52,208 bases of DNA from Victivallaceae bacterium (lineage in GTDB: Bacteria; Verrucomicrobiota; Lentisphaeria; Victivallales; Victivallaceae): assembly GCA_045605305.1 (NCBI GenBank), contig JAZUPS010000014.1, forward strand, positions 1 through 52,208. Reading direction: 5' to 3'. The notes below the pieces were generated by a model. It had not been told where the DNA came from, made no database searches, and saw only the letters and a list, made by a program, of their open reading frames with translations. Shown here piece by piece: positions 1 to 52,208 of this stretch; within the stretch, counting starts at the first letter, position 1; the number at the start of each line of letters is the position of its first letter. Position numbers and translations under genes: made by a program.

Positions 1-180
1 TAGCTTCGCCCTCAACCGGGGCTGCGGCGGAACAAGCCGGTGGCGCATTGCGGGCAATCTCCCGGCAAATCTGCGGGCGTGTTTGCACTCGTGTACGACA
101 GTACCCTTCCTGCCCCACGCCTTGAGTTACCCGCGACCTTACCCCGCACTGCCTCCACCGCGTGGAGCTGACCCGTGTAT
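1..180 (+). repeat. GC-rich non-coding element, apparent paralog of part of the 13.9-14.06 kb intergenic region
   Basis: No ORF >=60 aa in the track on either strand. By-eye alignment of 45-175 (+) with the reverse complement of ~13935-14060 shares several blocks: GGGCAATC-CCGG, TTTG, a GTAC-N4-GTAC hairpin (93-104 here, 14000-14011 there) and CCTTaCC-GCA-ACT-CCACC. The alignment is approximate (~60% identity). Function unknown. Confidence 0.35.
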
Positions 181-186
181 GCCGGG

Positions 187-215
187 TTGACAAATCACAA
201 CTTATGTGATATGTT
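187..215 (+). promoter_or_regulatory. sigma70-like promoter candidate for the gene at 336
   Basis: TTGACA (187-192), 17-nt spacer, TATGTT (210-215) preceded by TG at 207-208 (extended -10 form TGaTATGTT). About 120 nt upstream of the ATG at 336. Confidence 0.4.
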
Positions 216-335
216 CTATACGTTGATGGAAATGTTTGGGTATAAGTTCCGGTTTGGTTATAACAAGATTTGGAAGATTATCAAAAAATAACGGCGCATA
301 ACGGAGTGCCGCTAAAATAAGGAAAGAGTAGAAAA

Positions 336-989
336 ATGAAAAGTTACACCATTAAAAAATCTGCAGTCCCGGTGGATCTTGCCGCCGGTTGGGAATCTGA
401 AATGTGGGCGAATGCCAACATCGCTGTTGTCGATTACGGCTTTGAACAAAACAGCGACCACACCCCCAAGGTTCAGCTGAAAATGCTCTTTGACGGCAAA
501 AATATCTGCGGTTTGTACCGGGTGGAAGACCGTTATGTGGTCGCCAGAGCGGAAAAAGATCAGGATATGGTCTGTCAGGATAGCTGTGTGGAGTTCTTCG
601 TTCAGCCTGCCGGCAGTGAATATTACTTCAATTTTGAGATGAATTGCGGCGGAACCTTCCTCCTCTACCGCTGCGGCGATCTGAAGAAAAAAGATTTCAT
701 CGTCATCCCCGATGAGGATATGAAAACCTTCGGCCGTTACCACACCATGCCTTCAAGGATCACTGAAGAACTCACTGAACCTGTGACCTGGTATCTGGGT
801 TTTGCCATTCCGGTGGAGTTTTTCGTCAAATACACCGGCTGTGCCGTTCCGGAATCCGGAACCGTCTGGACTGCCAACTTCACCAAATGTGCCGACCGCT
901 CTTCCCACCCCACCTGGCTGAGCTGGATGCCGCTTGAAAAGTGTTGTTTCCACGTTCCGGCGGAATTCGGTCAATTCATCTTTGAGTGA
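336..989 (+). CDS. CBM9/DOMON-like carbohydrate-binding domain protein
   Basis: 217-aa ORF with a purine-rich RBS region (AAGGAAAGAG) upstream. Aromatic-rich beta-sandwich pattern (WESEMWANANIAVVDY...VQLKMLFDGKNICGLYRVED...CVEFFVQP...YFNFEMNCGG). The same domain type recurs inside the 1109-aa protein at 19442. The antisense ORFs 312-743 and 753-1436 look like shadows. Confidence 0.6.
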   Translation: MKSYTIKKSAVPVDLAAGWESEMWANANIAVVDYGFEQNSDHTPKVQLKMLFDGKNICGLYRVEDRYVVARAEKDQDMVCQDSCVEFFVQPAGSEYYFNFEMNCGGTFLLYRCGDLKKKDFIVIPDEDMKTFGRYHTMPSRITEELTEPVTWYLGFAIPVEFFVKYTGCAVPESGTVWTANFTKCADRSSHPTWLSWMPLEKCCFHVPAEFGQFIFE

Positions 990-998
990 GGTGAAAAA

Positions 999-1577
999 GT
1001 GAAAGTACGGATCGACCGCAGTGAAATGCTCTATTCCGGCAAATTTCTTGCCTGCCGGAAAATTTACTATACCGATGCCCACGGCGTTGACCGGAACTGG
1101 GAAGCGGTCGACCGTACCGGCAGTTCCGGCGTGGCTCATGCGGTGTTTATCGTGGCGAAGATCGTGCCGGATAACGAGTTGGTGCTTATCCGCCAATTCC
1201 GTCCGCCTGCCGGAAAATTGATGGTGGAGTTTCCCGCCGGATTGATCGACCCCGGCGAAACTCCCGAAGTCACCGCCGTGCGTGAACTCTATGAAGAGAC
1301 CGGCTTTGAGGGCAAAGTCCTCAGCTGCACCACCGGCGGTTACAGTTCTCCCGGCATGACCGGGGAATCCATCGTACTGGCGGCAATGGAGATCAACGGA
1401 ACCCGTTACCCCGGCGGCATGATCCCCCCGAACCATCAGGAAGAGAGCGAAAATATCGAAGTTTTCCGGGTGAAGATCAGCGAACTTGCCGGATTTGTCA
1501 AAAAGATGGAAATGGATGATTGCGGCGTGGACAGCAAAATCTATACCGCATTGGCGTTTCAGGCTTTCGGTTGGTGA
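999..1577 (+). CDS. NUDIX hydrolase (ADP-ribose pyrophosphatase-like)
   Basis: Nudix box GX5EX7REUXEEXGU is present as GLIDPGETPEVTAVRELYEETGF. GTG start 10 nt after the upstream stop; the stop lies 2 nt before the uvrA ATG. Confidence 0.85.
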   Translation: MKVRIDRSEMLYSGKFLACRKIYYTDAHGVDRNWEAVDRTGSSGVAHAVFIVAKIVPDNELVLIRQFRPPAGKLMVEFPAGLIDPGETPEVTAVRELYEETGFEGKVLSCTTGGYSSPGMTGESIVLAAMEINGTRYPGGMIPPNHQEESENIEVFRVKISELAGFVKKMEMDDCGVDSKIYTALAFQAFGW

Positions 1578-1579
1578 AA

Positions 1580-4417
1580 ATGGTTGAAAACATCATTATC
1601 CGCGGTGCAAGTCAGCACAATTTGAAAAATATCGACCTGACCATCCCCCGCAACCGCTTGGTGGTGATCACCGGTTTATCCGGTTCGGGCAAGTCTTCTC
1701 TGGCTTTCGACACCCTTTACGCCGAAGGACAGCGGCGCTATGTGGAAAGTTTATCCGCTTACGCCAGACAGTTCCTCGACCTGATGCAGAAACCCAAAGT
1801 CGATCATATCGAAGGTCTCGCCCCGGCTATCGCCATTGAACAGCGCAGTGCCGGTGGCACGCCCCGCTCCACCGTCGCCACAGTGACGGAAATTTACGAC
1901 TATCTGCGTCTGCTTTACACCCATTGCGGCACGCCCCACTGTCCGAAGTGCGGCAAGGAGCTTGCCTCCCAATCCGCTGAAGCGATCACCCTGCAGTTGA
2001 TGGCGCTGGATGCCGGGAGCAAACTCACCATCCTTGCTCCGGTGGTTTCCGGTCGCAAAGGTGAACACCGGGATATATTGGAAAAGCTCCGCAGTGACGG
2101 CTTTATCCGCGCCCGTATCGACGGCGCAACACTCATGCTGGATGATGAGAATGAACCGCTGGAAAAAAATCTGCGCCACACCATCGAAGCAGTGGTAGAC
2201 CGGTTGAAAACCGGTTCAGTTGACCGTTCCCGTCTGACCGATTCGGTGGAAACGGCATTGAAACACGGCAACGGGGTGTTGACGGCGCTCATTGAAAAAG
2301 ACGGCGAAGTTACCGAAAAGAGTTTCTGTGAAAAACTTGCCTGTATCGATTGCGGCATCTCTTTCGGCGAAATGCTCCCGCGCAACTTCAGTTTCAACTC
2401 CCCCTACGGCGCCTGCAAATGCTGCAACGGCTTGGGAGTTCAACTCTGCATGGACCCGGAAAAAGTCGTTCCCGATCCCTCGCTTTCACTGAAAAACGGT
2501 GCGATTCCCGGCTGGCGGCGCGGTCCGCGCCATCTGATAATCTACTACAATATGATCCTGCGGAAATTTGCCGAACAATTCGGCGATCCCTCCCTTCTGA
2601 CCACGCCCTTTGCCAAACTGCCGGAAGATTTCAAACACAAACTGCTCTACGGTACCGGCAGCAACAATCTGGAATTTGATTACTACATGCACGGCAAAAA
2701 ATACCATTGGGCAAAGCCCTTTGAGGGAGTTCTGGAAAATCTCCGCCGCCGGATGGTGGAAACGGAGTCCGATTCCGTGCGGGAGCGGCTGGCGGCGTAT
2801 CAGAGTCCCCGGTGTTGTCCGGAGTGTCACGGCGACCGGCTCAATCCGCTGGCGCTTTCAGTGACTGTCGGCGGCAAAAATCTGGCTCAATTCAACGCCA
2901 TGAGCATCATTCAGGCAAAGGAGTTCGTCTCTTCGCTTCAACTCAATGAAGAACACTCCGTTATCGCCGCCGATGTGATCAAAGAGATCGGCAGCCGCCT
3001 CACCTTTCTTTGCGACGTGGGGTTGAACTACCTCACCCTCAACCGGGTAAGCAGTACCCTTTCCGGCGGAGAGGCTCAGCGGATCCGCCTTGCCACCCAG
3101 CTTGGCTGCGGTCTGGTGGGAGTATTGTACATCCTTGATGAACCTTCCATCGGTCTGCATCAGCGGGATAACGACATGCTTCTTGCCACACTGGAAAAAC
3201 TCCGGGATCTGGGCAACAGCGTCATTGTGGTGGAGCATGACCTTGACACCATCTGCCGGGCGGATTACCTGGTGGATCTCGGCCCGGCAGCGGGGGTGAA
3301 CGGCGGAGAGATCGTCGGAATCGGAACTCCGGAAGAGATCCCCTCATTTCCCCGCTCACTGACCGGGGATTTCCTCGCCGGCAGACGTAAAATCGCCGTC
3401 CCGGCAGTGCGGAACAAGGGCAACGGCAATTTCATCACCGTCAAAAAGGCATCATTTCACAACCTGAAAAATGTCACCGTGAAGTTTCCTCTCGGCACCC
3501 TCACCTGCATTACCGGAGTTTCCGGTTCGGGGAAATCCTCTCTGGTCAACGGTATTCTGGTGCGGGCGCTCAATGCCGCAAAAAATATTCAGGATGAACC
3601 TGTGGGCGCCTGTGAAGCAGTTGAAGGTCTGGAAAATGTGGATAAAGCGATCGTTATCGATCAGAGTCCCATCGGCAGAACTCCCCGCTCCAACCCCGCG
3701 ACTTACACCGGAGCCTTTGACATTATCCGCAAACTTTTTGCCGAAGTGCCGGAAGCGAAAATGCGGGGTTACAATCAGGGCAGATTCAGCTTCAACCTCA
3801 AAGGCGGCAGATGCGAAGAGTGCGCCGGAGACGGCATCCGCAAAATCGAAATGCAGTTCCTCGCCGATGCCACAGTCACCTGTGCTGCCTGCGGCGGCAA
3901 ACGTTTCAACAATGAGACTCTGCAGGTGCGCTACAAAGGGCTGAATATCCATGAAGTTTTGGAATTGACCATTGATCAGGCATTGGAATTATTCTCCAAT
4001 ATCCTGCCTTTGAAGCGGAAACTGCAGACTCTTCAGGATGTGGGTCTGGGTTATCTGAAACTCGGTCAGAGCGCCACCACCTTATCCGGCGGCGAAGCCC
4101 AGCGGATGAAACTTGCCTCTGAGTTGTCAAGAGTACCCAAAGGTCACACGGTCTACATCCTTGATGAACCTACCACCGGACTGCATCTGGCAGATATAGA
4201 TCAACTGCTCAAAGTGCTTTTCCGTCTGCGGGATATGGGCAACAGTGTCTTTGTTATCGAACACAATCTGGATGTGATCAAAACCGCCGATCACCTGATC
4301 GATCTTGGCCCGGAGGGGGGCGACGGCGGCGGCAGACTTATCGCCTGCGGCACGCCGGAAGAGGTCAGCAAAAACCGCTCATCCCATACCGCCAGTTTTC
4401 TCCGGAAACTCCTGTAA
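1580..4417 (+). CDS. uvrA: excinuclease ABC subunit A
   Basis: Two ABC modules (Walker A GLSGSGKSS and GVSGSGKSS; signature LSGGEAQR twice; Walker B ILDEPS/ILDEPT). Zinc-finger CxxC pairs (CPKCG, CIDCG, CPECHG, CEECAGDG...CAACGG). The conserved N-terminus MVENIIIRGASQHNLKNIDL begins at the ATG at 1580, so the track start at 1520 is an upstream extension. Confidence 0.97.
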   Translation: MVENIIIRGASQHNLKNIDLTIPRNRLVVITGLSGSGKSSLAFDTLYAEGQRRYVESLSAYARQFLDLMQKPKVDHIEGLAPAIAIEQRSAGGTPRSTVATVTEIYDYLRLLYTHCGTPHCPKCGKELASQSAEAITLQLMALDAGSKLTILAPVVSGRKGEHRDILEKLRSDGFIRARIDGATLMLDDENEPLEKNLRHTIEAVVDRLKTGSVDRSRLTDSVETALKHGNGVLTALIEKDGEVTEKSFCEKLACIDCGISFGEMLPRNFSFNSPYGACKCCNGLGVQLCMDPEKVVPDPSLSLKNGAIPGWRRGPRHLIIYYNMILRKFAEQFGDPSLLTTPFAKLPEDFKHKLLYGTGSNNLEFDYYMHGKKYHWAKPFEGVLENLRRRMVETESDSVRERLAAYQSPRCCPECHGDRLNPLALSVTVGGKNLAQFNAMSIIQAKEFVSSLQLNEEHSVIAADVIKEIGSRLTFLCDVGLNYLTLNRVSSTLSGGEAQRIRLATQLGCGLVGVLYILDEPSIGLHQRDNDMLLATLEKLRDLGNSVIVVEHDLDTICRADYLVDLGPAAGVNGGEIVGIGTPEEIPSFPRSLTGDFLAGRRKIAVPAVRNKGNGNFITVKKASFHNLKNVTVKFPLGTLTCITGVSGSGKSSLVNGILVRALNAAKNIQDEPVGACEAVEGLENVDKAIVIDQSPIGRTPRSNPATYTGAFDIIRKLFAEVPEAKMRGYNQGRFSFNLKGGRCEECAGDGIRKIEMQFLADATVTCAACGGKRFNNETLQVRYKGLNIHEVLELTIDQALELFSNILPLKRKLQTLQDVGLGYLKLGQSATTLSGGEAQRMKLASELSRVPKGHTVYILDEPTTGLHLADIDQLLKVLFRLRDMGNSVFVIEHNLDVIKTADHLIDLGPEGGDGGGRLIACGTPEEVSKNRSSHTASFLRKLL

Positions 4418-4426
4418 AACTGCGGT

Positions 4427-5269
4427 TCAAATCAAAGATCCGCAACTCTCCTTTGCCTTCAGCACTGTTCGATAACAAATTTCCCTTGCAGAAATTTCAG
4501 GATTTGCCAGAAGTGCTTCACCGGCGCACTCTGCCAGAGAACCGTAGAAACAGAATTTATTCATACTGTTCAGTTTTTTCCGGAAAAGTCTGCTCAGATC
4601 ATTGAATACCCAGCTCAACTGCCGGGCATGGGAGGTGGTCACTTCCAGAGGAGCGGGATAAAATCCGAACTCCCCCGGAATATTCTGCTTTTTCAGGGTG
4701 ATGACCACCCGCGCCCCGATCCAAAGATGTTTGGCTTTCGGCAGCGGTCCGGATGATTTGAGAAACTCAAGCATCTCTTCGATCCCCCTTGCGGCATCGG
4801 GGATATTTTTATCCTGCCACAACGTGTATCCGGTATCCGCTTCAGGAGCAAAAGCATCGGGGATGCCCCACTCCTGAGCGCCGGTGGAACAAATTTCCCG
4901 GTAACGGCCGGAAAACGGTCTGCGGTTACGGAAATCCTTGTACTCTTCAGTCATGGTGTAGACCCATGCCTTGCGGAACACCCCCCGGTTATCGGTAACA
5001 TCCACCTCGATTCTGGTGTAATATCCGGGGTAGCCTTCAAAGTGATCCAGAGCCGCCAGATCGTTGGCGCTTATCTGATAAAGAGCGCCATTGACCCACT
5101 CCCCGGGAGCCGGTTCAATATCCGCGTAAGTGCGTTCAGCCAGCGCCCATCCGGGAAGAGCGGCAGTTGAAATGCCGACTGATTCCGGGCAGCGCCTTGT
5201 CATCTGTTCCCGGTTGAGGTTGCTGCCGTAGGCAAAGTAAAGATAATTTTTCATTGCAGTCTCCGTCAA
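4427..5269 (-). CDS. gamma-glutamylcyclotransferase (AIG2/GGCT-fold) domain protein with ~140-aa C-terminal domain of unknown function
   Basis: N-terminal YFAYGSNLN...WVNGALYQI...LDHFEGYPGYYTRIEV matches the GGCT/GGACT YGSL motif and catalytic Glu context. The TTG start overlaps the stop of the upstream AAA gene by 4 nt; the ATG at M6 is an alternative start. Converges on uvrA with a 9-nt gap. Confidence 0.75.
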   Translation of the reverse strand: MTETAMKNYLYFAYGSNLNREQMTRRCPESVGISTAALPGWALAERTYADIEPAPGEWVNGALYQISANDLAALDHFEGYPGYYTRIEVDVTDNRGVFRKAWVYTMTEEYKDFRNRRPFSGRYREICSTGAQEWGIPDAFAPEADTGYTLWQDKNIPDAARGIEEMLEFLKSSGPLPKAKHLWIGARVVITLKKQNIPGEFGFYPAPLEVTTSHARQLSWVFNDLSRLFRKKLNSMNKFCFYGSLAECAGEALLANPEISAREICYRTVLKAKESCGSLI

Positions 5270-7572
5270 AAACCCATTTTATGAACGACCTCACCCAGAC
5301 CACGGCTGCCGGAACCGGAAGTTTTGCTCAAAACTTCGCTTGCAAGCGCCTCAATGATCTCGGAGTTGGAAAGTTTCCCGTCACTGAGATAGAAAAACTG
5401 CTGACGCACATTCCGGAAATCACTGGGAGTAAGTTTATCTATTTCAAAGAGTCTCTTTTTCTGAGCTTCAGTAAGTTTTTTCAGATTCATCGGTCTGGTA
5501 AAATAGACGTCGTAAAACACCTCCTTGCCCGGATCGTCAAGATAATCGAATTGGAGCCGGAAAGAGAAGCGCCGCAAGGCAGCCTGATCGATCCGCTGCA
5601 GCAAATTGGTGCTGCCGATAAAAATTCCCCGGAAACGATCCATTTCACTGAGCAGAGTATTGACTTGACTGACCTCCCAGCTTCTGACCGCACCATCCCG
5701 GCTGGAGAGCATGGAATCCAGTTCATCCATATAGAGGATAGAATTTTCAGCTTCCGCCTCGGCGAAGGCATTGGCGATCCTCTGCTCAGTGCCGCCGACA
5801 TACTTATTGAGCAGATCACTGGCGGTTTTGACGCAGAGTTTTTTATCCAGAACCTTTGCCAGATATTTTACAAACTCACTTTTGCCGCTGCCGGGAACAC
5901 CGGCAAGGAGGATCGACAGCCGGGGCTGATCCCGGTCGGCAACAATATCTCCGGACTTTTTCAAATAGTTTTTACATGCCTCCACCAGCCGGGGGAGCTG
6001 AATACCGCTGCGGATATTCAACCCCTCCAGAGAGTAATCCCTTGCCGGTTCGTGTTCTTCCGGAGTTTCCGGGATGCCCAGAAGATTGCAATGGGCTTTG
6101 AGAAATTCCATGACCTCTTTTTCAAAAACAAGTTCCGGATTTTTTCCACAGATGGCGGCGGCATTTTTCACTGAAATGGAGACTCCTCCGGCATTGACAT
6201 GGTAACGCCGGGAAACTCTTTCAATAAAAGCCTCGCTGAGTTTATTTTCGCAATGGTAAAACTCCAGAGCATTTTGCCAGATGTGCTTTCGTGCCATAGA
6301 GGAAAGATCGTCAAAAAAGACCGAATAATCAAACCGTCTCCGGGAACTGGGATCAATATCTTCATGTTTGCTGTTGGCGATCCACAAAATGGAGTGGCAG
6401 GAGGAGTCAAGAACGCTGTTGAGCTGCCCCTTTGCCTCCCCGTCCCGGCTGTTTCTGACATTGAGACCGAAAAGGCTCATCAATCCGCCGCCGAAAGAGT
6501 CGTTGGCAAGCATCTTATCCGCTTCATCCACGACCAGAATAGAGGTTTCCGGGGCGAGCTGTTTCTGAGCGACCGCCAGCGCCGCATAGCGGAAAGCCGG
6601 ACTGTAACTCATCTTTTTGCTGTCATCATTATTTTGAGCGATGAAATAGAGATCTCGGCCCAGTTCGTTTGCCAGACTGACGGCAAAACTGCTCTTGCCG
6701 CTGCCGGGGACACCGAAAAGGAGAATATTATTCTGATTTTTGGCTTTGATCATCCGTTTCAAAACAGTTCCGTGTTTTTCCGCCAGCTGACCATGGAAGT
6801 TCCACGGCAAAACTTCGCCCCGGTATTTCGTCCAAAACCTCTCGGCAAGGGGCTTGGAACTGATTCCGGAAAGATATGAGAGGAAGGTCTGATCCAGTTC
6901 CATATCATCATCCAGAAGTCCGTATTTGCGGATATTATTCTCATCTTTGAGAAGTTCAGCGGTTTCCACCTCAAGGAGACCGAGGATGCGGGAAGCGGCT
7001 TCCACCTTTTCCGCCGAGCGGTAACGGTTGATATCGAAGTCGCCCAATTCGCACACCCTGGTCTGACTGAGGAATACCGCGACCAGCAGGTGAAACTCCC
7101 GGTCATTGAGGTCAAAGATCTTTTTCATCTCATTGAAACGGATATTCACGGCGGATTTTTCCCGTTCCTCATTTTCGACCAGAGTTTTGTACTGCAAAAC
7201 CCGTTTATCGTAAATAAGTTTGAGTGCCTTCCACATCTTGCGGCGGTAAACCGGATTTTTACTGAGATAACTGATGATGTCATCGGGGTCCTCCTCGCCG
7301 ATCTCCGGCGGGGTGCGGTGACTTCTTGAGGCGGCAAGATTTTTCCGGCTCTCGCGGCTGATGATCCGGTCATACAATGATGCAAGTTCATCGGCGGTGA
7401 CATACTCTGCCACGGCGTTGAACCAGTCATGATCACCGGAGGTTTTCACACCGATCACATTGAGAATATTCCGGATACCGATACAGGTGTAATAGGCTTT
7501 GAAAAAGTCCACACCTTTACCGAACAACCGCTGATTTTCCACTTTGCTGATAAGAGAATTATTGTTTTCCAT
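5266..7572 (-). CDS. tandem AAA+ ATPase (unique ~270-aa N-domain plus two AAA modules, the second of classical-AAA type)
   Basis: Walker A twice (LLFGVPGSGKSS, LLAGVPGSGKSE). Walker B ILVVDEADK and ILYMDELDS. The second module has an SRH-like region, GSTNLLQRIDQAALRRF. 768 aa. Confidence 0.85.
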   Translation of the reverse strand: MENNNSLISKVENQRLFGKGVDFFKAYYTCIGIRNILNVIGVKTSGDHDWFNAVAEYVTADELASLYDRIISRESRKNLAASRSHRTPPEIGEEDPDDIISYLSKNPVYRRKMWKALKLIYDKRVLQYKTLVENEEREKSAVNIRFNEMKKIFDLNDREFHLLVAVFLSQTRVCELGDFDINRYRSAEKVEAASRILGLLEVETAELLKDENNIRKYGLLDDDMELDQTFLSYLSGISSKPLAERFWTKYRGEVLPWNFHGQLAEKHGTVLKRMIKAKNQNNILLFGVPGSGKSSFAVSLANELGRDLYFIAQNNDDSKKMSYSPAFRYAALAVAQKQLAPETSILVVDEADKMLANDSFGGGLMSLFGLNVRNSRDGEAKGQLNSVLDSSCHSILWIANSKHEDIDPSSRRRFDYSVFFDDLSSMARKHIWQNALEFYHCENKLSEAFIERVSRRYHVNAGGVSISVKNAAAICGKNPELVFEKEVMEFLKAHCNLLGIPETPEEHEPARDYSLEGLNIRSGIQLPRLVEACKNYLKKSGDIVADRDQPRLSILLAGVPGSGKSEFVKYLAKVLDKKLCVKTASDLLNKYVGGTEQRIANAFAEAEAENSILYMDELDSMLSSRDGAVRSWEVSQVNTLLSEMDRFRGIFIGSTNLLQRIDQAALRRFSFRLQFDYLDDPGKEVFYDVYFTRPMNLKKLTEAQKKRLFEIDKLTPSDFRNVRQQFFYLSDGKLSNSEIIEALASEVLSKTSGSGSRGLGEVVHKMGF

Positions 7573-7598
7573 AAGTAAGCTCCTTCTTTTACAACTTA

Positions 7599-8306
7599 TT
7601 ATTGTTCAAAATCTGAATCATCATCATCGCCATTTCCGGAAACGACCCCGGAAGATCCGTCGATGGAAAGATCGCGCATTTTGCACTCCGCAAACCGGAG
7701 CGCGGTACAGTCACTGCACAAAAAATCTGCTTCGGAAAGAAAACAGCCGCGAAGTTCTCCGGCAATGGTACTGTCGTTAAAAAGTCCCTGATGAAAGTCA
7801 CAATTTACCGCATAAAGTTTCAAATCAGGGCAATAATTGAATTCAATACACTGACCGGCACAATTTTCAAAGTGCAGTTCAGCCGAAGCGTGATGGAACT
7901 CAACTCCGTGAACTTTGCAGGAGCAAAAAAATATTTCTCCGGAGGCAAAATCAAAAGAGCTTGAATCCAAATTACACTCAACAAACTCCACCCCCGCCAT
8001 CGAAGCGTAATCAAAAGCACTGCGGTGGAGCTTGCACCGGATAAATCTGACATTGGAAAATTCAGTGAAGTTAAATTCACTGCCTTCAAAGTCGATACCG
8101 GAAAATACGATACCGGAAATTTTGGAAAAGGAAAAATCCGCCCGGATAACGGAGGTATTTTCCAGAGTAAGATCACTGATCTCAATATTCAGGAAACTTA
8201 CCTCACAGCTTACGGTATTCCGGGTGTTTTTTCCGGCAATGTCAACTTTCCGGAAAAATTCTCCGGGAGCAAGGATGGTGCGTCTGGTCATATTATCATT
8301 CATCAC
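7599..8306 (-). CDS. pentapeptide-repeat protein with acidic C-terminal tail (paralog 2)
   Basis: Continuous A(D/N)LxX-like five-residue periodicity (ADFSFSKISGIVFSGIDFEGSEFNFTEFSNVRFIRCKL...). Tail is ...SGNGDDDDSDFEQ. 26-nt gap to the AAA gene. Confidence 0.8.
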   Translation of the reverse strand: MMNDNMTRRTILAPGEFFRKVDIAGKNTRNTVSCEVSFLNIEISDLTLENTSVIRADFSFSKISGIVFSGIDFEGSEFNFTEFSNVRFIRCKLHRSAFDYASMAGVEFVECNLDSSSFDFASGEIFFCSCKVHGVEFHHASAELHFENCAGQCIEFNYCPDLKLYAVNCDFHQGLFNDSTIAGELRGCFLSEADFLCSDCTALRFAECKMRDLSIDGSSGVVSGNGDDDDSDFEQ

Positions 8307-8378
8307 TGGTAAAATTCCTGTATTGCTCCCGCCCCGGCGGAAATTTTCCGGGGGCGGGAAAGGTTATGCTGAAAACTC

Positions 8379-9134
8379 TCAATCCTCATCGAATTCAAGG
8401 TCATTCAACGCCTCTTCAAAGGCTTGATCAAAAACATCGTCAAAACCTTCAGCATCTTCAGCTTCAATGCCGTGTGAGGCATTATTTTCCAGGGAAAGGG
8501 CAGAAAGATCACTGCGGTTGAACTCCGCATCACTCAGATCACTGCGGCTGATTTTGCCCGCAAGGGTGCTGTCATTGAATTCAGCTCTTCTGAGCGAAGA
8601 GGAGACGGCATCAATCTCGATTTTGGCACAGTTCGCCTCCAATCCCGTACCGTTGACAGAGGTAAGGTTCATAAAAAAGGTACTGTTATTGAAAGTGGCG
8701 CGCTCCATCATGCAGGAAACTGCAGAGAAGTTGCCGCTGGCGAAGGGGAAGTCACAGCCTTTGAGATTGCAGTTGTAAAAGTTGCAATCAGAGATAGTTG
8801 CGAATGAAAAATCGGAGTTCTCCAAAGTACAGTTTTTGAATTGGCAGTTGTTGAAGACCGCGAAATGCCCCTCCATGCGGTTCAACCTGGTCTCCTCAAA
8901 GATACAGTCGGTAAAGAGCGCGTAAGCGGCTTCGGCACCGCTGAGGTCTTCGCCTTTGAAGGTAACGCCCTGAAAGTGGAAACAGCAAAAATTCCGTGCT
9001 TCGGAACGGCTGTCGTTGTAATCGCTGCACTTCTGAACTTTGCGGGCAGCTTCCGCTGCTCCCATTACGATACGTTCAGGGGGGAAGAGCAGATTGCTCT
9101 GTGCGGCGGCGGTGTTTTCAACATTCTTTTCCAT
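8379..9134 (-). CDS. pentapeptide-repeat protein with acidic C-terminal tail (paralog 1)
   Basis: Pentapeptide periodicity (CNLKGCDFPFASGNF, AEFNDSTLAGKISRSDLSDAEFNRSDLSAL). Tail is EAEDAEGFDDVFDQAFEEALNDLEFDED. AAAGGAGAAAG RBS precedes the ATG at 9134. Confidence 0.8.
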   Translation of the reverse strand: MEKNVENTAAAQSNLLFPPERIVMGAAEAARKVQKCSDYNDSRSEARNFCCFHFQGVTFKGEDLSGAEAAYALFTDCIFEETRLNRMEGHFAVFNNCQFKNCTLENSDFSFATISDCNFYNCNLKGCDFPFASGNFSAVSCMMERATFNNSTFFMNLTSVNGTGLEANCAKIEIDAVSSSLRRAEFNDSTLAGKISRSDLSDAEFNRSDLSALSLENNASHGIEAEDAEGFDDVFDQAFEEALNDLEFDED

Positions 9135-9169
9135 AATTTCTTTCTCCTTTTATTTACGGAACTGATGAT

Positions 9170-9198
9170 ATTATACGGTATCTGAAAAATTTTTTTCA
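9170..9198 (-). promoter_or_regulatory. sigma70-like promoter candidate for the pentapeptide/AAA/GGCT operon
   Basis: On the minus strand: perfect TATAAT (9175-9170), 17-nt spacer, TGAAAA (9198-9193). About 30 nt upstream of the RBS of the 9134 gene. Confidence 0.45.
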
Positions 9199-9244
9199 CC
9201 CAAACCCCGGTGAGATCTGAACCGGTGTTTCACAAGGCGCTGTT

Positions 9245-9712
9245 CCACAGCGGCAGCATCCGGAAATCCCCCGGTTTCAGGTTGCAACGGTAAATTTTCA
9301 AGAATTTTTGAGAACTTTTGAAATTCCTCCGATGAGGTAATGGCAAAAGTCTATCAAAAAAAGATTGAAAAAAATACCGTTGATGAGATGAAAGCTGGTA
9401 GTTTGATCCGGCTTCGGTTGCTTCGCAACTCTACGCCGAGACAAGGGGTGCTACCCACGGCGGTAACACCCAAAAACGCTCCGCTTTCAGATCGCGACAG
9501 GAATTTTCAAAAATTTTTGCGAACTTTTGAAATTCCTCCGATGAGGTAATGGCAAAAGTCTATCAAAAAAAGATTGAAAAAATACCGTTGATGAGATGAA
9601 AGCTGGTAGTTTGAGGGTGCTACCCACAGCGGTAACACCCGAAAACGCTCCGCTTTCAGATCGCGACGGGAATTTTCAAGATTTTTTGAGAACTTTTGAA
9701 ATTACCTCCTAA
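9245..9712 (-). repeat. tandem direct repeat, ~170-nt unit, about 2.6 copies (candidate minus-strand structured RNA)
   Basis: A-part copies lie at ~9245-9330 (degenerate), 9446-9539 and 9615-9709. B-part copies lie at 9331-9406 and 9540-9614. Copy 1 carries a 39-nt insertion (9407-9445). Each full unit has a 10-bp hairpin (9446-9471, 9615-9640) and a 7-bp hairpin (9472-9488, 9641-9657). Their imperfect positions are G-U pairs in minus-strand RNA but A-C mismatches in plus-strand RNA. Confidence 0.7.
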
Positions 9713-9858
9713 ACATTGCTGGTACTCAGGATGCCGCAGTAGGCTCCCGGGCCGCCCTGCGCCTTTGCCGCCTCCATTGCCGCCATGGCGGAATTTGCGA
9801 CGACTTCGACGATGATCTGACCTTTCCGGGTGTTGACCCACAACTTGTACTTTTTCAT
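9709..9858 (-). CDS. small 49-aa protein, absent from the ORF track (below its size cutoff); possible double-glycine-type peptide
   Basis: I translated it by hand, codon by codon: MKKYKLWVNTRKGQIIVEVVANSAMAAMEAAKAQGGPGAYCGILSTSNV. Strong RBS (GAAAGGAGCAACC-ATG). The stop TAG (9711-9709) abuts the first repeat unit. A GG lies at residues 35-36, with M(-12), E(-8), A(-7), A(-4) spacing, followed by a 13-aa Cys/Ser/Thr-containing tail. Confidence 0.55.
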   Translation of the reverse strand: MKKYKLWVNTRKGQIIVEVVANSAMAAMEAAKAQGGPGAYCGILSTSNV

Positions 9859-9897
9859 GGTTGCTCCTTTCGTTGGTTTGGTTGAGGTTGCTATTTA

Positions 9898-9937
9898 CAG
9901 AAAACCTTCCACTGTTTTCTGAAAACCAAATATATCA
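9898..9937 (-). promoter_or_regulatory. extended -10 promoter candidate plus 5'-proximal hairpin upstream of the 49-aa ORF
   Basis: Minus strand: TGaTATATT (9937-9929), the same TGTGATAT(A/G)TT form as at 206-215. It is followed by a perfect 8-bp inverted repeat, CAGAAAAC-N8-GTTTTCTG (9921-9898). Confidence 0.3.
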
Positions 9938-9991
9938 CACTGTGCCGGACATCTTTTGTCTGACATTCCGATTTCCGATAAAATTTTTGGC

Positions 9992-10195
9992 TTATGCCTG
10001 CATTGCCAGTGAAAAACATATCATATAGATCATAACTCCTATCCCGCAGATCCATGCCACGACCCCGCAAGCACTCCCCAAAGCGATAAAAAACTGTACC
10101 ACCCAGTAGAGAAAAAATATAAAGATCACCGAAAAAATCAGATACCAGAAAATTGACAATGCCAGAATCGCATTCCGCTGGATTTTTCTCATCAT
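9992..10195 (-). CDS. small hydrophobic (about 2-TM) membrane protein
   Basis: 67-aa ORF MMRKIQRNAILALSIFWYLIFSVIFIFFLYWVVQFFIALGSACGVVAWICGIGVMIYMICF. AAGGAG lies 4-7 nt upstream of the two ATGs. ATGA overlap with the upstream ORF stop. Preferred over the overlapping 102-aa frame 9891-10199. Confidence 0.45.
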   Translation of the reverse strand: MMRKIQRNAILALSIFWYLIFSVIFIFFLYWVVQFFIALGSACGVVAWICGIGVMIYMICFSLAMQA

Positions 10196-10473
10196 TCATC
10201 TCCTTTGCTGCTGAAAAAAGTTATCCACGGCCGGAGGAATACCGTATATAATATAATGAACATCAGAAAATACATAAGCACGTGAGGAAAACGTATCATG
10301 ATACGAACTGCGCTCCCGGCAAGAATGATCCATCCGATTTTATTCATAACTCCTCCTGCCATTCCGCCCCCGTCAACGGGTGCGATAGTGACGGTAATGC
10401 CCTCTGCGGTGACGGGATTTCCCCCATTTACGAATGGTTTTGGCTCCGAAAAATTTGACTCGCATAACTCCAT
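10192..10473 (-). CDS. small membrane protein (start uncertain)
   Basis: 93-aa ORF with a C-terminal hydrophobic region, IGWIILAGSAVRIMIRFPHVLMYFLMFIILYTVFLRPWITFF. An internal start at MNKIGW (51 aa) has a better RBS (AGGAGGAGTT-ATG) than the ATG at 10473. Confidence 0.4.
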   Translation of the reverse strand: MELCESNFSEPKPFVNGGNPVTAEGITVTIAPVDGGGMAGGVMNKIGWIILAGSAVRIMIRFPHVLMYFLMFIILYTVFLRPWITFFSSKGDE

Positions 10474-10538
10474 CCTTTCTGCCGGAACTCCGGCGGTTTA
10501 TTGTTTTGACACCGATTACATACGGCATGAGCGGGATG

Positions 10539-10598
10539 TTTTTTCAAAAATTTTTGGAGTTTTTGGAAAAATTTTGACAATTTTTGAAAATTTTTCTG
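10539..10598. promoter_or_regulatory. six phased T-tracts with 10-bp periodicity (intrinsically curved DNA or repeated operator) in the divergent control region
   Basis: tttttcaaaaa/tttttggagt/ttttggaaaa/attttgacaa/tttttgaaaa/tttttctgcg: a T4-5 run recurs every 10 nt. Lies between the minus-strand small-ORF cluster (start 10473) and the sigma gene (10834). Confidence 0.45.
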
Positions 10599-10775
10599 CG
10601 GTTTGCAATCAATAACGCGCCTGACAAAAGCATGGCACTGGATTTGAAGAAAAATGTCAAAAAAGGATAGTGTCTGGAATTTCAAGGAGGCTGTTCGCAG
10701 AATACACCGCAAAATTACAAAATTTGGACTTCCTGCAGGGGCATAAACAACCTCTCCGGAGAGTAATTGCGACAC

Positions 10776-10803
10776 TTGAAATCAGCAAAATTTATGTTAT
10801 ATT
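10776..10803 (+). promoter_or_regulatory. sigma70-like promoter candidate for the sigma/kinase pair
   Basis: TTGAAA (10776-10781), 16-nt spacer, TATATT (10798-10803). AAAGGAG RBS at 10819-10825, ATG at 10834. Confidence 0.45.
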
Positions 10804-10833
10804 AACGGGGTAATCAAAAAAGGAGAACCGCCC

Positions 10834-11658
10834 ATGCCGATCATTTCATCCGAAGAGTTTTTCAATGTACTGGAAAATTGTGATACCGAAAGTTTGTACG
10901 CTGCATCCCACTCTTTTGCCGCCAGCCACAAAAGTTATTCATCCGGCGGCAACGGATTTTCCATTGATAAAACCTCCCGGACCGTAATGGGCGATATGCT
11001 CGCAAAAACCGGGGATACCCCCGCTGATCAAATTGATGATATGAGAAGCCGCCGGGAAAAAGCGATCGAAGATTTCTGCTATATTTACGGCGGATACATC
11101 GCGTACAATTTGAGAAAAAAACTGCACTGGATGGGATATAAAAACATCCCTCTGGAGGATAAATATATCTCCACCGCCACCGGACAGGTGTTGAACAGCA
11201 TTATCCGTAATCTGAATAGATACGGTTACAAAGCAGGAACCTTCAGCCACCTCGTTCACCGGTCGATAAAAAATAAAGCCATTGATGTCAAAAAGCTCTA
11301 TATCAACCGGAAAAAGGAAAATCCCCAGGAAATCTCCTTTGAAAATGCTCAAGAGATCCTCGGCGGCAAACTCGAGGTTGACGGGTATAACGGCACCTGT
11401 GAGCCGGAAACAAATTTCGATGAAAAAAAACTGGAGGTTTCCGGGATCATGCAGCTGCTCAAAAGCGTAAAAACCAAAAATTCCGCTGATGATTACAATA
11501 TGTTCATCCTTAACCGCATATATAAACATAAATTGCAGGATGTCGCAGAAAAATTTGATATTTCCATCGCCACCGCCAGCCGCAGGATCAATGATTTTGC
11601 CGTCGCCGCCATCACCATGTACAATCAGAAAAAGCGGGAAATGGAAAATTACCAATGA
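10834..11658 (+). CDS. sigma-70 family (ECF-like) RNA polymerase sigma factor with ~70-aa N-terminal extension
   Basis: Region-2-like segment IEDFCYIYGGYIAYNLRKK...FSHLVHRSIKNKAIDVKK. Region-4 HTH segment FILNRIYKHKLQDVAEKFDISIATASRRINDF. The antisense 238-aa ORF is a shadow. Confidence 0.7.
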   Translation: MPIISSEEFFNVLENCDTESLYAASHSFAASHKSYSSGGNGFSIDKTSRTVMGDMLAKTGDTPADQIDDMRSRREKAIEDFCYIYGGYIAYNLRKKLHWMGYKNIPLEDKYISTATGQVLNSIIRNLNRYGYKAGTFSHLVHRSIKNKAIDVKKLYINRKKENPQEISFENAQEILGGKLEVDGYNGTCEPETNFDEKKLEVSGIMQLLKSVKTKNSADDYNMFILNRIYKHKLQDVAEKFDISIATASRRINDFAVAAITMYNQKKREMENYQ

Positions 11659-13010
11659 CCGAAGAAAAGTGGCTGCTGCTTGCCGGTCAGGAAGTAACCG
11701 TTTCCGCAGGGTGCGATGAAAAAGTCAAACTGGGCAATTTGCTCGGCTGCGGCGGTGCCGGAGCAGTTTTTGACTTTTGCCGGTGGGGAACTCAAGAGTG
11801 GGTGGTAAAAGTTCTCGACCCGGAATCCCCCGTGGCAGAACAGGAACTCAAAAGCCTCAAACGCTACCGCAGCGGTATTAGATATGAGATCGCTTTGATG
11901 AAGTTCCACAGCTGGACAGGGACATTGAGGCACAAAGATAAAATATATCCCTGTTACCTGATGCGCAAGGGCAGAACCCTGACCGGAGCGATCGAAAACC
12001 ATGAACCGTGGCTGGATGATCCGCATGAGGTGATGCGGATAACTGCCACTCTGGTCACCGGGATCATCTCCCTGAAAAATGCCGGTATCTCCCACGGCGA
12101 CATCAAAACGGATAATATCCTGCTCTTTGAGTATCAGGATACCTTCCATGCGATGTTTTCGGATTACGGCACCGTTTCGGAAGAAAAACTTACCGTGCGC
12201 ACGATCCCCTATCAGTGTGACACTTCTGAATATGATTCTCTTCTGGAAGAACGCATTGCCTATGATCTTCACTGTCTCTATCTGGTTCTGTGCCGGATAT
12301 ACGACGTAAAAAATGATGTGATACCTCTGCATGTTGACGACAGAATCTTCAAACTTCTTCAGCTTATGAGAAACAACAATATGAAAGCATTTGAAAGATT
12401 GAAGAAGCTCATGGATCATCTGCCGGCAGATCGTATCAAGCTGCCCGTATCATTTCACCTCGATGCAGTGCCGCGGTATAAATTGACGGAAAATTTCCCC
12501 TTTGAAAAGGTTATGCAATGGGGAGAATATTGTGTTCTGCGGGATAAAAATGCGATTCCAGGGGAAAATTTTGATCCTCTGCTGTTGATGAAGATCCCTC
12601 CGGATCGTTATGATACGGTCTGTAAAATCATTGCCGCGCACAACAATATTGAAACATTTGTCATGCCGATTGCCCGCTATTTTGACAGTGACGGCGGGGA
12701 ATATGTATTGATCCATGCTCCGGATGACAAGCGCAAGTGCCGTCACCATCGGCACACTGATATTGAGGATGAGCGGCTCCGGGATGACTCCGGCACACCT
12801 TATACTCTGGCTCTGGCGCCGGATGATATGAAAAAACAGCAAATCGCTTATTTTATCAGAGTCATATCCAATTTGCCAATGCCGGTGGATGTGGAAATTT
12901 CCGCACCGGCTATCTGGCATCTGGATAGACACTGGAAGCTCAACCTTTTTGCGGTCGATCTTCTCCAAACGGGAAAATCCCGTGACCGCGTCTGTATAAA
13001 GTGGGAATAA
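11655..13010 (+). CDS. Hanks-type Ser/Thr protein kinase-like protein, cytoplasmic, with ~190-aa C-terminal domain of unknown function
   Basis: G-loop LGCGGAGAVF, VVKVL lysine, catalytic loop HGDIKTDNILL, DFG-equivalent SDYGT. No TM segment. The ATG overlaps the sigma stop (ATGA at 11655-11658). Confidence 0.75.
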   Translation: MTEEKWLLLAGQEVTVSAGCDEKVKLGNLLGCGGAGAVFDFCRWGTQEWVVKVLDPESPVAEQELKSLKRYRSGIRYEIALMKFHSWTGTLRHKDKIYPCYLMRKGRTLTGAIENHEPWLDDPHEVMRITATLVTGIISLKNAGISHGDIKTDNILLFEYQDTFHAMFSDYGTVSEEKLTVRTIPYQCDTSEYDSLLEERIAYDLHCLYLVLCRIYDVKNDVIPLHVDDRIFKLLQLMRNNNMKAFERLKKLMDHLPADRIKLPVSFHLDAVPRYKLTENFPFEKVMQWGEYCVLRDKNAIPGENFDPLLLMKIPPDRYDTVCKIIAAHNNIETFVMPIARYFDSDGGEYVLIHAPDDKRKCRHHRHTDIEDERLRDDSGTPYTLALAPDDMKKQQIAYFIRVISNLPMPVDVEISAPAIWHLDRHWKLNLFAVDLLQTGKSRDRVCIKWE

Positions 13011-13019
13011 AGCTCCGCT

Positions 13020-13751
13020 TCAGGCAAGGAACGGTTCTTTATTCACCCGGTGCAAAATAATTTCATCAATTACCGCATTGCCCCGGTGCTGAAGGAAAAA
13101 TGCAACGATTTCAGCAACCTCATCCGGCATGATCATCCCTTCGGATGTAAGGTCGGGACGGGATATTCTGATCATATCAGTGTAAACTCCCCCCGGACAA
13201 ATGGCGTGAACACGGATGTTCTCTTGGTAATACTCTTTGGCAAGGCTTTTGGTCAAGCCCAGCAGAGCATGTTTGCTGGCAGTATAAACACTTTGAAGCG
13301 GATAACCGGCGTGAGCAACCACCGAGGCGATATTGATAACCGTGGCGGATGAAGAATTTTTCAAAAAAGGCAGAGCTTTCTGCGTGAGGAAAAAGGGAAC
13401 CCGGGTGTTGATCGCCATGATACGGTCGAACTCTTCCGGAGAAACGTCAATGTACGGGGTGCTTTGGGCAACTCCGGCATTGTTGATGAGAGTGTCGATG
13501 CCGCCGAATTTTTCCACGACACTCTTTATTCCGGAAGCAAGGAACTCCAGATCAGTCAGATTTCCCGGCAGTACCAGCGCAGTGGAGAACTTTTCCACAC
13601 TTTGACGGGTGATTTCCAGCTTTTCCGGATTGTTGCCGCCAAAAAGAACGATTTTCATTCCGAGTTCAGCAAGTTTAACGGCTATCGCCTGACCGATGCC
13701 GCCGCCGGCTCCGGTCAAAACCACAACTTTGTCTTTCAAATCGTTTTGCAT
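13020..13751 (-). CDS. SDR family oxidoreductase
   Basis: TGAGGGIGQA (TGxxxGxG), NNAG, YTASK (YxxxK). GAGGA RBS before the ATG at 13751 (MQNDLKDKVVVLTG). The track extension to 13862 translates the repeat element. Confidence 0.9.
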   Translation of the reverse strand: MQNDLKDKVVVLTGAGGGIGQAIAVKLAELGMKIVLFGGNNPEKLEITRQSVEKFSTALVLPGNLTDLEFLASGIKSVVEKFGGIDTLINNAGVAQSTPYIDVSPEEFDRIMAINTRVPFFLTQKALPFLKNSSSATVINIASVVAHAGYPLQSVYTASKHALLGLTKSLAKEYYQENIRVHAICPGGVYTDMIRISRPDLTSEGMIMPDEVAEIVAFFLQHRGNAVIDEIILHRVNKEPFLA

Positions 13752-13807
13752 TTTTTCCTCTTTGACGGTAATTTCATCTTTCACTTTCAAGCATGGTAAA
13801 CGGCAAT

Positions 13808-13917
13808 CCCCCGTCAAGGGCGCATCTGCGCCCGCATCCCGGAACCCCCGCAGTACGCTCAACCCAAACGGGGGAACGGGGGCGGCAAGCCCCCGTCAAG
13901 GGCGCATCTGCGCCCGC
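13808..13917. repeat. REP-like GC-rich repeat: two copies of a 28-nt unit carrying a perfect 7-bp palindromic hairpin
   Basis: CCCCCGTCAAGGGCGCATCTGCGCCCGC occurs at 13808-13835 and 13890-13917. Stems are GGGCGCA/TGCGCCC at 13818-13833 and 13900-13915. Intergenic, between the rubrerythrin stop and the SDR start. Confidence 0.65.
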
Positions 13918-13934
13918 TCCCTGAGCCGAACCAA

Positions 13935-14060
13935 CGCGGGGCGCTTTCGGGTGGAGTATGCGGCAAGGCCGGGTTTTACGGTTGAGCGAAGGAGGGATCG
14001 TACTTCTGTACATGACCGACAAAGCGATACCGTAAGGCCCGGGATTGCCCATAATCCCCC
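13935..14060 (-). repeat. second copy (opposite orientation) of the GC-rich element seen at 45-175
   Basis: See feature 1-180. Shared GTAC-N4-GTAC hairpin (14000-14011) and flanking conserved blocks. A local long-range pairing CCGGGCCTTACGG...CCGTAAAACCCGG is possible on the minus strand. Confidence 0.35.
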
Positions 14061-14067
14061 GAAAGCC

Positions 14068-14604
14068 TCAGAAGTAGCGTTTGAGAAGACCTTCAAAACC
14101 CTTGCCGTGGCGGGCTTCGTCTTTCGCCATTTCGTGAACGGTGTCATGAATGGCATCGTAGCCGAGTTCTTTGGCACGTTTGGCGATGTCGAATTTCCCG
14201 GCACAGGCGCCGCATTCGGCTTCGGCACGCATCTGGAGATTTTTCTTGGTGCTGGAGGTGAGGACTTCACCGAGCAATTCCGCAAATTTGGCGGCGTGTT
14301 CAGCCTCTTCAAAAGCGTAACGTTTGTAGGCTTCGGCGATTTCGGGATAGCCTTCGCGTTCAGCCTGACGGCTCATGGCGAGGTACATGCCGACTTCGCA
14401 GCATTCGCCTTCAAAGTTGGCGCGGAGACCGGCAACGATTTCGGGGTCGATACCTTCGGTGGAAGCAACGACATGCTCACAGGCATAGGATTGATCACCG
14501 GTCACGGCTTTGAATTTGGCAGCGGGAGCTTTGCACTGGGGGCAAACTTCCGGAGCATTATCACCTTCATGGACGTAACCGCAGACACCACATACGAATT
14601 TCAT
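14068..14604 (-). CDS. reverse rubrerythrin (N-terminal rubredoxin-like domain plus ferritin-like di-iron domain)
   Basis: N-terminal CGVCGY...CPQC. Then ExxH di-iron motifs ([18 protein letters not shown]). This domain order is the reverse of classical rubrerythrin. Confidence 0.9.
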
Positions 14605-14838
14605 AGTTAAAGATCCTTTCTTTTAGATGTTTCAGGTGGGATAAATTCCCGTCACCGGGATAAATTAGCTCCGGAGGAAGAATTTTTCAATGGGGAATTG
14701 ATATTTTTTTCGTAAAAATTTTCCAACAGTTTGCTTGTATTATGTCGAAACAAGGTTATAGTATTATTGAAAATGCAACATTCCGGATTTTGTAAATTTG
14801 GCAAAACGCTCAGCAAAAAGAGACGCAACGATGAGTTT

Positions 14839-14870
14839 TAAGAATTTTTGAGGAGTTGTGAAATTGCCTC
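14839..14870 (+). promoter_or_regulatory. dispersed copy of the AT-rich motif found in the 9.3-9.7 kb tandem repeats
   Basis: TAAGAATTTTTGAGGAGTTGTGAAATTGCCTC here versus CAAGAATTTTTGAGAACTTTTGAAATTCCTCC at 9299-9330. Ends 23 nt upstream of the nitroreductase ATG. Confidence 0.35.
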
Positions 14871-14892
14871 AACCATAAAAAAGGAAAAAAAG

Positions 14893-15444
14893 ATGGACTT
14901 TCTGGAAATGATGAGAGAACGGAAAAGCTGCCGTTCATTTGATCCTGCACGTCAGGTGTCGGAAGAGGATTTGCTGAAGATCGTAGAGGCGGGCAGATTG
15001 ACCCCCAGCGGATGCAACTCCCAGCCGTGGAAGTTTATTGTGGTAAATTCCCCGGAGGCAAAGGAGAAGTTGTGTGATGCCATCGTGGTTGACAACGGAG
15101 TTACCGGAGCGCCCTGGAGAAAACAGGTATCGGCTTTTATCATTCTGGTGGAGCAGGAGGCAAAAGTGATGCAGAGTGTGGTGGATTATTACCATGATAC
15201 TCAGCGTTTTGCACCGGGAGATATTGGCGCGGCATGTATGAATATGTGCCATGAGGCGTTTTCGCTGGGAATATCCAGCTGCATGATCGGCATGAATGAT
15301 CAGGAAAAAATGGAGAAATATTTCGGTATCCCGGCAGGAAGAACGGCGCGGGTGGTGCTGGCGCTGGGATACGCGGCAGATGATAAACCGGCGGTAAAGA
15401 TCCGCAAGGAGTTATCCGAGGTGTGTTCCTTTAATCACTGGTGA
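14893..15444 (+). CDS. nitroreductase family protein
   Basis: N-terminal MDFLEMMRERKSCRSF (RxSxRxF motif), SGCNSQPW. Start taken at the ATG at 14893 rather than the TTG at 14848. Confidence 0.85.
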   Translation: MDFLEMMRERKSCRSFDPARQVSEEDLLKIVEAGRLTPSGCNSQPWKFIVVNSPEAKEKLCDAIVVDNGVTGAPWRKQVSAFIILVEQEAKVMQSVVDYYHDTQRFAPGDIGAACMNMCHEAFSLGISSCMIGMNDQEKMEKYFGIPAGRTARVVLALGYAADDKPAVKIRKELSEVCSFNHW

Positions 15445-16348
15445 TCTCCGGGTTTTCCCGGATGGCGTTGAACGGCATTTCTTCCAGACGGTGACGGAAG
15501 TTTCTGGGAGAAATGCCGTAATGTTTTTTAAATTCGGCGGAAAAGTATTGACAACTGGAGTAGTTGAGCATGGAGGAGATCTTTTTTGCCGGATAATATT
15601 GGAGAAGGAAGCGCGCCTTTTCCAGTTTCTGCTTGAGAAAGTAGTTTATGGGACTGCACTGCATATACTGCTGAAAGAGGCGGTTGAGCGTGGCTTTGCT
15701 GACACACGCCGCCTGAGCGATTTCAGTGAGCGTTACCTGCCGGTCAAGCGATTCACTGATAAAGACTATGGCCTTTTGCAGCTCTTCAGGGCGGGGGGAG
15801 ACGACCGCCTGTTCTGCAAGGGTAAGGAGCAATTCATAACAGAGTTTGCTCATGGTGAATTGATCGAAGGGCTGGCGGCTGCCGACAGAGTAGATCTCAT
15901 CGAAAATACGGTCGATGCGGGAGTTGTCTGCCGGACGGATGTGGTAGACCCGGTCAAGTCCGGTAGCTGAAAGCAGAGCCTGAAGCAGAGAACCGGTGAT
16001 ATTGACCACCTTTTTTACTGCGGTAAGGGTCTCACAGCGCATGGAACTGTCACTGCCCATGTGTACCAGAAAGATCTCTCCCGGGGCACAGCGGACTTCG
16101 ATACCGTTGTGATTGAAGATAAAAATTCCCTCACTTACATACTCCACGGCAAAGACGTTGGAGTTTATCCGCTGACGGAAACACTCCCGGTGCCAGTAGT
16201 CATCACCGCAGGAAAAGGGATAAAGGGGGGTATGGTGATCGATATTCTCAAATACCCGGAACTTATGAAGGGGATATTCCAGATAATTATTGCCGAAAAG
16301 CTGACTGCCATAGGGGAGTTTTTCAACGAAACGCCGTTTTTGTGCCAT
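15431..16348 (-). CDS. AraC family transcriptional regulator
   Basis: C-terminal double HTH (TLTEIAQAACVSKATLNRLFQQYMQCSPINYF...YSSCQYFSAEFKKHYGISPRNFR) and an N-terminal cupin-like sensor domain. Divergent from the GH92 gene. Confidence 0.85.
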   Translation of the reverse strand: MAQKRRFVEKLPYGSQLFGNNYLEYPLHKFRVFENIDHHTPLYPFSCGDDYWHRECFRQRINSNVFAVEYVSEGIFIFNHNGIEVRCAPGEIFLVHMGSDSSMRCETLTAVKKVVNITGSLLQALLSATGLDRVYHIRPADNSRIDRIFDEIYSVGSRQPFDQFTMSKLCYELLLTLAEQAVVSPRPEELQKAIVFISESLDRQVTLTEIAQAACVSKATLNRLFQQYMQCSPINYFLKQKLEKARFLLQYYPAKKISSMLNYSSCQYFSAEFKKHYGISPRNFRHRLEEMPFNAIRENPEITSD

Positions 16349-16416
16349 GATTTTTGTCCTGATTTTATATATGGTTCTTTTGAGAATATATCACAACTTT
16401 TTTAAAAGTAAAGCCG

Positions 16417-16444
16417 TTGCAAAAAAATTTTTCCCGGATATAGT
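16417..16444 (+). promoter_or_regulatory. sigma70-like promoter candidate for the GH92 operon
   Basis: TTGCAA (16417-16422), 16-nt spacer, TATAGT (16439-16444). ATG at 16482. Confidence 0.4.
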
Positions 16445-16481
16445 ATAAGAAGAAATTCCAAAAATAAGGTGAATCTGAAAA

Positions 16482-18503
16482 ATGGCAAAAAAAAGTAACT
16501 ATGCCGATCTTTTCTGGGGCAACGGCGCCGTGGCGGCACCGGCGGGAAAAGGTTTGGCGAAACACTGGAACTGGCTGAAGGCGCAGACGGGAAATACTCA
16601 TCCGGGAGCGCTGATGCCTTTCGGCTGGGTCTCGGCACTGCCTTTCAGCGGCGCCTATCCCACCGGTTACGGGGTGAACGGCAACAGCTGTGAGGGTACG
16701 CCGCCGCAGGTGTCAGATGGAAGTTATGCTTGGGGTGTTACCCATTTTCACCACTCCGGAACGGGATATGTGGGAGAATTTTACAACTATTTTCTGGTGC
16801 AGGCGCTTTCCGCCGGGTGCGATGGAACGCAGATCTCAGAATTGTGCGATGAACATGCCCAGCCGGGATATTTTTCCGGAAAACTGGTCGATTACGATGT
16901 GGATTTTGAGTTGACCTGCGGCAAATATACCGCCTTTCACCGTTACTACTTCGGAGCAGATTCCGGCAAAGTGAATATCGATATTACCCAGCTGGGTTTG
17001 AAGATCGCCATGGGTTCCGGCTACAAAGAGGGCATCGGTTCCTTTCACGGTCACTCCCCGGCGCCGGGAGAGTACCGGGGCTTTGTCAACGGCAGCGGAG
17101 TGAAAATATATTACGACATCCTCTGCCGGGGAGAGATCACCCGTCAGCGCTTTATCAACGGCATGATCACCTTTGACCTTGCCGGGAACCGGGCGGAAAC
17201 GGTGCTGAGTTTTTCTCTGGTCAGTGAAAATGAGGCGGCGGAAAGGATGGCAGAAGCGCTGGAAAGCGGTTTTGACGGCAGCCGTTCAAAGGCAGCCGCC
17301 CTCTGGGAAGAACTTCTGGGCAAGATCAATGTGCAGTTCAAAAAAGAGGAGGATACCCGGCTCTTTTACAGTGCGCTTTATCACTCGCTGGTGAAACCGG
17401 CGGATACCGGTCACGGTTTTACCGATTTTGTGACCATGTGGGATATTTACCGCACCCAGCTGCCGCTGGTGATGATGATCGCTCCGGAAATTGCCGGGAA
17501 AATCCTGTGGACGATGCTGGATACGATCCGGGAACGGGGATATTTCCCCTGCTGTCACATGATGAGCTGTCAGGCAGCTCGGCATGATATACAGGCAACG
17601 GCACTGAGTATCTACTCCATCAGTGACGGATTTTTCCGCAGCATTTTAAGCAAAGAGGATTATCCGGTGATCAAAGAGGCGTTTGTCAAAGTTTTTGCCT
17701 CTGCCTCGCTGAAGGGGAAATCCCCCACCCACACCCTCGATCTTGCCGGAGCATATTATGCGGCATCGCTGGTGGCAGAAGCGTGTGAAGACAGAGAAAA
17801 CAGCGCCTTGTGGCGGGAAAAGAGCCGGATTTGGGAAAGCGTTTATGATCCTGAAACCGGGTTGCTGACCGCCAAAGCGGATTATTATGAGGGGGATTGG
17901 TGGAACTACTCCTTCCGTCCCCATGCGGATATGCTGAAAAGAGTCGCTCTTGCAGGCGGGGAGGAGGGTTTTGAAAAACTGCTGGATAAGTTTTTCGGCT
18001 TTGAGTGTCAGGATGAGTACAGTTGCCCCCGTCCGCTTATTCCCCACCGCTTTGAAGGGATGAATAATGAGTCGGATATGGAAACTCCGGCGGCGTATCT
18101 CTGGTGCGGCAAAGCGGATAAACAGGCGCTTATCCACGATACCATCCGCAAAAACATGTTCCTCAACGGTTCCGGCGGCTGTCCCGGCAACAACGACTCC
18201 GGGGCATTGAGTTCGTGGTATATTCTCAGTACGCTGGGAATCTATCCTCTGACCGGTACGCCTTATACCCTTTTGACCTCACCGCTGGTGGAAAAAGCTC
18301 AAATCGATCTCGGCGGCAGAAAACTGCTCATTGAGGTCGAAAAAGAGGGTTCTTCTGCGATTTATCCGGCGGAATTTGAGTTCAACGGCGAAAAATTTAC
18401 CGAACCGTGGATCACCACCGGACTTCTCCATGAGGGAGGAGTATTGAAGTTTGTGCTGAAAAACAAACCGGCAAGCAAATCACCGGTTCCCCAATGGCTT
18501 TAA
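16482..18503 (+). CDS. glycoside hydrolase family 92-like (alpha-mannosidase-type) protein
   Basis: N-terminal GNTHPGALMPFGWV and C-terminal GNNDSGALSSWYILSTLGIYPLTGTPYTLLTSPLV resemble conserved GH92 blocks. 673 aa, no obvious signal peptide. Confidence 0.75.
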   Translation: MAKKSNYADLFWGNGAVAAPAGKGLAKHWNWLKAQTGNTHPGALMPFGWVSALPFSGAYPTGYGVNGNSCEGTPPQVSDGSYAWGVTHFHHSGTGYVGEFYNYFLVQALSAGCDGTQISELCDEHAQPGYFSGKLVDYDVDFELTCGKYTAFHRYYFGADSGKVNIDITQLGLKIAMGSGYKEGIGSFHGHSPAPGEYRGFVNGSGVKIYYDILCRGEITRQRFINGMITFDLAGNRAETVLSFSLVSENEAAERMAEALESGFDGSRSKAAALWEELLGKINVQFKKEEDTRLFYSALYHSLVKPADTGHGFTDFVTMWDIYRTQLPLVMMIAPEIAGKILWTMLDTIRERGYFPCCHMMSCQAARHDIQATALSIYSISDGFFRSILSKEDYPVIKEAFVKVFASASLKGKSPTHTLDLAGAYYAASLVAEACEDRENSALWREKSRIWESVYDPETGLLTAKADYYEGDWWNYSFRPHADMLKRVALAGGEEGFEKLLDKFFGFECQDEYSCPRPLIPHRFEGMNNESDMETPAAYLWCGKADKQALIHDTIRKNMFLNGSGGCPGNNDSGALSSWYILSTLGIYPLTGTPYTLLTSPLVEKAQIDLGGRKLLIEVEKEGSSAIYPAEFEFNGEKFTEPWITTGLLHEGGVLKFVLKNKPASKSPVPQWL

Positions 18504-18527
18504 CCCCCAAATAAAAGGAGATTTCTC

Positions 18528-19457
18528 ATGAAACGAAAACAACGTGCCTTTACCTTGATAGAATTACTTGTGAAAAGATCACATCTCTGCTGTGATCGTG
18601 TTTATGGCAAGGAAGAAGGTTTTTCACCTGCCCATGGGCAGGTGAAGCTGTACAGCTTCACCTTAATAGAGCTTCTCGTTGTTATTGCTATAATTGCAAT
18701 TCTGGCGGCGATATTGCTGCCGGCGCTCAACAGTGCCCGGCAGAGCGGTCACGGCGCAAGTTGTGTGAATAATCTCAAGCAGATCGGTTCTTCACTGGCG
18801 CTTTATTCCGGCGCTTATGAAATGTATCCCTGCGGTCCCTCATGGATAAAAGCCGACGGTCAGAATCATGACCTCAACGCTATCAACTGGAGTATTCCCC
18901 AGGGGCAGTTAGTCCGGAGTGTGGGACTGGCGACGGAGGTTTTGAATTGTCCCTCATTCACCGCCAACAACAACGATATGTATCAGTGGACTGCGGCGAT
19001 CGGCAACTCTCTGGATATGCCTGCCAACTATACTACCGCCTGGACTCACCGCGGCATGACATTTACCACCTACGGCATGAACTACACCTATCTCGGCATC
19101 GGTTATGTCAGAGAAGACTACGGCAAAGCCGGGGCAAGAGGTCCTTATAAGGACGGCAAAGCCAAATCCCCCAGCACCACTATCGCTTTTGCCGATACCA
19201 ACAGTCAGGATCCGACCGGGACTCCCCGCGGCAGATGGTGGCTCGATCACCGCAAAAATGATTCCACCTACACCCGCGGCTTCCTCTGGCCGGTTCACAA
19301 AGGCGGAGCTAACATCCTCTTTGCCGACGGTCATGTGGCGATCCAGCGCGGCGGCACGGGAACTTTGGATCAAATCGGTTCCAACACCCTCTATGACACC
19401 ATTCCCCACAAAAATACCAACCCCCATTCTGAAGGTGAATCATGGTGGACTTACTGA
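18528..19457 (+). CDS. prepilin-type N-terminal cleavage/methylation domain protein of the H-X9-DG (DUF1559-like) family, with a duplicated N-terminal motif
   Basis: [24 protein letters not shown] plus C-terminal [13 protein letters not shown] (H-X9-DG). AAGGAG RBS before the ATG at 18528. FTLIELLV occurs twice (18549-18572 and 18657-18680), separated by 84 nt of hairpin-rich sequence. Confidence 0.85.
18573..18659 (+). repeat. in-frame insertion of three consecutive palindromic hairpins inside the pseudopilin leader region (MITE/REP-like)
   Basis: GATCACA-N7-TGTGATC (18577-18597). A perfect 20-nt palindrome CACCTGCCCATGGGCAGGTG (18625-18644). A perfect 16-nt palindrome GAAGCTGTACAGCTTC (18644-18659). 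Confidence 0.6.
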
Positions 19458-22400
19458 AAAAGAGTTGTTCATTGTTTCTGCTGACCGGAGCATTGATGCT
19501 CTCAGCGGCAGTGGATGAACGCAGCAGTTTTTACACAGTTTCCTCTCACCAGCCGGGAGTGAATACCCCGGTCACGGTGGCAATTACCCTGCGGGACAGT
19601 GCCGGAAATCTGACCGATGCCAAAAATATCACCCTTTCCTGTGATCAACCATCTATGGTTTCAGCAATCAAAAAACTTGCTCCGGGCAAATATCAGGGGA
19701 TAGTGACCTTCAGTGAAGCGGGCAAAGGCATCACCCTCACCGTATTGGCTGACGGAGTGAAAGTCCGGGAAAATCTGATCAATTCCCCGGAGGATCAGCG
19801 CGTTTGCACCGCATGGACAAGCAATCTCTACTCCAACGAAATGCGCCGTTTTGCCGACCGTCTGGAAATCGTCTCCCTTGACCGCAAAAGCAACGCTTCA
19901 TGGGGATTTTGCGTACTGGAAGGAAAAAATTACCTTCATGACCGCAAATACAACTTCTCTGCGGAAGCGGAACTTGACGGTGTTGCCGGTCACGGTATCG
20001 TGGTGGTCGGCGGTGAACGCAACGCCGCCGGAAAAGAACAGCAAAGCCCCTTTTACGGACAATTCTTTACCGGGAACAAGCGTACTGTGAAACTGGCAAA
20101 AGTGATCACTCCCCGTCCCTGGGGCGTGAAACTCTCTGCCGGGGTGTCGCTGATGACCGCCGACGGCAAAGTAATCATCCGTTACCCCAGAGTTGAAAGC
20201 ATACCGACCTTTGTCACTCAGGCAACGGAAGGGATCAAGATCCAGCCGACCAAATTCAAAGGCAACGACCGTTTTGCCCGAAGTTACGCCAAAGCTGCAA
20301 CTGCAGGTTACGAAAAGCTCCTTGCCATGCCGGAAAACAGCGATTTGAAAGCGAAAATCACCGGCAATATCAGCGCTTATACCGCACTGGATATCCGCCG
20401 GGAACTGGCGAAACGTCAGCAGATCGTGGAGCAATCCGGTGCCGATGCTCTGCGCAAACAGCTCCGCGAAGCCTCATTCAAAACCGAAGTCAAACCGCCA
20501 TTCGGCAAAAATATCAACGCTCTTGTCATGTACAAAATGGCTGAAGCACCCACCCTTGACGGCAATCTTGATGAGTGGAAAACTTTTTCCGGCAATTTCA
20601 AAAATTCCCGGGGCGAACACCCTGCCGCCTCCCCCCAAACCGAAGTTGCCGCCGGATATGATCAGGAGAATCTCTATCTTGCCTTCCGCCTCAATGGCAA
20701 AGTCGGCAGAGCCGGTAATGCAGTTCCCCATGACGGTGATGAGATATGGCGCAGCGACAGCGTGGAAATTTTCATCGTTCCCGAACACGGCAATGGTTAT
20801 TATCAGCTTGCCGTCGGCGCCAATGGTCAGACCTTTGACGGAGCGGAAGGGGATGCCATGGTCAATTTCCCGTGGAAAAAAGCGTATAAAGTCAATGACA
20901 ACGGTTGGAGCGTGGAAGTGGCGATCCCGTGGAAAAGCGCGGGATTTTCCGCCATCCCCAAAGAGTTCCGGGGGAACTTCTGCCGCACCGTAACTCATGG
21001 GCAGGCAAGCTGCTGGAGCATCCATTCGCGCGGTTATTCCGAAGCGGCAGGCATGGGATTCATCGTGGCTGACAGCTTCGGCAGGGCAAAGGATGCCGCC
21101 GGATTTATCGCCTTGAAAAATGCCGATGCCGTGGCAAAACAGCGCGCCGTAATCGCTGCCAGTGAAAAGGCGCGCAAGGAACTTTCCGGCAGCGGGGTGA
21201 TCTTCTCGCTCTGGGATGAGGAAAAAGATTTTGAAAAAGACCCCAATTATCAGGTACGTTTCCTCGCTGAAAGGATAAAACAGGGGGGCAAAACGGCTCT
21301 TTTCTGCAAACAGGCGGTCAACGAGTTCGCCCACAGATCTTTTATTGTCTCCTCCATTTCGGGGGTGAAGGATATGAAATTCATCCTCCGCGATCTGATT
21401 TCTGCCGACGGCAGAAAAATTCCCGCCGCCAACTTGAGTATCTGGAAGATCGGCTATCTGGAACCGTCAAAAGCCCTCTGGAAAAGCCGTTACGATTCAT
21501 GGAGCAAACGTCCGATCCCGGAGCTGGTCGAAGAGGTCGATGGCGCGCTCACTCTGGAGGAGTTCCAATCCATCCAGTTCCGTCTGGTGATCGACAGCCG
21601 CAACGTGCTTCCCGGCAAATACTCCGGCAAAATCGCGGTGAATTGCGGCGGGAAAAATTATGATCTCCCGGTAAATTGTGAAGTTATGGATTTTGCCCTG
21701 CCGGATGCGGCAAATAATCCTTTCCGGGTCTATCTTTTTTCCAGTCTGCCCTACGGCGGCAAATCCGGTGAAGCGTGGGCAAAACTTTATAAAGAGCGCT
21801 ATGTCAATGAAATAAGTTTTGAGCATCCCCGTATGCTCCTTGACGGCAAAGAGATGAATATCCCCAACTGGCGCACCAAAGATTACATAAAATTGATGAC
21901 CGCATGGAAACAGCCGGAAAACTCCAAATTCACCATTGACGGGAAATGTTATGATTTTGACGATCGTATCGCCATTTGCGGTCGCTGGGGACTTATTCCG
22001 CAGTTGACCAACCGCACCGGGGCGGTCTATGTCGATCTTATGGATCAGCTCGATGCCCATATCCGGGCGCTCGGCGTGAAAGAGTGGGATTACAAACTGG
22101 GGGATGAAGATCACAGCCCCTGGTATCTTCCCCTTGCCAGAGCCATACGCAAACAGGTTCCGGCGCTGAATGTCTCCTTCATCCCCGCCGGTTACGAGTA
22201 TTGGGATTTGAAAACTCTCATCGGCGGTTTTACCAATATCAGTTACAGCCGGGCAGCAATGACTATCAATGAACAGGGCGAAAAGGATTTGAAAACACTC
22301 CGTGCCAACGGCATAAAAATTTCCCGTTACACCAACCGCACCAGCTGGGCGGAACGCAGCGGAAGATTTTCCGGCAGACTGGATATCTGGGATGTCCTTA

Positions 22401-22771
22401 TCCGGGAAGGTCTGGATGGATTCTGCGTCTGGACAGCTTCTCCCTACGTCACTCTGGGCGGAGCGCTGGGTTATGACAGTGCTTATAAAGTTCCCGCCCA
22501 CAACTTTCCGCCGGAAAATCAGAGTACCTGCCAGCTGATATATATCCGCAAACAGGGAGATTTTTATAAGCCGGTAAGCTGTATCCGCCTGGAAGATATG
22601 CGCGACGGCATTACCGATGCCCTCTATTACCGCGAAGCACTCAAACGCACGGAAAAGAATCCGGAAATGCGCAAAAAACTGCTTGCCATCAGCGAATTGC
22701 GCTGCAAAACAAGGAAAGATTATGACAATGCAAGAATGAAGATCGCGGAAATCATTCTGGCAGCAAAATAA
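19442..22771 (+). CDS. large secreted multidomain protein (Ig-like N-domain, CBM9-like module, C-terminal glycoside-hydrolase-like/DUF4091-like region)
   Basis: Signal peptide [24 protein letters not shown]. Ig-like segment ([16 protein letters not shown]...). CBM9-like block ([14 protein letters not shown]...[11 protein letters not shown]...[29 protein letters not shown]...[11 protein letters not shown]). The C-terminal assignment is tentative. Overlaps the upstream gene by 16 nt. Confidence 0.65.
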
Positions 22772-22863
22772 AAATTATTGCCTGAAATACCGGACATTTG
22801 GTGTCTCCCGTAATGTTGTATGTTATATATTACAGCACAACAACTTTACAGGAGGCATTTTTT

Positions 22864-23667
22864 ATGGGAAAAGAATCTGAAAAGCTGGTAAAAGAGTTCC
22901 TTGAGAGTGAATTATCCGGGAAGTGGGAAAATCTGATGACTTTTGATTTCCGCCAGCTGCACCATTCCGGGAAATTCGGTTCACCGGGCAGGTCTTTTGA
23001 TTGCGATGATACCAATATCATGCGGGCAATATACTCCATACTGTGGGAGGATGACATACCATTTCTGCATGACAATAACTTTGGCTGCCGGAAACAGTAC
23101 CGGGGCGATACCATGAATACTTTTCACACGATGTTCGGCAGGGAGATCGAAGGAAAACCGGGATTTTTTGCCGGGTTGGAAAAGTACGCGCCATCGGATG
23201 AACTGCGGGAAAAAGTCCGGCAATTCGGGAAACTTTGCTGCAATATCGGCAATTATGCGGTGCTGCCCAACTGGTTTGCCAAAGGAACCACCCTCAACTG
23301 TTACCGCGGGATCAATGAGTGGCACGACTTTTTTGACCGCTTCCTGATCGAACTGCACAAAGTTATGACCGGATGCGGCTCTCAGGATGAAACCCTGCAG
23401 GAATTGGTGAAAGTCAATGATTTCTGTTTCCGGAAATTCAAAGGAGACCGCGCATGGCAGGATTTTATCCGCATTTTACTGCTGGAGGATTACTGCGGCA
23501 ACTCCGGAAAACCGCAGAATATCTTCAATATGAACTATCACTGGATGAATGAAAACGCCCGGGGAAAGTACCTTGCCGATGCGGAAATTTATCTCGAAAA
23601 AACCGGGAAACTGATCCGTAACCGGGCAGAAAGAATGATCTCTATCCTGAAAAGCAAAATCCGTTAA
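22864..23667 (+). CDS. hypothetical protein (no family recognised)
   Basis: 267-aa ORF from the ATG at 22864, preceded by AGGAGG. Cys/Trp/Phe-rich soluble protein. Followed by a hairpin terminator. Confidence 0.55.
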   Translation: MGKESEKLVKEFLESELSGKWENLMTFDFRQLHHSGKFGSPGRSFDCDDTNIMRAIYSILWEDDIPFLHDNNFGCRKQYRGDTMNTFHTMFGREIEGKPGFFAGLEKYAPSDELREKVRQFGKLCCNIGNYAVLPNWFAKGTTLNCYRGINEWHDFFDRFLIELHKVMTGCGSQDETLQELVKVNDFCFRKFKGDRAWQDFIRILLLEDYCGNSGKPQNIFNMNYHWMNENARGKYLADAEIYLEKTGKLIRNRAERMISILKSKIR

Positions 23668-23686
23668 ACCGGATAATTTCAATATT

Positions 23687-23715
23687 CCCCTTCAGGCGGA
23701 AGGGGAACTCTTTTT
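23687..23715. terminator. bidirectional rho-independent-like terminator between convergent genes
   Basis: CCCCTTC (23687-23693), loop AGGCG, GAAGGGG (23699-23705), then AACTCTTTTT. The stem overlaps the last codons and stop of the minus-strand gene ending at 23692. Confidence 0.5.
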
Positions 23716-24510
23716 CACCGCCTTGAGGATCACCCCCAGAAACAGTGCGGCAATTCCCAACAGCACCGCCGTAAAGAGCATCAAGCCGCAGGCAAGCACC
23801 AGAAATCCCCCGATCCCCCGGAGCAGAAAATCTGCCGGATTTCCCCACGCCGTAAAGATCAGATTCACCAGCAAAATCCCGCCTGCAAGCGTGACCGCTC
23901 CGGTTTTCATCCCTTTGAAGTCCGCCGGACTCAAGGTGATGTGACTGCCGATAAGCAGAAGCAAAAGCAGATGCACCCAGCTTTGCCATCGGCAGAGCAG
24001 TGCCGGATCAGCCAGACCGCGCAGCATCCGCCAGCAGAGCATCCAAGCCGCTTTCAACACCCCGGTCAAAGAAGAAAACTCCCGCATTTCCACGCTCCCC
24101 GGAACTGCCGGCAGCAGAATAAAGGTAAAAATACAGATCACTGCCGTCCCCACGATGATCGGTGCCACTCCGATAAAAAGATTTCCCGCATTCTGGTAAA
24201 AACTCCGCCTGTCCCAGGCGTGATTGACATAGCCAAGGGTATCTCCTTCCGGCGAAAAGAGCTTCATCTCAATGATCTCATGGCGGAAAATCAGACAGAA
24301 TAATGCATGAGCCGACTCATGAACGATCGTCCCCGGAGCGGCAAGGATCAGCCAGAGCTTTTCCCCGGCAAGTTTCAAGGTCAGAAAACGCAGCACCACC
24401 GACATTGCCTGCAATACCCCCGCCAGTAATCCCAGCGGAGCAAGGATCATCAGAAATTCAAAGCTGTGCCACAAAACATTCAATAAATAAGAAAATACCG
24501 TCTGCATCAT
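23692..24510 (-). CDS. polytopic membrane protein with HExxH motif (putative membrane zinc metallopeptidase, DUF3267-like)
   Basis: IVHESAHALFCLIF (HExxH) sits between hydrophobic helices; about 6 TM segments. Confidence 0.6.
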   Translation of the reverse strand: MMQTVFSYLLNVLWHSFEFLMILAPLGLLAGVLQAMSVVLRFLTLKLAGEKLWLILAAPGTIVHESAHALFCLIFRHEIIEMKLFSPEGDTLGYVNHAWDRRSFYQNAGNLFIGVAPIIVGTAVICIFTFILLPAVPGSVEMREFSSLTGVLKAAWMLCWRMLRGLADPALLCRWQSWVHLLLLLLIGSHITLSPADFKGMKTGAVTLAGGILLVNLIFTAWGNPADFLLRGIGGFLVLACGLMLFTAVLLGIAALFLGVILKAVKKSSPSA

Positions 24511-24513
24511 AAA

Positions 24514-25857
24514 TTATTTTCCGGTAATTGAAGCATTTTTACGCCATTTGCCGCTGAGATAGAAGCACCAGGTCAAAAGACAGCCGATACAGAATCCGAA
24601 TAAGCCGTTCCACCAGATGATCGATTTGCCGAATATGGCAGAATCTTTGAATAAATAGGTCACACTCACCCGGAGTGTCAACGCCGTCAATGCGACGAAC
24701 ACCGGAAAAATACAGTGCCGCGCCCCCTGAAAAACTCCAAAAAGCGGAACGTATGAAGAAAGGATTATATTTATCAGCACCACCGCCTGCAAATATGATG
24801 CACAATACTCCGCCGCCTCTTCACTCAAGCCGAAAATATTCACCAGCCATCCGGAAAGCGCCCAAACTGTCACTGAAAGCAGCGCGGTAAAGATCATGGA
24901 GATGATCACCCCCTGCCTGGCACCGGGCGTGACCCGTTCCATTTTGCCCGCTCCGATATTCTGCCCGGAGTAGGTGGCAAGGGCGGTCTGCAATGCGTTG
25001 CAGGGCAAATGGAGATACATCTCAATACGCTGACCGACGGTGAATGCGGCAGTCATCACCGCACCGAAAGAGTTCACCGCCCGCTGAATGAAACTCAATC
25101 CCACCGCCACGATGGAGAGCTGCAAAGTGATCGGAAAACCGATTTTCACCGTCTCTGCCGCCAGATGTTTCTCCCAGACGAACTCCTGCCGTTTCCAGCA
25201 GAAAACCGGGTACTTTTTCACCATGTAAACTCCTGCCGCCAGAGCGGAGACCGCCTGAGAAATATTGGTCGCATGAGCCGCCCCGGCAACGCCCCAGTGG
25301 AAAATTGCCACGAAGAGCCAATCCAGCACCACATTCAGCACCGAAGCTGTCAGCAGAAAATAGAGCGTGGCGGCACTGTTGCCCACCGCCCGCAGAATCG
25401 AGGAAAAGATGTTGTAGGCAAATTGAAATATCAATCCGGCACAGCACAGACGAAAGTAAACAAGGGTCTCTTCAACTATTTCCGGCGGAACCGCCAGAAA
25501 TCTGCTGAAGATCACCCGGGAAAAAATTATCCCGCAAAGGGAAAGCAACACCCCGCTTCCCAGCATCAGCATGATTCCGGTGGAGGCGCTTTTGCGGAGC
25601 ATTTTTTCATCATCCGCACCGAAATACTGCGCCACCAGCACCCCGTTGCCCGCCGAAAAACCGATCGCCGCCGAGAGGAACAAAAAGAGCAGAGTCCCGG
25701 TCGTCCCCACCGCCGCCAGCGACTTTTCACCGAGGTAATTACCCACGATCAACGTATCTGCCGTATGGTAGAGCTGCTGAAAAAGCGCCCCCAGCAAAAT
25801 CGGCAGAGAAAATATCAATATATGTTTCCACGGGGTTCCCCGGGTCATAGTCCGCAT
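24514..25857 (-). CDS. MATE family efflux transporter
   Basis: From MRTMTRGTPWKHILIFSLPILLGALFQQLYHTADTLIVGNYLG: ~447 aa and 12 predicted TM segments, typical MATE length and N-terminus. The track ORF extends 124 codons further upstream without support. Confidence 0.85.
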   Translation of the reverse strand: MRTMTRGTPWKHILIFSLPILLGALFQQLYHTADTLIVGNYLGEKSLAAVGTTGTLLFLFLSAAIGFSAGNGVLVAQYFGADDEKMLRKSASTGIMLMLGSGVLLSLCGIIFSRVIFSRFLAVPPEIVEETLVYFRLCCAGLIFQFAYNIFSSILRAVGNSAATLYFLLTASVLNVVLDWLFVAIFHWGVAGAAHATNISQAVSALAAGVYMVKKYPVFCWKRQEFVWEKHLAAETVKIGFPITLQLSIVAVGLSFIQRAVNSFGAVMTAAFTVGQRIEMYLHLPCNALQTALATYSGQNIGAGKMERVTPGARQGVIISMIFTALLSVTVWALSGWLVNIFGLSEEAAEYCASYLQAVVLINIILSSYVPLFGVFQGARHCIFPVFVALTALTLRVSVTYLFKDSAIFGKSIIWWNGLFGFCIGCLLTWCFYLSGKWRKNASITGK

Positions 25858-26058
25858 TGCATTAAACTCCATTAAAAAAGGATGACCGCATAATATAATC
25901 TTACATGGAAACTTTTTCAAGATTTTTCTCCCGCTCATGGACAAAATAATAAATTTTGCCAAAAAGTCCACTAATATGCCTGATAATCCATTGAGAAAAA
26001 CTCCTTTTGACAGTATATTTTGTATGTGTTTAACTTTGATAGATAAGGAAAGCTGGTT

Positions 26059-26859
26059 ATGAAAATCTGCATGATGTCGCTGATGATGGATGATTCCCCG
26101 GTGGAAGAGATCGTTTCCACAGCACTTGCCTGCAAAATGGAGGCGATCGACTGGATCGGACTCCACGGCAAAAAGGCTTCTGAATTGAAAAAACTCTGCG
26201 ACGATGCCGGTTTGTATATCGCCGCACACACCATGATCAAATGGGGTTTTGTCAATGATGCCCCGAATTGGTTCGATGAGTTCAAATCTTCACTGGATGA
26301 TGCCTGCACCCTCAATGCTCCGGTGATGATGCTTCCGCCTTTCGCCCGGAAAAATCAAACTTCTCTTGCCGATGACCGGAAACGTTACGCGGAATATTAT
26401 GCCAGAGGGTGCGAATTGGCCAAAGCCGCCGGAGTTCAGCTGACTCTGGAAAGTACCGGTTTCGGCAACAGCCCGATAACCACCGCCGAAGAGTGTCTGG
26501 AAATCCTGCAGCAAGTTCCCGATCTGCGCCTGACCTACGATCAGGGCAATGTGGCAACCGCCGATGACCCCCTGCGCGCCTTTGAACTTCTGCGGAAATA
26601 TGTGGTTCATTTCCACGTCAAAGACTGGTACGTTTCCGACCGGCCTTCAGAAAAAAGCGATCTGAAACGCTGCGGAAAATACTTCACCGATGCCACCATC
26701 GGCGAAGGAGATATGGATATACGCTCATTCTGGCAGCTTACCAACGATGCCGAAAGAGCCCTTTACGTCAACCCGGAAACCCGCGATTACACCGGCAAAC
26801 GCACCCCGCTTGAGATTTTCAAACAGGTCTGCAAAGAGATGTACTCCTGGGAAAAATAA
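26059..26859 (+). CDS. sugar phosphate isomerase/epimerase (xylose isomerase-like TIM barrel)
   Basis: 266 aa with alternating beta/alpha pattern and conserved HxKD-like segment (VVHFHVKDW), typical of AP endonuclease 2/xylose isomerase-like TIM barrels. TTGACA-17-TTAACT promoter candidate at 26007-26035. Confidence 0.75.
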   Translation: MKICMMSLMMDDSPVEEIVSTALACKMEAIDWIGLHGKKASELKKLCDDAGLYIAAHTMIKWGFVNDAPNWFDEFKSSLDDACTLNAPVMMLPPFARKNQTSLADDRKRYAEYYARGCELAKAAGVQLTLESTGFGNSPITTAEECLEILQQVPDLRLTYDQGNVATADDPLRAFELLRKYVVHFHVKDWYVSDRPSEKSDLKRCGKYFTDATIGEGDMDIRSFWQLTNDAERALYVNPETRDYTGKRTPLEIFKQVCKEMYSWEK

Positions 26860-26974
26860 ACGCGCTGTTCCCGGAAGCTGTAAGCCAAGTCAGGCAATTT
26901 ACTTGCATGACACTTGAGCGGAAGGCAGTTTCACGCAAAGATCAAATATCAAGCAATGAAATTGCCCCCGATCC

Positions 26975-28156
26975 TTATCTTTTCTCAAGGATCACAAACG
27001 CCGGAAAGCCGGGAATATCCCACTTTTTCAAAAGTGCGGCAATTTCCGGTTCTTCGGGATTTTCAGCCGGGAAAAGTGCCGTTTCAAAGTTTTCTTTCAG
27101 ATAATCTGCCACTTCCGGGTCACGCAAAGTATTTTTTTCCATCGCATGACAATTTTTGCACCATGAGGCAGTAAATCTGACCAGTACCGGTTTGCCGCTC
27201 TTTTCCGAGCGCAATTTGGCACTTTCTACGGCGGCAAAACCATCCAGCTGTGCCGCCATATCATCCGTCGGCAGCAGTTTTACTCCCAATATGATGTAAT
27301 ACACCGCCGCTCCGAAGATAATGAGGGCAAAAAGATACTTCAGAACCACCATGAACTTTCCCGGTTTGGGCAGTACCGACAATCCCGCACCCGCAAAGGG
27401 CCACGGCAGAGCCATGCCGATTCCCAGAGCGAAGGGGATGAAACAGCCGTACCATCCCGCTCCGGCGGCGAATATCAGCACACTGATCACCACCGGAGCC
27501 ACGCAAGCACCTGCCAGCAATGCGGAAACTCCCCCCATCACCAGCGCAGTCAAATCTTTGGATAAGTTCATTTTCGCCGGATTCAAACGGAATTTTGACC
27601 GCAGATCGAAGTTGAAAACTCCGCTCATCGCCAGCGACAGAATAATGAAGATCAACGCCACGGCAAAGTTGAAAAGCGGGGAACTGTTCAATGCTCCGAA
27701 GGTCACCCCTGCAAAGACCGCCGCCACTCCCAATGCTCCGTAGACCAGCGCCATTGCCCCGCCGTAAAACAACCCTCTGCGGAATCCCTCTCTGCCGCCG
27801 GATGCTCCGATCACCGCCAATGTTATCGGCAGCATGGGCAGTACACAGGGGGTCAGATTCAGCGCCAATCCTCCCAGCAGGGCAAAGATGATCATTCCCC
27901 AGAATGTCACCGAACTCCCGGCAGAAATCTTATCCCCGGTCAGGAATTCCATAAACTCCTCTTTCCCGGTGAATCCCAAATGTTTGCGGGCAACCTGCCA
28001 CGCCTCTTTCCCATCCCCGCTCTCTGCCGCAGAAGCGGAACCGTCATCAATACGGCAAATTCCGGTTTCCTCATCGCAAACCACCTCGACAGCACCAAGT
28101 GCCGGAGAAAGTACCGCCGACAGAAACAGCAACAGCAGAATCAGAATCTTTTTCAT
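26975..28156 (-). CDS. thiol:disulfide interchange protein, DsbD/CcdA-type membrane domain fused to C-terminal thioredoxin domain
   Basis: Signal peptide. TM cysteines in LTPCVLPML and GACVAPV. C-terminal FTASWCKNCH (CxxC). ATGA overlap with the upstream thioredoxin gene. Confidence 0.85.
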   Translation of the reverse strand: MKKILILLLLFLSAVLSPALGAVEVVCDEETGICRIDDGSASAAESGDGKEAWQVARKHLGFTGKEEFMEFLTGDKISAGSSVTFWGMIIFALLGGLALNLTPCVLPMLPITLAVIGASGGREGFRRGLFYGGAMALVYGALGVAAVFAGVTFGALNSSPLFNFAVALIFIILSLAMSGVFNFDLRSKFRLNPAKMNLSKDLTALVMGGVSALLAGACVAPVVISVLIFAAGAGWYGCFIPFALGIGMALPWPFAGAGLSVLPKPGKFMVVLKYLFALIIFGAAVYYIILGVKLLPTDDMAAQLDGFAAVESAKLRSEKSGKPVLVRFTASWCKNCHAMEKNTLRDPEVADYLKENFETALFPAENPEEPEIAALLKKWDIPGFPAFVILEKR

Positions 28157-28626
28157 CTTTTCCGTGAACTCCCTGCATCTGCTTTGCCAAGTCCGGGGAA
28201 AAGCTCTTTGAGATACATTTCCGGATTACGGTAACCGACGATGGATTTGATCTTTTCCCCTTCCGGAGAAACGATCACGGTGGTGGGATAACCGTCAACT
28301 CCCCACTTGTCTGCCAATTCGCGCTGCATCTTCATCTGCGAAGCGGAAATCTTTTTCCGGTTGGGAAAGTCGAAGTAAACCAGTTCATACATTGCCGGAG
28401 CAACACGCTGAAACTCTTTCCGGTCAAGAACATCCTTTTTCAAACGGATGCAGAATCCGCACCAATCCGAACCGGTGAAAAGTACCAGAATATTCTTCTT
28501 TTCCGCTTTGGCTTTCCGCAATGCCGCCGGATAGTTATCACTCCACCCTTCCGGAATATCATCTCCGGCAAAGAGAGTTATTCCGCACACCAGTGCCAGC
28601 ACCGCAAAAACTGTTTTTTTCATCAT
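28153..28626 (-). CDS. secreted thioredoxin-fold protein
   Basis: Signal peptide MMKKTVFAVLALVCGITLFA; FTGSDWCGFC (CxxC). Confidence 0.8.
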   Translation of the reverse strand: MMKKTVFAVLALVCGITLFAGDDIPEGWSDNYPAALRKAKAEKKNILVLFTGSDWCGFCIRLKKDVLDRKEFQRVAPAMYELVYFDFPNRKKISASQMKMQRELADKWGVDGYPTTVIVSPEGEKIKSIVGYRNPEMYLKELFPGLGKADAGSSRKR

Positions 28627-28683
28627 TTGTCACCTTCCTTTCTTTCAGGAGGCAGTTTCAAAACTCTTAAAACAGTCCTGAAA

Positions 28684-31020
28684 TCACCTCTGAGGTAAAA
28701 ACCTTTCCAAATCAACTTTTTCCGTCCAACCGCTTACCGTATCATTTTCCACCCGGCAGAAATCTCCTTTTTCCTCCCGGATAAAAACCACCGTTCCCGC
28801 CGGGAGCGCACTGGATATGCCGCCGGATGCCGCCGGGATCGACCGTAAATCTGCTCCGGATGCCGTCACCATCGCCCGTTCCGGGGCATAAGTGCCGCCG
28901 TTTTGCCGGATGGCGAAAAAGATCATAAGCAACGCCGACGCCGCCATGATCAGCGGCAAAGCCCCCCTGCCGGGAACTTTCCGGCGGAAAACCCACAGCC
29001 ACAGTGCCGCCGCGATAAGATAAACTGCCGCGGCAACCCATTGATCCGGGCGCAAAACACCGGTCACCCTCTCCATGACTCCAGGCTCTTTACCGGCGGC
29101 ATACACCTTGCTGCGGCACTCTTTTACCGCCTTTTGGAAATCTTCATTCAGCGGTTCAAGCAGTGCCGCCCGGGAAAAAAGCACCAGCGCCCGCGGATAA
29201 TTTTTCAGCATAAATTCCGCACTTGCCTGATCGTAGATCAATGCCGGGTCGGAGGAACTTTGGAACTTTTCTGCTGCAATTTTGTAATCCCCCCGGTCAA
29301 ATGCCGCCTTGCCCCCGGCAAAATCATCTGCTCCGGCAAGATAAAGAGGCAGGATAAGCACAAAGAGCGGGAGCAGTTTTTTCAGGAAATCACACACCTT
29401 GCGGCGCAGAAGATCATTTTCCGGAATATTTTCACTTCCCGGAGCAAAACGGCCGGCTTCGAGCTGACGGAAAAATTTTGCCAGCAGTTGATCATCTTTG
29501 TCAATGACCCCGGCAATATCGCTGAAGGTCGCTCCCGGCGGCAGATCCATCGCTCCGGCGATAACGGCAGTACCCTCTTCCTGCAGAGTTTTCGCCATAT
29601 CGGAAGAAGTTCTGACCTTTGCCAGCAGTTTTTTCAACTCCGCCTTTTTCTCCTGCTCCGCCGGAGATCTCTTCGCCGGGATCATGACCTTTATTGCCAG
29701 TATGATCACCATGATCACGGGAATTATCAGAGAATAAAACATGTTCCGGTACAAAGGCAATTTCACCTTTCCGGATGGGGGCATCACCGGGAAGGGAACC
29801 AGATCCGCCTGAATATCCTTATCAGCTCTGACCGCACTATCCTGCTGATAACTTTCCGGCTCCGGAGCGGTTATCTGATTTGCGCCCTGCTCCACCTGAT
29901 AACTCAAATCCACCTTGGTCACCTGATAAGTGCCGCTTTCGGGATCGAAGACCGCCAGCGGCAGTGACACACTGTAACTGCCCGGTTTGATCACTACAAA
30001 GGGATATTTCACCGAAAAGGCGCATTTATCCTCTGCCGCCACAGTTTCCGGCGGATAGACCCGGGCATCGGGAATGGTCAATTCCGGAGCGCGAAATGAG
30101 AGTGTCGGCATCTTCCCGGAAAAGTTCAAGGTTATTTCGGCAATATCCCCGGTTTTCAACTGTGCTTTGCTGACCATGCCGGAAACCTGCCACGTTCCGG
30201 TCAAACCGCTGTTTATCACCCCTTGGGGCAGAGACGGCAAGGTTTTGACCGTCAACTGCCTGGGCAGACGGGCAGTAATCGTCCTCGCCCGGGCGGGGGG
30301 AGAGAAAAAGAAACTTTCTTCACCGGGATCGGTCAGCATCAGCGTCATCCGGCACACCGGGTCGAAGGTTCCGCTTTTATGGATTTGATAAAGTCCGCTC
30401 AACTCCACCGAATAGCCGCCGTTGCGGGAGATGGCAGAGGAGTTGCGGATAATGAAACCCGCCTGTTTGTCATTTTGCAGCGGTATCGCCTCAGCCATGT
30501 CGGAAACCTCTATATCCCGGATATTTTTCAACCGCTGATTGGCGGGAATAAAGAGTTCCAGATCCAGCTGAACCGTCTCCCCCGGATAGAGCGGGCGGTC
30601 AGGCAGAATACTCATCACCGCGCTCAACTGCTCCTGAGGCGGCAGGGATGCCGGGTCGCGGATGATCAATTCCAGAGCATTGGTGGAAACTTTTTTGCCG
30701 TCAAAATCCAGTACGAATGGAGGGATTTGGATTTTCCCCGGCTTTTCCGCCACCGCCTGCAAACCGCGCTCCACCCGGATGGAGCTTTTGCCATTGACGA
30801 TACTGCGCCGCACCGAATTGGAAGAAAAGTTCCGGGAAATTTGAACTCCCGGTACCTCCGGCAGCTGCAAAGAGAACTTTTCGGCACTGTCTGTTGTAAG
30901 TTCAAACATGAACATCTCTCCGGCAACCGGACGGGAAGGGGAGACCGACAATCTTGCAGTTACCGCCATCAAACTCACACCCCAAAAAACGAGGAGGAGT
31001 ATTACCAAAACCTTCTTCAT
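28684..31020 (-). CDS. BatD-like protein fused to TPR, TM and C-terminal SH3-like region (BatD-BatE-type fusion)
   Basis: Signal peptide. Repeated beta-sandwich BatD-type N-region (LSVSPSRPVAGEMFMFELT...). TM helix. TPR-like GDYKIAAEKFQ. Two TM helices. SH3-like ending ...GDFCRVENDTVSGWTEKVDLERF. Confidence 0.7.
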   Translation of the reverse strand: MKKVLVILLLVFWGVSLMAVTARLSVSPSRPVAGEMFMFELTTDSAEKFSLQLPEVPGVQISRNFSSNSVRRSIVNGKSSIRVERGLQAVAEKPGKIQIPPFVLDFDGKKVSTNALELIIRDPASLPPQEQLSAVMSILPDRPLYPGETVQLDLELFIPANQRLKNIRDIEVSDMAEAIPLQNDKQAGFIIRNSSAISRNGGYSVELSGLYQIHKSGTFDPVCRMTLMLTDPGEESFFFSPPARARTITARLPRQLTVKTLPSLPQGVINSGLTGTWQVSGMVSKAQLKTGDIAEITLNFSGKMPTLSFRAPELTIPDARVYPPETVAAEDKCAFSVKYPFVVIKPGSYSVSLPLAVFDPESGTYQVTKVDLSYQVEQGANQITAPEPESYQQDSAVRADKDIQADLVPFPVMPPSGKVKLPLYRNMFYSLIIPVIMVIILAIKVMIPAKRSPAEQEKKAELKKLLAKVRTSSDMAKTLQEEGTAVIAGAMDLPPGATFSDIAGVIDKDDQLLAKFFRQLEAGRFAPGSENIPENDLLRRKVCDFLKKLLPLFVLILPLYLAGADDFAGGKAAFDRGDYKIAAEKFQSSSDPALIYDQASAEFMLKNYPRALVLFSRAALLEPLNEDFQKAVKECRSKVYAAGKEPGVMERVTGVLRPDQWVAAAVYLIAAALWLWVFRRKVPGRGALPLIMAASALLMIFFAIRQNGGTYAPERAMVTASGADLRSIPAASGGISSALPAGTVVFIREEKGDFCRVENDTVSGWTEKVDLERFLPQR

Positions 31021-31023
31021 TCT

Positions 31024-33033
31024 TTACCAATCCTTTTCTACCGGCGCCCGGCGCATATTCCGCTGACGGCGAATGGCATCACGCAGTGATTTTGCTTCAT
31101 CATCAAGCAGTTCAAGTTTTCTTTCGGCATCGCTTTTGCCGTCATCCTCTTTTCTTTCGCCCTCTGCCGCGGGGGGGACGGATTCCGGCGTTTTATCCTC
31201 ATTTTTCCCGGAGTTTTCTTCACCGGAGTTACCGGATTTTTTATCGGATTTTTTATCAGATTTTTTATCGGATTTCTCTTCCGGAGAACCAAGTTTTTCC
31301 GCCGCCTCATCCAATGGCTTTTGCGCTTCCTGATCTTTGCCCTCTTTTTGCAGTTTTTCCGCCTCTTTCAACTTTTCTGCGGCATCTTTTGCTCTTTGAG
31401 CAAGATCTTGCTGACCGAGTTTTTCCGCCTGCTCAGCAAGTTTATCTGCCGCCTGCGCCGCATCCCCGGCGGATTGACCGGAGTTTTGCTGATTCTGCTG
31501 ATTCTGCTGATTCTGCGGCTGCTGGTTCTGCTGTTGTTTCTGCCGGTTTTCCTGCTGTGCCTGCTGAGTTTTCTGCTGAGAAAGCTGTTGCTGTTTTTTC
31601 AGCTCTTCGATCTCTTTTTTCAGCTTTTCCGCCTGTTGACGGTCAAGTATCAACTGCTGATAGTTCCCGGTGCGGTCAAGATCACGTTTCTCCTTTTCCC
31701 GGAACTCCATGGCGCGGGAGTAGAGTTCTTTGCTCACGGCAAGCTCTTTAAGAGAAATTTCAAGCTCTTTGAGCGCCTCATCGGTATTCTGTTTCTGCAG
31801 CGCACTGCGGGCGGCAACCATCTTTTCCCGTGCCTGCAGATGATCAATCACCGCCAGATTGTGCAGCGCCCTTCCCCGGAGCAGAGATGAAGCATCTTTC
31901 CCGGAAATAACTTCACCGTAAAGTTTCTCCGCTTTCGGGTCGCCTGAACGCTGAAGTTCCAGCGCCTGACGGAAAAGTTCCTTCGGTTCCGGCGGCGGCA
32001 AAGCCTCCTCCTTTGCCCCCAGCGGCAGAACCGCCGACAGCACCAGGATCACCGACAGCGCCCGGAATTCACTCAATGCTCCGGAAGCAAAGAGCAATAC
32101 CAGTGCCGCAACGATAAAGTAAGGAAAAAGATCATCCGGATTGATCCCGGAAATTTGATCATGGGAAACTTTGTTGAGCTTATCCAGAAAATTTTTCACC
32201 GCCGTAAAACCGGTGTCATTGACCGTACTGCGCAGATAAATTCCCCCGGTTTCAGCGGCAAGTTTCCGCAATAACGCCTCATCCAGACGGGTTCCGGCAA
32301 CCTCCCCGGAAAGGGAGTGCATCACTCCGCCCCGGTCGCCGGGAACAGGAGCAGCGGCATCCGGCGAACCGAAACCGACAGCGGCAATGGGGATGTCAGC
32401 TTTTTTCAATCCGGCGGCACTTTTCAGCGCATCACCGCTCAGCTGATCACCGTCAGTCAGCAGCAGTATCGCCCGGTGATCACCTTCAGAACCGGCAAAT
32501 GCCCTCTCTGCGGTACTCAGTGCCAGAGCGAGGTTGGTTCCGCCCACCGGCACACTGGAACTGTCCAGATCCTCCACCGCAGTCAAAAGCGCATGGTGAT
32601 CCCCGGTCAGGGGACAGCTCAAATATGCTCTCCCGGCAAAGGGAATTATTCCGAAACGGTCGCCGGGAAATGCCTTGAATATCTCCCGGAGCAGATACTT
32701 TGCCTGCTCCATGCGCGACGGAGGCAAGTCGGAAGCGCGCATACTTTTGGAAACGTCAAAAAGGATCAATATATCCCGGGAATTATCCACCGCCGTGGTT
32801 TCTATGGTGCGGATATAGGGACGGCTGGCGGCAAAAAGCAGCATGACCATGCCGCAAATCAGCAGAATATATCTGGCAATACGGCGGGAACGCGAAAGCG
32901 AAACCGAAGCGTTATCGGCGCAGATCACCTTGAGCATTGCACTTTTGCGCCGTTCCATGCCGACGGCAAGCGCGATCGCCGCCAGCACCGCCAGCGGAAT
33001 TGAAAGCAGTATCCATGGGTTGACAAATTGCAT
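31024..33033 (-). CDS. vWA-domain membrane protein (BatA/BatB-like) fused to TPR and a long Q/K/E-rich coiled-coil tail
   Basis: N-terminal TM pair. MIDAS DxSxS motif (LFDVSKSM). TPR-like segment. Low-complexity QQNQQPQNQQNQQNQQ and SDKKSDKKSDKK. 3-nt gap to the downstream BatD-like gene. Confidence 0.8.
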   Translation of the reverse strand: MQFVNPWILLSIPLAVLAAIALAVGMERRKSAMLKVICADNASVSLSRSRRIARYILLICGMVMLLFAASRPYIRTIETTAVDNSRDILILFDVSKSMRASDLPPSRMEQAKYLLREIFKAFPGDRFGIIPFAGRAYLSCPLTGDHHALLTAVEDLDSSSVPVGGTNLALALSTAERAFAGSEGDHRAILLLTDGDQLSGDALKSAAGLKKADIPIAAVGFGSPDAAAPVPGDRGGVMHSLSGEVAGTRLDEALLRKLAAETGGIYLRSTVNDTGFTAVKNFLDKLNKVSHDQISGINPDDLFPYFIVAALVLLFASGALSEFRALSVILVLSAVLPLGAKEEALPPPEPKELFRQALELQRSGDPKAEKLYGEVISGKDASSLLRGRALHNLAVIDHLQAREKMVAARSALQKQNTDEALKELEISLKELAVSKELYSRAMEFREKEKRDLDRTGNYQQLILDRQQAEKLKKEIEELKKQQQLSQQKTQQAQQENRQKQQQNQQPQNQQNQQNQQNSGQSAGDAAQAADKLAEQAEKLGQQDLAQRAKDAAEKLKEAEKLQKEGKDQEAQKPLDEAAEKLGSPEEKSDKKSDKKSDKKSGNSGEENSGKNEDKTPESVPPAAEGERKEDDGKSDAERKLELLDDEAKSLRDAIRRQRNMRRAPVEKDW
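31234..31281 (-). repeat. 12-nt tandem repeat x4 inside the CDS (encodes SDKK repeats)
   Basis: Plus strand: GGATTTTTTATC at 31234, 31246 and 31258 (one substitution), then a degenerate fourth unit. Confidence 0.8.
31488..31514 (-). repeat. 9-nt tandem repeat x3 inside the CDS (encodes QNQ repeats)
   Basis: Plus strand: GCTGATTCT x3 (31488-31514), continuing into degenerate CTG-rich sequence. Confidence 0.8.
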
Positions 33034-33162
33034 TTTTCATTCACCTTTCCACCGCTGAAGAATATAATCATTTTTCCGCAAATTTCAAGGTGTTGTTTGC
33101 AAGAAATTGTCATTGAGGCAAAAGATTTTCAGAAAAATTCCGCTTATGATCAAATTCCGCTC

Positions 33163-33191
33163 TTGAAATAATCACATTTGCAATCTATATT
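33163..33191 (+). promoter_or_regulatory. sigma70-like promoter candidate for the zinc-ribbon/AlbA_2/DinG operon
   Basis: TTGAAA (33163-33168), 17-nt spacer, TATATT (33186-33191). GGGAGGA RBS, GTG at 33244. Confidence 0.45.
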
Positions 33192-33243
33192 TCACCGGAT
33201 AAAATAGAGGTGATCAACTCAAAAAAACGCAGGGAGGAATATT

Positions 33244-33969
33244 GTGACTGTAATCGACCAGAAACTTGAAGCGCTTCTGATTCTTCAGGATGCCGATATG
33301 CGCCGTAAAGGTATGGAGTTGCGGCTCTCTTTGCTGCCCAAAGAGATGGATGCCGTTATCGCCCGCCGGGATAAACTCAATGCCTCCACCGCCGCTGCCG
33401 CAGAGGAGCTGAAAAAAGAGGAACTTGCCATCAAACAGGCAGAAGCGGAAATCGCCCGGCTCACCGCCGACAGCCAGAAGCTCCAGCAGCAATCCGCTTT
33501 GGTCAAAAAAAACAATGAGTATCAGGCAATGCTGGCTCAGATCGCCGAAAATAAACGTAAGATCGGCGAAATCGAAGAGGAGTTGATAATCCGTTTCGAC
33601 AATGCGGCGGCTTTGAAGGAAAAAGCGGAAAAGATCAAACGTGCCAACGCCCTTGAACTCCGCAGTGCCCGCGCCGAATTTGAAGAGTTGCTGGCATTTT
33701 CCAAAACCGTCAAAGCGGAAATCGCCAAAGCGGTCTCTGACCGTCCCGCCCTGACCGCCAATGTTCCCGATGATCTGCTCTCGGTTTATGAAAGATTGCT
33801 CAAAGGCAAAGACAACTCCGCCCCCCTGACCAAACTGGATAACGGCTGCTGCGGAAATTGCCACATGCGGGTGACCACTCAGACCGTCAACGAATTATCC
33901 AAAGGCAAAATCGAGCATTGCGATAATTGTCAGCATCTGCTCTACGCCGATATGGATGAGGTTCAATAA
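33244..33969 (+). CDS. coiled-coil protein with C-terminal C4 zinc ribbon (COG1579/DUF164-like)
   Basis: Long heptad-rich region, then CGNCHMRV...CDNCQHLLY. Confidence 0.75.
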   Translation: MTVIDQKLEALLILQDADMRRKGMELRLSLLPKEMDAVIARRDKLNASTAAAAEELKKEELAIKQAEAEIARLTADSQKLQQQSALVKKNNEYQAMLAQIAENKRKIGEIEEELIIRFDNAAALKEKAEKIKRANALELRSARAEFEELLAFSKTVKAEIAKAVSDRPALTANVPDDLLSVYERLLKGKDNSAPLTKLDNGCCGNCHMRVTTQTVNELSKGKIEHCDNCQHLLYADMDEVQ

Positions 33970-33974
33970 CTCTC

Positions 33975-35186
33975 ATGCGTTCTTACGATTTCGCTGAACT
34001 GGTTCACCGGAAAGTCGAATCCGATGAATTGGATTACAAATCCGCCATGTCATGGCGTACCATGACCCGGCAGGAAAAGGGCAAGATCCTCCGCCATTTG
34101 ACCGCCTTTGCCAATACGAAAGGCGGTTATCTGGTCATCGGTGTCAGCGAAGATGCTTCCGGAGTTCCCTGCAACTGCACCGGAGTAAGCGAAGAAGAGG
34201 CAAGTTCTTTCGATCCCACTCCCGTCGGGGACTTTATCAATTCCCATATCGAACCGCCGTTGGATTACACCATTGAGCGCCCGACGGTCGACGGCAAAAG
34301 ATTTGTGATTTTCGTCGTCCGTCCTTTCAAAACTCTGCCCCATGTCTGTTCCCGGGGGGTGGAAGGGGAGCTGCAGGAAGGGATCTTCTATATCCGTACT
34401 GCCGAAGCCTCCAGCCGTGCCGCCCGCCGCGCCCATGAGATGCAGGAACTTCTGCGCCGCTGTATGCGCAACGAAAGGGAACAGCTCGGCAGAATACTCC
34501 GGGGGATACTCTACGAAACCCGTTCCACGCCTCAGACCGGCAATGATTACAGCAGTGACCTCATTCTGGATGCGGAACGCTACTTCCGCAACCGCCGGGG
34601 CAGAGAAAATCATCCGCTGCTCTTCAAATTTTCCATCACCCCCGAAGAACCATTCTTCTCTGACCGGGAAGATTTGCCGGAAATGATGCAAAAAGCGCTC
34701 TTCCCCTGCAGTCAGCCGGAGTTCCTCTCCAAAGATGAGGCAGTTTCCGGAAAAAAGACTCCCGGTTCCTACCGTTATCTGGCTCAGGATAAACCGATGT
34801 TGTGGCAGTTTTTCGATAATGGCTTATTCTGTTACTTTAAATATCCGGCAGAGGAGGATCTTTCCATGGAACGTTTCGCCCGCTTCTGCGCTGAAGCGGT
34901 AACTTTTGCCGGAAATCTGGGAGAATTCGCCGGGTGGAGCGAAGAGCTGCTGACCTTGAAAATATCCCTCGTCCCCTGCCGGGATATTATGATCGACGGC
35001 CGTTACCGCGGCAGCGCCGGAAAAGAAATTTCCGCAGAAATCACCCGCAGTGCCGCCGATTTGAACAGCGGCAGGGAAAATCACGCCTCCCGGCTCCTGC
35101 GGCGGGTGGGCGAACTGCTCCGTCTGCCGGATAGCAAACTGGATTCCTTCCGGCAGGAGATCCGGAACTTTCTGGAGCGCCGCTGA
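33975..35186 (+). CDS. AlbA_2 (Schlafen-like putative DNA/RNA-binding) domain protein with ~260-aa C-terminal domain of unknown function
   Basis: N-terminal ESDELDYKS...LRHLTAFANTKGGYLVIGVSED matches the AlbA_2 signature. 5-nt gap from the upstream gene; its stop overlaps the DinG ATG (TGATG). Confidence 0.65.
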   Translation: MRSYDFAELVHRKVESDELDYKSAMSWRTMTRQEKGKILRHLTAFANTKGGYLVIGVSEDASGVPCNCTGVSEEEASSFDPTPVGDFINSHIEPPLDYTIERPTVDGKRFVIFVVRPFKTLPHVCSRGVEGELQEGIFYIRTAEASSRAARRAHEMQELLRRCMRNEREQLGRILRGILYETRSTPQTGNDYSSDLILDAERYFRNRRGRENHPLLFKFSITPEEPFFSDREDLPEMMQKALFPCSQPEFLSKDEAVSGKKTPGSYRYLAQDKPMLWQFFDNGLFCYFKYPAEEDLSMERFARFCAEAVTFAGNLGEFAGWSEELLTLKISLVPCRDIMIDGRYRGSAGKEISAEITRSAADLNSGRENHASRLLRRVGELLRLPDSKLDSFRQEIRNFLERR

Positions 35187-37240
35187 TGATCCTCGATGTC
35201 TTTAACAGCGCGGCAGAGGATTCATTCAACATCGATGAATTTGCCGTGGAGTATGAGTTGTCTTCCGGATGCAACGCCGATCTGGAAGAATCCTGCATGG
35301 AGTTCTTTTCCCCCGGCGGCACCCTCTATCAGGCAAGCGCAGTCAACGGGATGCCCTGCGAGGAACGCCCCCAGCAGCTGGCAATGGCCCTGACTATCGC
35401 CAGCGCGCTCAAAGAGGGAAAAAATGCCTGTATCGAAGCACCTACCGGAGTAGGCAAAAGTTTCGCCTACCTGCTTCCGATGCTCCATTACGCCCTCGCC
35501 AGCCGCCGTCCGGCGCTGATCTCAACGGAAACCATCAACCTTCAGCACCAGCTGATAGAAAAAGATCTGCCTTTTCTCAAGGAGCTTACCGGTCTGGATT
35601 TCCGCATCGCCCTTGCCAAAGGCAGGGGAAACTACCTCTGCCGCCGCCGTCTGGCGATGCTTTCCGGCGAACAGCGGGATATGCTTCTGCCCGCCCCGGT
35701 GATGGTGCTGGAAACTCAGAGAGTTCTGGATGATTTGAATAACGGCAGAGATGACAACTATCTCAACGGAGTCCGGGATAACAGCCGCATCTGGCATCTG
35801 GTTTGCAGTGAAAGCGGCAACTGCGCCGGGAGCAAGTGCGAATTTTACCGGAATTGTTTCTACTACCGCGCCCGGCGCAAATGGGATGAGGCGGATATAG
35901 TAGTTGCCAATCATGCCCTCTTTCTCACCGACCTTGCCATCCGGCAGGAAAATGGCAACGGGGGTACTTTGCTCCCGGATTACGGAGCGGTGATGATCGA
36001 TGAGGCACACACTCTGGAAAACAGCGCCGCCGCCCATCTGGGAGTACATGTTTCCCGTCCGGCGCTGCTCAGTCTGCTCAACCGGCTCTACAATCCGGAG
36101 CGCGCCAAAGGACTTCTGATGCGCCCGGGGAGCAATATGCTGGAAATGCGCGCCCTTGCCCAGCAGTGCCGGGATGAGGTTTACGGATTTTTCAACCCTT
36201 ACCATGACCTGCTTGCCAAAAACAACACTTCATCTTTGCGGATGAATGAGAATAACCCCGATACCATTCCGGAACTGCTGCTGACCATTCTCCGGAAACT
36301 TGCTTCGGGTCTGGATGATGCCGCAGAAGAGATAGAAGAAGAGGCGTGGAAGACCGAGTTCGTTTCCAGTGCGGAAAGGTGCCGGAGCTTCGCAGACAGC
36401 ATCCAGACATTCGCCCAGCGATTGATGGATGATGCGGTATATTATGTGGAAAAGGAGTCGGAATCAGTCACCTGTTACGCTTCACCGCTGAATGTTGCCG
36501 AATTGCTGGGCAATATCCTTTTCAACGGCAATTTTCCGGTGATGCTCTGCAGTGCCACCATGACCGTGGCGGGAAAATTTGATTACTTTCTCAGCCGGAC
36601 AGGTTTTGCCGGCGGGGAGCTGTCGCTTCTGGATTCCCCATTCTCCCCGGAACAGGCTCAACTGCTGGTAAAAGCGGATATGCCCGAACCATCTTCACCG
36701 GATTATCTGCCGCTGCTGGCGGAAAACATCGGCAAACTGGTGAAGGATAATCAGGGGAGTGCCTTTGTGCTTTTCACCAGTTATCAGAGCATGAAATATT
36801 GCACGCAAATGCTGGAAGAAGAGCTGGCTTTGCAGGGATTGCCCCTGCTGGTTCAGGGAGAGGGACTCAACCGCTCGGAGATGCTGAAAAAGTTCCAGAC
36901 GACCGACCATGCGGTGCTTTTCGGAACCGACAGCTTCTGGACGGGGGTCGATGTTCCGGGAGAGAGATTGACGCTGGTGATCATTACCCGCCTGCCCTTT
37001 GCCTCCATCGGCACTCCGCTGGTGGCAGCACGGATGGAGCGGATCGAAACGGCAGGCAAAAGCTCCTTTGCCAACTATTCTCTGCCCGAAGCGGTGCTGA
37101 AGTTCCGTCAGGGTGCAGGCAGATTGATCCGCACCCGCAGTGACCGGGGAAAAATCGCAGTACTGGATTCCCGGATCATAAAAAAATATTACGGCAGAGA
37201 ATTTATCAACTCTCTGCCGTACCGGATGGAGACTTTTTGA
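35186..37240 (+). CDS. dinG: DinG/XPD-family Fe-S ATP-dependent DNA helicase
   Basis: Motif I EAPTGVGKSF, DEAH box (MIDEAHTLEN), four-Cys Fe-S cluster region (YLCRRR...VCSESGNCAGSKCEFYRNC), motif VI FRQGAGRLIRTRSDRG. Confidence 0.85.
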   Translation: MILDVFNSAAEDSFNIDEFAVEYELSSGCNADLEESCMEFFSPGGTLYQASAVNGMPCEERPQQLAMALTIASALKEGKNACIEAPTGVGKSFAYLLPMLHYALASRRPALISTETINLQHQLIEKDLPFLKELTGLDFRIALAKGRGNYLCRRRLAMLSGEQRDMLLPAPVMVLETQRVLDDLNNGRDDNYLNGVRDNSRIWHLVCSESGNCAGSKCEFYRNCFYYRARRKWDEADIVVANHALFLTDLAIRQENGNGGTLLPDYGAVMIDEAHTLENSAAAHLGVHVSRPALLSLLNRLYNPERAKGLLMRPGSNMLEMRALAQQCRDEVYGFFNPYHDLLAKNNTSSLRMNENNPDTIPELLLTILRKLASGLDDAAEEIEEEAWKTEFVSSAERCRSFADSIQTFAQRLMDDAVYYVEKESESVTCYASPLNVAELLGNILFNGNFPVMLCSATMTVAGKFDYFLSRTGFAGGELSLLDSPFSPEQAQLLVKADMPEPSSPDYLPLLAENIGKLVKDNQGSAFVLFTSYQSMKYCTQMLEEELALQGLPLLVQGEGLNRSEMLKKFQTTDHAVLFGTDSFWTGVDVPGERLTLVIITRLPFASIGTPLVAARMERIETAGKSSFANYSLPEAVLKFRQGAGRLIRTRSDRGKIAVLDSRIIKKYYGREFINSLPYRMETF

Positions 37241-37241
37241 G

Positions 37242-37502
37242 TTACCTTCCGCGATGGTGGACAGGTTTTGCCGGACGGTGCTGGGGCTTGGCAGGTTTGT
37301 GTTTGACCTGTTTGTGCCGTTTTGGCACTTCCGGTTTCCGGAACTTGGGAGCCGGAGCGTGGTGGTGATGTTTCGGACGGAAGATCTCAGCGATCCAGCC
37401 GAAGGGGTTGCATCTTTCCACCCGGTGATGAGGTCCGGCAAAAACGGCAGTTCCCATAATCATCACAGCGGCGATCATCATAACTTTGGCAGTCTTTTTC
37501 AT
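37242..37502 (-). CDS. small secreted His/Lys/Pro-rich basic protein
   Basis: Signal peptide MKKTAKVMMIAAVMIMGTAVFA, then GPHHRVER...KHHHHAPAPKFRKPEVPKRHKQVKHKPAKPQHRPAKPVHHRGR. AAAGGGAAAG RBS region. Its stop lies 1 nt from the dinG stop (convergent). Confidence 0.5.
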   Translation of the reverse strand: MKKTAKVMMIAAVMIMGTAVFAGPHHRVERCNPFGWIAEIFRPKHHHHAPAPKFRKPEVPKRHKQVKHKPAKPQHRPAKPVHHRGR

Positions 37503-37707
37503 TTTCTTTCCCTTTCGTTTGAAGTTTGACTGTTTGCCGCATCCTTCTCAGATGCTTTCAACCCTATAACGATACGGGATTCCTAATTATTTTACAATCC
37601 TGATAAAATTTTTAAAAATTTTTCTTTTCACGCAGAAATGAAAAAAATGCCGCTCAAGCTGTGACACCCGAAGAGCCGCAGAGAGAAACACTACGGCAGC
37701 TCCGATG

Positions 37708-40425
37708 TCAATTCGGAATAACTTTGGAAAATATGATTGAATGTAATGAAAATGAATATTCCGCATACTGAATATTCAGCTTGTTTTCCACCAGATCGAA
37801 GAAACGCGCTTTATCCTCCGGCACAGCTGCCGCCGGGAGATAAATCTTTCCTCCGTCAAAAAGCAGATCAAAAGCATGAGAAACAGACAACTCCCTCCGG
37901 TCACTATTTTCCGGTTTCGCAGAAAGAATAATGTAATTGAAGCGCTCTTTTTCCAAGAGAATATTTGTTCCGTTTTTCAACTTCGGGTGACAGGCGGCAA
38001 ATTCCGGCGAAACGTCATTACTTTCCCAAAATACCGCAGCATTGTTCCACGCGAATACCGGCTCAAAATTGCCGGAATCGCTCCTGTTTCTGATGATTTC
38101 ATCAAAATTTTCCCGGGTCAACGGGATAATATCCTTTTGTCGTAAAAGCATATTTTCCTTTGCTTTGGCAAATAATTCATCCATCTTCTTTTCGACCGTT
38201 CCGGTGGCATAATTATCTTCCAGAAAACGCAGTCCGCCATCAGAAATTTTCTGCCACAAAAGATCATCTCTCATCAAAGCGGAAATTTTTTCAGCAAACT
38301 CCCTGGGAGTTCTGGCGATCAGAATATTCTCACCATCGGTCATCCCCGTTCCTTCTGTACCGAAATTACTGCTTACACACGGCACTCCATACGCCATACT
38401 TGAAGCGACCTTGCCTTTGGTTCCGGCGCCATAGCGCAACGGAGCTATGGTTATTCTGGCAGAATCAAGATAATCTCCAAGCTCTTCCACAAAACCGACA
38501 AACTTTATTTCCGGCGCGTTGATGACCGCCTCCATACCTTCACTGGTCATTATGGTATTGCGCAAAGCCTCACCGATTACCGTCAAGCTGCCATCAAGTC
38601 CATCAGCTTTAAGCAGCGGCAAAATCTCTTCCGCATAATACCTGACTGCATCCACATTAGGCTGATGGGCACTGCCGATAAAGACCATGGAGTGCCGATC
38701 GGCAAGACAATTTTTTCTCCCCATGATCTCCCGTGCCTGCGGGATATGGGTACAATCAGTTATACCATAATCATTTTCCAGCATCTTTTTCTCATCGGAA
38801 CTGATCACGATCACCGCATCGGAACGCGCCATGACAGATAATTCCAGTTGCTCTGTCATTGCCGCATGAAGATAATCTGATTCGGAGTTATTGAGCTGTG
38901 CCTCAAGTTTTTCCCGGACAAAATGAAGATCTACGGTGTTGAAAATATACGCCGCCTGAGGCAAATGACACCGGATCATACTGTCAAAACTTTTTGCTTG
39001 ATAGACCCGGGAAACAAAGGCAAAAGAAAAATATTTACCGTAATTTTCCAGATACCCCCGGAATGCCACTTCTCCTGCGGTAAAGCACTCCACCCCTAAA
39101 CGCTGCAGCATCGGAGTGTATTTCGGAATGAATTTCGGAGTGTTTTCACCGAAAAACAGGACGTGATAACCACGTTTAAGCATATATTCCACGAAAAAGA
39201 TCACATCCATCCCCCCGGAACCGCGATCCGGCTGAGGAATTTCAGCATCAATATAAAGAACCGCCGGTTTGGAAAATTTACTTCCGTTTTCCCACTCTTC
39301 CCGGCTCTGCCAATGGGCGTTTGATAATTTCGTTTCCTCCGGCACATCAGACAGTTCCAGCCCGTTTTCAGCACCGAAAAACATGATTTTTGCCAGCGGC
39401 ATGACAAAATTTTTCTTCCCGTCAAGCGCTATACCGGCTGTGAATTTCACGCTGTCCGACTCCGGAGCATCCGCAAAAACATTTCTGCGCGTAATAAAAA
39501 CCGGATGAGAATAGCAATCACATTCACGGAAAAAGCTGATACTGGAATCTTTGGGATCTTCCTCAAATCCCTGCCGGATAAATTCTCCATTCCGGCACAG
39601 TATCGTGCCGCTTTCCAAAAGTTTGCCGTTGGTTCCGTGAAACACCTGACCGCCGACGGCATCCGCATCTTTCCGGCGGAAAATGGCACCTGACAATTCA
39701 TCAACTGCACCGGGAACCAGAGCAAAATCATCATTCACAAAAAGAAGATATTCACCGGATATTTGTGTTTCAAGTTCCCTTTTATCCATTTCCGGCAACA
39801 AACGGACTCCCGGATAAAATTTGGCAATTTTGGACAGTTTATCCGCTTTTTTACCTGAAATAACTATTTCAAACGGTACTGTCGGCGGCTGAAGGAAAAA
39901 TATTTCCAGAAAACGTATCACCTTTGCCGCAGAACCGCAGGTTTGCAAAACAACTGATGTTTTCGGCATATCTGCCGGAATACGCAAGCCATTATCTTCC
40001 CGGTCAAAAAGTTTTCCCAAAACCTTTTCCTGAGCAAGAAAGGAAAAAAAACGGTTTGAAAAAACAGTATTTTCATCTCTTACTGCCTGATAAAACTTCC
40101 AGCGCCGATACTCTCCGGCAACGGAATATCCCAACAGATTATCGTACAACCGGAAAATTTTTGCCTGAAGTCTTTTGAAAAAAGATCCTCCTCCGCTCTT
40201 CCTATCCAACTCTCGTTGAAGCTCATTTATCTTTTCAACCAGAGCATCCATCTGCATATTCTGAGATTTGATATGACCAATCTGTATCCGGTTCTCATAA
40301 TAAAGCAGCCGGTTCATAAAATTCAAGTCACGAATTTTATTCTGCTGAAACATAAACAATGCCTCTTTTTCTTCCGGAGTGAAAAGAACTTTGTCAGCTT
40401 GAGACTCAGAAATACCGTTACTCAT
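37708..40425 (-). CDS. multidomain glycosyltransferase (N-terminal coiled coil, GT2-like module, C-terminal GT4/GT-B module)
   Basis: C-terminal FVGFVEELGDYLDSARITIAPLRYGAGTKGKVASSMAYGVPCVSSNFGTEGTG (GT-B E-x7-E region). The central region resembles a GT-A fold (VISGKK...LLFVNDDF). Confidence 0.75.
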   Translation of the reverse strand: MSNGISESQADKVLFTPEEKEALFMFQQNKIRDLNFMNRLLYYENRIQIGHIKSQNMQMDALVEKINELQRELDRKSGGGSFFKRLQAKIFRLYDNLLGYSVAGEYRRWKFYQAVRDENTVFSNRFFSFLAQEKVLGKLFDREDNGLRIPADMPKTSVVLQTCGSAAKVIRFLEIFFLQPPTVPFEIVISGKKADKLSKIAKFYPGVRLLPEMDKRELETQISGEYLLFVNDDFALVPGAVDELSGAIFRRKDADAVGGQVFHGTNGKLLESGTILCRNGEFIRQGFEEDPKDSSISFFRECDCYSHPVFITRRNVFADAPESDSVKFTAGIALDGKKNFVMPLAKIMFFGAENGLELSDVPEETKLSNAHWQSREEWENGSKFSKPAVLYIDAEIPQPDRGSGGMDVIFFVEYMLKRGYHVLFFGENTPKFIPKYTPMLQRLGVECFTAGEVAFRGYLENYGKYFSFAFVSRVYQAKSFDSMIRCHLPQAAYIFNTVDLHFVREKLEAQLNNSESDYLHAAMTEQLELSVMARSDAVIVISSDEKKMLENDYGITDCTHIPQAREIMGRKNCLADRHSMVFIGSAHQPNVDAVRYYAEEILPLLKADGLDGSLTVIGEALRNTIMTSEGMEAVINAPEIKFVGFVEELGDYLDSARITIAPLRYGAGTKGKVASSMAYGVPCVSSNFGTEGTGMTDGENILIARTPREFAEKISALMRDDLLWQKISDGGLRFLEDNYATGTVEKKMDELFAKAKENMLLRQKDIIPLTRENFDEIIRNRSDSGNFEPVFAWNNAAVFWESNDVSPEFAACHPKLKNGTNILLEKERFNYIILSAKPENSDRRELSVSHAFDLLFDGGKIYLPAAAVPEDKARFFDLVENKLNIQYAEYSFSLHSIIFSKVIPN

Positions 40426-40439
40426 AAATCACCCCGCAA

Positions 40440-42317
40440 CTATCGTCTGAAAATTTTCAGCAGCTTACTGCAAATGTTATACAGAAATTTACACAATGGA
40501 TGCAGAAACGTCGGCACATGCCGCTGTGCCATCACCTTGAACCATTGACGGCTGAACAGCGGAACTTTATTGTAAACTTCCTGCATATCCTGTATCACAT
40601 TATGGAAATTTCCGCCGCGGGCGTCACAGGCACGGAGCGCTTCACTGAGCATGAAAACCATATTCCCATACTCACAGCGCGCGTAATCATCACACATCAC
40701 CCATGCAGAATAAAATCCGTCATGCTGAACCGCAAATGGCCGCAATCTTTCCATTGCATGCAGTATCGTGCCGTCATCCGCAATCGGTTCCGGCGGGAAA
40801 TCATCATAACTCCACGGGTAGGAAAGCATCGTTTTGTATGCTGCAGAACGGAACCAGAAAAATGACCCCAGGGGAGCAACCGGCATCTTCAACGGTGAGA
40901 TCGGTACATTCAATTTCAATTTTTTTGCCAATTCCACCGTCTGCTGAAAGTTCATCGACCAGGAATCTTTCAGTGTGAAGTAATATGGACCGTGATTCGG
41001 CGGCGGCGGCATCAACATGCCGAGACAGGGATTTTCATCAAATGTCCGGATAATATTCTGCACATACTCTTTTGACCCGAGAGTATTTTCAAAACATTTA
41101 TCTCTGAAACAAAGCCCGATGGATTGCGGTTTGACCTGACCAGCCTTTTTGTCATGAGCAAAACAGATATAGTCATAATCCGGTACAACATCCTTGAACT
41201 CGATCAGCAATGTTCCCAAATCCCGTCCCCGGTTCTGCGTTACCCTGACGGTAAGTTTGCCGGTAACGATTTCACTGAAACTCTTTTCCACCTCGCGTTT
41301 GCTCTCTTCAGAAGAAACTGCAATGTAAAAATCAGTTTTTTCCGGCAGATTTGCCAGATAATCCCGGCAATACGCTGTCTGATCTTTGAAGTAAAGATGG
41401 AAAATGACCGCAACTTTACTGTTTGACGGCTCTTTGCAGATTTCCACAGGCAGAATATAATTCATATTCATTGCGCACTTGAGGTCTGCCAAATGGGTCG
41501 TCCGCAGCAAATTCTCCCAGATCATACCGGTATCATAATTGCAGTTTTTTTCGATATACTCCAGTGTTTTACGGCAGTTGCTGCCATCAATTTCCGAAAG
41601 TATATCAAAGTGATTCTGAAAAAACATCCGCCGTTTGACGATGGGACAGCGCCGGTTTTTGATCAATTCCAGCGCACACATCAGCAAGGGCTGAGTCGCA
41701 GTCGCTTCCAAATCATCCATCGGCACAAATGTATCCCATTTGTAACCGAGATCCGCAAACTTTTTGGTGAATATCGCCTCATACTTGCCAACTGCCTCGT
41801 TGTAGTTGACCACCGGAGTCATCTTTTCCCAGAAATCCTGATACTCCCGGCTCATAAAGAGCTTTTTGCGGACAGCAATAAAATTGGATTGCAAATGCTC
41901 CGGAATATAATTGTAGGAGATCGTACCGAAGGGATCATAATCCACTTTGTTGAACTTGGTGATCCCCCAGAAATCCAACTCCCGCTTATCCATCTCGGAA
42001 AACATCTCTTCAAAGGGATAAAGGGGACCGAATACTGTAAAATTGCACAGTACAAGCTCGTCGTATTCAGAAATTTTTTCCCATGTCAGGTGAGCCAGTC
42101 CGGTCTTGTATGCCCAAATATCAAATCCGGAGTTCTCCCGCACCAACAGTTCATCGGCAATTTTCTCTAATTTTTCTCTGCCTTCATCATTCAATTCACC
42201 GTTGCAAACCACCAGTAAATGATCGGAATTTTTTTTCAACTCACTTAAAAAATAATCCACATAACGATCAACAATACCTGATCCGTCAAAAAAGAAAAAA
42301 ATCGAAAGCCGTTTCAT
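40440..42317 (-). CDS. rhamnan synthesis protein F (RgpF)-like glycosyltransferase
   Basis: N-terminal FFFDGSGIVDRYVDYFLSELKK...LLVVCNG and ~600-aa size, typical of the RgpF/WbbX-like family. The ATG shares 1 nt with the upstream stop. Confidence 0.75.
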   Translation of the reverse strand: MKRLSIFFFFDGSGIVDRYVDYFLSELKKNSDHLLVVCNGELNDEGREKLEKIADELLVRENSGFDIWAYKTGLAHLTWEKISEYDELVLCNFTVFGPLYPFEEMFSEMDKRELDFWGITKFNKVDYDPFGTISYNYIPEHLQSNFIAVRKKLFMSREYQDFWEKMTPVVNYNEAVGKYEAIFTKKFADLGYKWDTFVPMDDLEATATQPLLMCALELIKNRRCPIVKRRMFFQNHFDILSEIDGSNCRKTLEYIEKNCNYDTGMIWENLLRTTHLADLKCAMNMNYILPVEICKEPSNSKVAVIFHLYFKDQTAYCRDYLANLPEKTDFYIAVSSEESKREVEKSFSEIVTGKLTVRVTQNRGRDLGTLLIEFKDVVPDYDYICFAHDKKAGQVKPQSIGLCFRDKCFENTLGSKEYVQNIIRTFDENPCLGMLMPPPPNHGPYYFTLKDSWSMNFQQTVELAKKLKLNVPISPLKMPVAPLGSFFWFRSAAYKTMLSYPWSYDDFPPEPIADDGTILHAMERLRPFAVQHDGFYSAWVMCDDYARCEYGNMVFMLSEALRACDARGGNFHNVIQDMQEVYNKVPLFSRQWFKVMAQRHVPTFLHPLCKFLYNICSKLLKIFRR

Positions 42318-43177
42318 TACATTTCCTGTGCGTTCATAATCATCCGGATCTTACTGTCATCCCCCCAGACCGCCGGAGAGTCATAGGCGCGATCCGGAAA
42401 AGCTCCATACTTCAAGGCAATATCCAAATCGTTGCGGGAAATGAACTCTTCCATCACCGTGCCGATCGCCTCAGCTTTGCCGGAACAGCAATTTATCACC
42501 CCATTGACCTTATCCTGCATCAGAACTGCCGCGATTTGAACGGCAAGAGAATCAATGCTGATAAAATCATAGCGCTTCTTCCCGGAAACGAAAGGAAACT
42601 CCTTTTTGCCCGCTTTTGCCGCTTCAATGACCTTGGCAAAGACGGAGTTGTTCCGGGAATCATCCCCGAGGATGTAGTAACCGCGCAGCCATTGAAAAAT
42701 CATATCTCTCTCCCGGCATAACAATTCCGTTGACTGCCGCAAAGCGTTTTTGGCAATCCCGTAAAGGGAAAGTGGACTGCAGGGGGTATTTTCATCTATC
42801 GCCCCTTCAAAGTATCCCACCTCGTGCATACTGCCCATTACCGCCAGCTGCCTGATACCATGATCGGCGATTCGGGTCAGAAAAGAGTAATGAGCAGAAA
42901 GCATCTCCATGTGCAACGGAGAAGCATGTTGAAATCCCGCCCGCCATGCCAGGTGAAGACAGGCATCGGCCTTTTCGCCCTGAAGAATATCTGCCACCGG
43001 AGTGTTGAATATATCCCCGGCAAACTGCACCGCCGCCGGGTCAACAAACTCCATGGAAATATCCGCAGCAATAACTTTTGCTCCGCATTCAAGCAATGCA
43101 TCAACCACATGGGACCCGATGTACCCATTGGCTCCGGTTACTAAAATAGATTTACATTTTTCTGACATGATTTCCAA
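42317..43177 (-). CDS. NAD-dependent epimerase/dehydratase family protein
   Basis: VTGANGYIGSHV (GxxGxxG); YGIAK (YxxxK). Confidence 0.85.
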   Translation of the reverse strand: MEIMSEKCKSILVTGANGYIGSHVVDALLECGAKVIAADISMEFVDPAAVQFAGDIFNTPVADILQGEKADACLHLAWRAGFQHASPLHMEMLSAHYSFLTRIADHGIRQLAVMGSMHEVGYFEGAIDENTPCSPLSLYGIAKNALRQSTELLCRERDMIFQWLRGYYILGDDSRNNSVFAKVIEAAKAGKKEFPFVSGKKRYDFISIDSLAVQIAAVLMQDKVNGVINCCSGKAEAIGTVMEEFISRNDLDIALKYGAFPDRAYDSPAVWGDDSKIRMIMNAQEM

Positions 43178-43186
43178 TCCGATAGA

Positions 43187-46078
43187 TTACACCGTTGCCG
43201 CAAGGGAGGTATCCCACTCTGAACCGACCGAGCCGTAGTAGTGCCACTCAAGGGAGTTTGCGCCGTTGACGCACAATACTCCGAGGTCGCCGGAAGCGGT
43301 ACGCACCCGCAGATCATCCACGCCGTCACCATTGAAGTCGGCGATCTGTTCCACGCTGTTTCCAGCTTTGAGCGTTCCCAAACTCATCCACGATTTGGCG
43401 TTGCCCTCTTCCACGATCCATGCGCCGTAAAAGTCACCTTTTTTCAGCAGGACGTCATCCACGCCGTCGCCGTTGAAGTCCCCGGCTCCGGCAATTTCCG
43501 AACCATTGAGCTTATCCAGGTTGCTCCAGCGCACGGTACCGTCGGCATTGGTCAGGAAACATCCGGCAAAACCGGCATCGTGAGCGAGCGCCAGATCATC
43601 TCTGCCGTCGCCGTCGAAGTCGCCGATGGCACCGATCGTCCACTCTTCGCCCACGCCTTTGAGGTACTGCCACTTTTTCCCGGCGGAAAGGAAACCGATG
43701 TCTCCGGTGCCGGAACGCAGAAGAAGGTCGGAAATTCTGTCGCCGTCAAAGTCGCCCAGACCGAGAACGTCCATATTGGCATTTACCGCGGCAACATCTT
43801 TCCAACCGGTGACTTTGCCCCCCGAACCGACGACCCATGCGCCGATTTTGTTGGCTTTTTCATCGTAAAGATAGATGTCATTGAAACTGTCGTTAGCGGT
43901 GTTGCCCATGGCAAAAATCTTCCATGCGCCGCTGAGGTTGCTCAGGTCGCCCCAGGAGGCTTTCTGATCTTCACCGATCTTCCACGCTCCGGCAAAACCC
44001 TGTTTGGTGTGCGCCATCAGCAGATCGGCGAAGTGGTCACCATTGATGTCGGAGCTGTATCCGGCGGCGTTTCTTCCGGCAATGGTCAATTTCAGTGAAT
44101 TTCCCTCCAGTTTCAGCGTATAACTCCGGTTGCCCCGGGTGACGGTCTGATCCAGTTTCAGCGTACCGAAAGATTGGTCACCCGCGTAAATGGTGAAGTT
44201 TTCATTCCAGGAGCTTGCATTGCCGATCAGGGTATAAGTGCCGTTCCCGGCGTATTTTGAAACGGAAACCGCATAGTCGGCAGCGGCATCATAACGATCC
44301 AGCATGTAATCTGCCGCCTGATCGCCATTAACCCGGAACAACACATCCCCGTCAAGCGAACCATCATGTATTGAAAGTTTTCCGGCGACAGTGATCACGC
44401 CTGAACCTTTGCTCTTCTGCCAGAAATCACATACCGTGCCGGTATTCAGCACAAGATCTTTTACAATGCCTCCATAAACCTCCATTTTGGTATTGCCGCT
44501 CAAAATGGTGCCGGATGCCAGAGAACTGTTGTACAGCTTGACATAACCGCCGTTTACGGTCGTATTAAAGGCGGATGTTCCCTGCTGAACCAACTGACTG
44601 CCATTGGTGATCACCGTATCTTTGACATATCCGGAAACAATCTTCTGCACACCGCCGACCATTACGGTATTGGAAGCAAAGCCATTCCAGACAGTCTGAT
44701 TGGCATAGTGAAGATCGTTGTTTACCGCCTCACCGCCGTTGACAGATTGAGCTCCGGCATAGAGGGTATTGGATAAAACAACTCCGCCGGAAACTGATTG
44801 ATTGGCACTGACCAGAGTATTGGAGACCGCAGAACCGGCAAAAATCGTTTGCGCTCCGGAGCTGAGAAGAGAATTCTGAACCTTGCCGTTGTAAATGATT
44901 TGAGTAACCCCATTCAGGGTATTGGAAATCGCCGAACCGCCCTGAATGACCTGTTTACCCCCGGAAAGAGTGTTGGATAAAGCCACCCCTCCGGCGATCC
45001 ATTGATCTGCACCGCTCAAGGTATTGGAAACCGCTGAACCACCCTGAACAGTTTGCGAACCGCCTTGAAAAGAGTTGTACAAAGCAATTCCATCAACAAC
45101 GTACTGTTTGGCATTGGAAAAGGTGTTGGAAACTGCGTAACCGGTCGATTCCGCCACACCTTTTTTATCACTATCGAAAGCACTGGAAACAACTCTCTGC
45201 ACGCCGTTGGAATAAACATAATTTTTTTCAGCATAACCGGCAACGATTTGAGTTCCGGCAGAGATATAACTGCTCAGAGCCGAACCGAGATCCCACACCT
45301 CCTGAACTCCATAAATGGCGGTGGTACGCTCTGCATAACCGCTTTCCACAGCCTGCATACCGCCGGAACTGATGACAGTATCGTAGGCGCAACCTTTGCC
45401 GTAACCGTTCCCGGCACCATACATGCCCTGCAGACCGCCGGAGTAAATCGTCGTACCGGAAGCGACACCGCCATTGCCGACAGTCTGCCATGCTTTATCA
45501 TAAATTTCCGAGCGATAAGTTACTCCGCCGTGCCGCACATAATGGTCGCCGTAGGCATATACCACAGTGTCGTAAGCGACACCCTCGACCAGATGATAAG
45601 CCGCGCTCCATGGGGCAATACCGGAATGCATGATCACTCCGGAAGCTACCGCACCTTTTTGAACATGCTGCTGACCGTAAGAATAAATTTCCGTATCGTA
45701 AGCAAACGCACCGGAACAGACCGCCTGATTGCCGCCGGATGAGACGATCGTATCGTAAGCCTTTGCCCCGGCAGAAAGCATCTGATGACCTGCCTTTTTG
45801 CTCACTGCATGACCATCGGAGACCTCACCGATCAACACAGAGCTGGAAACAGTGGCACTCACCACCTTCAAAATACCGCCGCTGATAACATTCACCCGGG
45901 TGATTTGAGTTCCTTTTCTGGCTTCAGCATAGCCGCCGTCGATGTCGGCATCAAAAACGAATGAACTTGAAAAAGTTACTATGCCGCTTTGCAAAACAGT
46001 TATTCCGGAAATTCTGTCGTTCACACCGAAACCTCTCAAACCGCCGGAAGACACCTTGATATTTTTGTATTCTGCCAT
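43187..46078 (-). CDS. giant surface/adhesin-like protein: AIDA/PATR-like beta-helical repeats plus C-terminal FG-GAP/VCBS beta-propeller repeats
   Basis: About 30 degenerate ~19-aa repeats (SGGxQxVxxGxAxxTxI). Then an Ig-like spacer. Then GDFDGDRISDLLL, GDFDGDGRDDLAL, GDFNGDGVDDVLL and ADFNGDGVDDLRV. Start set at the ATG at 46078 (GAAGGA RBS). No signal peptide after that start. Confidence 0.8.
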   Translation of the reverse strand: MAEYKNIKVSSGGLRGFGVNDRISGITVLQSGIVTFSSSFVFDADIDGGYAEARKGTQITRVNVISGGILKVVSATVSSSVLIGEVSDGHAVSKKAGHQMLSAGAKAYDTIVSSGGNQAVCSGAFAYDTEIYSYGQQHVQKGAVASGVIMHSGIAPWSAAYHLVEGVAYDTVVYAYGDHYVRHGGVTYRSEIYDKAWQTVGNGGVASGTTIYSGGLQGMYGAGNGYGKGCAYDTVISSGGMQAVESGYAERTTAIYGVQEVWDLGSALSSYISAGTQIVAGYAEKNYVYSNGVQRVVSSAFDSDKKGVAESTGYAVSNTFSNAKQYVVDGIALYNSFQGGSQTVQGGSAVSNTLSGADQWIAGGVALSNTLSGGKQVIQGGSAISNTLNGVTQIIYNGKVQNSLLSSGAQTIFAGSAVSNTLVSANQSVSGGVVLSNTLYAGAQSVNGGEAVNNDLHYANQTVWNGFASNTVMVGGVQKIVSGYVKDTVITNGSQLVQQGTSAFNTTVNGGYVKLYNSSLASGTILSGNTKMEVYGGIVKDLVLNTGTVCDFWQKSKGSGVITVAGKLSIHDGSLDGDVLFRVNGDQAADYMLDRYDAAADYAVSVSKYAGNGTYTLIGNASSWNENFTIYAGDQSFGTLKLDQTVTRGNRSYTLKLEGNSLKLTIAGRNAAGYSSDINGDHFADLLMAHTKQGFAGAWKIGEDQKASWGDLSNLSGAWKIFAMGNTANDSFNDIYLYDEKANKIGAWVVGSGGKVTGWKDVAAVNANMDVLGLGDFDGDRISDLLLRSGTGDIGFLSAGKKWQYLKGVGEEWTIGAIGDFDGDGRDDLALAHDAGFAGCFLTNADGTVRWSNLDKLNGSEIAGAGDFNGDGVDDVLLKKGDFYGAWIVEEGNAKSWMSLGTLKAGNSVEQIADFNGDGVDDLRVRTASGDLGVLCVNGANSLEWHYYGSVGSEWDTSLAATV

Positions 46079-46318
46079 AAATGTTCCTTCTGCAAATCTA
46101 CTGGATAAAAAAACAACAATCAAAACAAAAAAGGGGGGACTCTTACTGCCCCTTTTGCCCACACGCAATACTTTTATTTATAATAGCACTTTTTTTGATA
46201 TTTTCAAGGGACAAAAGAAAAAGTCCGGCAAAAAGAGATAAAAATCCGTATAAATTCCAGGAATCGCAAGAGGGATTTCAAATTGGGATTGCCGTGCAAA
46301 TTCATGATATTTTCACTT

Positions 46319-46398
46319 CTGCGGCAGCAAAGATGATTGAAAAATCATGAATCCGTGCTACTTTAATAGACGGTTTTGTGTGTGGCAGACTGCCGCAG
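46319..46398 (+). promoter_or_regulatory. candidate structured 5'-leader RNA (three-way junction) upstream of the LtaS-like gene
   Basis: 9-bp closing stem CTGCGGCAG (46319-46327) / CTGCCGCAG (46390-46398). Inner hairpin ATGATT-GAAA-AATCAT (46333-46348, GNRA loop on the plus strand only). Inner hairpin CCGT(G)CTA-N6-TAGACGG (46353-46373). Confidence 0.3.
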
Positions 46399-46469
46399 CC
46401 GGTTTTACCCCGGTTTACTCCGGCAGAACATCATTTTCAAGAACGCAACAGAAATTTCCGGATACATGA

Positions 46470-48719
46470 ATGGATGACAGTGCAAAAATGAAAAATATAT
46501 CTGATTCAACCAAGAAAAAAATCTCCCTGACCCTCGCTTTGCTGATCGTAAACTGCATATTGGCTTTTATCACTTTCAAGGTGATAAATTACGAAATTGA
46601 AGTGCGCTTCTTTGCTGAAATGTCCAAAGGCGGAAGCATTGCCGCATTTTATCAGGAATTTTATCTCGGCACCCGCTGGCAGGCAGATAAATTTGTCAAC
46701 TCCGCCCATCTGCATCCCAATAAACCGCAGGAAGTTGTCTTCAAGTTACCAGTGCATAAAATGCGCCATTTGCGTCTGGATATAAATCATGACGGCCCGG
46801 GAGATGTGATTTTTCACGGGATCGAAATCAACGGTAATGAATTTATCGGTCCGGCAGATTTGATGGTCGTTCAAACCAATGATCTGATCATAAATTCCAC
46901 CAATATCGGACGTCTGGCAGTAATTGCCGGAACTTATGACCCCTATCTTGTCCTGAAGCTGAATAATATCGTCACCGGCAAAGGAGCTGTCCACAGCGAC
47001 ATTATCCTCTGGATATTCATCCTTTTGGGCATCTTGTGCTTTTTCCCTTTTTTCCCGGCTATCGGCAATTATTTGCGTTCTCCGGCAAAACGCATATATG
47101 ATTTTTTTAACCGTCATGCAAAAGCGGCACTGATCACCACCGGAGTATTGAAACTGGCAACAGCGATATTGGTTTGCGCCTCAGATATGAAACTTTTCCC
47201 GCTGCTGCTGGCAGAGATGATTTTTCTGGTGGTCATGTTGCGCCTTTTCAAGTGGAAAATAAAAATTCTGCTCTTTATCCTGCTGATAATCTGTGCATTG
47301 CAGATAGTGAACCTCTTTGCCACCGGCAAATTTATCGAAACTGAAACTCTGCTGAATCTGCGGGAATCCAGATTGCTTTCATGGGAATTCAAATTAAAAT
47401 TGCATCTGCTTCTGGCATGGATACTGCTGTTATTCATCCCGGATATGGTGATAAAACCATTTTCCCGGGCGAAAAATGCGGTAAAATATGTTGTGCTTCT
47501 CTTGTTTATCATCGCTGAGATCCTCCTGGGACTCCCGGTTTTCAATATGGGAGAATCTCTGAGCAAAATCATGATGCTCATTCAGGCGCCTCCGGCGGAT
47601 TTGACCAAAGGCGAACTCTATTTCAAAGAAAATATCCGAAACTCCGGCATCAGTGACAACTTGAAAAGTTCGGGGAAAAATATCATCCTGCTCTTTGCCG
47701 AAGGAATGAGTTTTGAATGTATTTCCCCGGAATTGACCCCGAACATTGCCGATTTGCAGAAAACATCGATATCCTTTGTCAATTATTTCAATCATACCGC
47801 TGCCACTTTCCGCGGCATAAGAGGTCAGCTGATCAGCGGTTATCCCATGATGGGAGGAGTTCAGGCGATCAATCTGCCGCAGTACAGCGACTTGAATGCG
47901 GCACAAATATCGCGCAAATTGAAAGAAAATCCCCCCGACTTCCCCACCTTGCCGACGATTTTGAATAAACACAATTACCGGACTGTCTTTATCTCTCCCC
48001 ACGAACTGAATGTAAAAATCGGGATAATGGCACAAGCTGCCGGATTTCAAAAAATCCTGCACTCCACAGACCATCTTCCCGGCGAAATAATGCTGACCGA
48101 CAGACAAATATACGATTTCCTCTGGAATGAACTGGAAAAACAAGGTAAATCAAATCAGCCTTTCATGCTGTCTGCTTACATTCTGGGAACTCATCACGGC
48201 TTCAACAGTCCGGATATCTGTTTCAAAGACGGCTCTGAAGCTCTGCTCAATAAATTCCACAATCAGGATCACTGGTTCGGTGAATTTTTCAAAAAGTTCA
48301 AGAACTCCAAATATTATGAAAATACGATCCTCATACTGACCAGCGATCATGCGATCTATCCGATCCCGGAAGCTCGCAAAATCTTCAATATCAACACCCC
48401 CTACTTCATCGGCAAAATCCCTCTTTTCATCCATCATAAAACCTTCCCCGCACAGGTGATCGATGCCAAACTGCGCAACAGTCTGGCTCTGGCACCGACA
48501 GTTCTGGATCTGCTCAACATTCACGATGAAAAAAACTATTTTCTCGGCAACTCCCTCTTTTTCCCCACCCCCGGTGAATTTGAAAGAGTTGCCGCTCAAG
48601 GCAAAGATATACACTTCACCCAGGAAAACGGCTTGGCGGAAAAGCTGGAAAAAATATCTCCTGAAATGCGGCAGAAATGGATGAAAAAAATCTCTGAATA
48701 TTACCGTTTCATCCAATAG
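46470..48719 (+). CDS. LTA synthase/sulfatase (alkaline-phosphatase superfamily) membrane protein
   Basis: C-terminal sulfatase-like domain (NIILLFAEGMSFECI, HTAATFRGIRGQL, ILTSDHA). Multi-TM region. An unusual ~130-aa soluble insert follows TM1. Confidence 0.75.
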   Translation: MDDSAKMKNISDSTKKKISLTLALLIVNCILAFITFKVINYEIEVRFFAEMSKGGSIAAFYQEFYLGTRWQADKFVNSAHLHPNKPQEVVFKLPVHKMRHLRLDINHDGPGDVIFHGIEINGNEFIGPADLMVVQTNDLIINSTNIGRLAVIAGTYDPYLVLKLNNIVTGKGAVHSDIILWIFILLGILCFFPFFPAIGNYLRSPAKRIYDFFNRHAKAALITTGVLKLATAILVCASDMKLFPLLLAEMIFLVVMLRLFKWKIKILLFILLIICALQIVNLFATGKFIETETLLNLRESRLLSWEFKLKLHLLLAWILLLFIPDMVIKPFSRAKNAVKYVVLLLFIIAEILLGLPVFNMGESLSKIMMLIQAPPADLTKGELYFKENIRNSGISDNLKSSGKNIILLFAEGMSFECISPELTPNIADLQKTSISFVNYFNHTAATFRGIRGQLISGYPMMGGVQAINLPQYSDLNAAQISRKLKENPPDFPTLPTILNKHNYRTVFISPHELNVKIGIMAQAAGFQKILHSTDHLPGEIMLTDRQIYDFLWNELEKQGKSNQPFMLSAYILGTHHGFNSPDICFKDGSEALLNKFHNQDHWFGEFFKKFKNSKYYENTILILTSDHAIYPIPEARKIFNINTPYFIGKIPLFIHHKTFPAQVIDAKLRNSLALAPTVLDLLNIHDEKNYFLGNSLFFPTPGEFERVAAQGKDIHFTQENGLAEKLEKISPEMRQKWMKKISEYYRFIQ

Positions 48720-48820
48720 CAAAAGAGGAATATCATTGTTTTTCGTATCCGAACTATTGCATTTATTATTCGGATGCTGTATATTATAGTTGGATGATGG
48801 TATATTTCAGGCACTGAATG

Positions 48821-48870
48821 AGAATTTTGATTTTCAAGGGTGGGAAAATCAGAATTTTGCAATACAAGGG
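48821..48870 (+). promoter_or_regulatory. 20-nt imperfect direct repeat pair immediately upstream of wzm
   Basis: AGAATTTTGATTTTCAAGGG (48821-48840) and AGAATTTTGCAATACAAGGG (48851-48870), 30-bp register, 16/20 identical. The second copy ends 8 nt before the ATG at 48878. Confidence 0.4.
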
Positions 48871-48877
48871 TTTTTTT

Positions 48878-49678
48878 ATGAACGTCAATGATTGGTTTCT
48901 GCTGAGACAGATGATCATGCGGAATATTCAGTTGCGGTTCAAAGGAAGTTTTTTAGGATGGATTTGGAGCTTCCTCATTCCGTTGCTGATGCTGGTGGTC
49001 TACACTATCGTATTCGGTAATTTTTTCAAGTCACGCTGGGGTGTTGACGTCGGTGAAAACAAAATGCTTTTCGCAGTAGCGCTCTTTTCCGGCATGACAT
49101 TTTACAATATTTTCAGCGAAAGCGTTTCTGTATCAAGTTGTTGCATAGTAAGCAATGTCAATTATGTCAAAAAAGTCCGCTTTCCGCTGCTTTTTCTGCC
49201 TTTTTCCCAGGTTTTAAGTACCGCTTTGCTCTCCATCCCCAGTATTATTCTGCTTTTCGGCTGTGTGATCTGGCAGTTCCATCACGCAAGCATCAGCTGG
49301 CTGCTGCTGCCGGTCTCACTGCTGCCGTTGATCATGTTCTCCGCCGGAGTCTCATTTTTTGTCGCCTCCCTCGGAGTATATTTCCGCGATCTGCAGTATT
49401 TGATCACCATTATCCTGCAAATGCTCTTCTTCCTCTCTCCCGTCTTTTACCGTCTGGGAAGTCTGCCGGAAAATTTCCGCGAAATGCTGCAGTACAACCC
49501 TATGGTATGGTTCATCGAACTTAACCGCGGCGTCCTTTTCAACGGCTGCAAAGGAATGGAATACACTCTGCCGGATGCCTCTTCGTGGCTGGTTTCATAC
49601 GGCTTGGGCATTGCGGCTTTAATCCTCGGACTCATCTGGTTCAACAAAACTAAACGGGGGTTCAGCGATGTCCTCTGA
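48878..49678 (+). CDS. wzm: ABC-2 type polysaccharide export permease
   Basis: MNVNDWFLLRQMIMRNIQLRFKGSFLGWIWSFLIPLL is the typical Wzm/TagG N-terminus. About 6 TM segments. Overlaps the ATPase gene by 11 nt. Confidence 0.85.
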   Translation: MNVNDWFLLRQMIMRNIQLRFKGSFLGWIWSFLIPLLMLVVYTIVFGNFFKSRWGVDVGENKMLFAVALFSGMTFYNIFSESVSVSSCCIVSNVNYVKKVRFPLLFLPFSQVLSTALLSIPSIILLFGCVIWQFHHASISWLLLPVSLLPLIMFSAGVSFFVASLGVYFRDLQYLITIILQMLFFLSPVFYRLGSLPENFREMLQYNPMVWFIELNRGVLFNGCKGMEYTLPDASSWLVSYGLGIAALILGLIWFNKTKRGFSDVL

Positions 49679-51026
49679 AATCATTGTCAATGTCGAGCAT
49701 CTCTCCAAAAGATATGAGATCTACCGCTACCCCCATTACCGTCTTTTTCAGACCCTCTGCATGGGGCATATTCAATTTTTCAAGGAGTTCTACGCCCTCC
49801 ACGATGTCTCATTCACGGTGAAAAAAGGTGAATGTATCGGTATCATCGGTCGCAACGGTGCCGGGAAAAGCACCCTCCTGCAGGTCTTGGCGGAAACCCT
49901 TTATCCCACTTGCGGAAAGGTTGAGATCAAAGGAAAGATCGCCGCTCTCCTTGAACTCGGCAGCGGATTCAATCCGGAATTTACCGGCGAGGAAAATATC
50001 TACATGTACGGCGCCATTCTGGGGCTGAATAACCAGCAGATCAAGGAGCGTTATCAGCAGATTACCGACTTTGCCGACATCGGGGATGCCATCACTCAGC
50101 CGGTCAAAACCTACTCTTCCGGTATGGCGATGCGTCTGGCTTTTGCCGTGGCGGCGCATATCGATGCTGACATCCTCATCGTAGATGAAGCTCTGGCTGT
50201 GGGCGACGTGGCATTCGTGCAGAAGTGTTATGCCTTTTTGCGGAACTTTATCAAAGAACATACCGTCATTCTGGTCACTCACGATATTGCTTCGGTACGC
50301 GACCTCTGCGGCAGAGCGATCTGGCTGAAAGACGGCAGGATCGAAGCTGACGGAGACCCCAAAGAGATCACCGACAACTATCTGGCTTACTGTTACGAAA
50401 GCTCCTCTGATGCCTACACTCAAAGTCAGAGTGAAGTTCCGGCGGCTGATGAAACAGCGGGAAAAGCGGAGAAAACCGAAAGCCGTTCCGAGGATATCCG
50501 GGCTGAAATATGGGAAGCAAATCCCGTGGCAGTTCCGGCGTACAAATTCTTCGATTTTGATGAAAATGCCCCCTCTTTCGGCAAAGGCGGTGCCAGAATG
50601 AAACAGATCTCTTTCCGGGATGAGGAAGGCAACATCCTCCGTGCCGCTTCGGGGGGAGAAAAGGTACAGTTGACCTTTGAAATCGATATTCTCGAAGATA
50701 TGGTCTCTCCCATCGTCGGGTTTGCCATCCGCAACGCCCGCGGCGAGAACCTCTTCGGTGACAATACCTTTGAATTGTATCAGCACAATCCTGTGCCGAT
50801 GAAAGCCGGAGAAGTGCTGAATGCGATTTTTGAGTTTGAAATGCCCCGGCTGCCTTCCGGGGAATATTCACTCCATGCCGCCATCGCCGACGGGACACAG
50901 GATGAACATGTTCAGCATCAATGGTTCCACAACTGTTTGACCATCACCAGTTTGTATCATGGCAAAACCGGTGTGCTTGTGGGCATACCGATGAAAAGGA
51001 TCGCTCTTGCCAAAGCGGAAAATTGA
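49668..51026 (+). CDS. wzt: polysaccharide ABC exporter ATP-binding protein with C-terminal Wzt_C-like carbohydrate-binding domain
   Basis: Walker A GIIGRNGAGKST, signature YSSGMAMRLAFA, Walker B LIVDEAL. The C-terminal ~170-aa beta-sandwich-like extension (GGEKVQLTFEIDILED...GEYSLHAAIADG) resembles Wzt_C. Confidence 0.88.
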   Translation: MSSEIIVNVEHLSKRYEIYRYPHYRLFQTLCMGHIQFFKEFYALHDVSFTVKKGECIGIIGRNGAGKSTLLQVLAETLYPTCGKVEIKGKIAALLELGSGFNPEFTGEENIYMYGAILGLNNQQIKERYQQITDFADIGDAITQPVKTYSSGMAMRLAFAVAAHIDADILIVDEALAVGDVAFVQKCYAFLRNFIKEHTVILVTHDIASVRDLCGRAIWLKDGRIEADGDPKEITDNYLAYCYESSSDAYTQSQSEVPAADETAGKAEKTESRSEDIRAEIWEANPVAVPAYKFFDFDENAPSFGKGGARMKQISFRDEEGNILRAASGGEKVQLTFEIDILEDMVSPIVGFAIRNARGENLFGDNTFELYQHNPVPMKAGEVLNAIFEFEMPRLPSGEYSLHAAIADGTQDEHVQHQWFHNCLTITSLYHGKTGVLVGIPMKRIALAKAEN

Positions 51027-51037
51027 AAGTTGCAGAT

Positions 51038-52208
51038 ATGGGTGCAGATGAAAGATTTTATCCCGGCACCAGCCGGATAACAGAAATAGAAAGTTTTCAC
51101 CGTTACCATGCGGCGGCATCGTTGTGTGTCGGCTGCTCGGTGCTGGATGCCGCAAGCGGTGAAGGTTACGGTTCCAACATCCTTGCGGAAAAAGCGGCAA
51201 AAGTTACCGGTCTGGATCTTTGCTCAGAGGCGGTGGATAATGCCAATGAGAAGTACGGCAGCAGCAAACTTGCCTATGTCAATGGCAGTGCCTTGCAGAT
51301 GCCCTTTGCCGACAAAAGTTTTGACCGGGTGGTATCTTTTGAGACCATTGAACATCTGCCGGATCACCGGAAATTTCTCAGCGAGATCCGCCGGGTGCTG
51401 AAAGATGACGGCATACTCATACTTTCATCTCCCAATAAAACCCCTTTCCGTCAGCGTAATCAGGGAGAAAACGAGTACCATATCACAGAGCTGGAAGCCG
51501 ATGAATTGCAAACTCTGCTCAAAGATTTCTTTCCCGAATTGCGGTTTTACAATCAGGATGCCTTTTACAATTCGGTGATAACTGCTGACGGAGTGCCGTT
51601 CTTCTATGTCCAAAATCAGCAAAAACAGGTGGTCAAGCATGTCAATCTGGTTCAGGCGCAATACTCTCTGGTACTGGCATCTGCCCGGAAACTTCCGGAA
51701 CTTGCCTCAAGTTTTTATCTTGATGCCGCCTGGGACAGCAAGCGCGGTTATGTGATTGATGATGAAGCCGTTGTCAATCAATTCGGTTTGCGGGGAGAAT
51801 TTGAAAAAAAGTATGCTGAATGTGAAAATCAGCGTTCCATGCTGGCGGAAAAAGAGCAGGCATTGAATAAAGAATCTGCCAAAAGCGACTACCTCTATGA
51901 GCGGTGCAGCGGTCTGGATGAAAAGTTGATTTCAGAAAGTGCCAAAAGCGAATATCTTTTTGATAAGTGCAATACATTGGAAAAAAATCTTGCCGGTGAA
52001 GTGGAAAAAAATCTCTCTCTTTCCCGGGAACACGCGGAATTGGAAAAGAAACTGGCAGTAGAAACAGAAAAAAATTCCCAACTTTTCGATGCTAAAAGTG
52101 AAGTTGAGGAAAAATTCGCCAGAGAGGTGGAAAAAAGCGAATATCTCTTCCGGGAACACGCGGAATTGGAAAAGAAACTGAGCGCCGAAGAGGAAAAGAG
52201 CTTGTACC
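51038..52208 (+). CDS. class I SAM-dependent methyltransferase fused to a repetitive coiled coil (WbdD-like candidate), 3'-truncated by the window end
   Basis: Not in the ORF track because it runs off the window. I translated it by hand: MGADERFYPGTSRITEIESFHRYHAAASLCVGCSVLDAASGEGYGSNILAEKAAKVTGLDL...FDRVVSFETIEHLPD...LKDDGILILSSPNK. This is followed by repeats SAKSDYLYERCSGLDEKL / SAKSEYLFDKCNTLEKNL / VEKSEYLFREHAELEKKL. Confidence 0.8.
   Translation, partial: MGADERFYPGTSRITEIESFHRYHAAASLCVGCSVLDAASGEGYGSNILAEKAAKVTGLDLCSEAVDNANEKYGSSKLAYVNGSALQMPFADKSFDRVVSFETIEHLPDHRKFLSEIRRVLKDDGILILSSPNKTPFRQRNQGENEYHITELEADELQTLLKDFFPELRFYNQDAFYNSVITADGVPFFYVQNQQKQVVKHVNLVQAQYSLVLASARKLPELASSFYLDAAWDSKRGYVIDDEAVVNQFGLRGEFEKKYAECENQRSMLAEKEQALNKESAKSDYLYERCSGLDEKLISESAKSEYLFDKCNTLEKNLAGEVEKNLSLSREHAELEKKLAVETEKNSQLFDAKSEVEEKFAREVEKSEYLFREHAELEKKLSAEEEKSLY

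What the first reader, a model, noticed from the sequence alone, without database searches (positions are those of the whole stretch)
4427..9198. Operon combining two acidic-tailed pentapeptide-repeat paralogs, a tandem AAA+ ATPase and a GGCT/AIG2 fusion protein
Seen in the sequence:
- Four co-directional minus-strand genes with 72-nt and 26-nt gaps and a 4-nt overlap, behind a perfect TATAAT candidate (9175-9170) and a strong RBS.
- The two pentapeptide-repeat proteins (PRPs) share one architecture: a ~60-aa head, ~150 aa of five-residue repeats, and an extremely acidic tail (...FDDVFDQAFEEALNDLEFDED and ...GNGDDDDSDFEQ). The second ends in Gln.
- The ATPase has a unique 270-aa N-domain and two Walker A/B modules; the second is classical-AAA with an SRH.
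- The last gene fuses a GGCT/AIG2 fold (YFAYGSNLN...LDHFEGYPGYY) to an unrecognised 140-aa domain.

Established knowledge: PRPs such as Qnr, MfpA, AlbG and McbG are DNA mimics that shield gyrase from toxins. Classical AAA modules are unfoldases/remodelers. GGCT/GGACT enzymes cleave gamma-glutamyl amide bonds, including the epsilon-(gamma-glutamyl)-lysine isopeptide.

Inference: I know of no described system with this gene combination. Two readings are plausible. One is a conflict module (toxin immunity or anti-phage), with the DNA-mimic PRPs as decoys or sensors. The other is an unfoldase plus gamma-glutamyl-isopeptide-processing module, in which the acidic tails act as recognition tags. Both readings are speculative.
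Basis: partly seen in the sequence, partly recalled or inferred. Interest (0 to 1): 0.72.

Follow-up and report, generated by a model that had tools for sequence, protein, structure and literature searches.

The report
Acidic-tailed pentapeptide proteins with ClpP-type unfoldase
A gene cluster conserved in gut Lentisphaeria pairs acid-tailed, DNA-shaped repeat proteins with a two-ring protein-unfolding ATPase that ends in the peptide ClpX uses to dock on the ClpP protease, plus a gamma-glutamyl-cleaving enzyme; this points to an undescribed kind of ClpP partner with its own clients.

Summary
The four minus-strand genes exist as described and the cluster is not a chance juxtaposition. All eight sampled loci that encode a close (>50% identity) relative of the GGCT-fusion protein have an acidic-tailed pentapeptide-repeat protein (PRP) directly upstream. 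Six of the eight have a tandem AAA ATPase in between, from either of two different families.

The module is larger than reported, spanning 4427-13010. It also holds small membrane and small soluble proteins and a divergent sigma-like/Ser-Thr-kinase pair.

The main new result concerns the 768-aa ATPase. Its family ends in [I/M/L/V]-G-F, the ClpX-type ClpP-docking tripeptide. The motif is present in 49 of 56 locus homologs against 0 of 561 other ORFs, and in 113 of 142 distant representatives. clpP lies directly beside the ATPase in eight related loci. Acidic C-terminal tails are enriched on neighbours of the ATPase, in several unrelated protein families.

Best reading: a classical-AAA (Cdc48-like) unfoldase that feeds ClpP, with the PRPs as clients engaged through their tails.

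The Pup-like isopeptide idea is not supported. The biological role (regulated proteolysis or conflict system) and the GGCT substrate remain open. Nothing here was tested biochemically.

The parts
4427..5269 (-). GGCT-fusion protein (280 aa from TTG at 5269; 275 aa from ATG at 5254). The N-terminal half is a gamma-glutamyl cyclotransferase fold. The C-terminal ~140 aa form a basic domain of unknown fold family.
   Evidence: Pfam GGACT 5e-19. Matches human GGCT by sequence at 3.7e-8. The AF2 model has pLDDT 93 and pTM 0.90. Foldseek matches human GGCT at E 8e-12 with TM 0.72. YFAYGSN and the Glu of FEGY are invariant in 24 homologs. The C-domain has no PDB sequence match and pI 9.1.
5266..7572 (-). 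Two-ring (type II) classical AAA+ ATPase of 768 aa. It has an all-alpha N-domain (1-270), D1 (about 271-500) and D2 (about 546-768).
   Evidence: Pfam AAA 4.7e-38. Best PDB relatives are VAT, Cdc48, p97 and AFG2. The N-domain model has pLDDT 86 and no fold match in PDB or BFVD, with E > 0.5.
5269..5280 (-). C-terminal K-M-G-F of the ATPase: an IGF-type tripeptide at the very C-terminus, a candidate ClpP-docking motif.
   Evidence: [ILMV]GF lies within the last 7 residues in 49 of 56 homologs from 68% down to 28% identity, against 0 of 561 other ORFs. It lies within the last 9 residues in 113 of 142 full-length 50%-cluster representatives. The role of IGF loops in ClpP docking is reviewed in PMC9035409.
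5791..5805 (-). D2 pore loop 1, K-Y-V-G-G.
   Evidence: V592 and G593 are invariant in alignment A1.
7599..8306 (-). PRP2: a pentapeptide-repeat protein of 235 aa. It is the type found directly upstream of this ATPase family.
   Evidence: Pfam Pentapeptide_4 1e-11. Orthologs sit directly upstream of the ATPase in 12 loci.
7602..7637 (-). Acidic C-terminal tail of PRP2, GNGDDDDSDFEQ.
   Evidence: Orthologous tails include ..DDEEEDEFDFDL..DDDDDFNFDFD..DDDDDDDDDDDFPF and ..DDEDDFPFA.
8307..8378 (-). Intergenic GC-rich hairpin between PRP1 and PRP2, with no U-run. It may act as a processing or stability element or as a partial terminator.
   Evidence: RNA fold of -26.7 kcal/mol, z -3.5, with 0 of 200 shuffles folding as well.
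8379..9134 (-). PRP1: a pentapeptide-repeat protein of 251 aa, a distant paralog of PRP2 (27% identity).
   Evidence: Pfam Pentapeptide 1e-10. It is 58% identical to the PRP that precedes the other ATPase family in L076.
8382..8465 (-). Acidic amphipathic tail of PRP1, EAEDAEGFDDVFDQAFEEALNDLEFDED.
   Evidence: The same type of tail occurs in the PRP1 orthologs of L076, L170 and L174.
9170..9199 (-). Promoter-like site GTGAAA-18-TATAAT upstream of PRP1.
   Evidence: This is a consensus match only.
9289..9703 (-). Three copies of a 31-nt AT-rich motif (TTTCAAAAGTTCTCAAAAATTCTTGAAAATT) inside direct repeats spaced 169-209 nt apart. Candidate promoter or operator elements.
   Evidence: Degenerate copies lie at 10535-10595. 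There is no Rfam match.
9709..9858 (-). Previously unlisted 49-aa ORF (MKKYKLWVNTRKGQIIVEVV...) with its own GGAG ribosome-binding site.
   Evidence: It is 68-74% identical to small ORFs just upstream of the PRP in L025 and L172 and 57% to the one in L174. L176 carries a homolog of the same small ORF.
9992..10195 (-). A 67-aa two-transmembrane protein.
   Evidence: Homologs lie at the same position in L011 and L170. Similar small two-TM ORFs seen by eye in L076, L078 and L172.
10192..10347 (-). A 51-aa membrane protein. It is the conserved C-terminal part of the mechanical 93-aa ORF 10192-10473.
   Evidence: tblastn with L170_58 and with L011. A ribosome-binding site, AGGAGGAG, precedes the ATG at 10347.
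10373..10465 (-). Possible 30-aa basic peptide (MRVKFFGAKTIRKWGKSRHRRGHYRHYRTR).
   Evidence: It is 42% identical over 38 aa to the 49-aa ORF of L172. This call is tentative.
10834..11658 (+). Sigma-70/ECF-like protein of 274 aa, transcribed divergently from the operon.
   Evidence: TIGR02937 at 9e-5, below the curated cut-off. Orthologs lie at the same position in L076, L078, L170 and L172. The 282-aa gene at that position in L176 has only a faint Sigma70_r4 hit.
11655..13010 (+). Hanks-type Ser/Thr kinase-like protein of 451 aa. It overlaps the sigma-like gene by 4 nt.
   Evidence: Pfam Pkinase 8e-9. Orthologs in L076, L078 and L170; a longer Pkinase gene sits at that position in L176.

Best explanation
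**What it is.** The cluster is part of a conserved accessory operon of Lentisphaeria. Its mechanical core is a double-ring, Cdc48-type AAA+ protein unfoldase.

**How the ATPase most likely works.**
- It carries a ClpX-type I/M-G-F tripeptide on a flexible C-terminal tail.
- It therefore most likely docks onto the ClpP peptidase. clpP is encoded elsewhere in this genome and next to the ATPase in related ones.
- The placement of the docking peptide resembles that of proteasome activators (a C-terminal tail). The peptide itself is the ClpP type.

**Role of the PRPs.**
- The two PRPs are rigid, acidic beta-helices that resemble DNA in shape and charge.
- I infer that they are the ATPase's cognate clients. 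Their disordered acidic-aromatic C-terminal tails would be the handle by which they are tethered to the novel N-domain (adaptor, as with SspB) or fed into the pore (substrate).
- ATP-driven remodelling or degradation of the PRP, or of whatever it binds, would be the regulated step.

**Other components.**
- The GGCT-fusion enzyme is the constant partner of the PRPs. It is predicted to be catalytically active on a gamma-glutamyl amide with a free alpha-amine. Its substrate is unknown.
- The divergent sigma-like/Ser-Thr-kinase pair probably controls transcription of the operon.

**Shown.** The synteny, the motifs, the folds and the enrichments.

**Inferred.** ClpP docking, tail recognition, the direction of regulation and the link to GGCT.
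For: **Synteny**
- A PRP lies directly upstream of this ATPase family in 12 loci.
- All eight sampled loci with a close GGCT-fusion relative have a PRP directly upstream. Six of the eight have a tandem AAA in between. Three of these belong to this family and three to a second family that is only about 30% identical in the AAA cores.
- The pairing is specific. PRP2-type proteins go with family 1 and PRP1-type with family 2.

**Unfoldase features**
- Walker A and B are intact in both rings, and D2 has a KYVG pore loop.
- The closest solved relatives are VAT, Cdc48, p97 and AFG2.

**ClpP link**
- The C-terminal [ILMV]GF is present in 49 of 56 homologs across phyla against 0 of 561 other ORFs.
- It is present in 113 of 142 distant representatives.
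- It also occurs in the second ATPase family (..MGFGK) and in homologs on viral contigs (..IGFGR).
- A bona fide clpP (PF00574, 9e-85) is adjacent and co-directional in L014, L015, L020, L021, L028, L030, L033 and L174. It sits upstream in some and downstream in others, and spans both the 60-68% and the 44-49% identity clades.
- The function of IGF loops in ClpP docking is taken from PMC9035409.

**Tails**
- Acidic tails occur on 13 of 258 neighbours within 2.5 kb against 1 of 332 farther away (Fisher p = 1.5e-4). All 13 are on the ATPase strand.
- They occur in several unrelated protein families.

**GGCT**
- The active-site residues are conserved and the fold matches.

**Regulation**
- The sigma-like/kinase pair is conserved at the same divergent position in the window, L076, L078 and L170, with a comparable kinase plus faint Sigma70_r4 pair in L176.
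- Direct phosphorylation of ECF sigma factors by Ser/Thr kinases, and kinase-associated ECF groups, are documented (PMC7826278).
Against: - No clpP lies in this 52-kb window.
- No binding or degradation has been tested.
- In known ClpP partners the IGF motif sits in an internal loop of an HCLR-clade AAA+ module, not at the C-terminus of a classical AAA module. The docking is therefore argued by analogy.
- clpP-adjacent loci and PRP-adjacent loci overlap only in L174/L175.
- Many homologs of the ATPase stand alone, for example L001.
- Two GGCT-fusion loci have acidic-tailed PRPs but no adjacent ATPase (L078, L176). The tail may therefore serve the PRP's own function or contact the basic GGCT C-domain.
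- The loci compared are related to one another, so the counts are not independent events.
- The role of GGCT in any proteolysis scheme is unexplained.
Confidence: 0.45

Rival explanations
1. The cluster is a conflict module: anti-phage defence, abortive infection, or a toxin-antitoxin-like system. In this reading the PRP is a labile inhibitor or a DNA-mimic decoy or sensor. The GGCT-fusion is the effector, replaced in other loci by a caspase or ClpP. The AAA ATPase, with or without ClpP, removes the PRP when triggered. The machinery is the same as in the best explanation, but the biological purpose is different.
For: - The module lies in a stretch of lower G+C (0.45-0.48, against 0.52-0.55 to the left).
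- Its distribution among close relatives is patchy.
- The gene that follows the ATPase varies: GGCT-fusion, a caspase-domain protein in L012, or ClpP.
- Neighbours are of kinds common in conflict systems: a Dda/PIF1-like helicase, a Ser/Thr kinase resembling PD-T4-6, and VWA.
- Distant homologs on plasmids pair with WYL-domain proteins beside transposases and nucleases.
- D2 resembles IetA (1e-30; 7e-52 for the second family). IetAS is an ATPase-antitoxin/protease-toxin pair (PMC13069673).
- The order PRP then GGCT, with a 26-nt gap and no ATPase in L078, looks like an antitoxin-toxin pair.
Against: - The PRPs and the GGCT-fusion match no PADLOC model.
- The close family was not found on viral contigs. 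Only relatives at 27-42% identity were.
- No toxicity of a GGCT enzyme in bacteria is known to me.
- An operon with a sigma/kinase pair, small membrane proteins and a secreted protein is equally typical of a stress regulon.
- No known defence genes were seen flanking the window's module.
Confidence: 0.25
2. The PRPs are topoisomerase-protection factors of the Qnr/MfpA/AlbG/McbG kind. The ATPase is an accessory NTPase that helps them act on, or clear, poisoned gyrase complexes. This would be analogous to the MfpB GTPase that works with MfpA.
For: - The pentapeptide fold is present and the protein bodies are acidic, with pI about 4.8 without the tails.
- There are weak similarities to the Qnr and MfpA models.
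- A precedent of a PRP working with a P-loop NTPase is known to me from the literature on the mycobacterial mfp operon. I did not check it here.
Against: - Scores against the Qnr and MfpA equivalog models are far below their cut-offs (30 against 240; 25 against 360).
- No toxin-biosynthesis or export genes are nearby.
- This reading explains neither the C-terminal IGF motif, nor the acidic tails on unrelated neighbours, nor the constant GGCT partner.
Confidence: 0.1
3. This is a Pup-like tagging or de-tagging system. The acidic tails, one ending in Gln, would be conjugated through a gamma-glutamyl isopeptide bond, recognised by the ATPase, and removed by the GGCT enzyme.
For: - PRP2 ends in Gln, and Pup is likewise acidic, disordered and recognised by an AAA ATPase.
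- GGACT enzymes cleave free epsilon-(gamma-glutamyl)-lysine (established knowledge).
Against: - The terminal residue of the tails is not conserved: L, D, F, E, K, A and M all occur.
- No PafA/Dop-like, ATP-grasp or glutamine-synthetase-like ligase is present in any of the loci.
- Cyclotransferase chemistry needs a free alpha-amine on the gamma-glutamyl residue. A protein C-terminal residue does not have one (established enzymology).
- The ATPase N-domain model is a globular, confidently packed helical bundle with no PDB match. I did not specifically test for the Mpa coiled-coil/OB arrangement.
Confidence: 0.03
4. The genes are unrelated housekeeping genes that happen to be neighbours.
For: Many ATPase homologs stand alone or have other neighbours.
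Against: - The PRP-AAA-GGCT order recurs with proteins only 40-65% identical, and with two different ATPase families in the same slot.
- The intergenic distances are short.
- The PRP-type/ATPase-family pairing is specific.
Confidence: 0.03

Closest known systems
ClpXP / ClpAP / ClpCP (Clp AAA+ proteases) with tail-tethered adaptors such as SspB
   Same: - A hexameric unfoldase is predicted.
- An I/M/L/V-G-F tripeptide is present, the element that docks ClpX, ClpA and ClpC into the hydrophobic pockets of ClpP (PMC9035409).
- clpP is a recurrent direct neighbour.
- Client proteins carry a flexible C-terminal peptide, as SspB and ssrA-tagged substrates do.
   Different: - The AAA modules belong to the classical clade (PF00004; Cdc48, FtsH, Vps4 and spastin-like), not the HCLR clade.
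- The tripeptide is at the extreme C-terminus rather than in an internal loop.
- The N-domain is a new all-alpha fold.
- The proposed clients are pentapeptide-repeat proteins.
- No experiment has been done.
Archaeal Cdc48/VAT and PAN, and bacterial Mpa/ARC, docking on the 20S proteasome through C-terminal HbYX or GQYL tails
   Same: - The unfoldase is of the classical AAA type, and VAT/Cdc48 likewise has two rings.
- A short docking motif at the C-terminal tip is preceded by a polar, probably flexible linker.
- In the case of Pup and Mpa, the client is acidic and disordered.
   Different: - The motif is IGF-type, not HbYX or GQYL.
- The neighbouring peptidase is ClpP, not a 20S proteasome.
- The N-domain model shows no match to any solved structure.
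- There is no tagging ligase.
IetAS (Ietas) toxin-antitoxin and anti-phage system
   Same: - An AAA ATPase is encoded with a protease or other effector.
- D2 gives its best defence-library match to IetA.
   Different: - IetA is a single-ring protein of about 370 aa.
- The score is far below the NCBIfam cut-off (93 against 510).
- There is no IetS subtilase.
- IetAS has no PRP or GGCT partner.
Qnr / MfpA / AlbG / McbG pentapeptide-repeat topoisomerase protectors
   Same: - A right-handed quadrilateral beta-helix of pentapeptide repeats with an acidic, DNA-like surface is expected.
- MfpA also works with a neighbouring NTPase.
   Different: - Our PRPs have a head of about 60 aa and a long acidic-aromatic C-terminal tail that I do not know from those proteins (not checked here).
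- Scores against their models are far below the cut-offs.
- The operon partners are entirely different.
Human GGCT and GGACT (gamma-glutamyl cyclotransferase fold)
   Same: - The fold, the YGSN substrate pocket and the catalytic Glu are all conserved.
   Different: - The enzyme is fused to a conserved basic domain of about 140 aa with no recognisable relatives.
- It is always encoded behind an acidic-tailed PRP.

Membership tests
Clp-type ClpP-partner unfoldases (ClpX/ClpA/ClpC) | AAA+ module of the HCLR clade | tested here: not met
   D2 matches PF00004 (classical AAA) at 4.7e-38. The best solved relatives are VAT, Cdc48, p97 and AFG2. ClpX and ClpA models score only 1e-5 to 1e-6.
Clp-type ClpP-partner unfoldases (ClpX/ClpA/ClpC) | [I/L/V/M]-G-[F/L] ClpP-docking tripeptide | tested here: inconclusive
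   The tripeptide is present and strongly conserved (49 of 56 and 113 of 142). It lies at the C-terminus rather than in an internal loop, so its function as a docking element is inferred.
Clp-type ClpP-partner unfoldases (ClpX/ClpA/ClpC) | Physical binding to ClpP and activation of it | not testable with these tools
   Neither complex prediction nor biochemistry was available.
Clp-type ClpP-partner unfoldases (ClpX/ClpA/ClpC) | Genomic linkage to clpP (frequent but not obligatory) | tested here: inconclusive
   clpP is adjacent and co-directional in eight related loci and lies 4.3 kb away in a ninth. It is absent from this 52-kb window.
Type II classical AAA ATPases (Cdc48/p97/VAT-like) | Two AAA modules with Walker A and B, an SRH arginine pair and an aromatic-hydrophobic-Gly pore loop | tested here: met
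   Motifs are located and are invariant in A1. The pore loop and the RR pair are clear in D2. D1 has Walker A and B and an RRR motif but no canonical pore loop.
Type II classical AAA ATPases (Cdc48/p97/VAT-like) | N-domain of the double-psi barrel plus beta-clam type | tested here: not met
   The N-domain model is all-alpha (15 helices, pLDDT 86) and has no PDB match with E < 1.
IetAS defence / toxin-antitoxin system | IetA-family ATPase above the family threshold, plus an IetS subtilase partner | tested here: not met
   The NCBIfam IteA model scores 93 bits against a cut-off of 510. No subtilase is present in the window or in the related loci.
Qnr / MfpA pentapeptide-repeat protection proteins | Score above the equivalog model cut-off | tested here: not met
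   Qnr scores 30 and 26 bits against a cut-off of 240. MfpA scores 25 bits against 360.
Qnr / MfpA pentapeptide-repeat protection proteins | Binding to or protection of gyrase or topoisomerase IV | not testable with these tools
   This needs biochemistry or susceptibility assays.
Pentapeptide-repeat proteins (general) | Tandem A(D/N)LXX-type five-residue repeats detected by the Pfam models | tested here: met
   PF00805 and PF13599 are above the gathering score for both proteins.
GGCT / GGACT (gamma-glutamyl cyclotransferase fold) | The fold, the YGSN(L) pocket and the catalytic Glu | tested here: met
   Pfam GGACT scores 69 bits against a cut-off of 22.8. Foldseek matches 3cry and 2rbh at E 1e-11 with TM 0.72. 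The residues are invariant in 24 homologs. Enzyme activity was not tested.
Pupylation (Pup-proteasome) system | A conserved C-terminal GGQ or GGE on the tag, and a PafA/Dop ligase or deamidase | tested here: not met
   The tails end in varied residues. No such enzyme is present in any of the loci examined.
Ser/Thr-kinase-regulated ECF sigma factors (ECF43-like) | A sigma-2/sigma-4 ECF core with an adjacent Hanks kinase | tested here: inconclusive
   The adjacent kinase is present (Pkinase 8e-9). The sigma match is weak: TIGR02937 scores 22 bits against a cut-off of 43.

The most novel reading that the evidence does not exclude
The 768-aa protein represents a large class of ClpP activators that spans several phyla and has not been recognised. 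They are built from Cdc48-type rings that dock through a C-terminal IGF tail. At least 140 clusters at 50% identity are known, including homologs on plasmids and on viral contigs. In Lentisphaeria this machine would use DNA-mimicking pentapeptide-repeat proteins with acidic-aromatic tails as dedicated adaptors or substrates. It would be coupled to a gamma-glutamyl-cleaving enzyme in a kinase/sigma-controlled switch. That would be a new logic for regulated proteolysis or immunity.
Probability: 0.3. Interest if true: 0.85.

Novelty: new variant of a known kind. Interest (0 to 1): 0.68.

Why it matters
**For the ClpP field.** As far as I know, all characterised ClpP partners are HCLR-clade Hsp100/Clp ATPases that dock through internal IGF loops. 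Classical-clade unfoldases are known to dock only on 20S proteasomes, through C-terminal tails. A classical AAA family with a C-terminal IGF tail would bridge the two solutions and enlarge the set of ClpP partners. It would also give a simple, testable motif, because deleting two residues should break the complex.

**For pentapeptide-repeat proteins.** Their functions outside gyrase protection are mostly unknown. A specific pairing of two PRP types with two unfoldase families offers a concrete biochemical handle on what such proteins do.

**For GGCT enzymes.** The constant GGCT-fusion partner points to a gamma-glutamyl compound or modification in these gut anaerobes that nobody has looked for.

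Tried and rejected
**Readings rejected**
- Pup-like tag. The terminal residue is not conserved, there is no ligase, and the chemistry does not fit.
- Membership in Qnr/MfpA or IetA. Scores are far below the curated cut-offs.

**Searches that found nothing**
- PADLOC gave no hit for the PRPs, the GGCT-fusion or the sigma-like protein.
- Rfam at the E-value threshold over 4000-13500 gave no match.
- ARAGORN found no tRNA in the window, so there is no obvious integration site.
- Fold searches with the ATPase N-domain against PDB and BFVD gave nothing below E 0.5.
- A profile of the GGCT C-domain against PDB sequences gave nothing below E 0.3. The whole-chain Foldseek search was dominated by the GGCT half.
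- Literature searches for the gene combination, for a C-terminal-IGF or Cdc48-like ClpP partner, and for acidic-tailed PRPs found nothing relevant. The library does not hold all journals.

**Searches of limited use**
- The metagenome scan with the GGCT-fusion alignment was swamped by generic GGCT genes matching the YFAYGSNL pattern. It added only one informative locus, L092.
- The viral-contig scan with the ATPase alignment gave only relatives at 27-42% identity. The annotated phage collection gave only partial matches.
- The word-indexed search with PRP2 returned only 9 relatives.

**Method problems**
- My first ORF-based neighbour listing was noisy.
- Greedy ORF calling missed several clpP genes, which tblastn later found.

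**Other**
- The 31-nt AT-rich motif was found outside the window only in L011, and weakly in L013. It is therefore not a general feature of the module.

Full report
**1.

One search lists four co-directional minus-strand ORFs:
- 8379-9134 (PRP1, 251 aa)
- 7599-8306 (PRP2, 235 aa)
- 5266-7572 (ATPase, 768 aa)
- 4427-5269 (GGCT-fusion, 280 aa)

The gaps are 72 and 26 nt, and the last two genes overlap by 4 nt. If the last gene starts at the ATG at 5254, as the 275-aa product held in the protein collection suggests (P0121), the overlap becomes an 11-nt gap.

A GTGAAA-18-TATAAT site lies at 9199-9170 and an AAGGAG ribosome-binding site precedes PRP1. Promoter-like sites are no more frequent in the region than in shuffled sequence, so this site is only a candidate.

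Pfam confirms the domains:
- pentapeptide repeats in both PRPs
- two AAA modules, the second a strong PF00004 match
- a GGACT domain at residues 11-123 of the last protein, with nothing known behind it

The motifs are intact. Walker A and B are present in both rings, and D2 has a KYVG pore loop and an RR pair. The PRP tails are strongly acidic, with net charges of -14 and -7 over the last 30 residues.

**2. The cluster is conserved and larger than reported**

*ATPase homologs.* Homologs at 44-68% identity are almost confined to Lentisphaeria and Victivallales from gut and rumen. Many stand alone. In 12 loci, however, a PRP2-type protein sits directly upstream.

*The GGCT-fusion.* It is a conserved two-domain family. 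I sampled eight independent loci encoding a relative more than 50% identical: the window, L076, L078, L170, L172, L174, L176 and L179.
- All eight have an acidic-tailed PRP directly upstream.
- Six have a tandem AAA ATPase between the PRP and GGCT.
- In three of those six the ATPase belongs to a different family ("AAA2", 744-747 aa). It is only about 30% identical to the window's ATPase and only in the AAA cores.

*Pairing rule.* PRP1-type proteins (58% identical to PRP1) precede AAA2. PRP2-type proteins precede the window's family. The window, L174 and L176 carry both PRP types in tandem.

*Further members of the module.*
- The sigma-like gene (10834-11658) and the Ser/Thr kinase gene (11655-13010) lie at the same divergent position in L076, L078 and L170. 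L172 keeps a sigma-like fragment at its contig end. L176 has a longer Pkinase gene and a gene with a faint Sigma70_r4 hit at that position.
- Small two-transmembrane ORFs recur in the same place (9992-10195 and 10192-10347).
- A 49-aa ORF (9709-9858), absent from the default 60-aa ORF list, recurs too. It is 68-74% identical to ORFs in L025 and L172 and 57% to the one in L174. L176 carries a homolog as well.

The unit in the window is therefore about 4427-13010. This stretch has lower G+C (0.45-0.48) than the sequence to its left (0.52-0.55).

**3. What the ATPase is**

By sequence it is a type II classical AAA ATPase. The best solved relatives are VAT, Cdc48, p97 and AFG2.

The N-terminal 270 residues fold with confidence into an all-helical domain (pLDDT 86, pTM 0.81). 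That domain has no counterpart in the PDB or in BFVD.

The decisive feature is the C-terminus. Every close homolog ends in K-[M/I/L]-G-F. The motif persists at or within a few residues of the C-terminus in homologs down to 28% identity from Kiritimatiellia, Desulfobacterales, Rhodocyclales, Pseudoalteromonas and viral contigs. Examples are ..RIGF..GIGFGN..KIGFV and ..PIGFGR.
- It is present in 49 of 56 ATPase ORFs, against 0 of 561 other ORFs in the same loci.
- An exhaustive profile search returned its best 150 representatives, all at E below 1e-109. Of the 142 full-length proteins among them, 113 have [ILMV]GF within the last nine residues.
- The unrelated AAA2 family ends in ..P/T-MGFGK.

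I-G-F is the tripeptide by which ClpX, ClpA and ClpC dock into the hydrophobic pockets of ClpP (PMC9035409).

In line with this, a bona fide clpP (PF00574, 9e-85) lies directly beside the ATPase, on the same strand, in eight loci:
- upstream in L014 and L015
- downstream in L020, L021, L028, L030, L033 and L174/L175

It also lies 4.3 kb away in L009. In L174 the order is PRP1-type, PRP2-type, AAA, ClpP, GGCT-fusion. This is the window's operon with clpP inserted.

I infer that this family delivers substrates to ClpP. It would use the docking peptide of the Clp ATPases, placed as proteasome activators place their HbYX or GQYL motifs (the latter point is from my own knowledge). This is an inference. 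The window itself has no clpP and nothing was tested biochemically.

**4. What the PRPs and their tails are for**

The tails are acidic runs followed by alternating aromatic or aliphatic and acidic residues. Examples are ..DDEEEDEFDFDL..DDDDDFNFDFD..DDDDDDDDDDDFPF and ..DDEDDFPFA. PRP1-type tails form longer acidic amphipathic stretches.

Tails of this kind are not restricted to PRPs.
- A 196-219-aa protein with no family match, encoded downstream of the ATPase in L006, L015 and L027, ends in ..DDDFEFDMM or ..DDLLEFDLM.
- A 246-aa protein in L036 and others also have acidic tails.
- In total, 13 of 258 genes within 2.5 kb of the ATPase have a tail with at least 45% Asp/Glu. All 13 are on the ATPase strand. 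Among genes farther away the count is 1 of 332 (p = 1.5e-4, but the loci are related to one another).

Taken with the type-specific PRP/ATPase pairing, the simplest reading is that the tail is the element the ATPase recognises. It could be a tether to the N-domain, making the PRP an adaptor in the manner of SspB. It could instead be a C-terminal initiation site, making the PRP a substrate. I cannot tell which.

The PRP bodies are acidic (pI about 4.8). By analogy with solved PRPs they should resemble DNA in shape and charge. An adaptor of that kind could bring DNA-binding proteins to the unfoldase. That step is speculation.

**5. The GGCT-fusion**

The model is confident (pLDDT 93, pTM 0.90). 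Its N-terminal half superposes on human GGCT (E 8e-12). The YGSN pocket and the catalytic Glu are invariant. The enzyme should therefore cleave a gamma-glutamyl amide that has a free alpha-amine.

The C-terminal half is conserved and basic (pI 9.1), and has no detectable relatives.

Its tightest genomic partner is the PRP, not the ATPase, as L078 and L176 show. One possibility is that the basic C-domain contacts the acidic tail. Another is that the PRP controls the enzyme. Both are conjectures.

The Pup-like idea fails for three reasons. The tails do not share a terminal residue. There is no ligase. A protein's C-terminal Glu has no free alpha-amine for cyclisation.

**6. Biological role**

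Two readings use the same machinery.

*(a) A kinase/sigma-controlled regulated-proteolysis module.* This would be a stress regulon. Sigma/Ser-Thr-kinase pairs are a documented regulatory unit (PMC7826278).

*(b) A conflict system.* The evidence for it:
- lower G+C and patchy distribution
- a variable gene behind the ATPase: GGCT-fusion, a caspase-domain protein in L012, or ClpP
- Dda/PIF1-like helicase, VWA and kinase neighbours
- WYL-domain partners of distant plasmid homologs
- similarity of D2 to IetA, whose system pairs an ATPase antitoxin with a protease toxin

The evidence against it:
- PADLOC has no model for the PRPs or the GGCT-fusion.
- The close family is not on viral contigs.

I rank (a)-type mechanics as shown in part and leave the purpose open.

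**7. Comparison with known systems and novelty**

The ATPase works like a Clp ATPase but fails a defining membership feature, the HCLR clade. It is a classical type II AAA protein but lacks the Cdc48-type N-domain. It is not IetA, and the PRPs are not Qnr or MfpA, because all these scores are far below the curated cut-offs.

I found no paper describing a classical AAA partner of ClpP with a C-terminal IGF motif. I also found none describing a PRP/AAA/GGCT operon.

I classify the finding as a new variant of a known kind: an AAA+ protease with dedicated clients. A more novel reading remains possible, namely a widespread new class of ClpP activators together with a PRP-based switch.

Noticed in passing
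window 9289-9703 and 10535-10595: Three copies of a 31-nt AT-rich motif (TTTCAAAAGTTCTCAAAAATTCTTGAAAATT on the minus strand) lie inside direct repeats spaced 169-209 nt apart upstream of PRP1. Three degenerate copies lie in the divergent promoter region. One near-perfect copy occurs in L011 at 8533-8563. There is no Rfam match. They may be binding sites for the island's own sigma-like factor.
   Followed up: partly
window 9709-9858 (-): A 49-aa ORF, too short for the default 60-aa ORF listing (MKKYKLWVNTRKGQIIVEVVANSAMAAMEAAKAQGGPGAYCGILSTSNV), is conserved just upstream of the PRP: 68-74% identity in L025 and L172, 57% in L174. L176 carries a homolog too. L004 and L005 have small ORFs that look similar by eye upstream of the ATPase.
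   Followed up: partly
window 8307-8378 (-): A stable GC-rich hairpin (-26.7 kcal/mol, z -3.5) lies in the PRP1-PRP2 gap and is not followed by a U-run. It could set different expression levels for PRP1 and the downstream genes.
   Followed up: partly
window 10192-10473 (-): The mechanical 93-aa ORF is probably two genes. One is a 30-aa very basic peptide (10373-10465, in another frame) resembling a 49-aa ORF in L172. The other is a 51-aa membrane protein (10192-10347) with its own strong ribosome-binding site.
   Followed up: partly
L076 4691-6925, L170 5686-7920, L179 1944-4187: A second tandem-AAA family (744-747 aa; WHD plus two AAA modules; ends ..MGFGK) occupies the same slot between a PRP1-type protein and the GGCT-fusion. 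Its D2 matches IetA at 7e-52.
   Followed up: partly
L006 10940-11530, L015 12796-13455, L027 6848-7438: A 196-219-aa protein family with no Pfam, PHROG or PADLOC match is encoded downstream of the ATPase and ends in the same kind of acidic-aromatic tail (..DDDFEFDMM). In L006 it is followed by an ATP-dependent DNA ligase and a helicase.
   Followed up: partly
L012 12535-13935: A 466-aa caspase-domain (Peptidase_C14, 4e-20) protein with a hydrophobic C-terminus follows the PRP-ATPase pair, in the position where other loci have the GGCT-fusion.
   Followed up: no
L018 6820-7191, L078 2000-2374, L079 5956-6345, L170 35-415: A small (124-129 aa) membrane protein with an HExxH motif (..AEHEKQHT..) recurs near the module. 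In L078 and L170 it lies next to an M28 peptidase.
   Followed up: no
L181 (Desulfosarcina plasmid) and L182 (Leisingera plasmid); also L052, L055, L057, L058, L062: Distant homologs of the ATPase in Proteobacteria and Desulfobacteria are paired with WYL-domain proteins (annotated as such in L181 and L182; judged by eye in the other loci). They sit among transposases, nucleases and helicases on plasmids, which is a defence-island-like context.
   Followed up: partly
L044 11547-11939, L046 7474-7836; L040, L042, L054 downstream genes: In Kiritimatiellia the related ATPase is followed by a small protein with a J-domain-like HPD motif, or by a protein of about 260 aa that looks like Sel1/TPR repeats. 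Both were judged by eye only.
   Followed up: no
window 4417-4427: The uvrA stop codon (plus strand, ends 4417) and the GGCT-fusion stop codon (minus strand, starts 4427) are only 9 nt apart. The two convergent genes therefore have no room for separate terminators.
   Followed up: no
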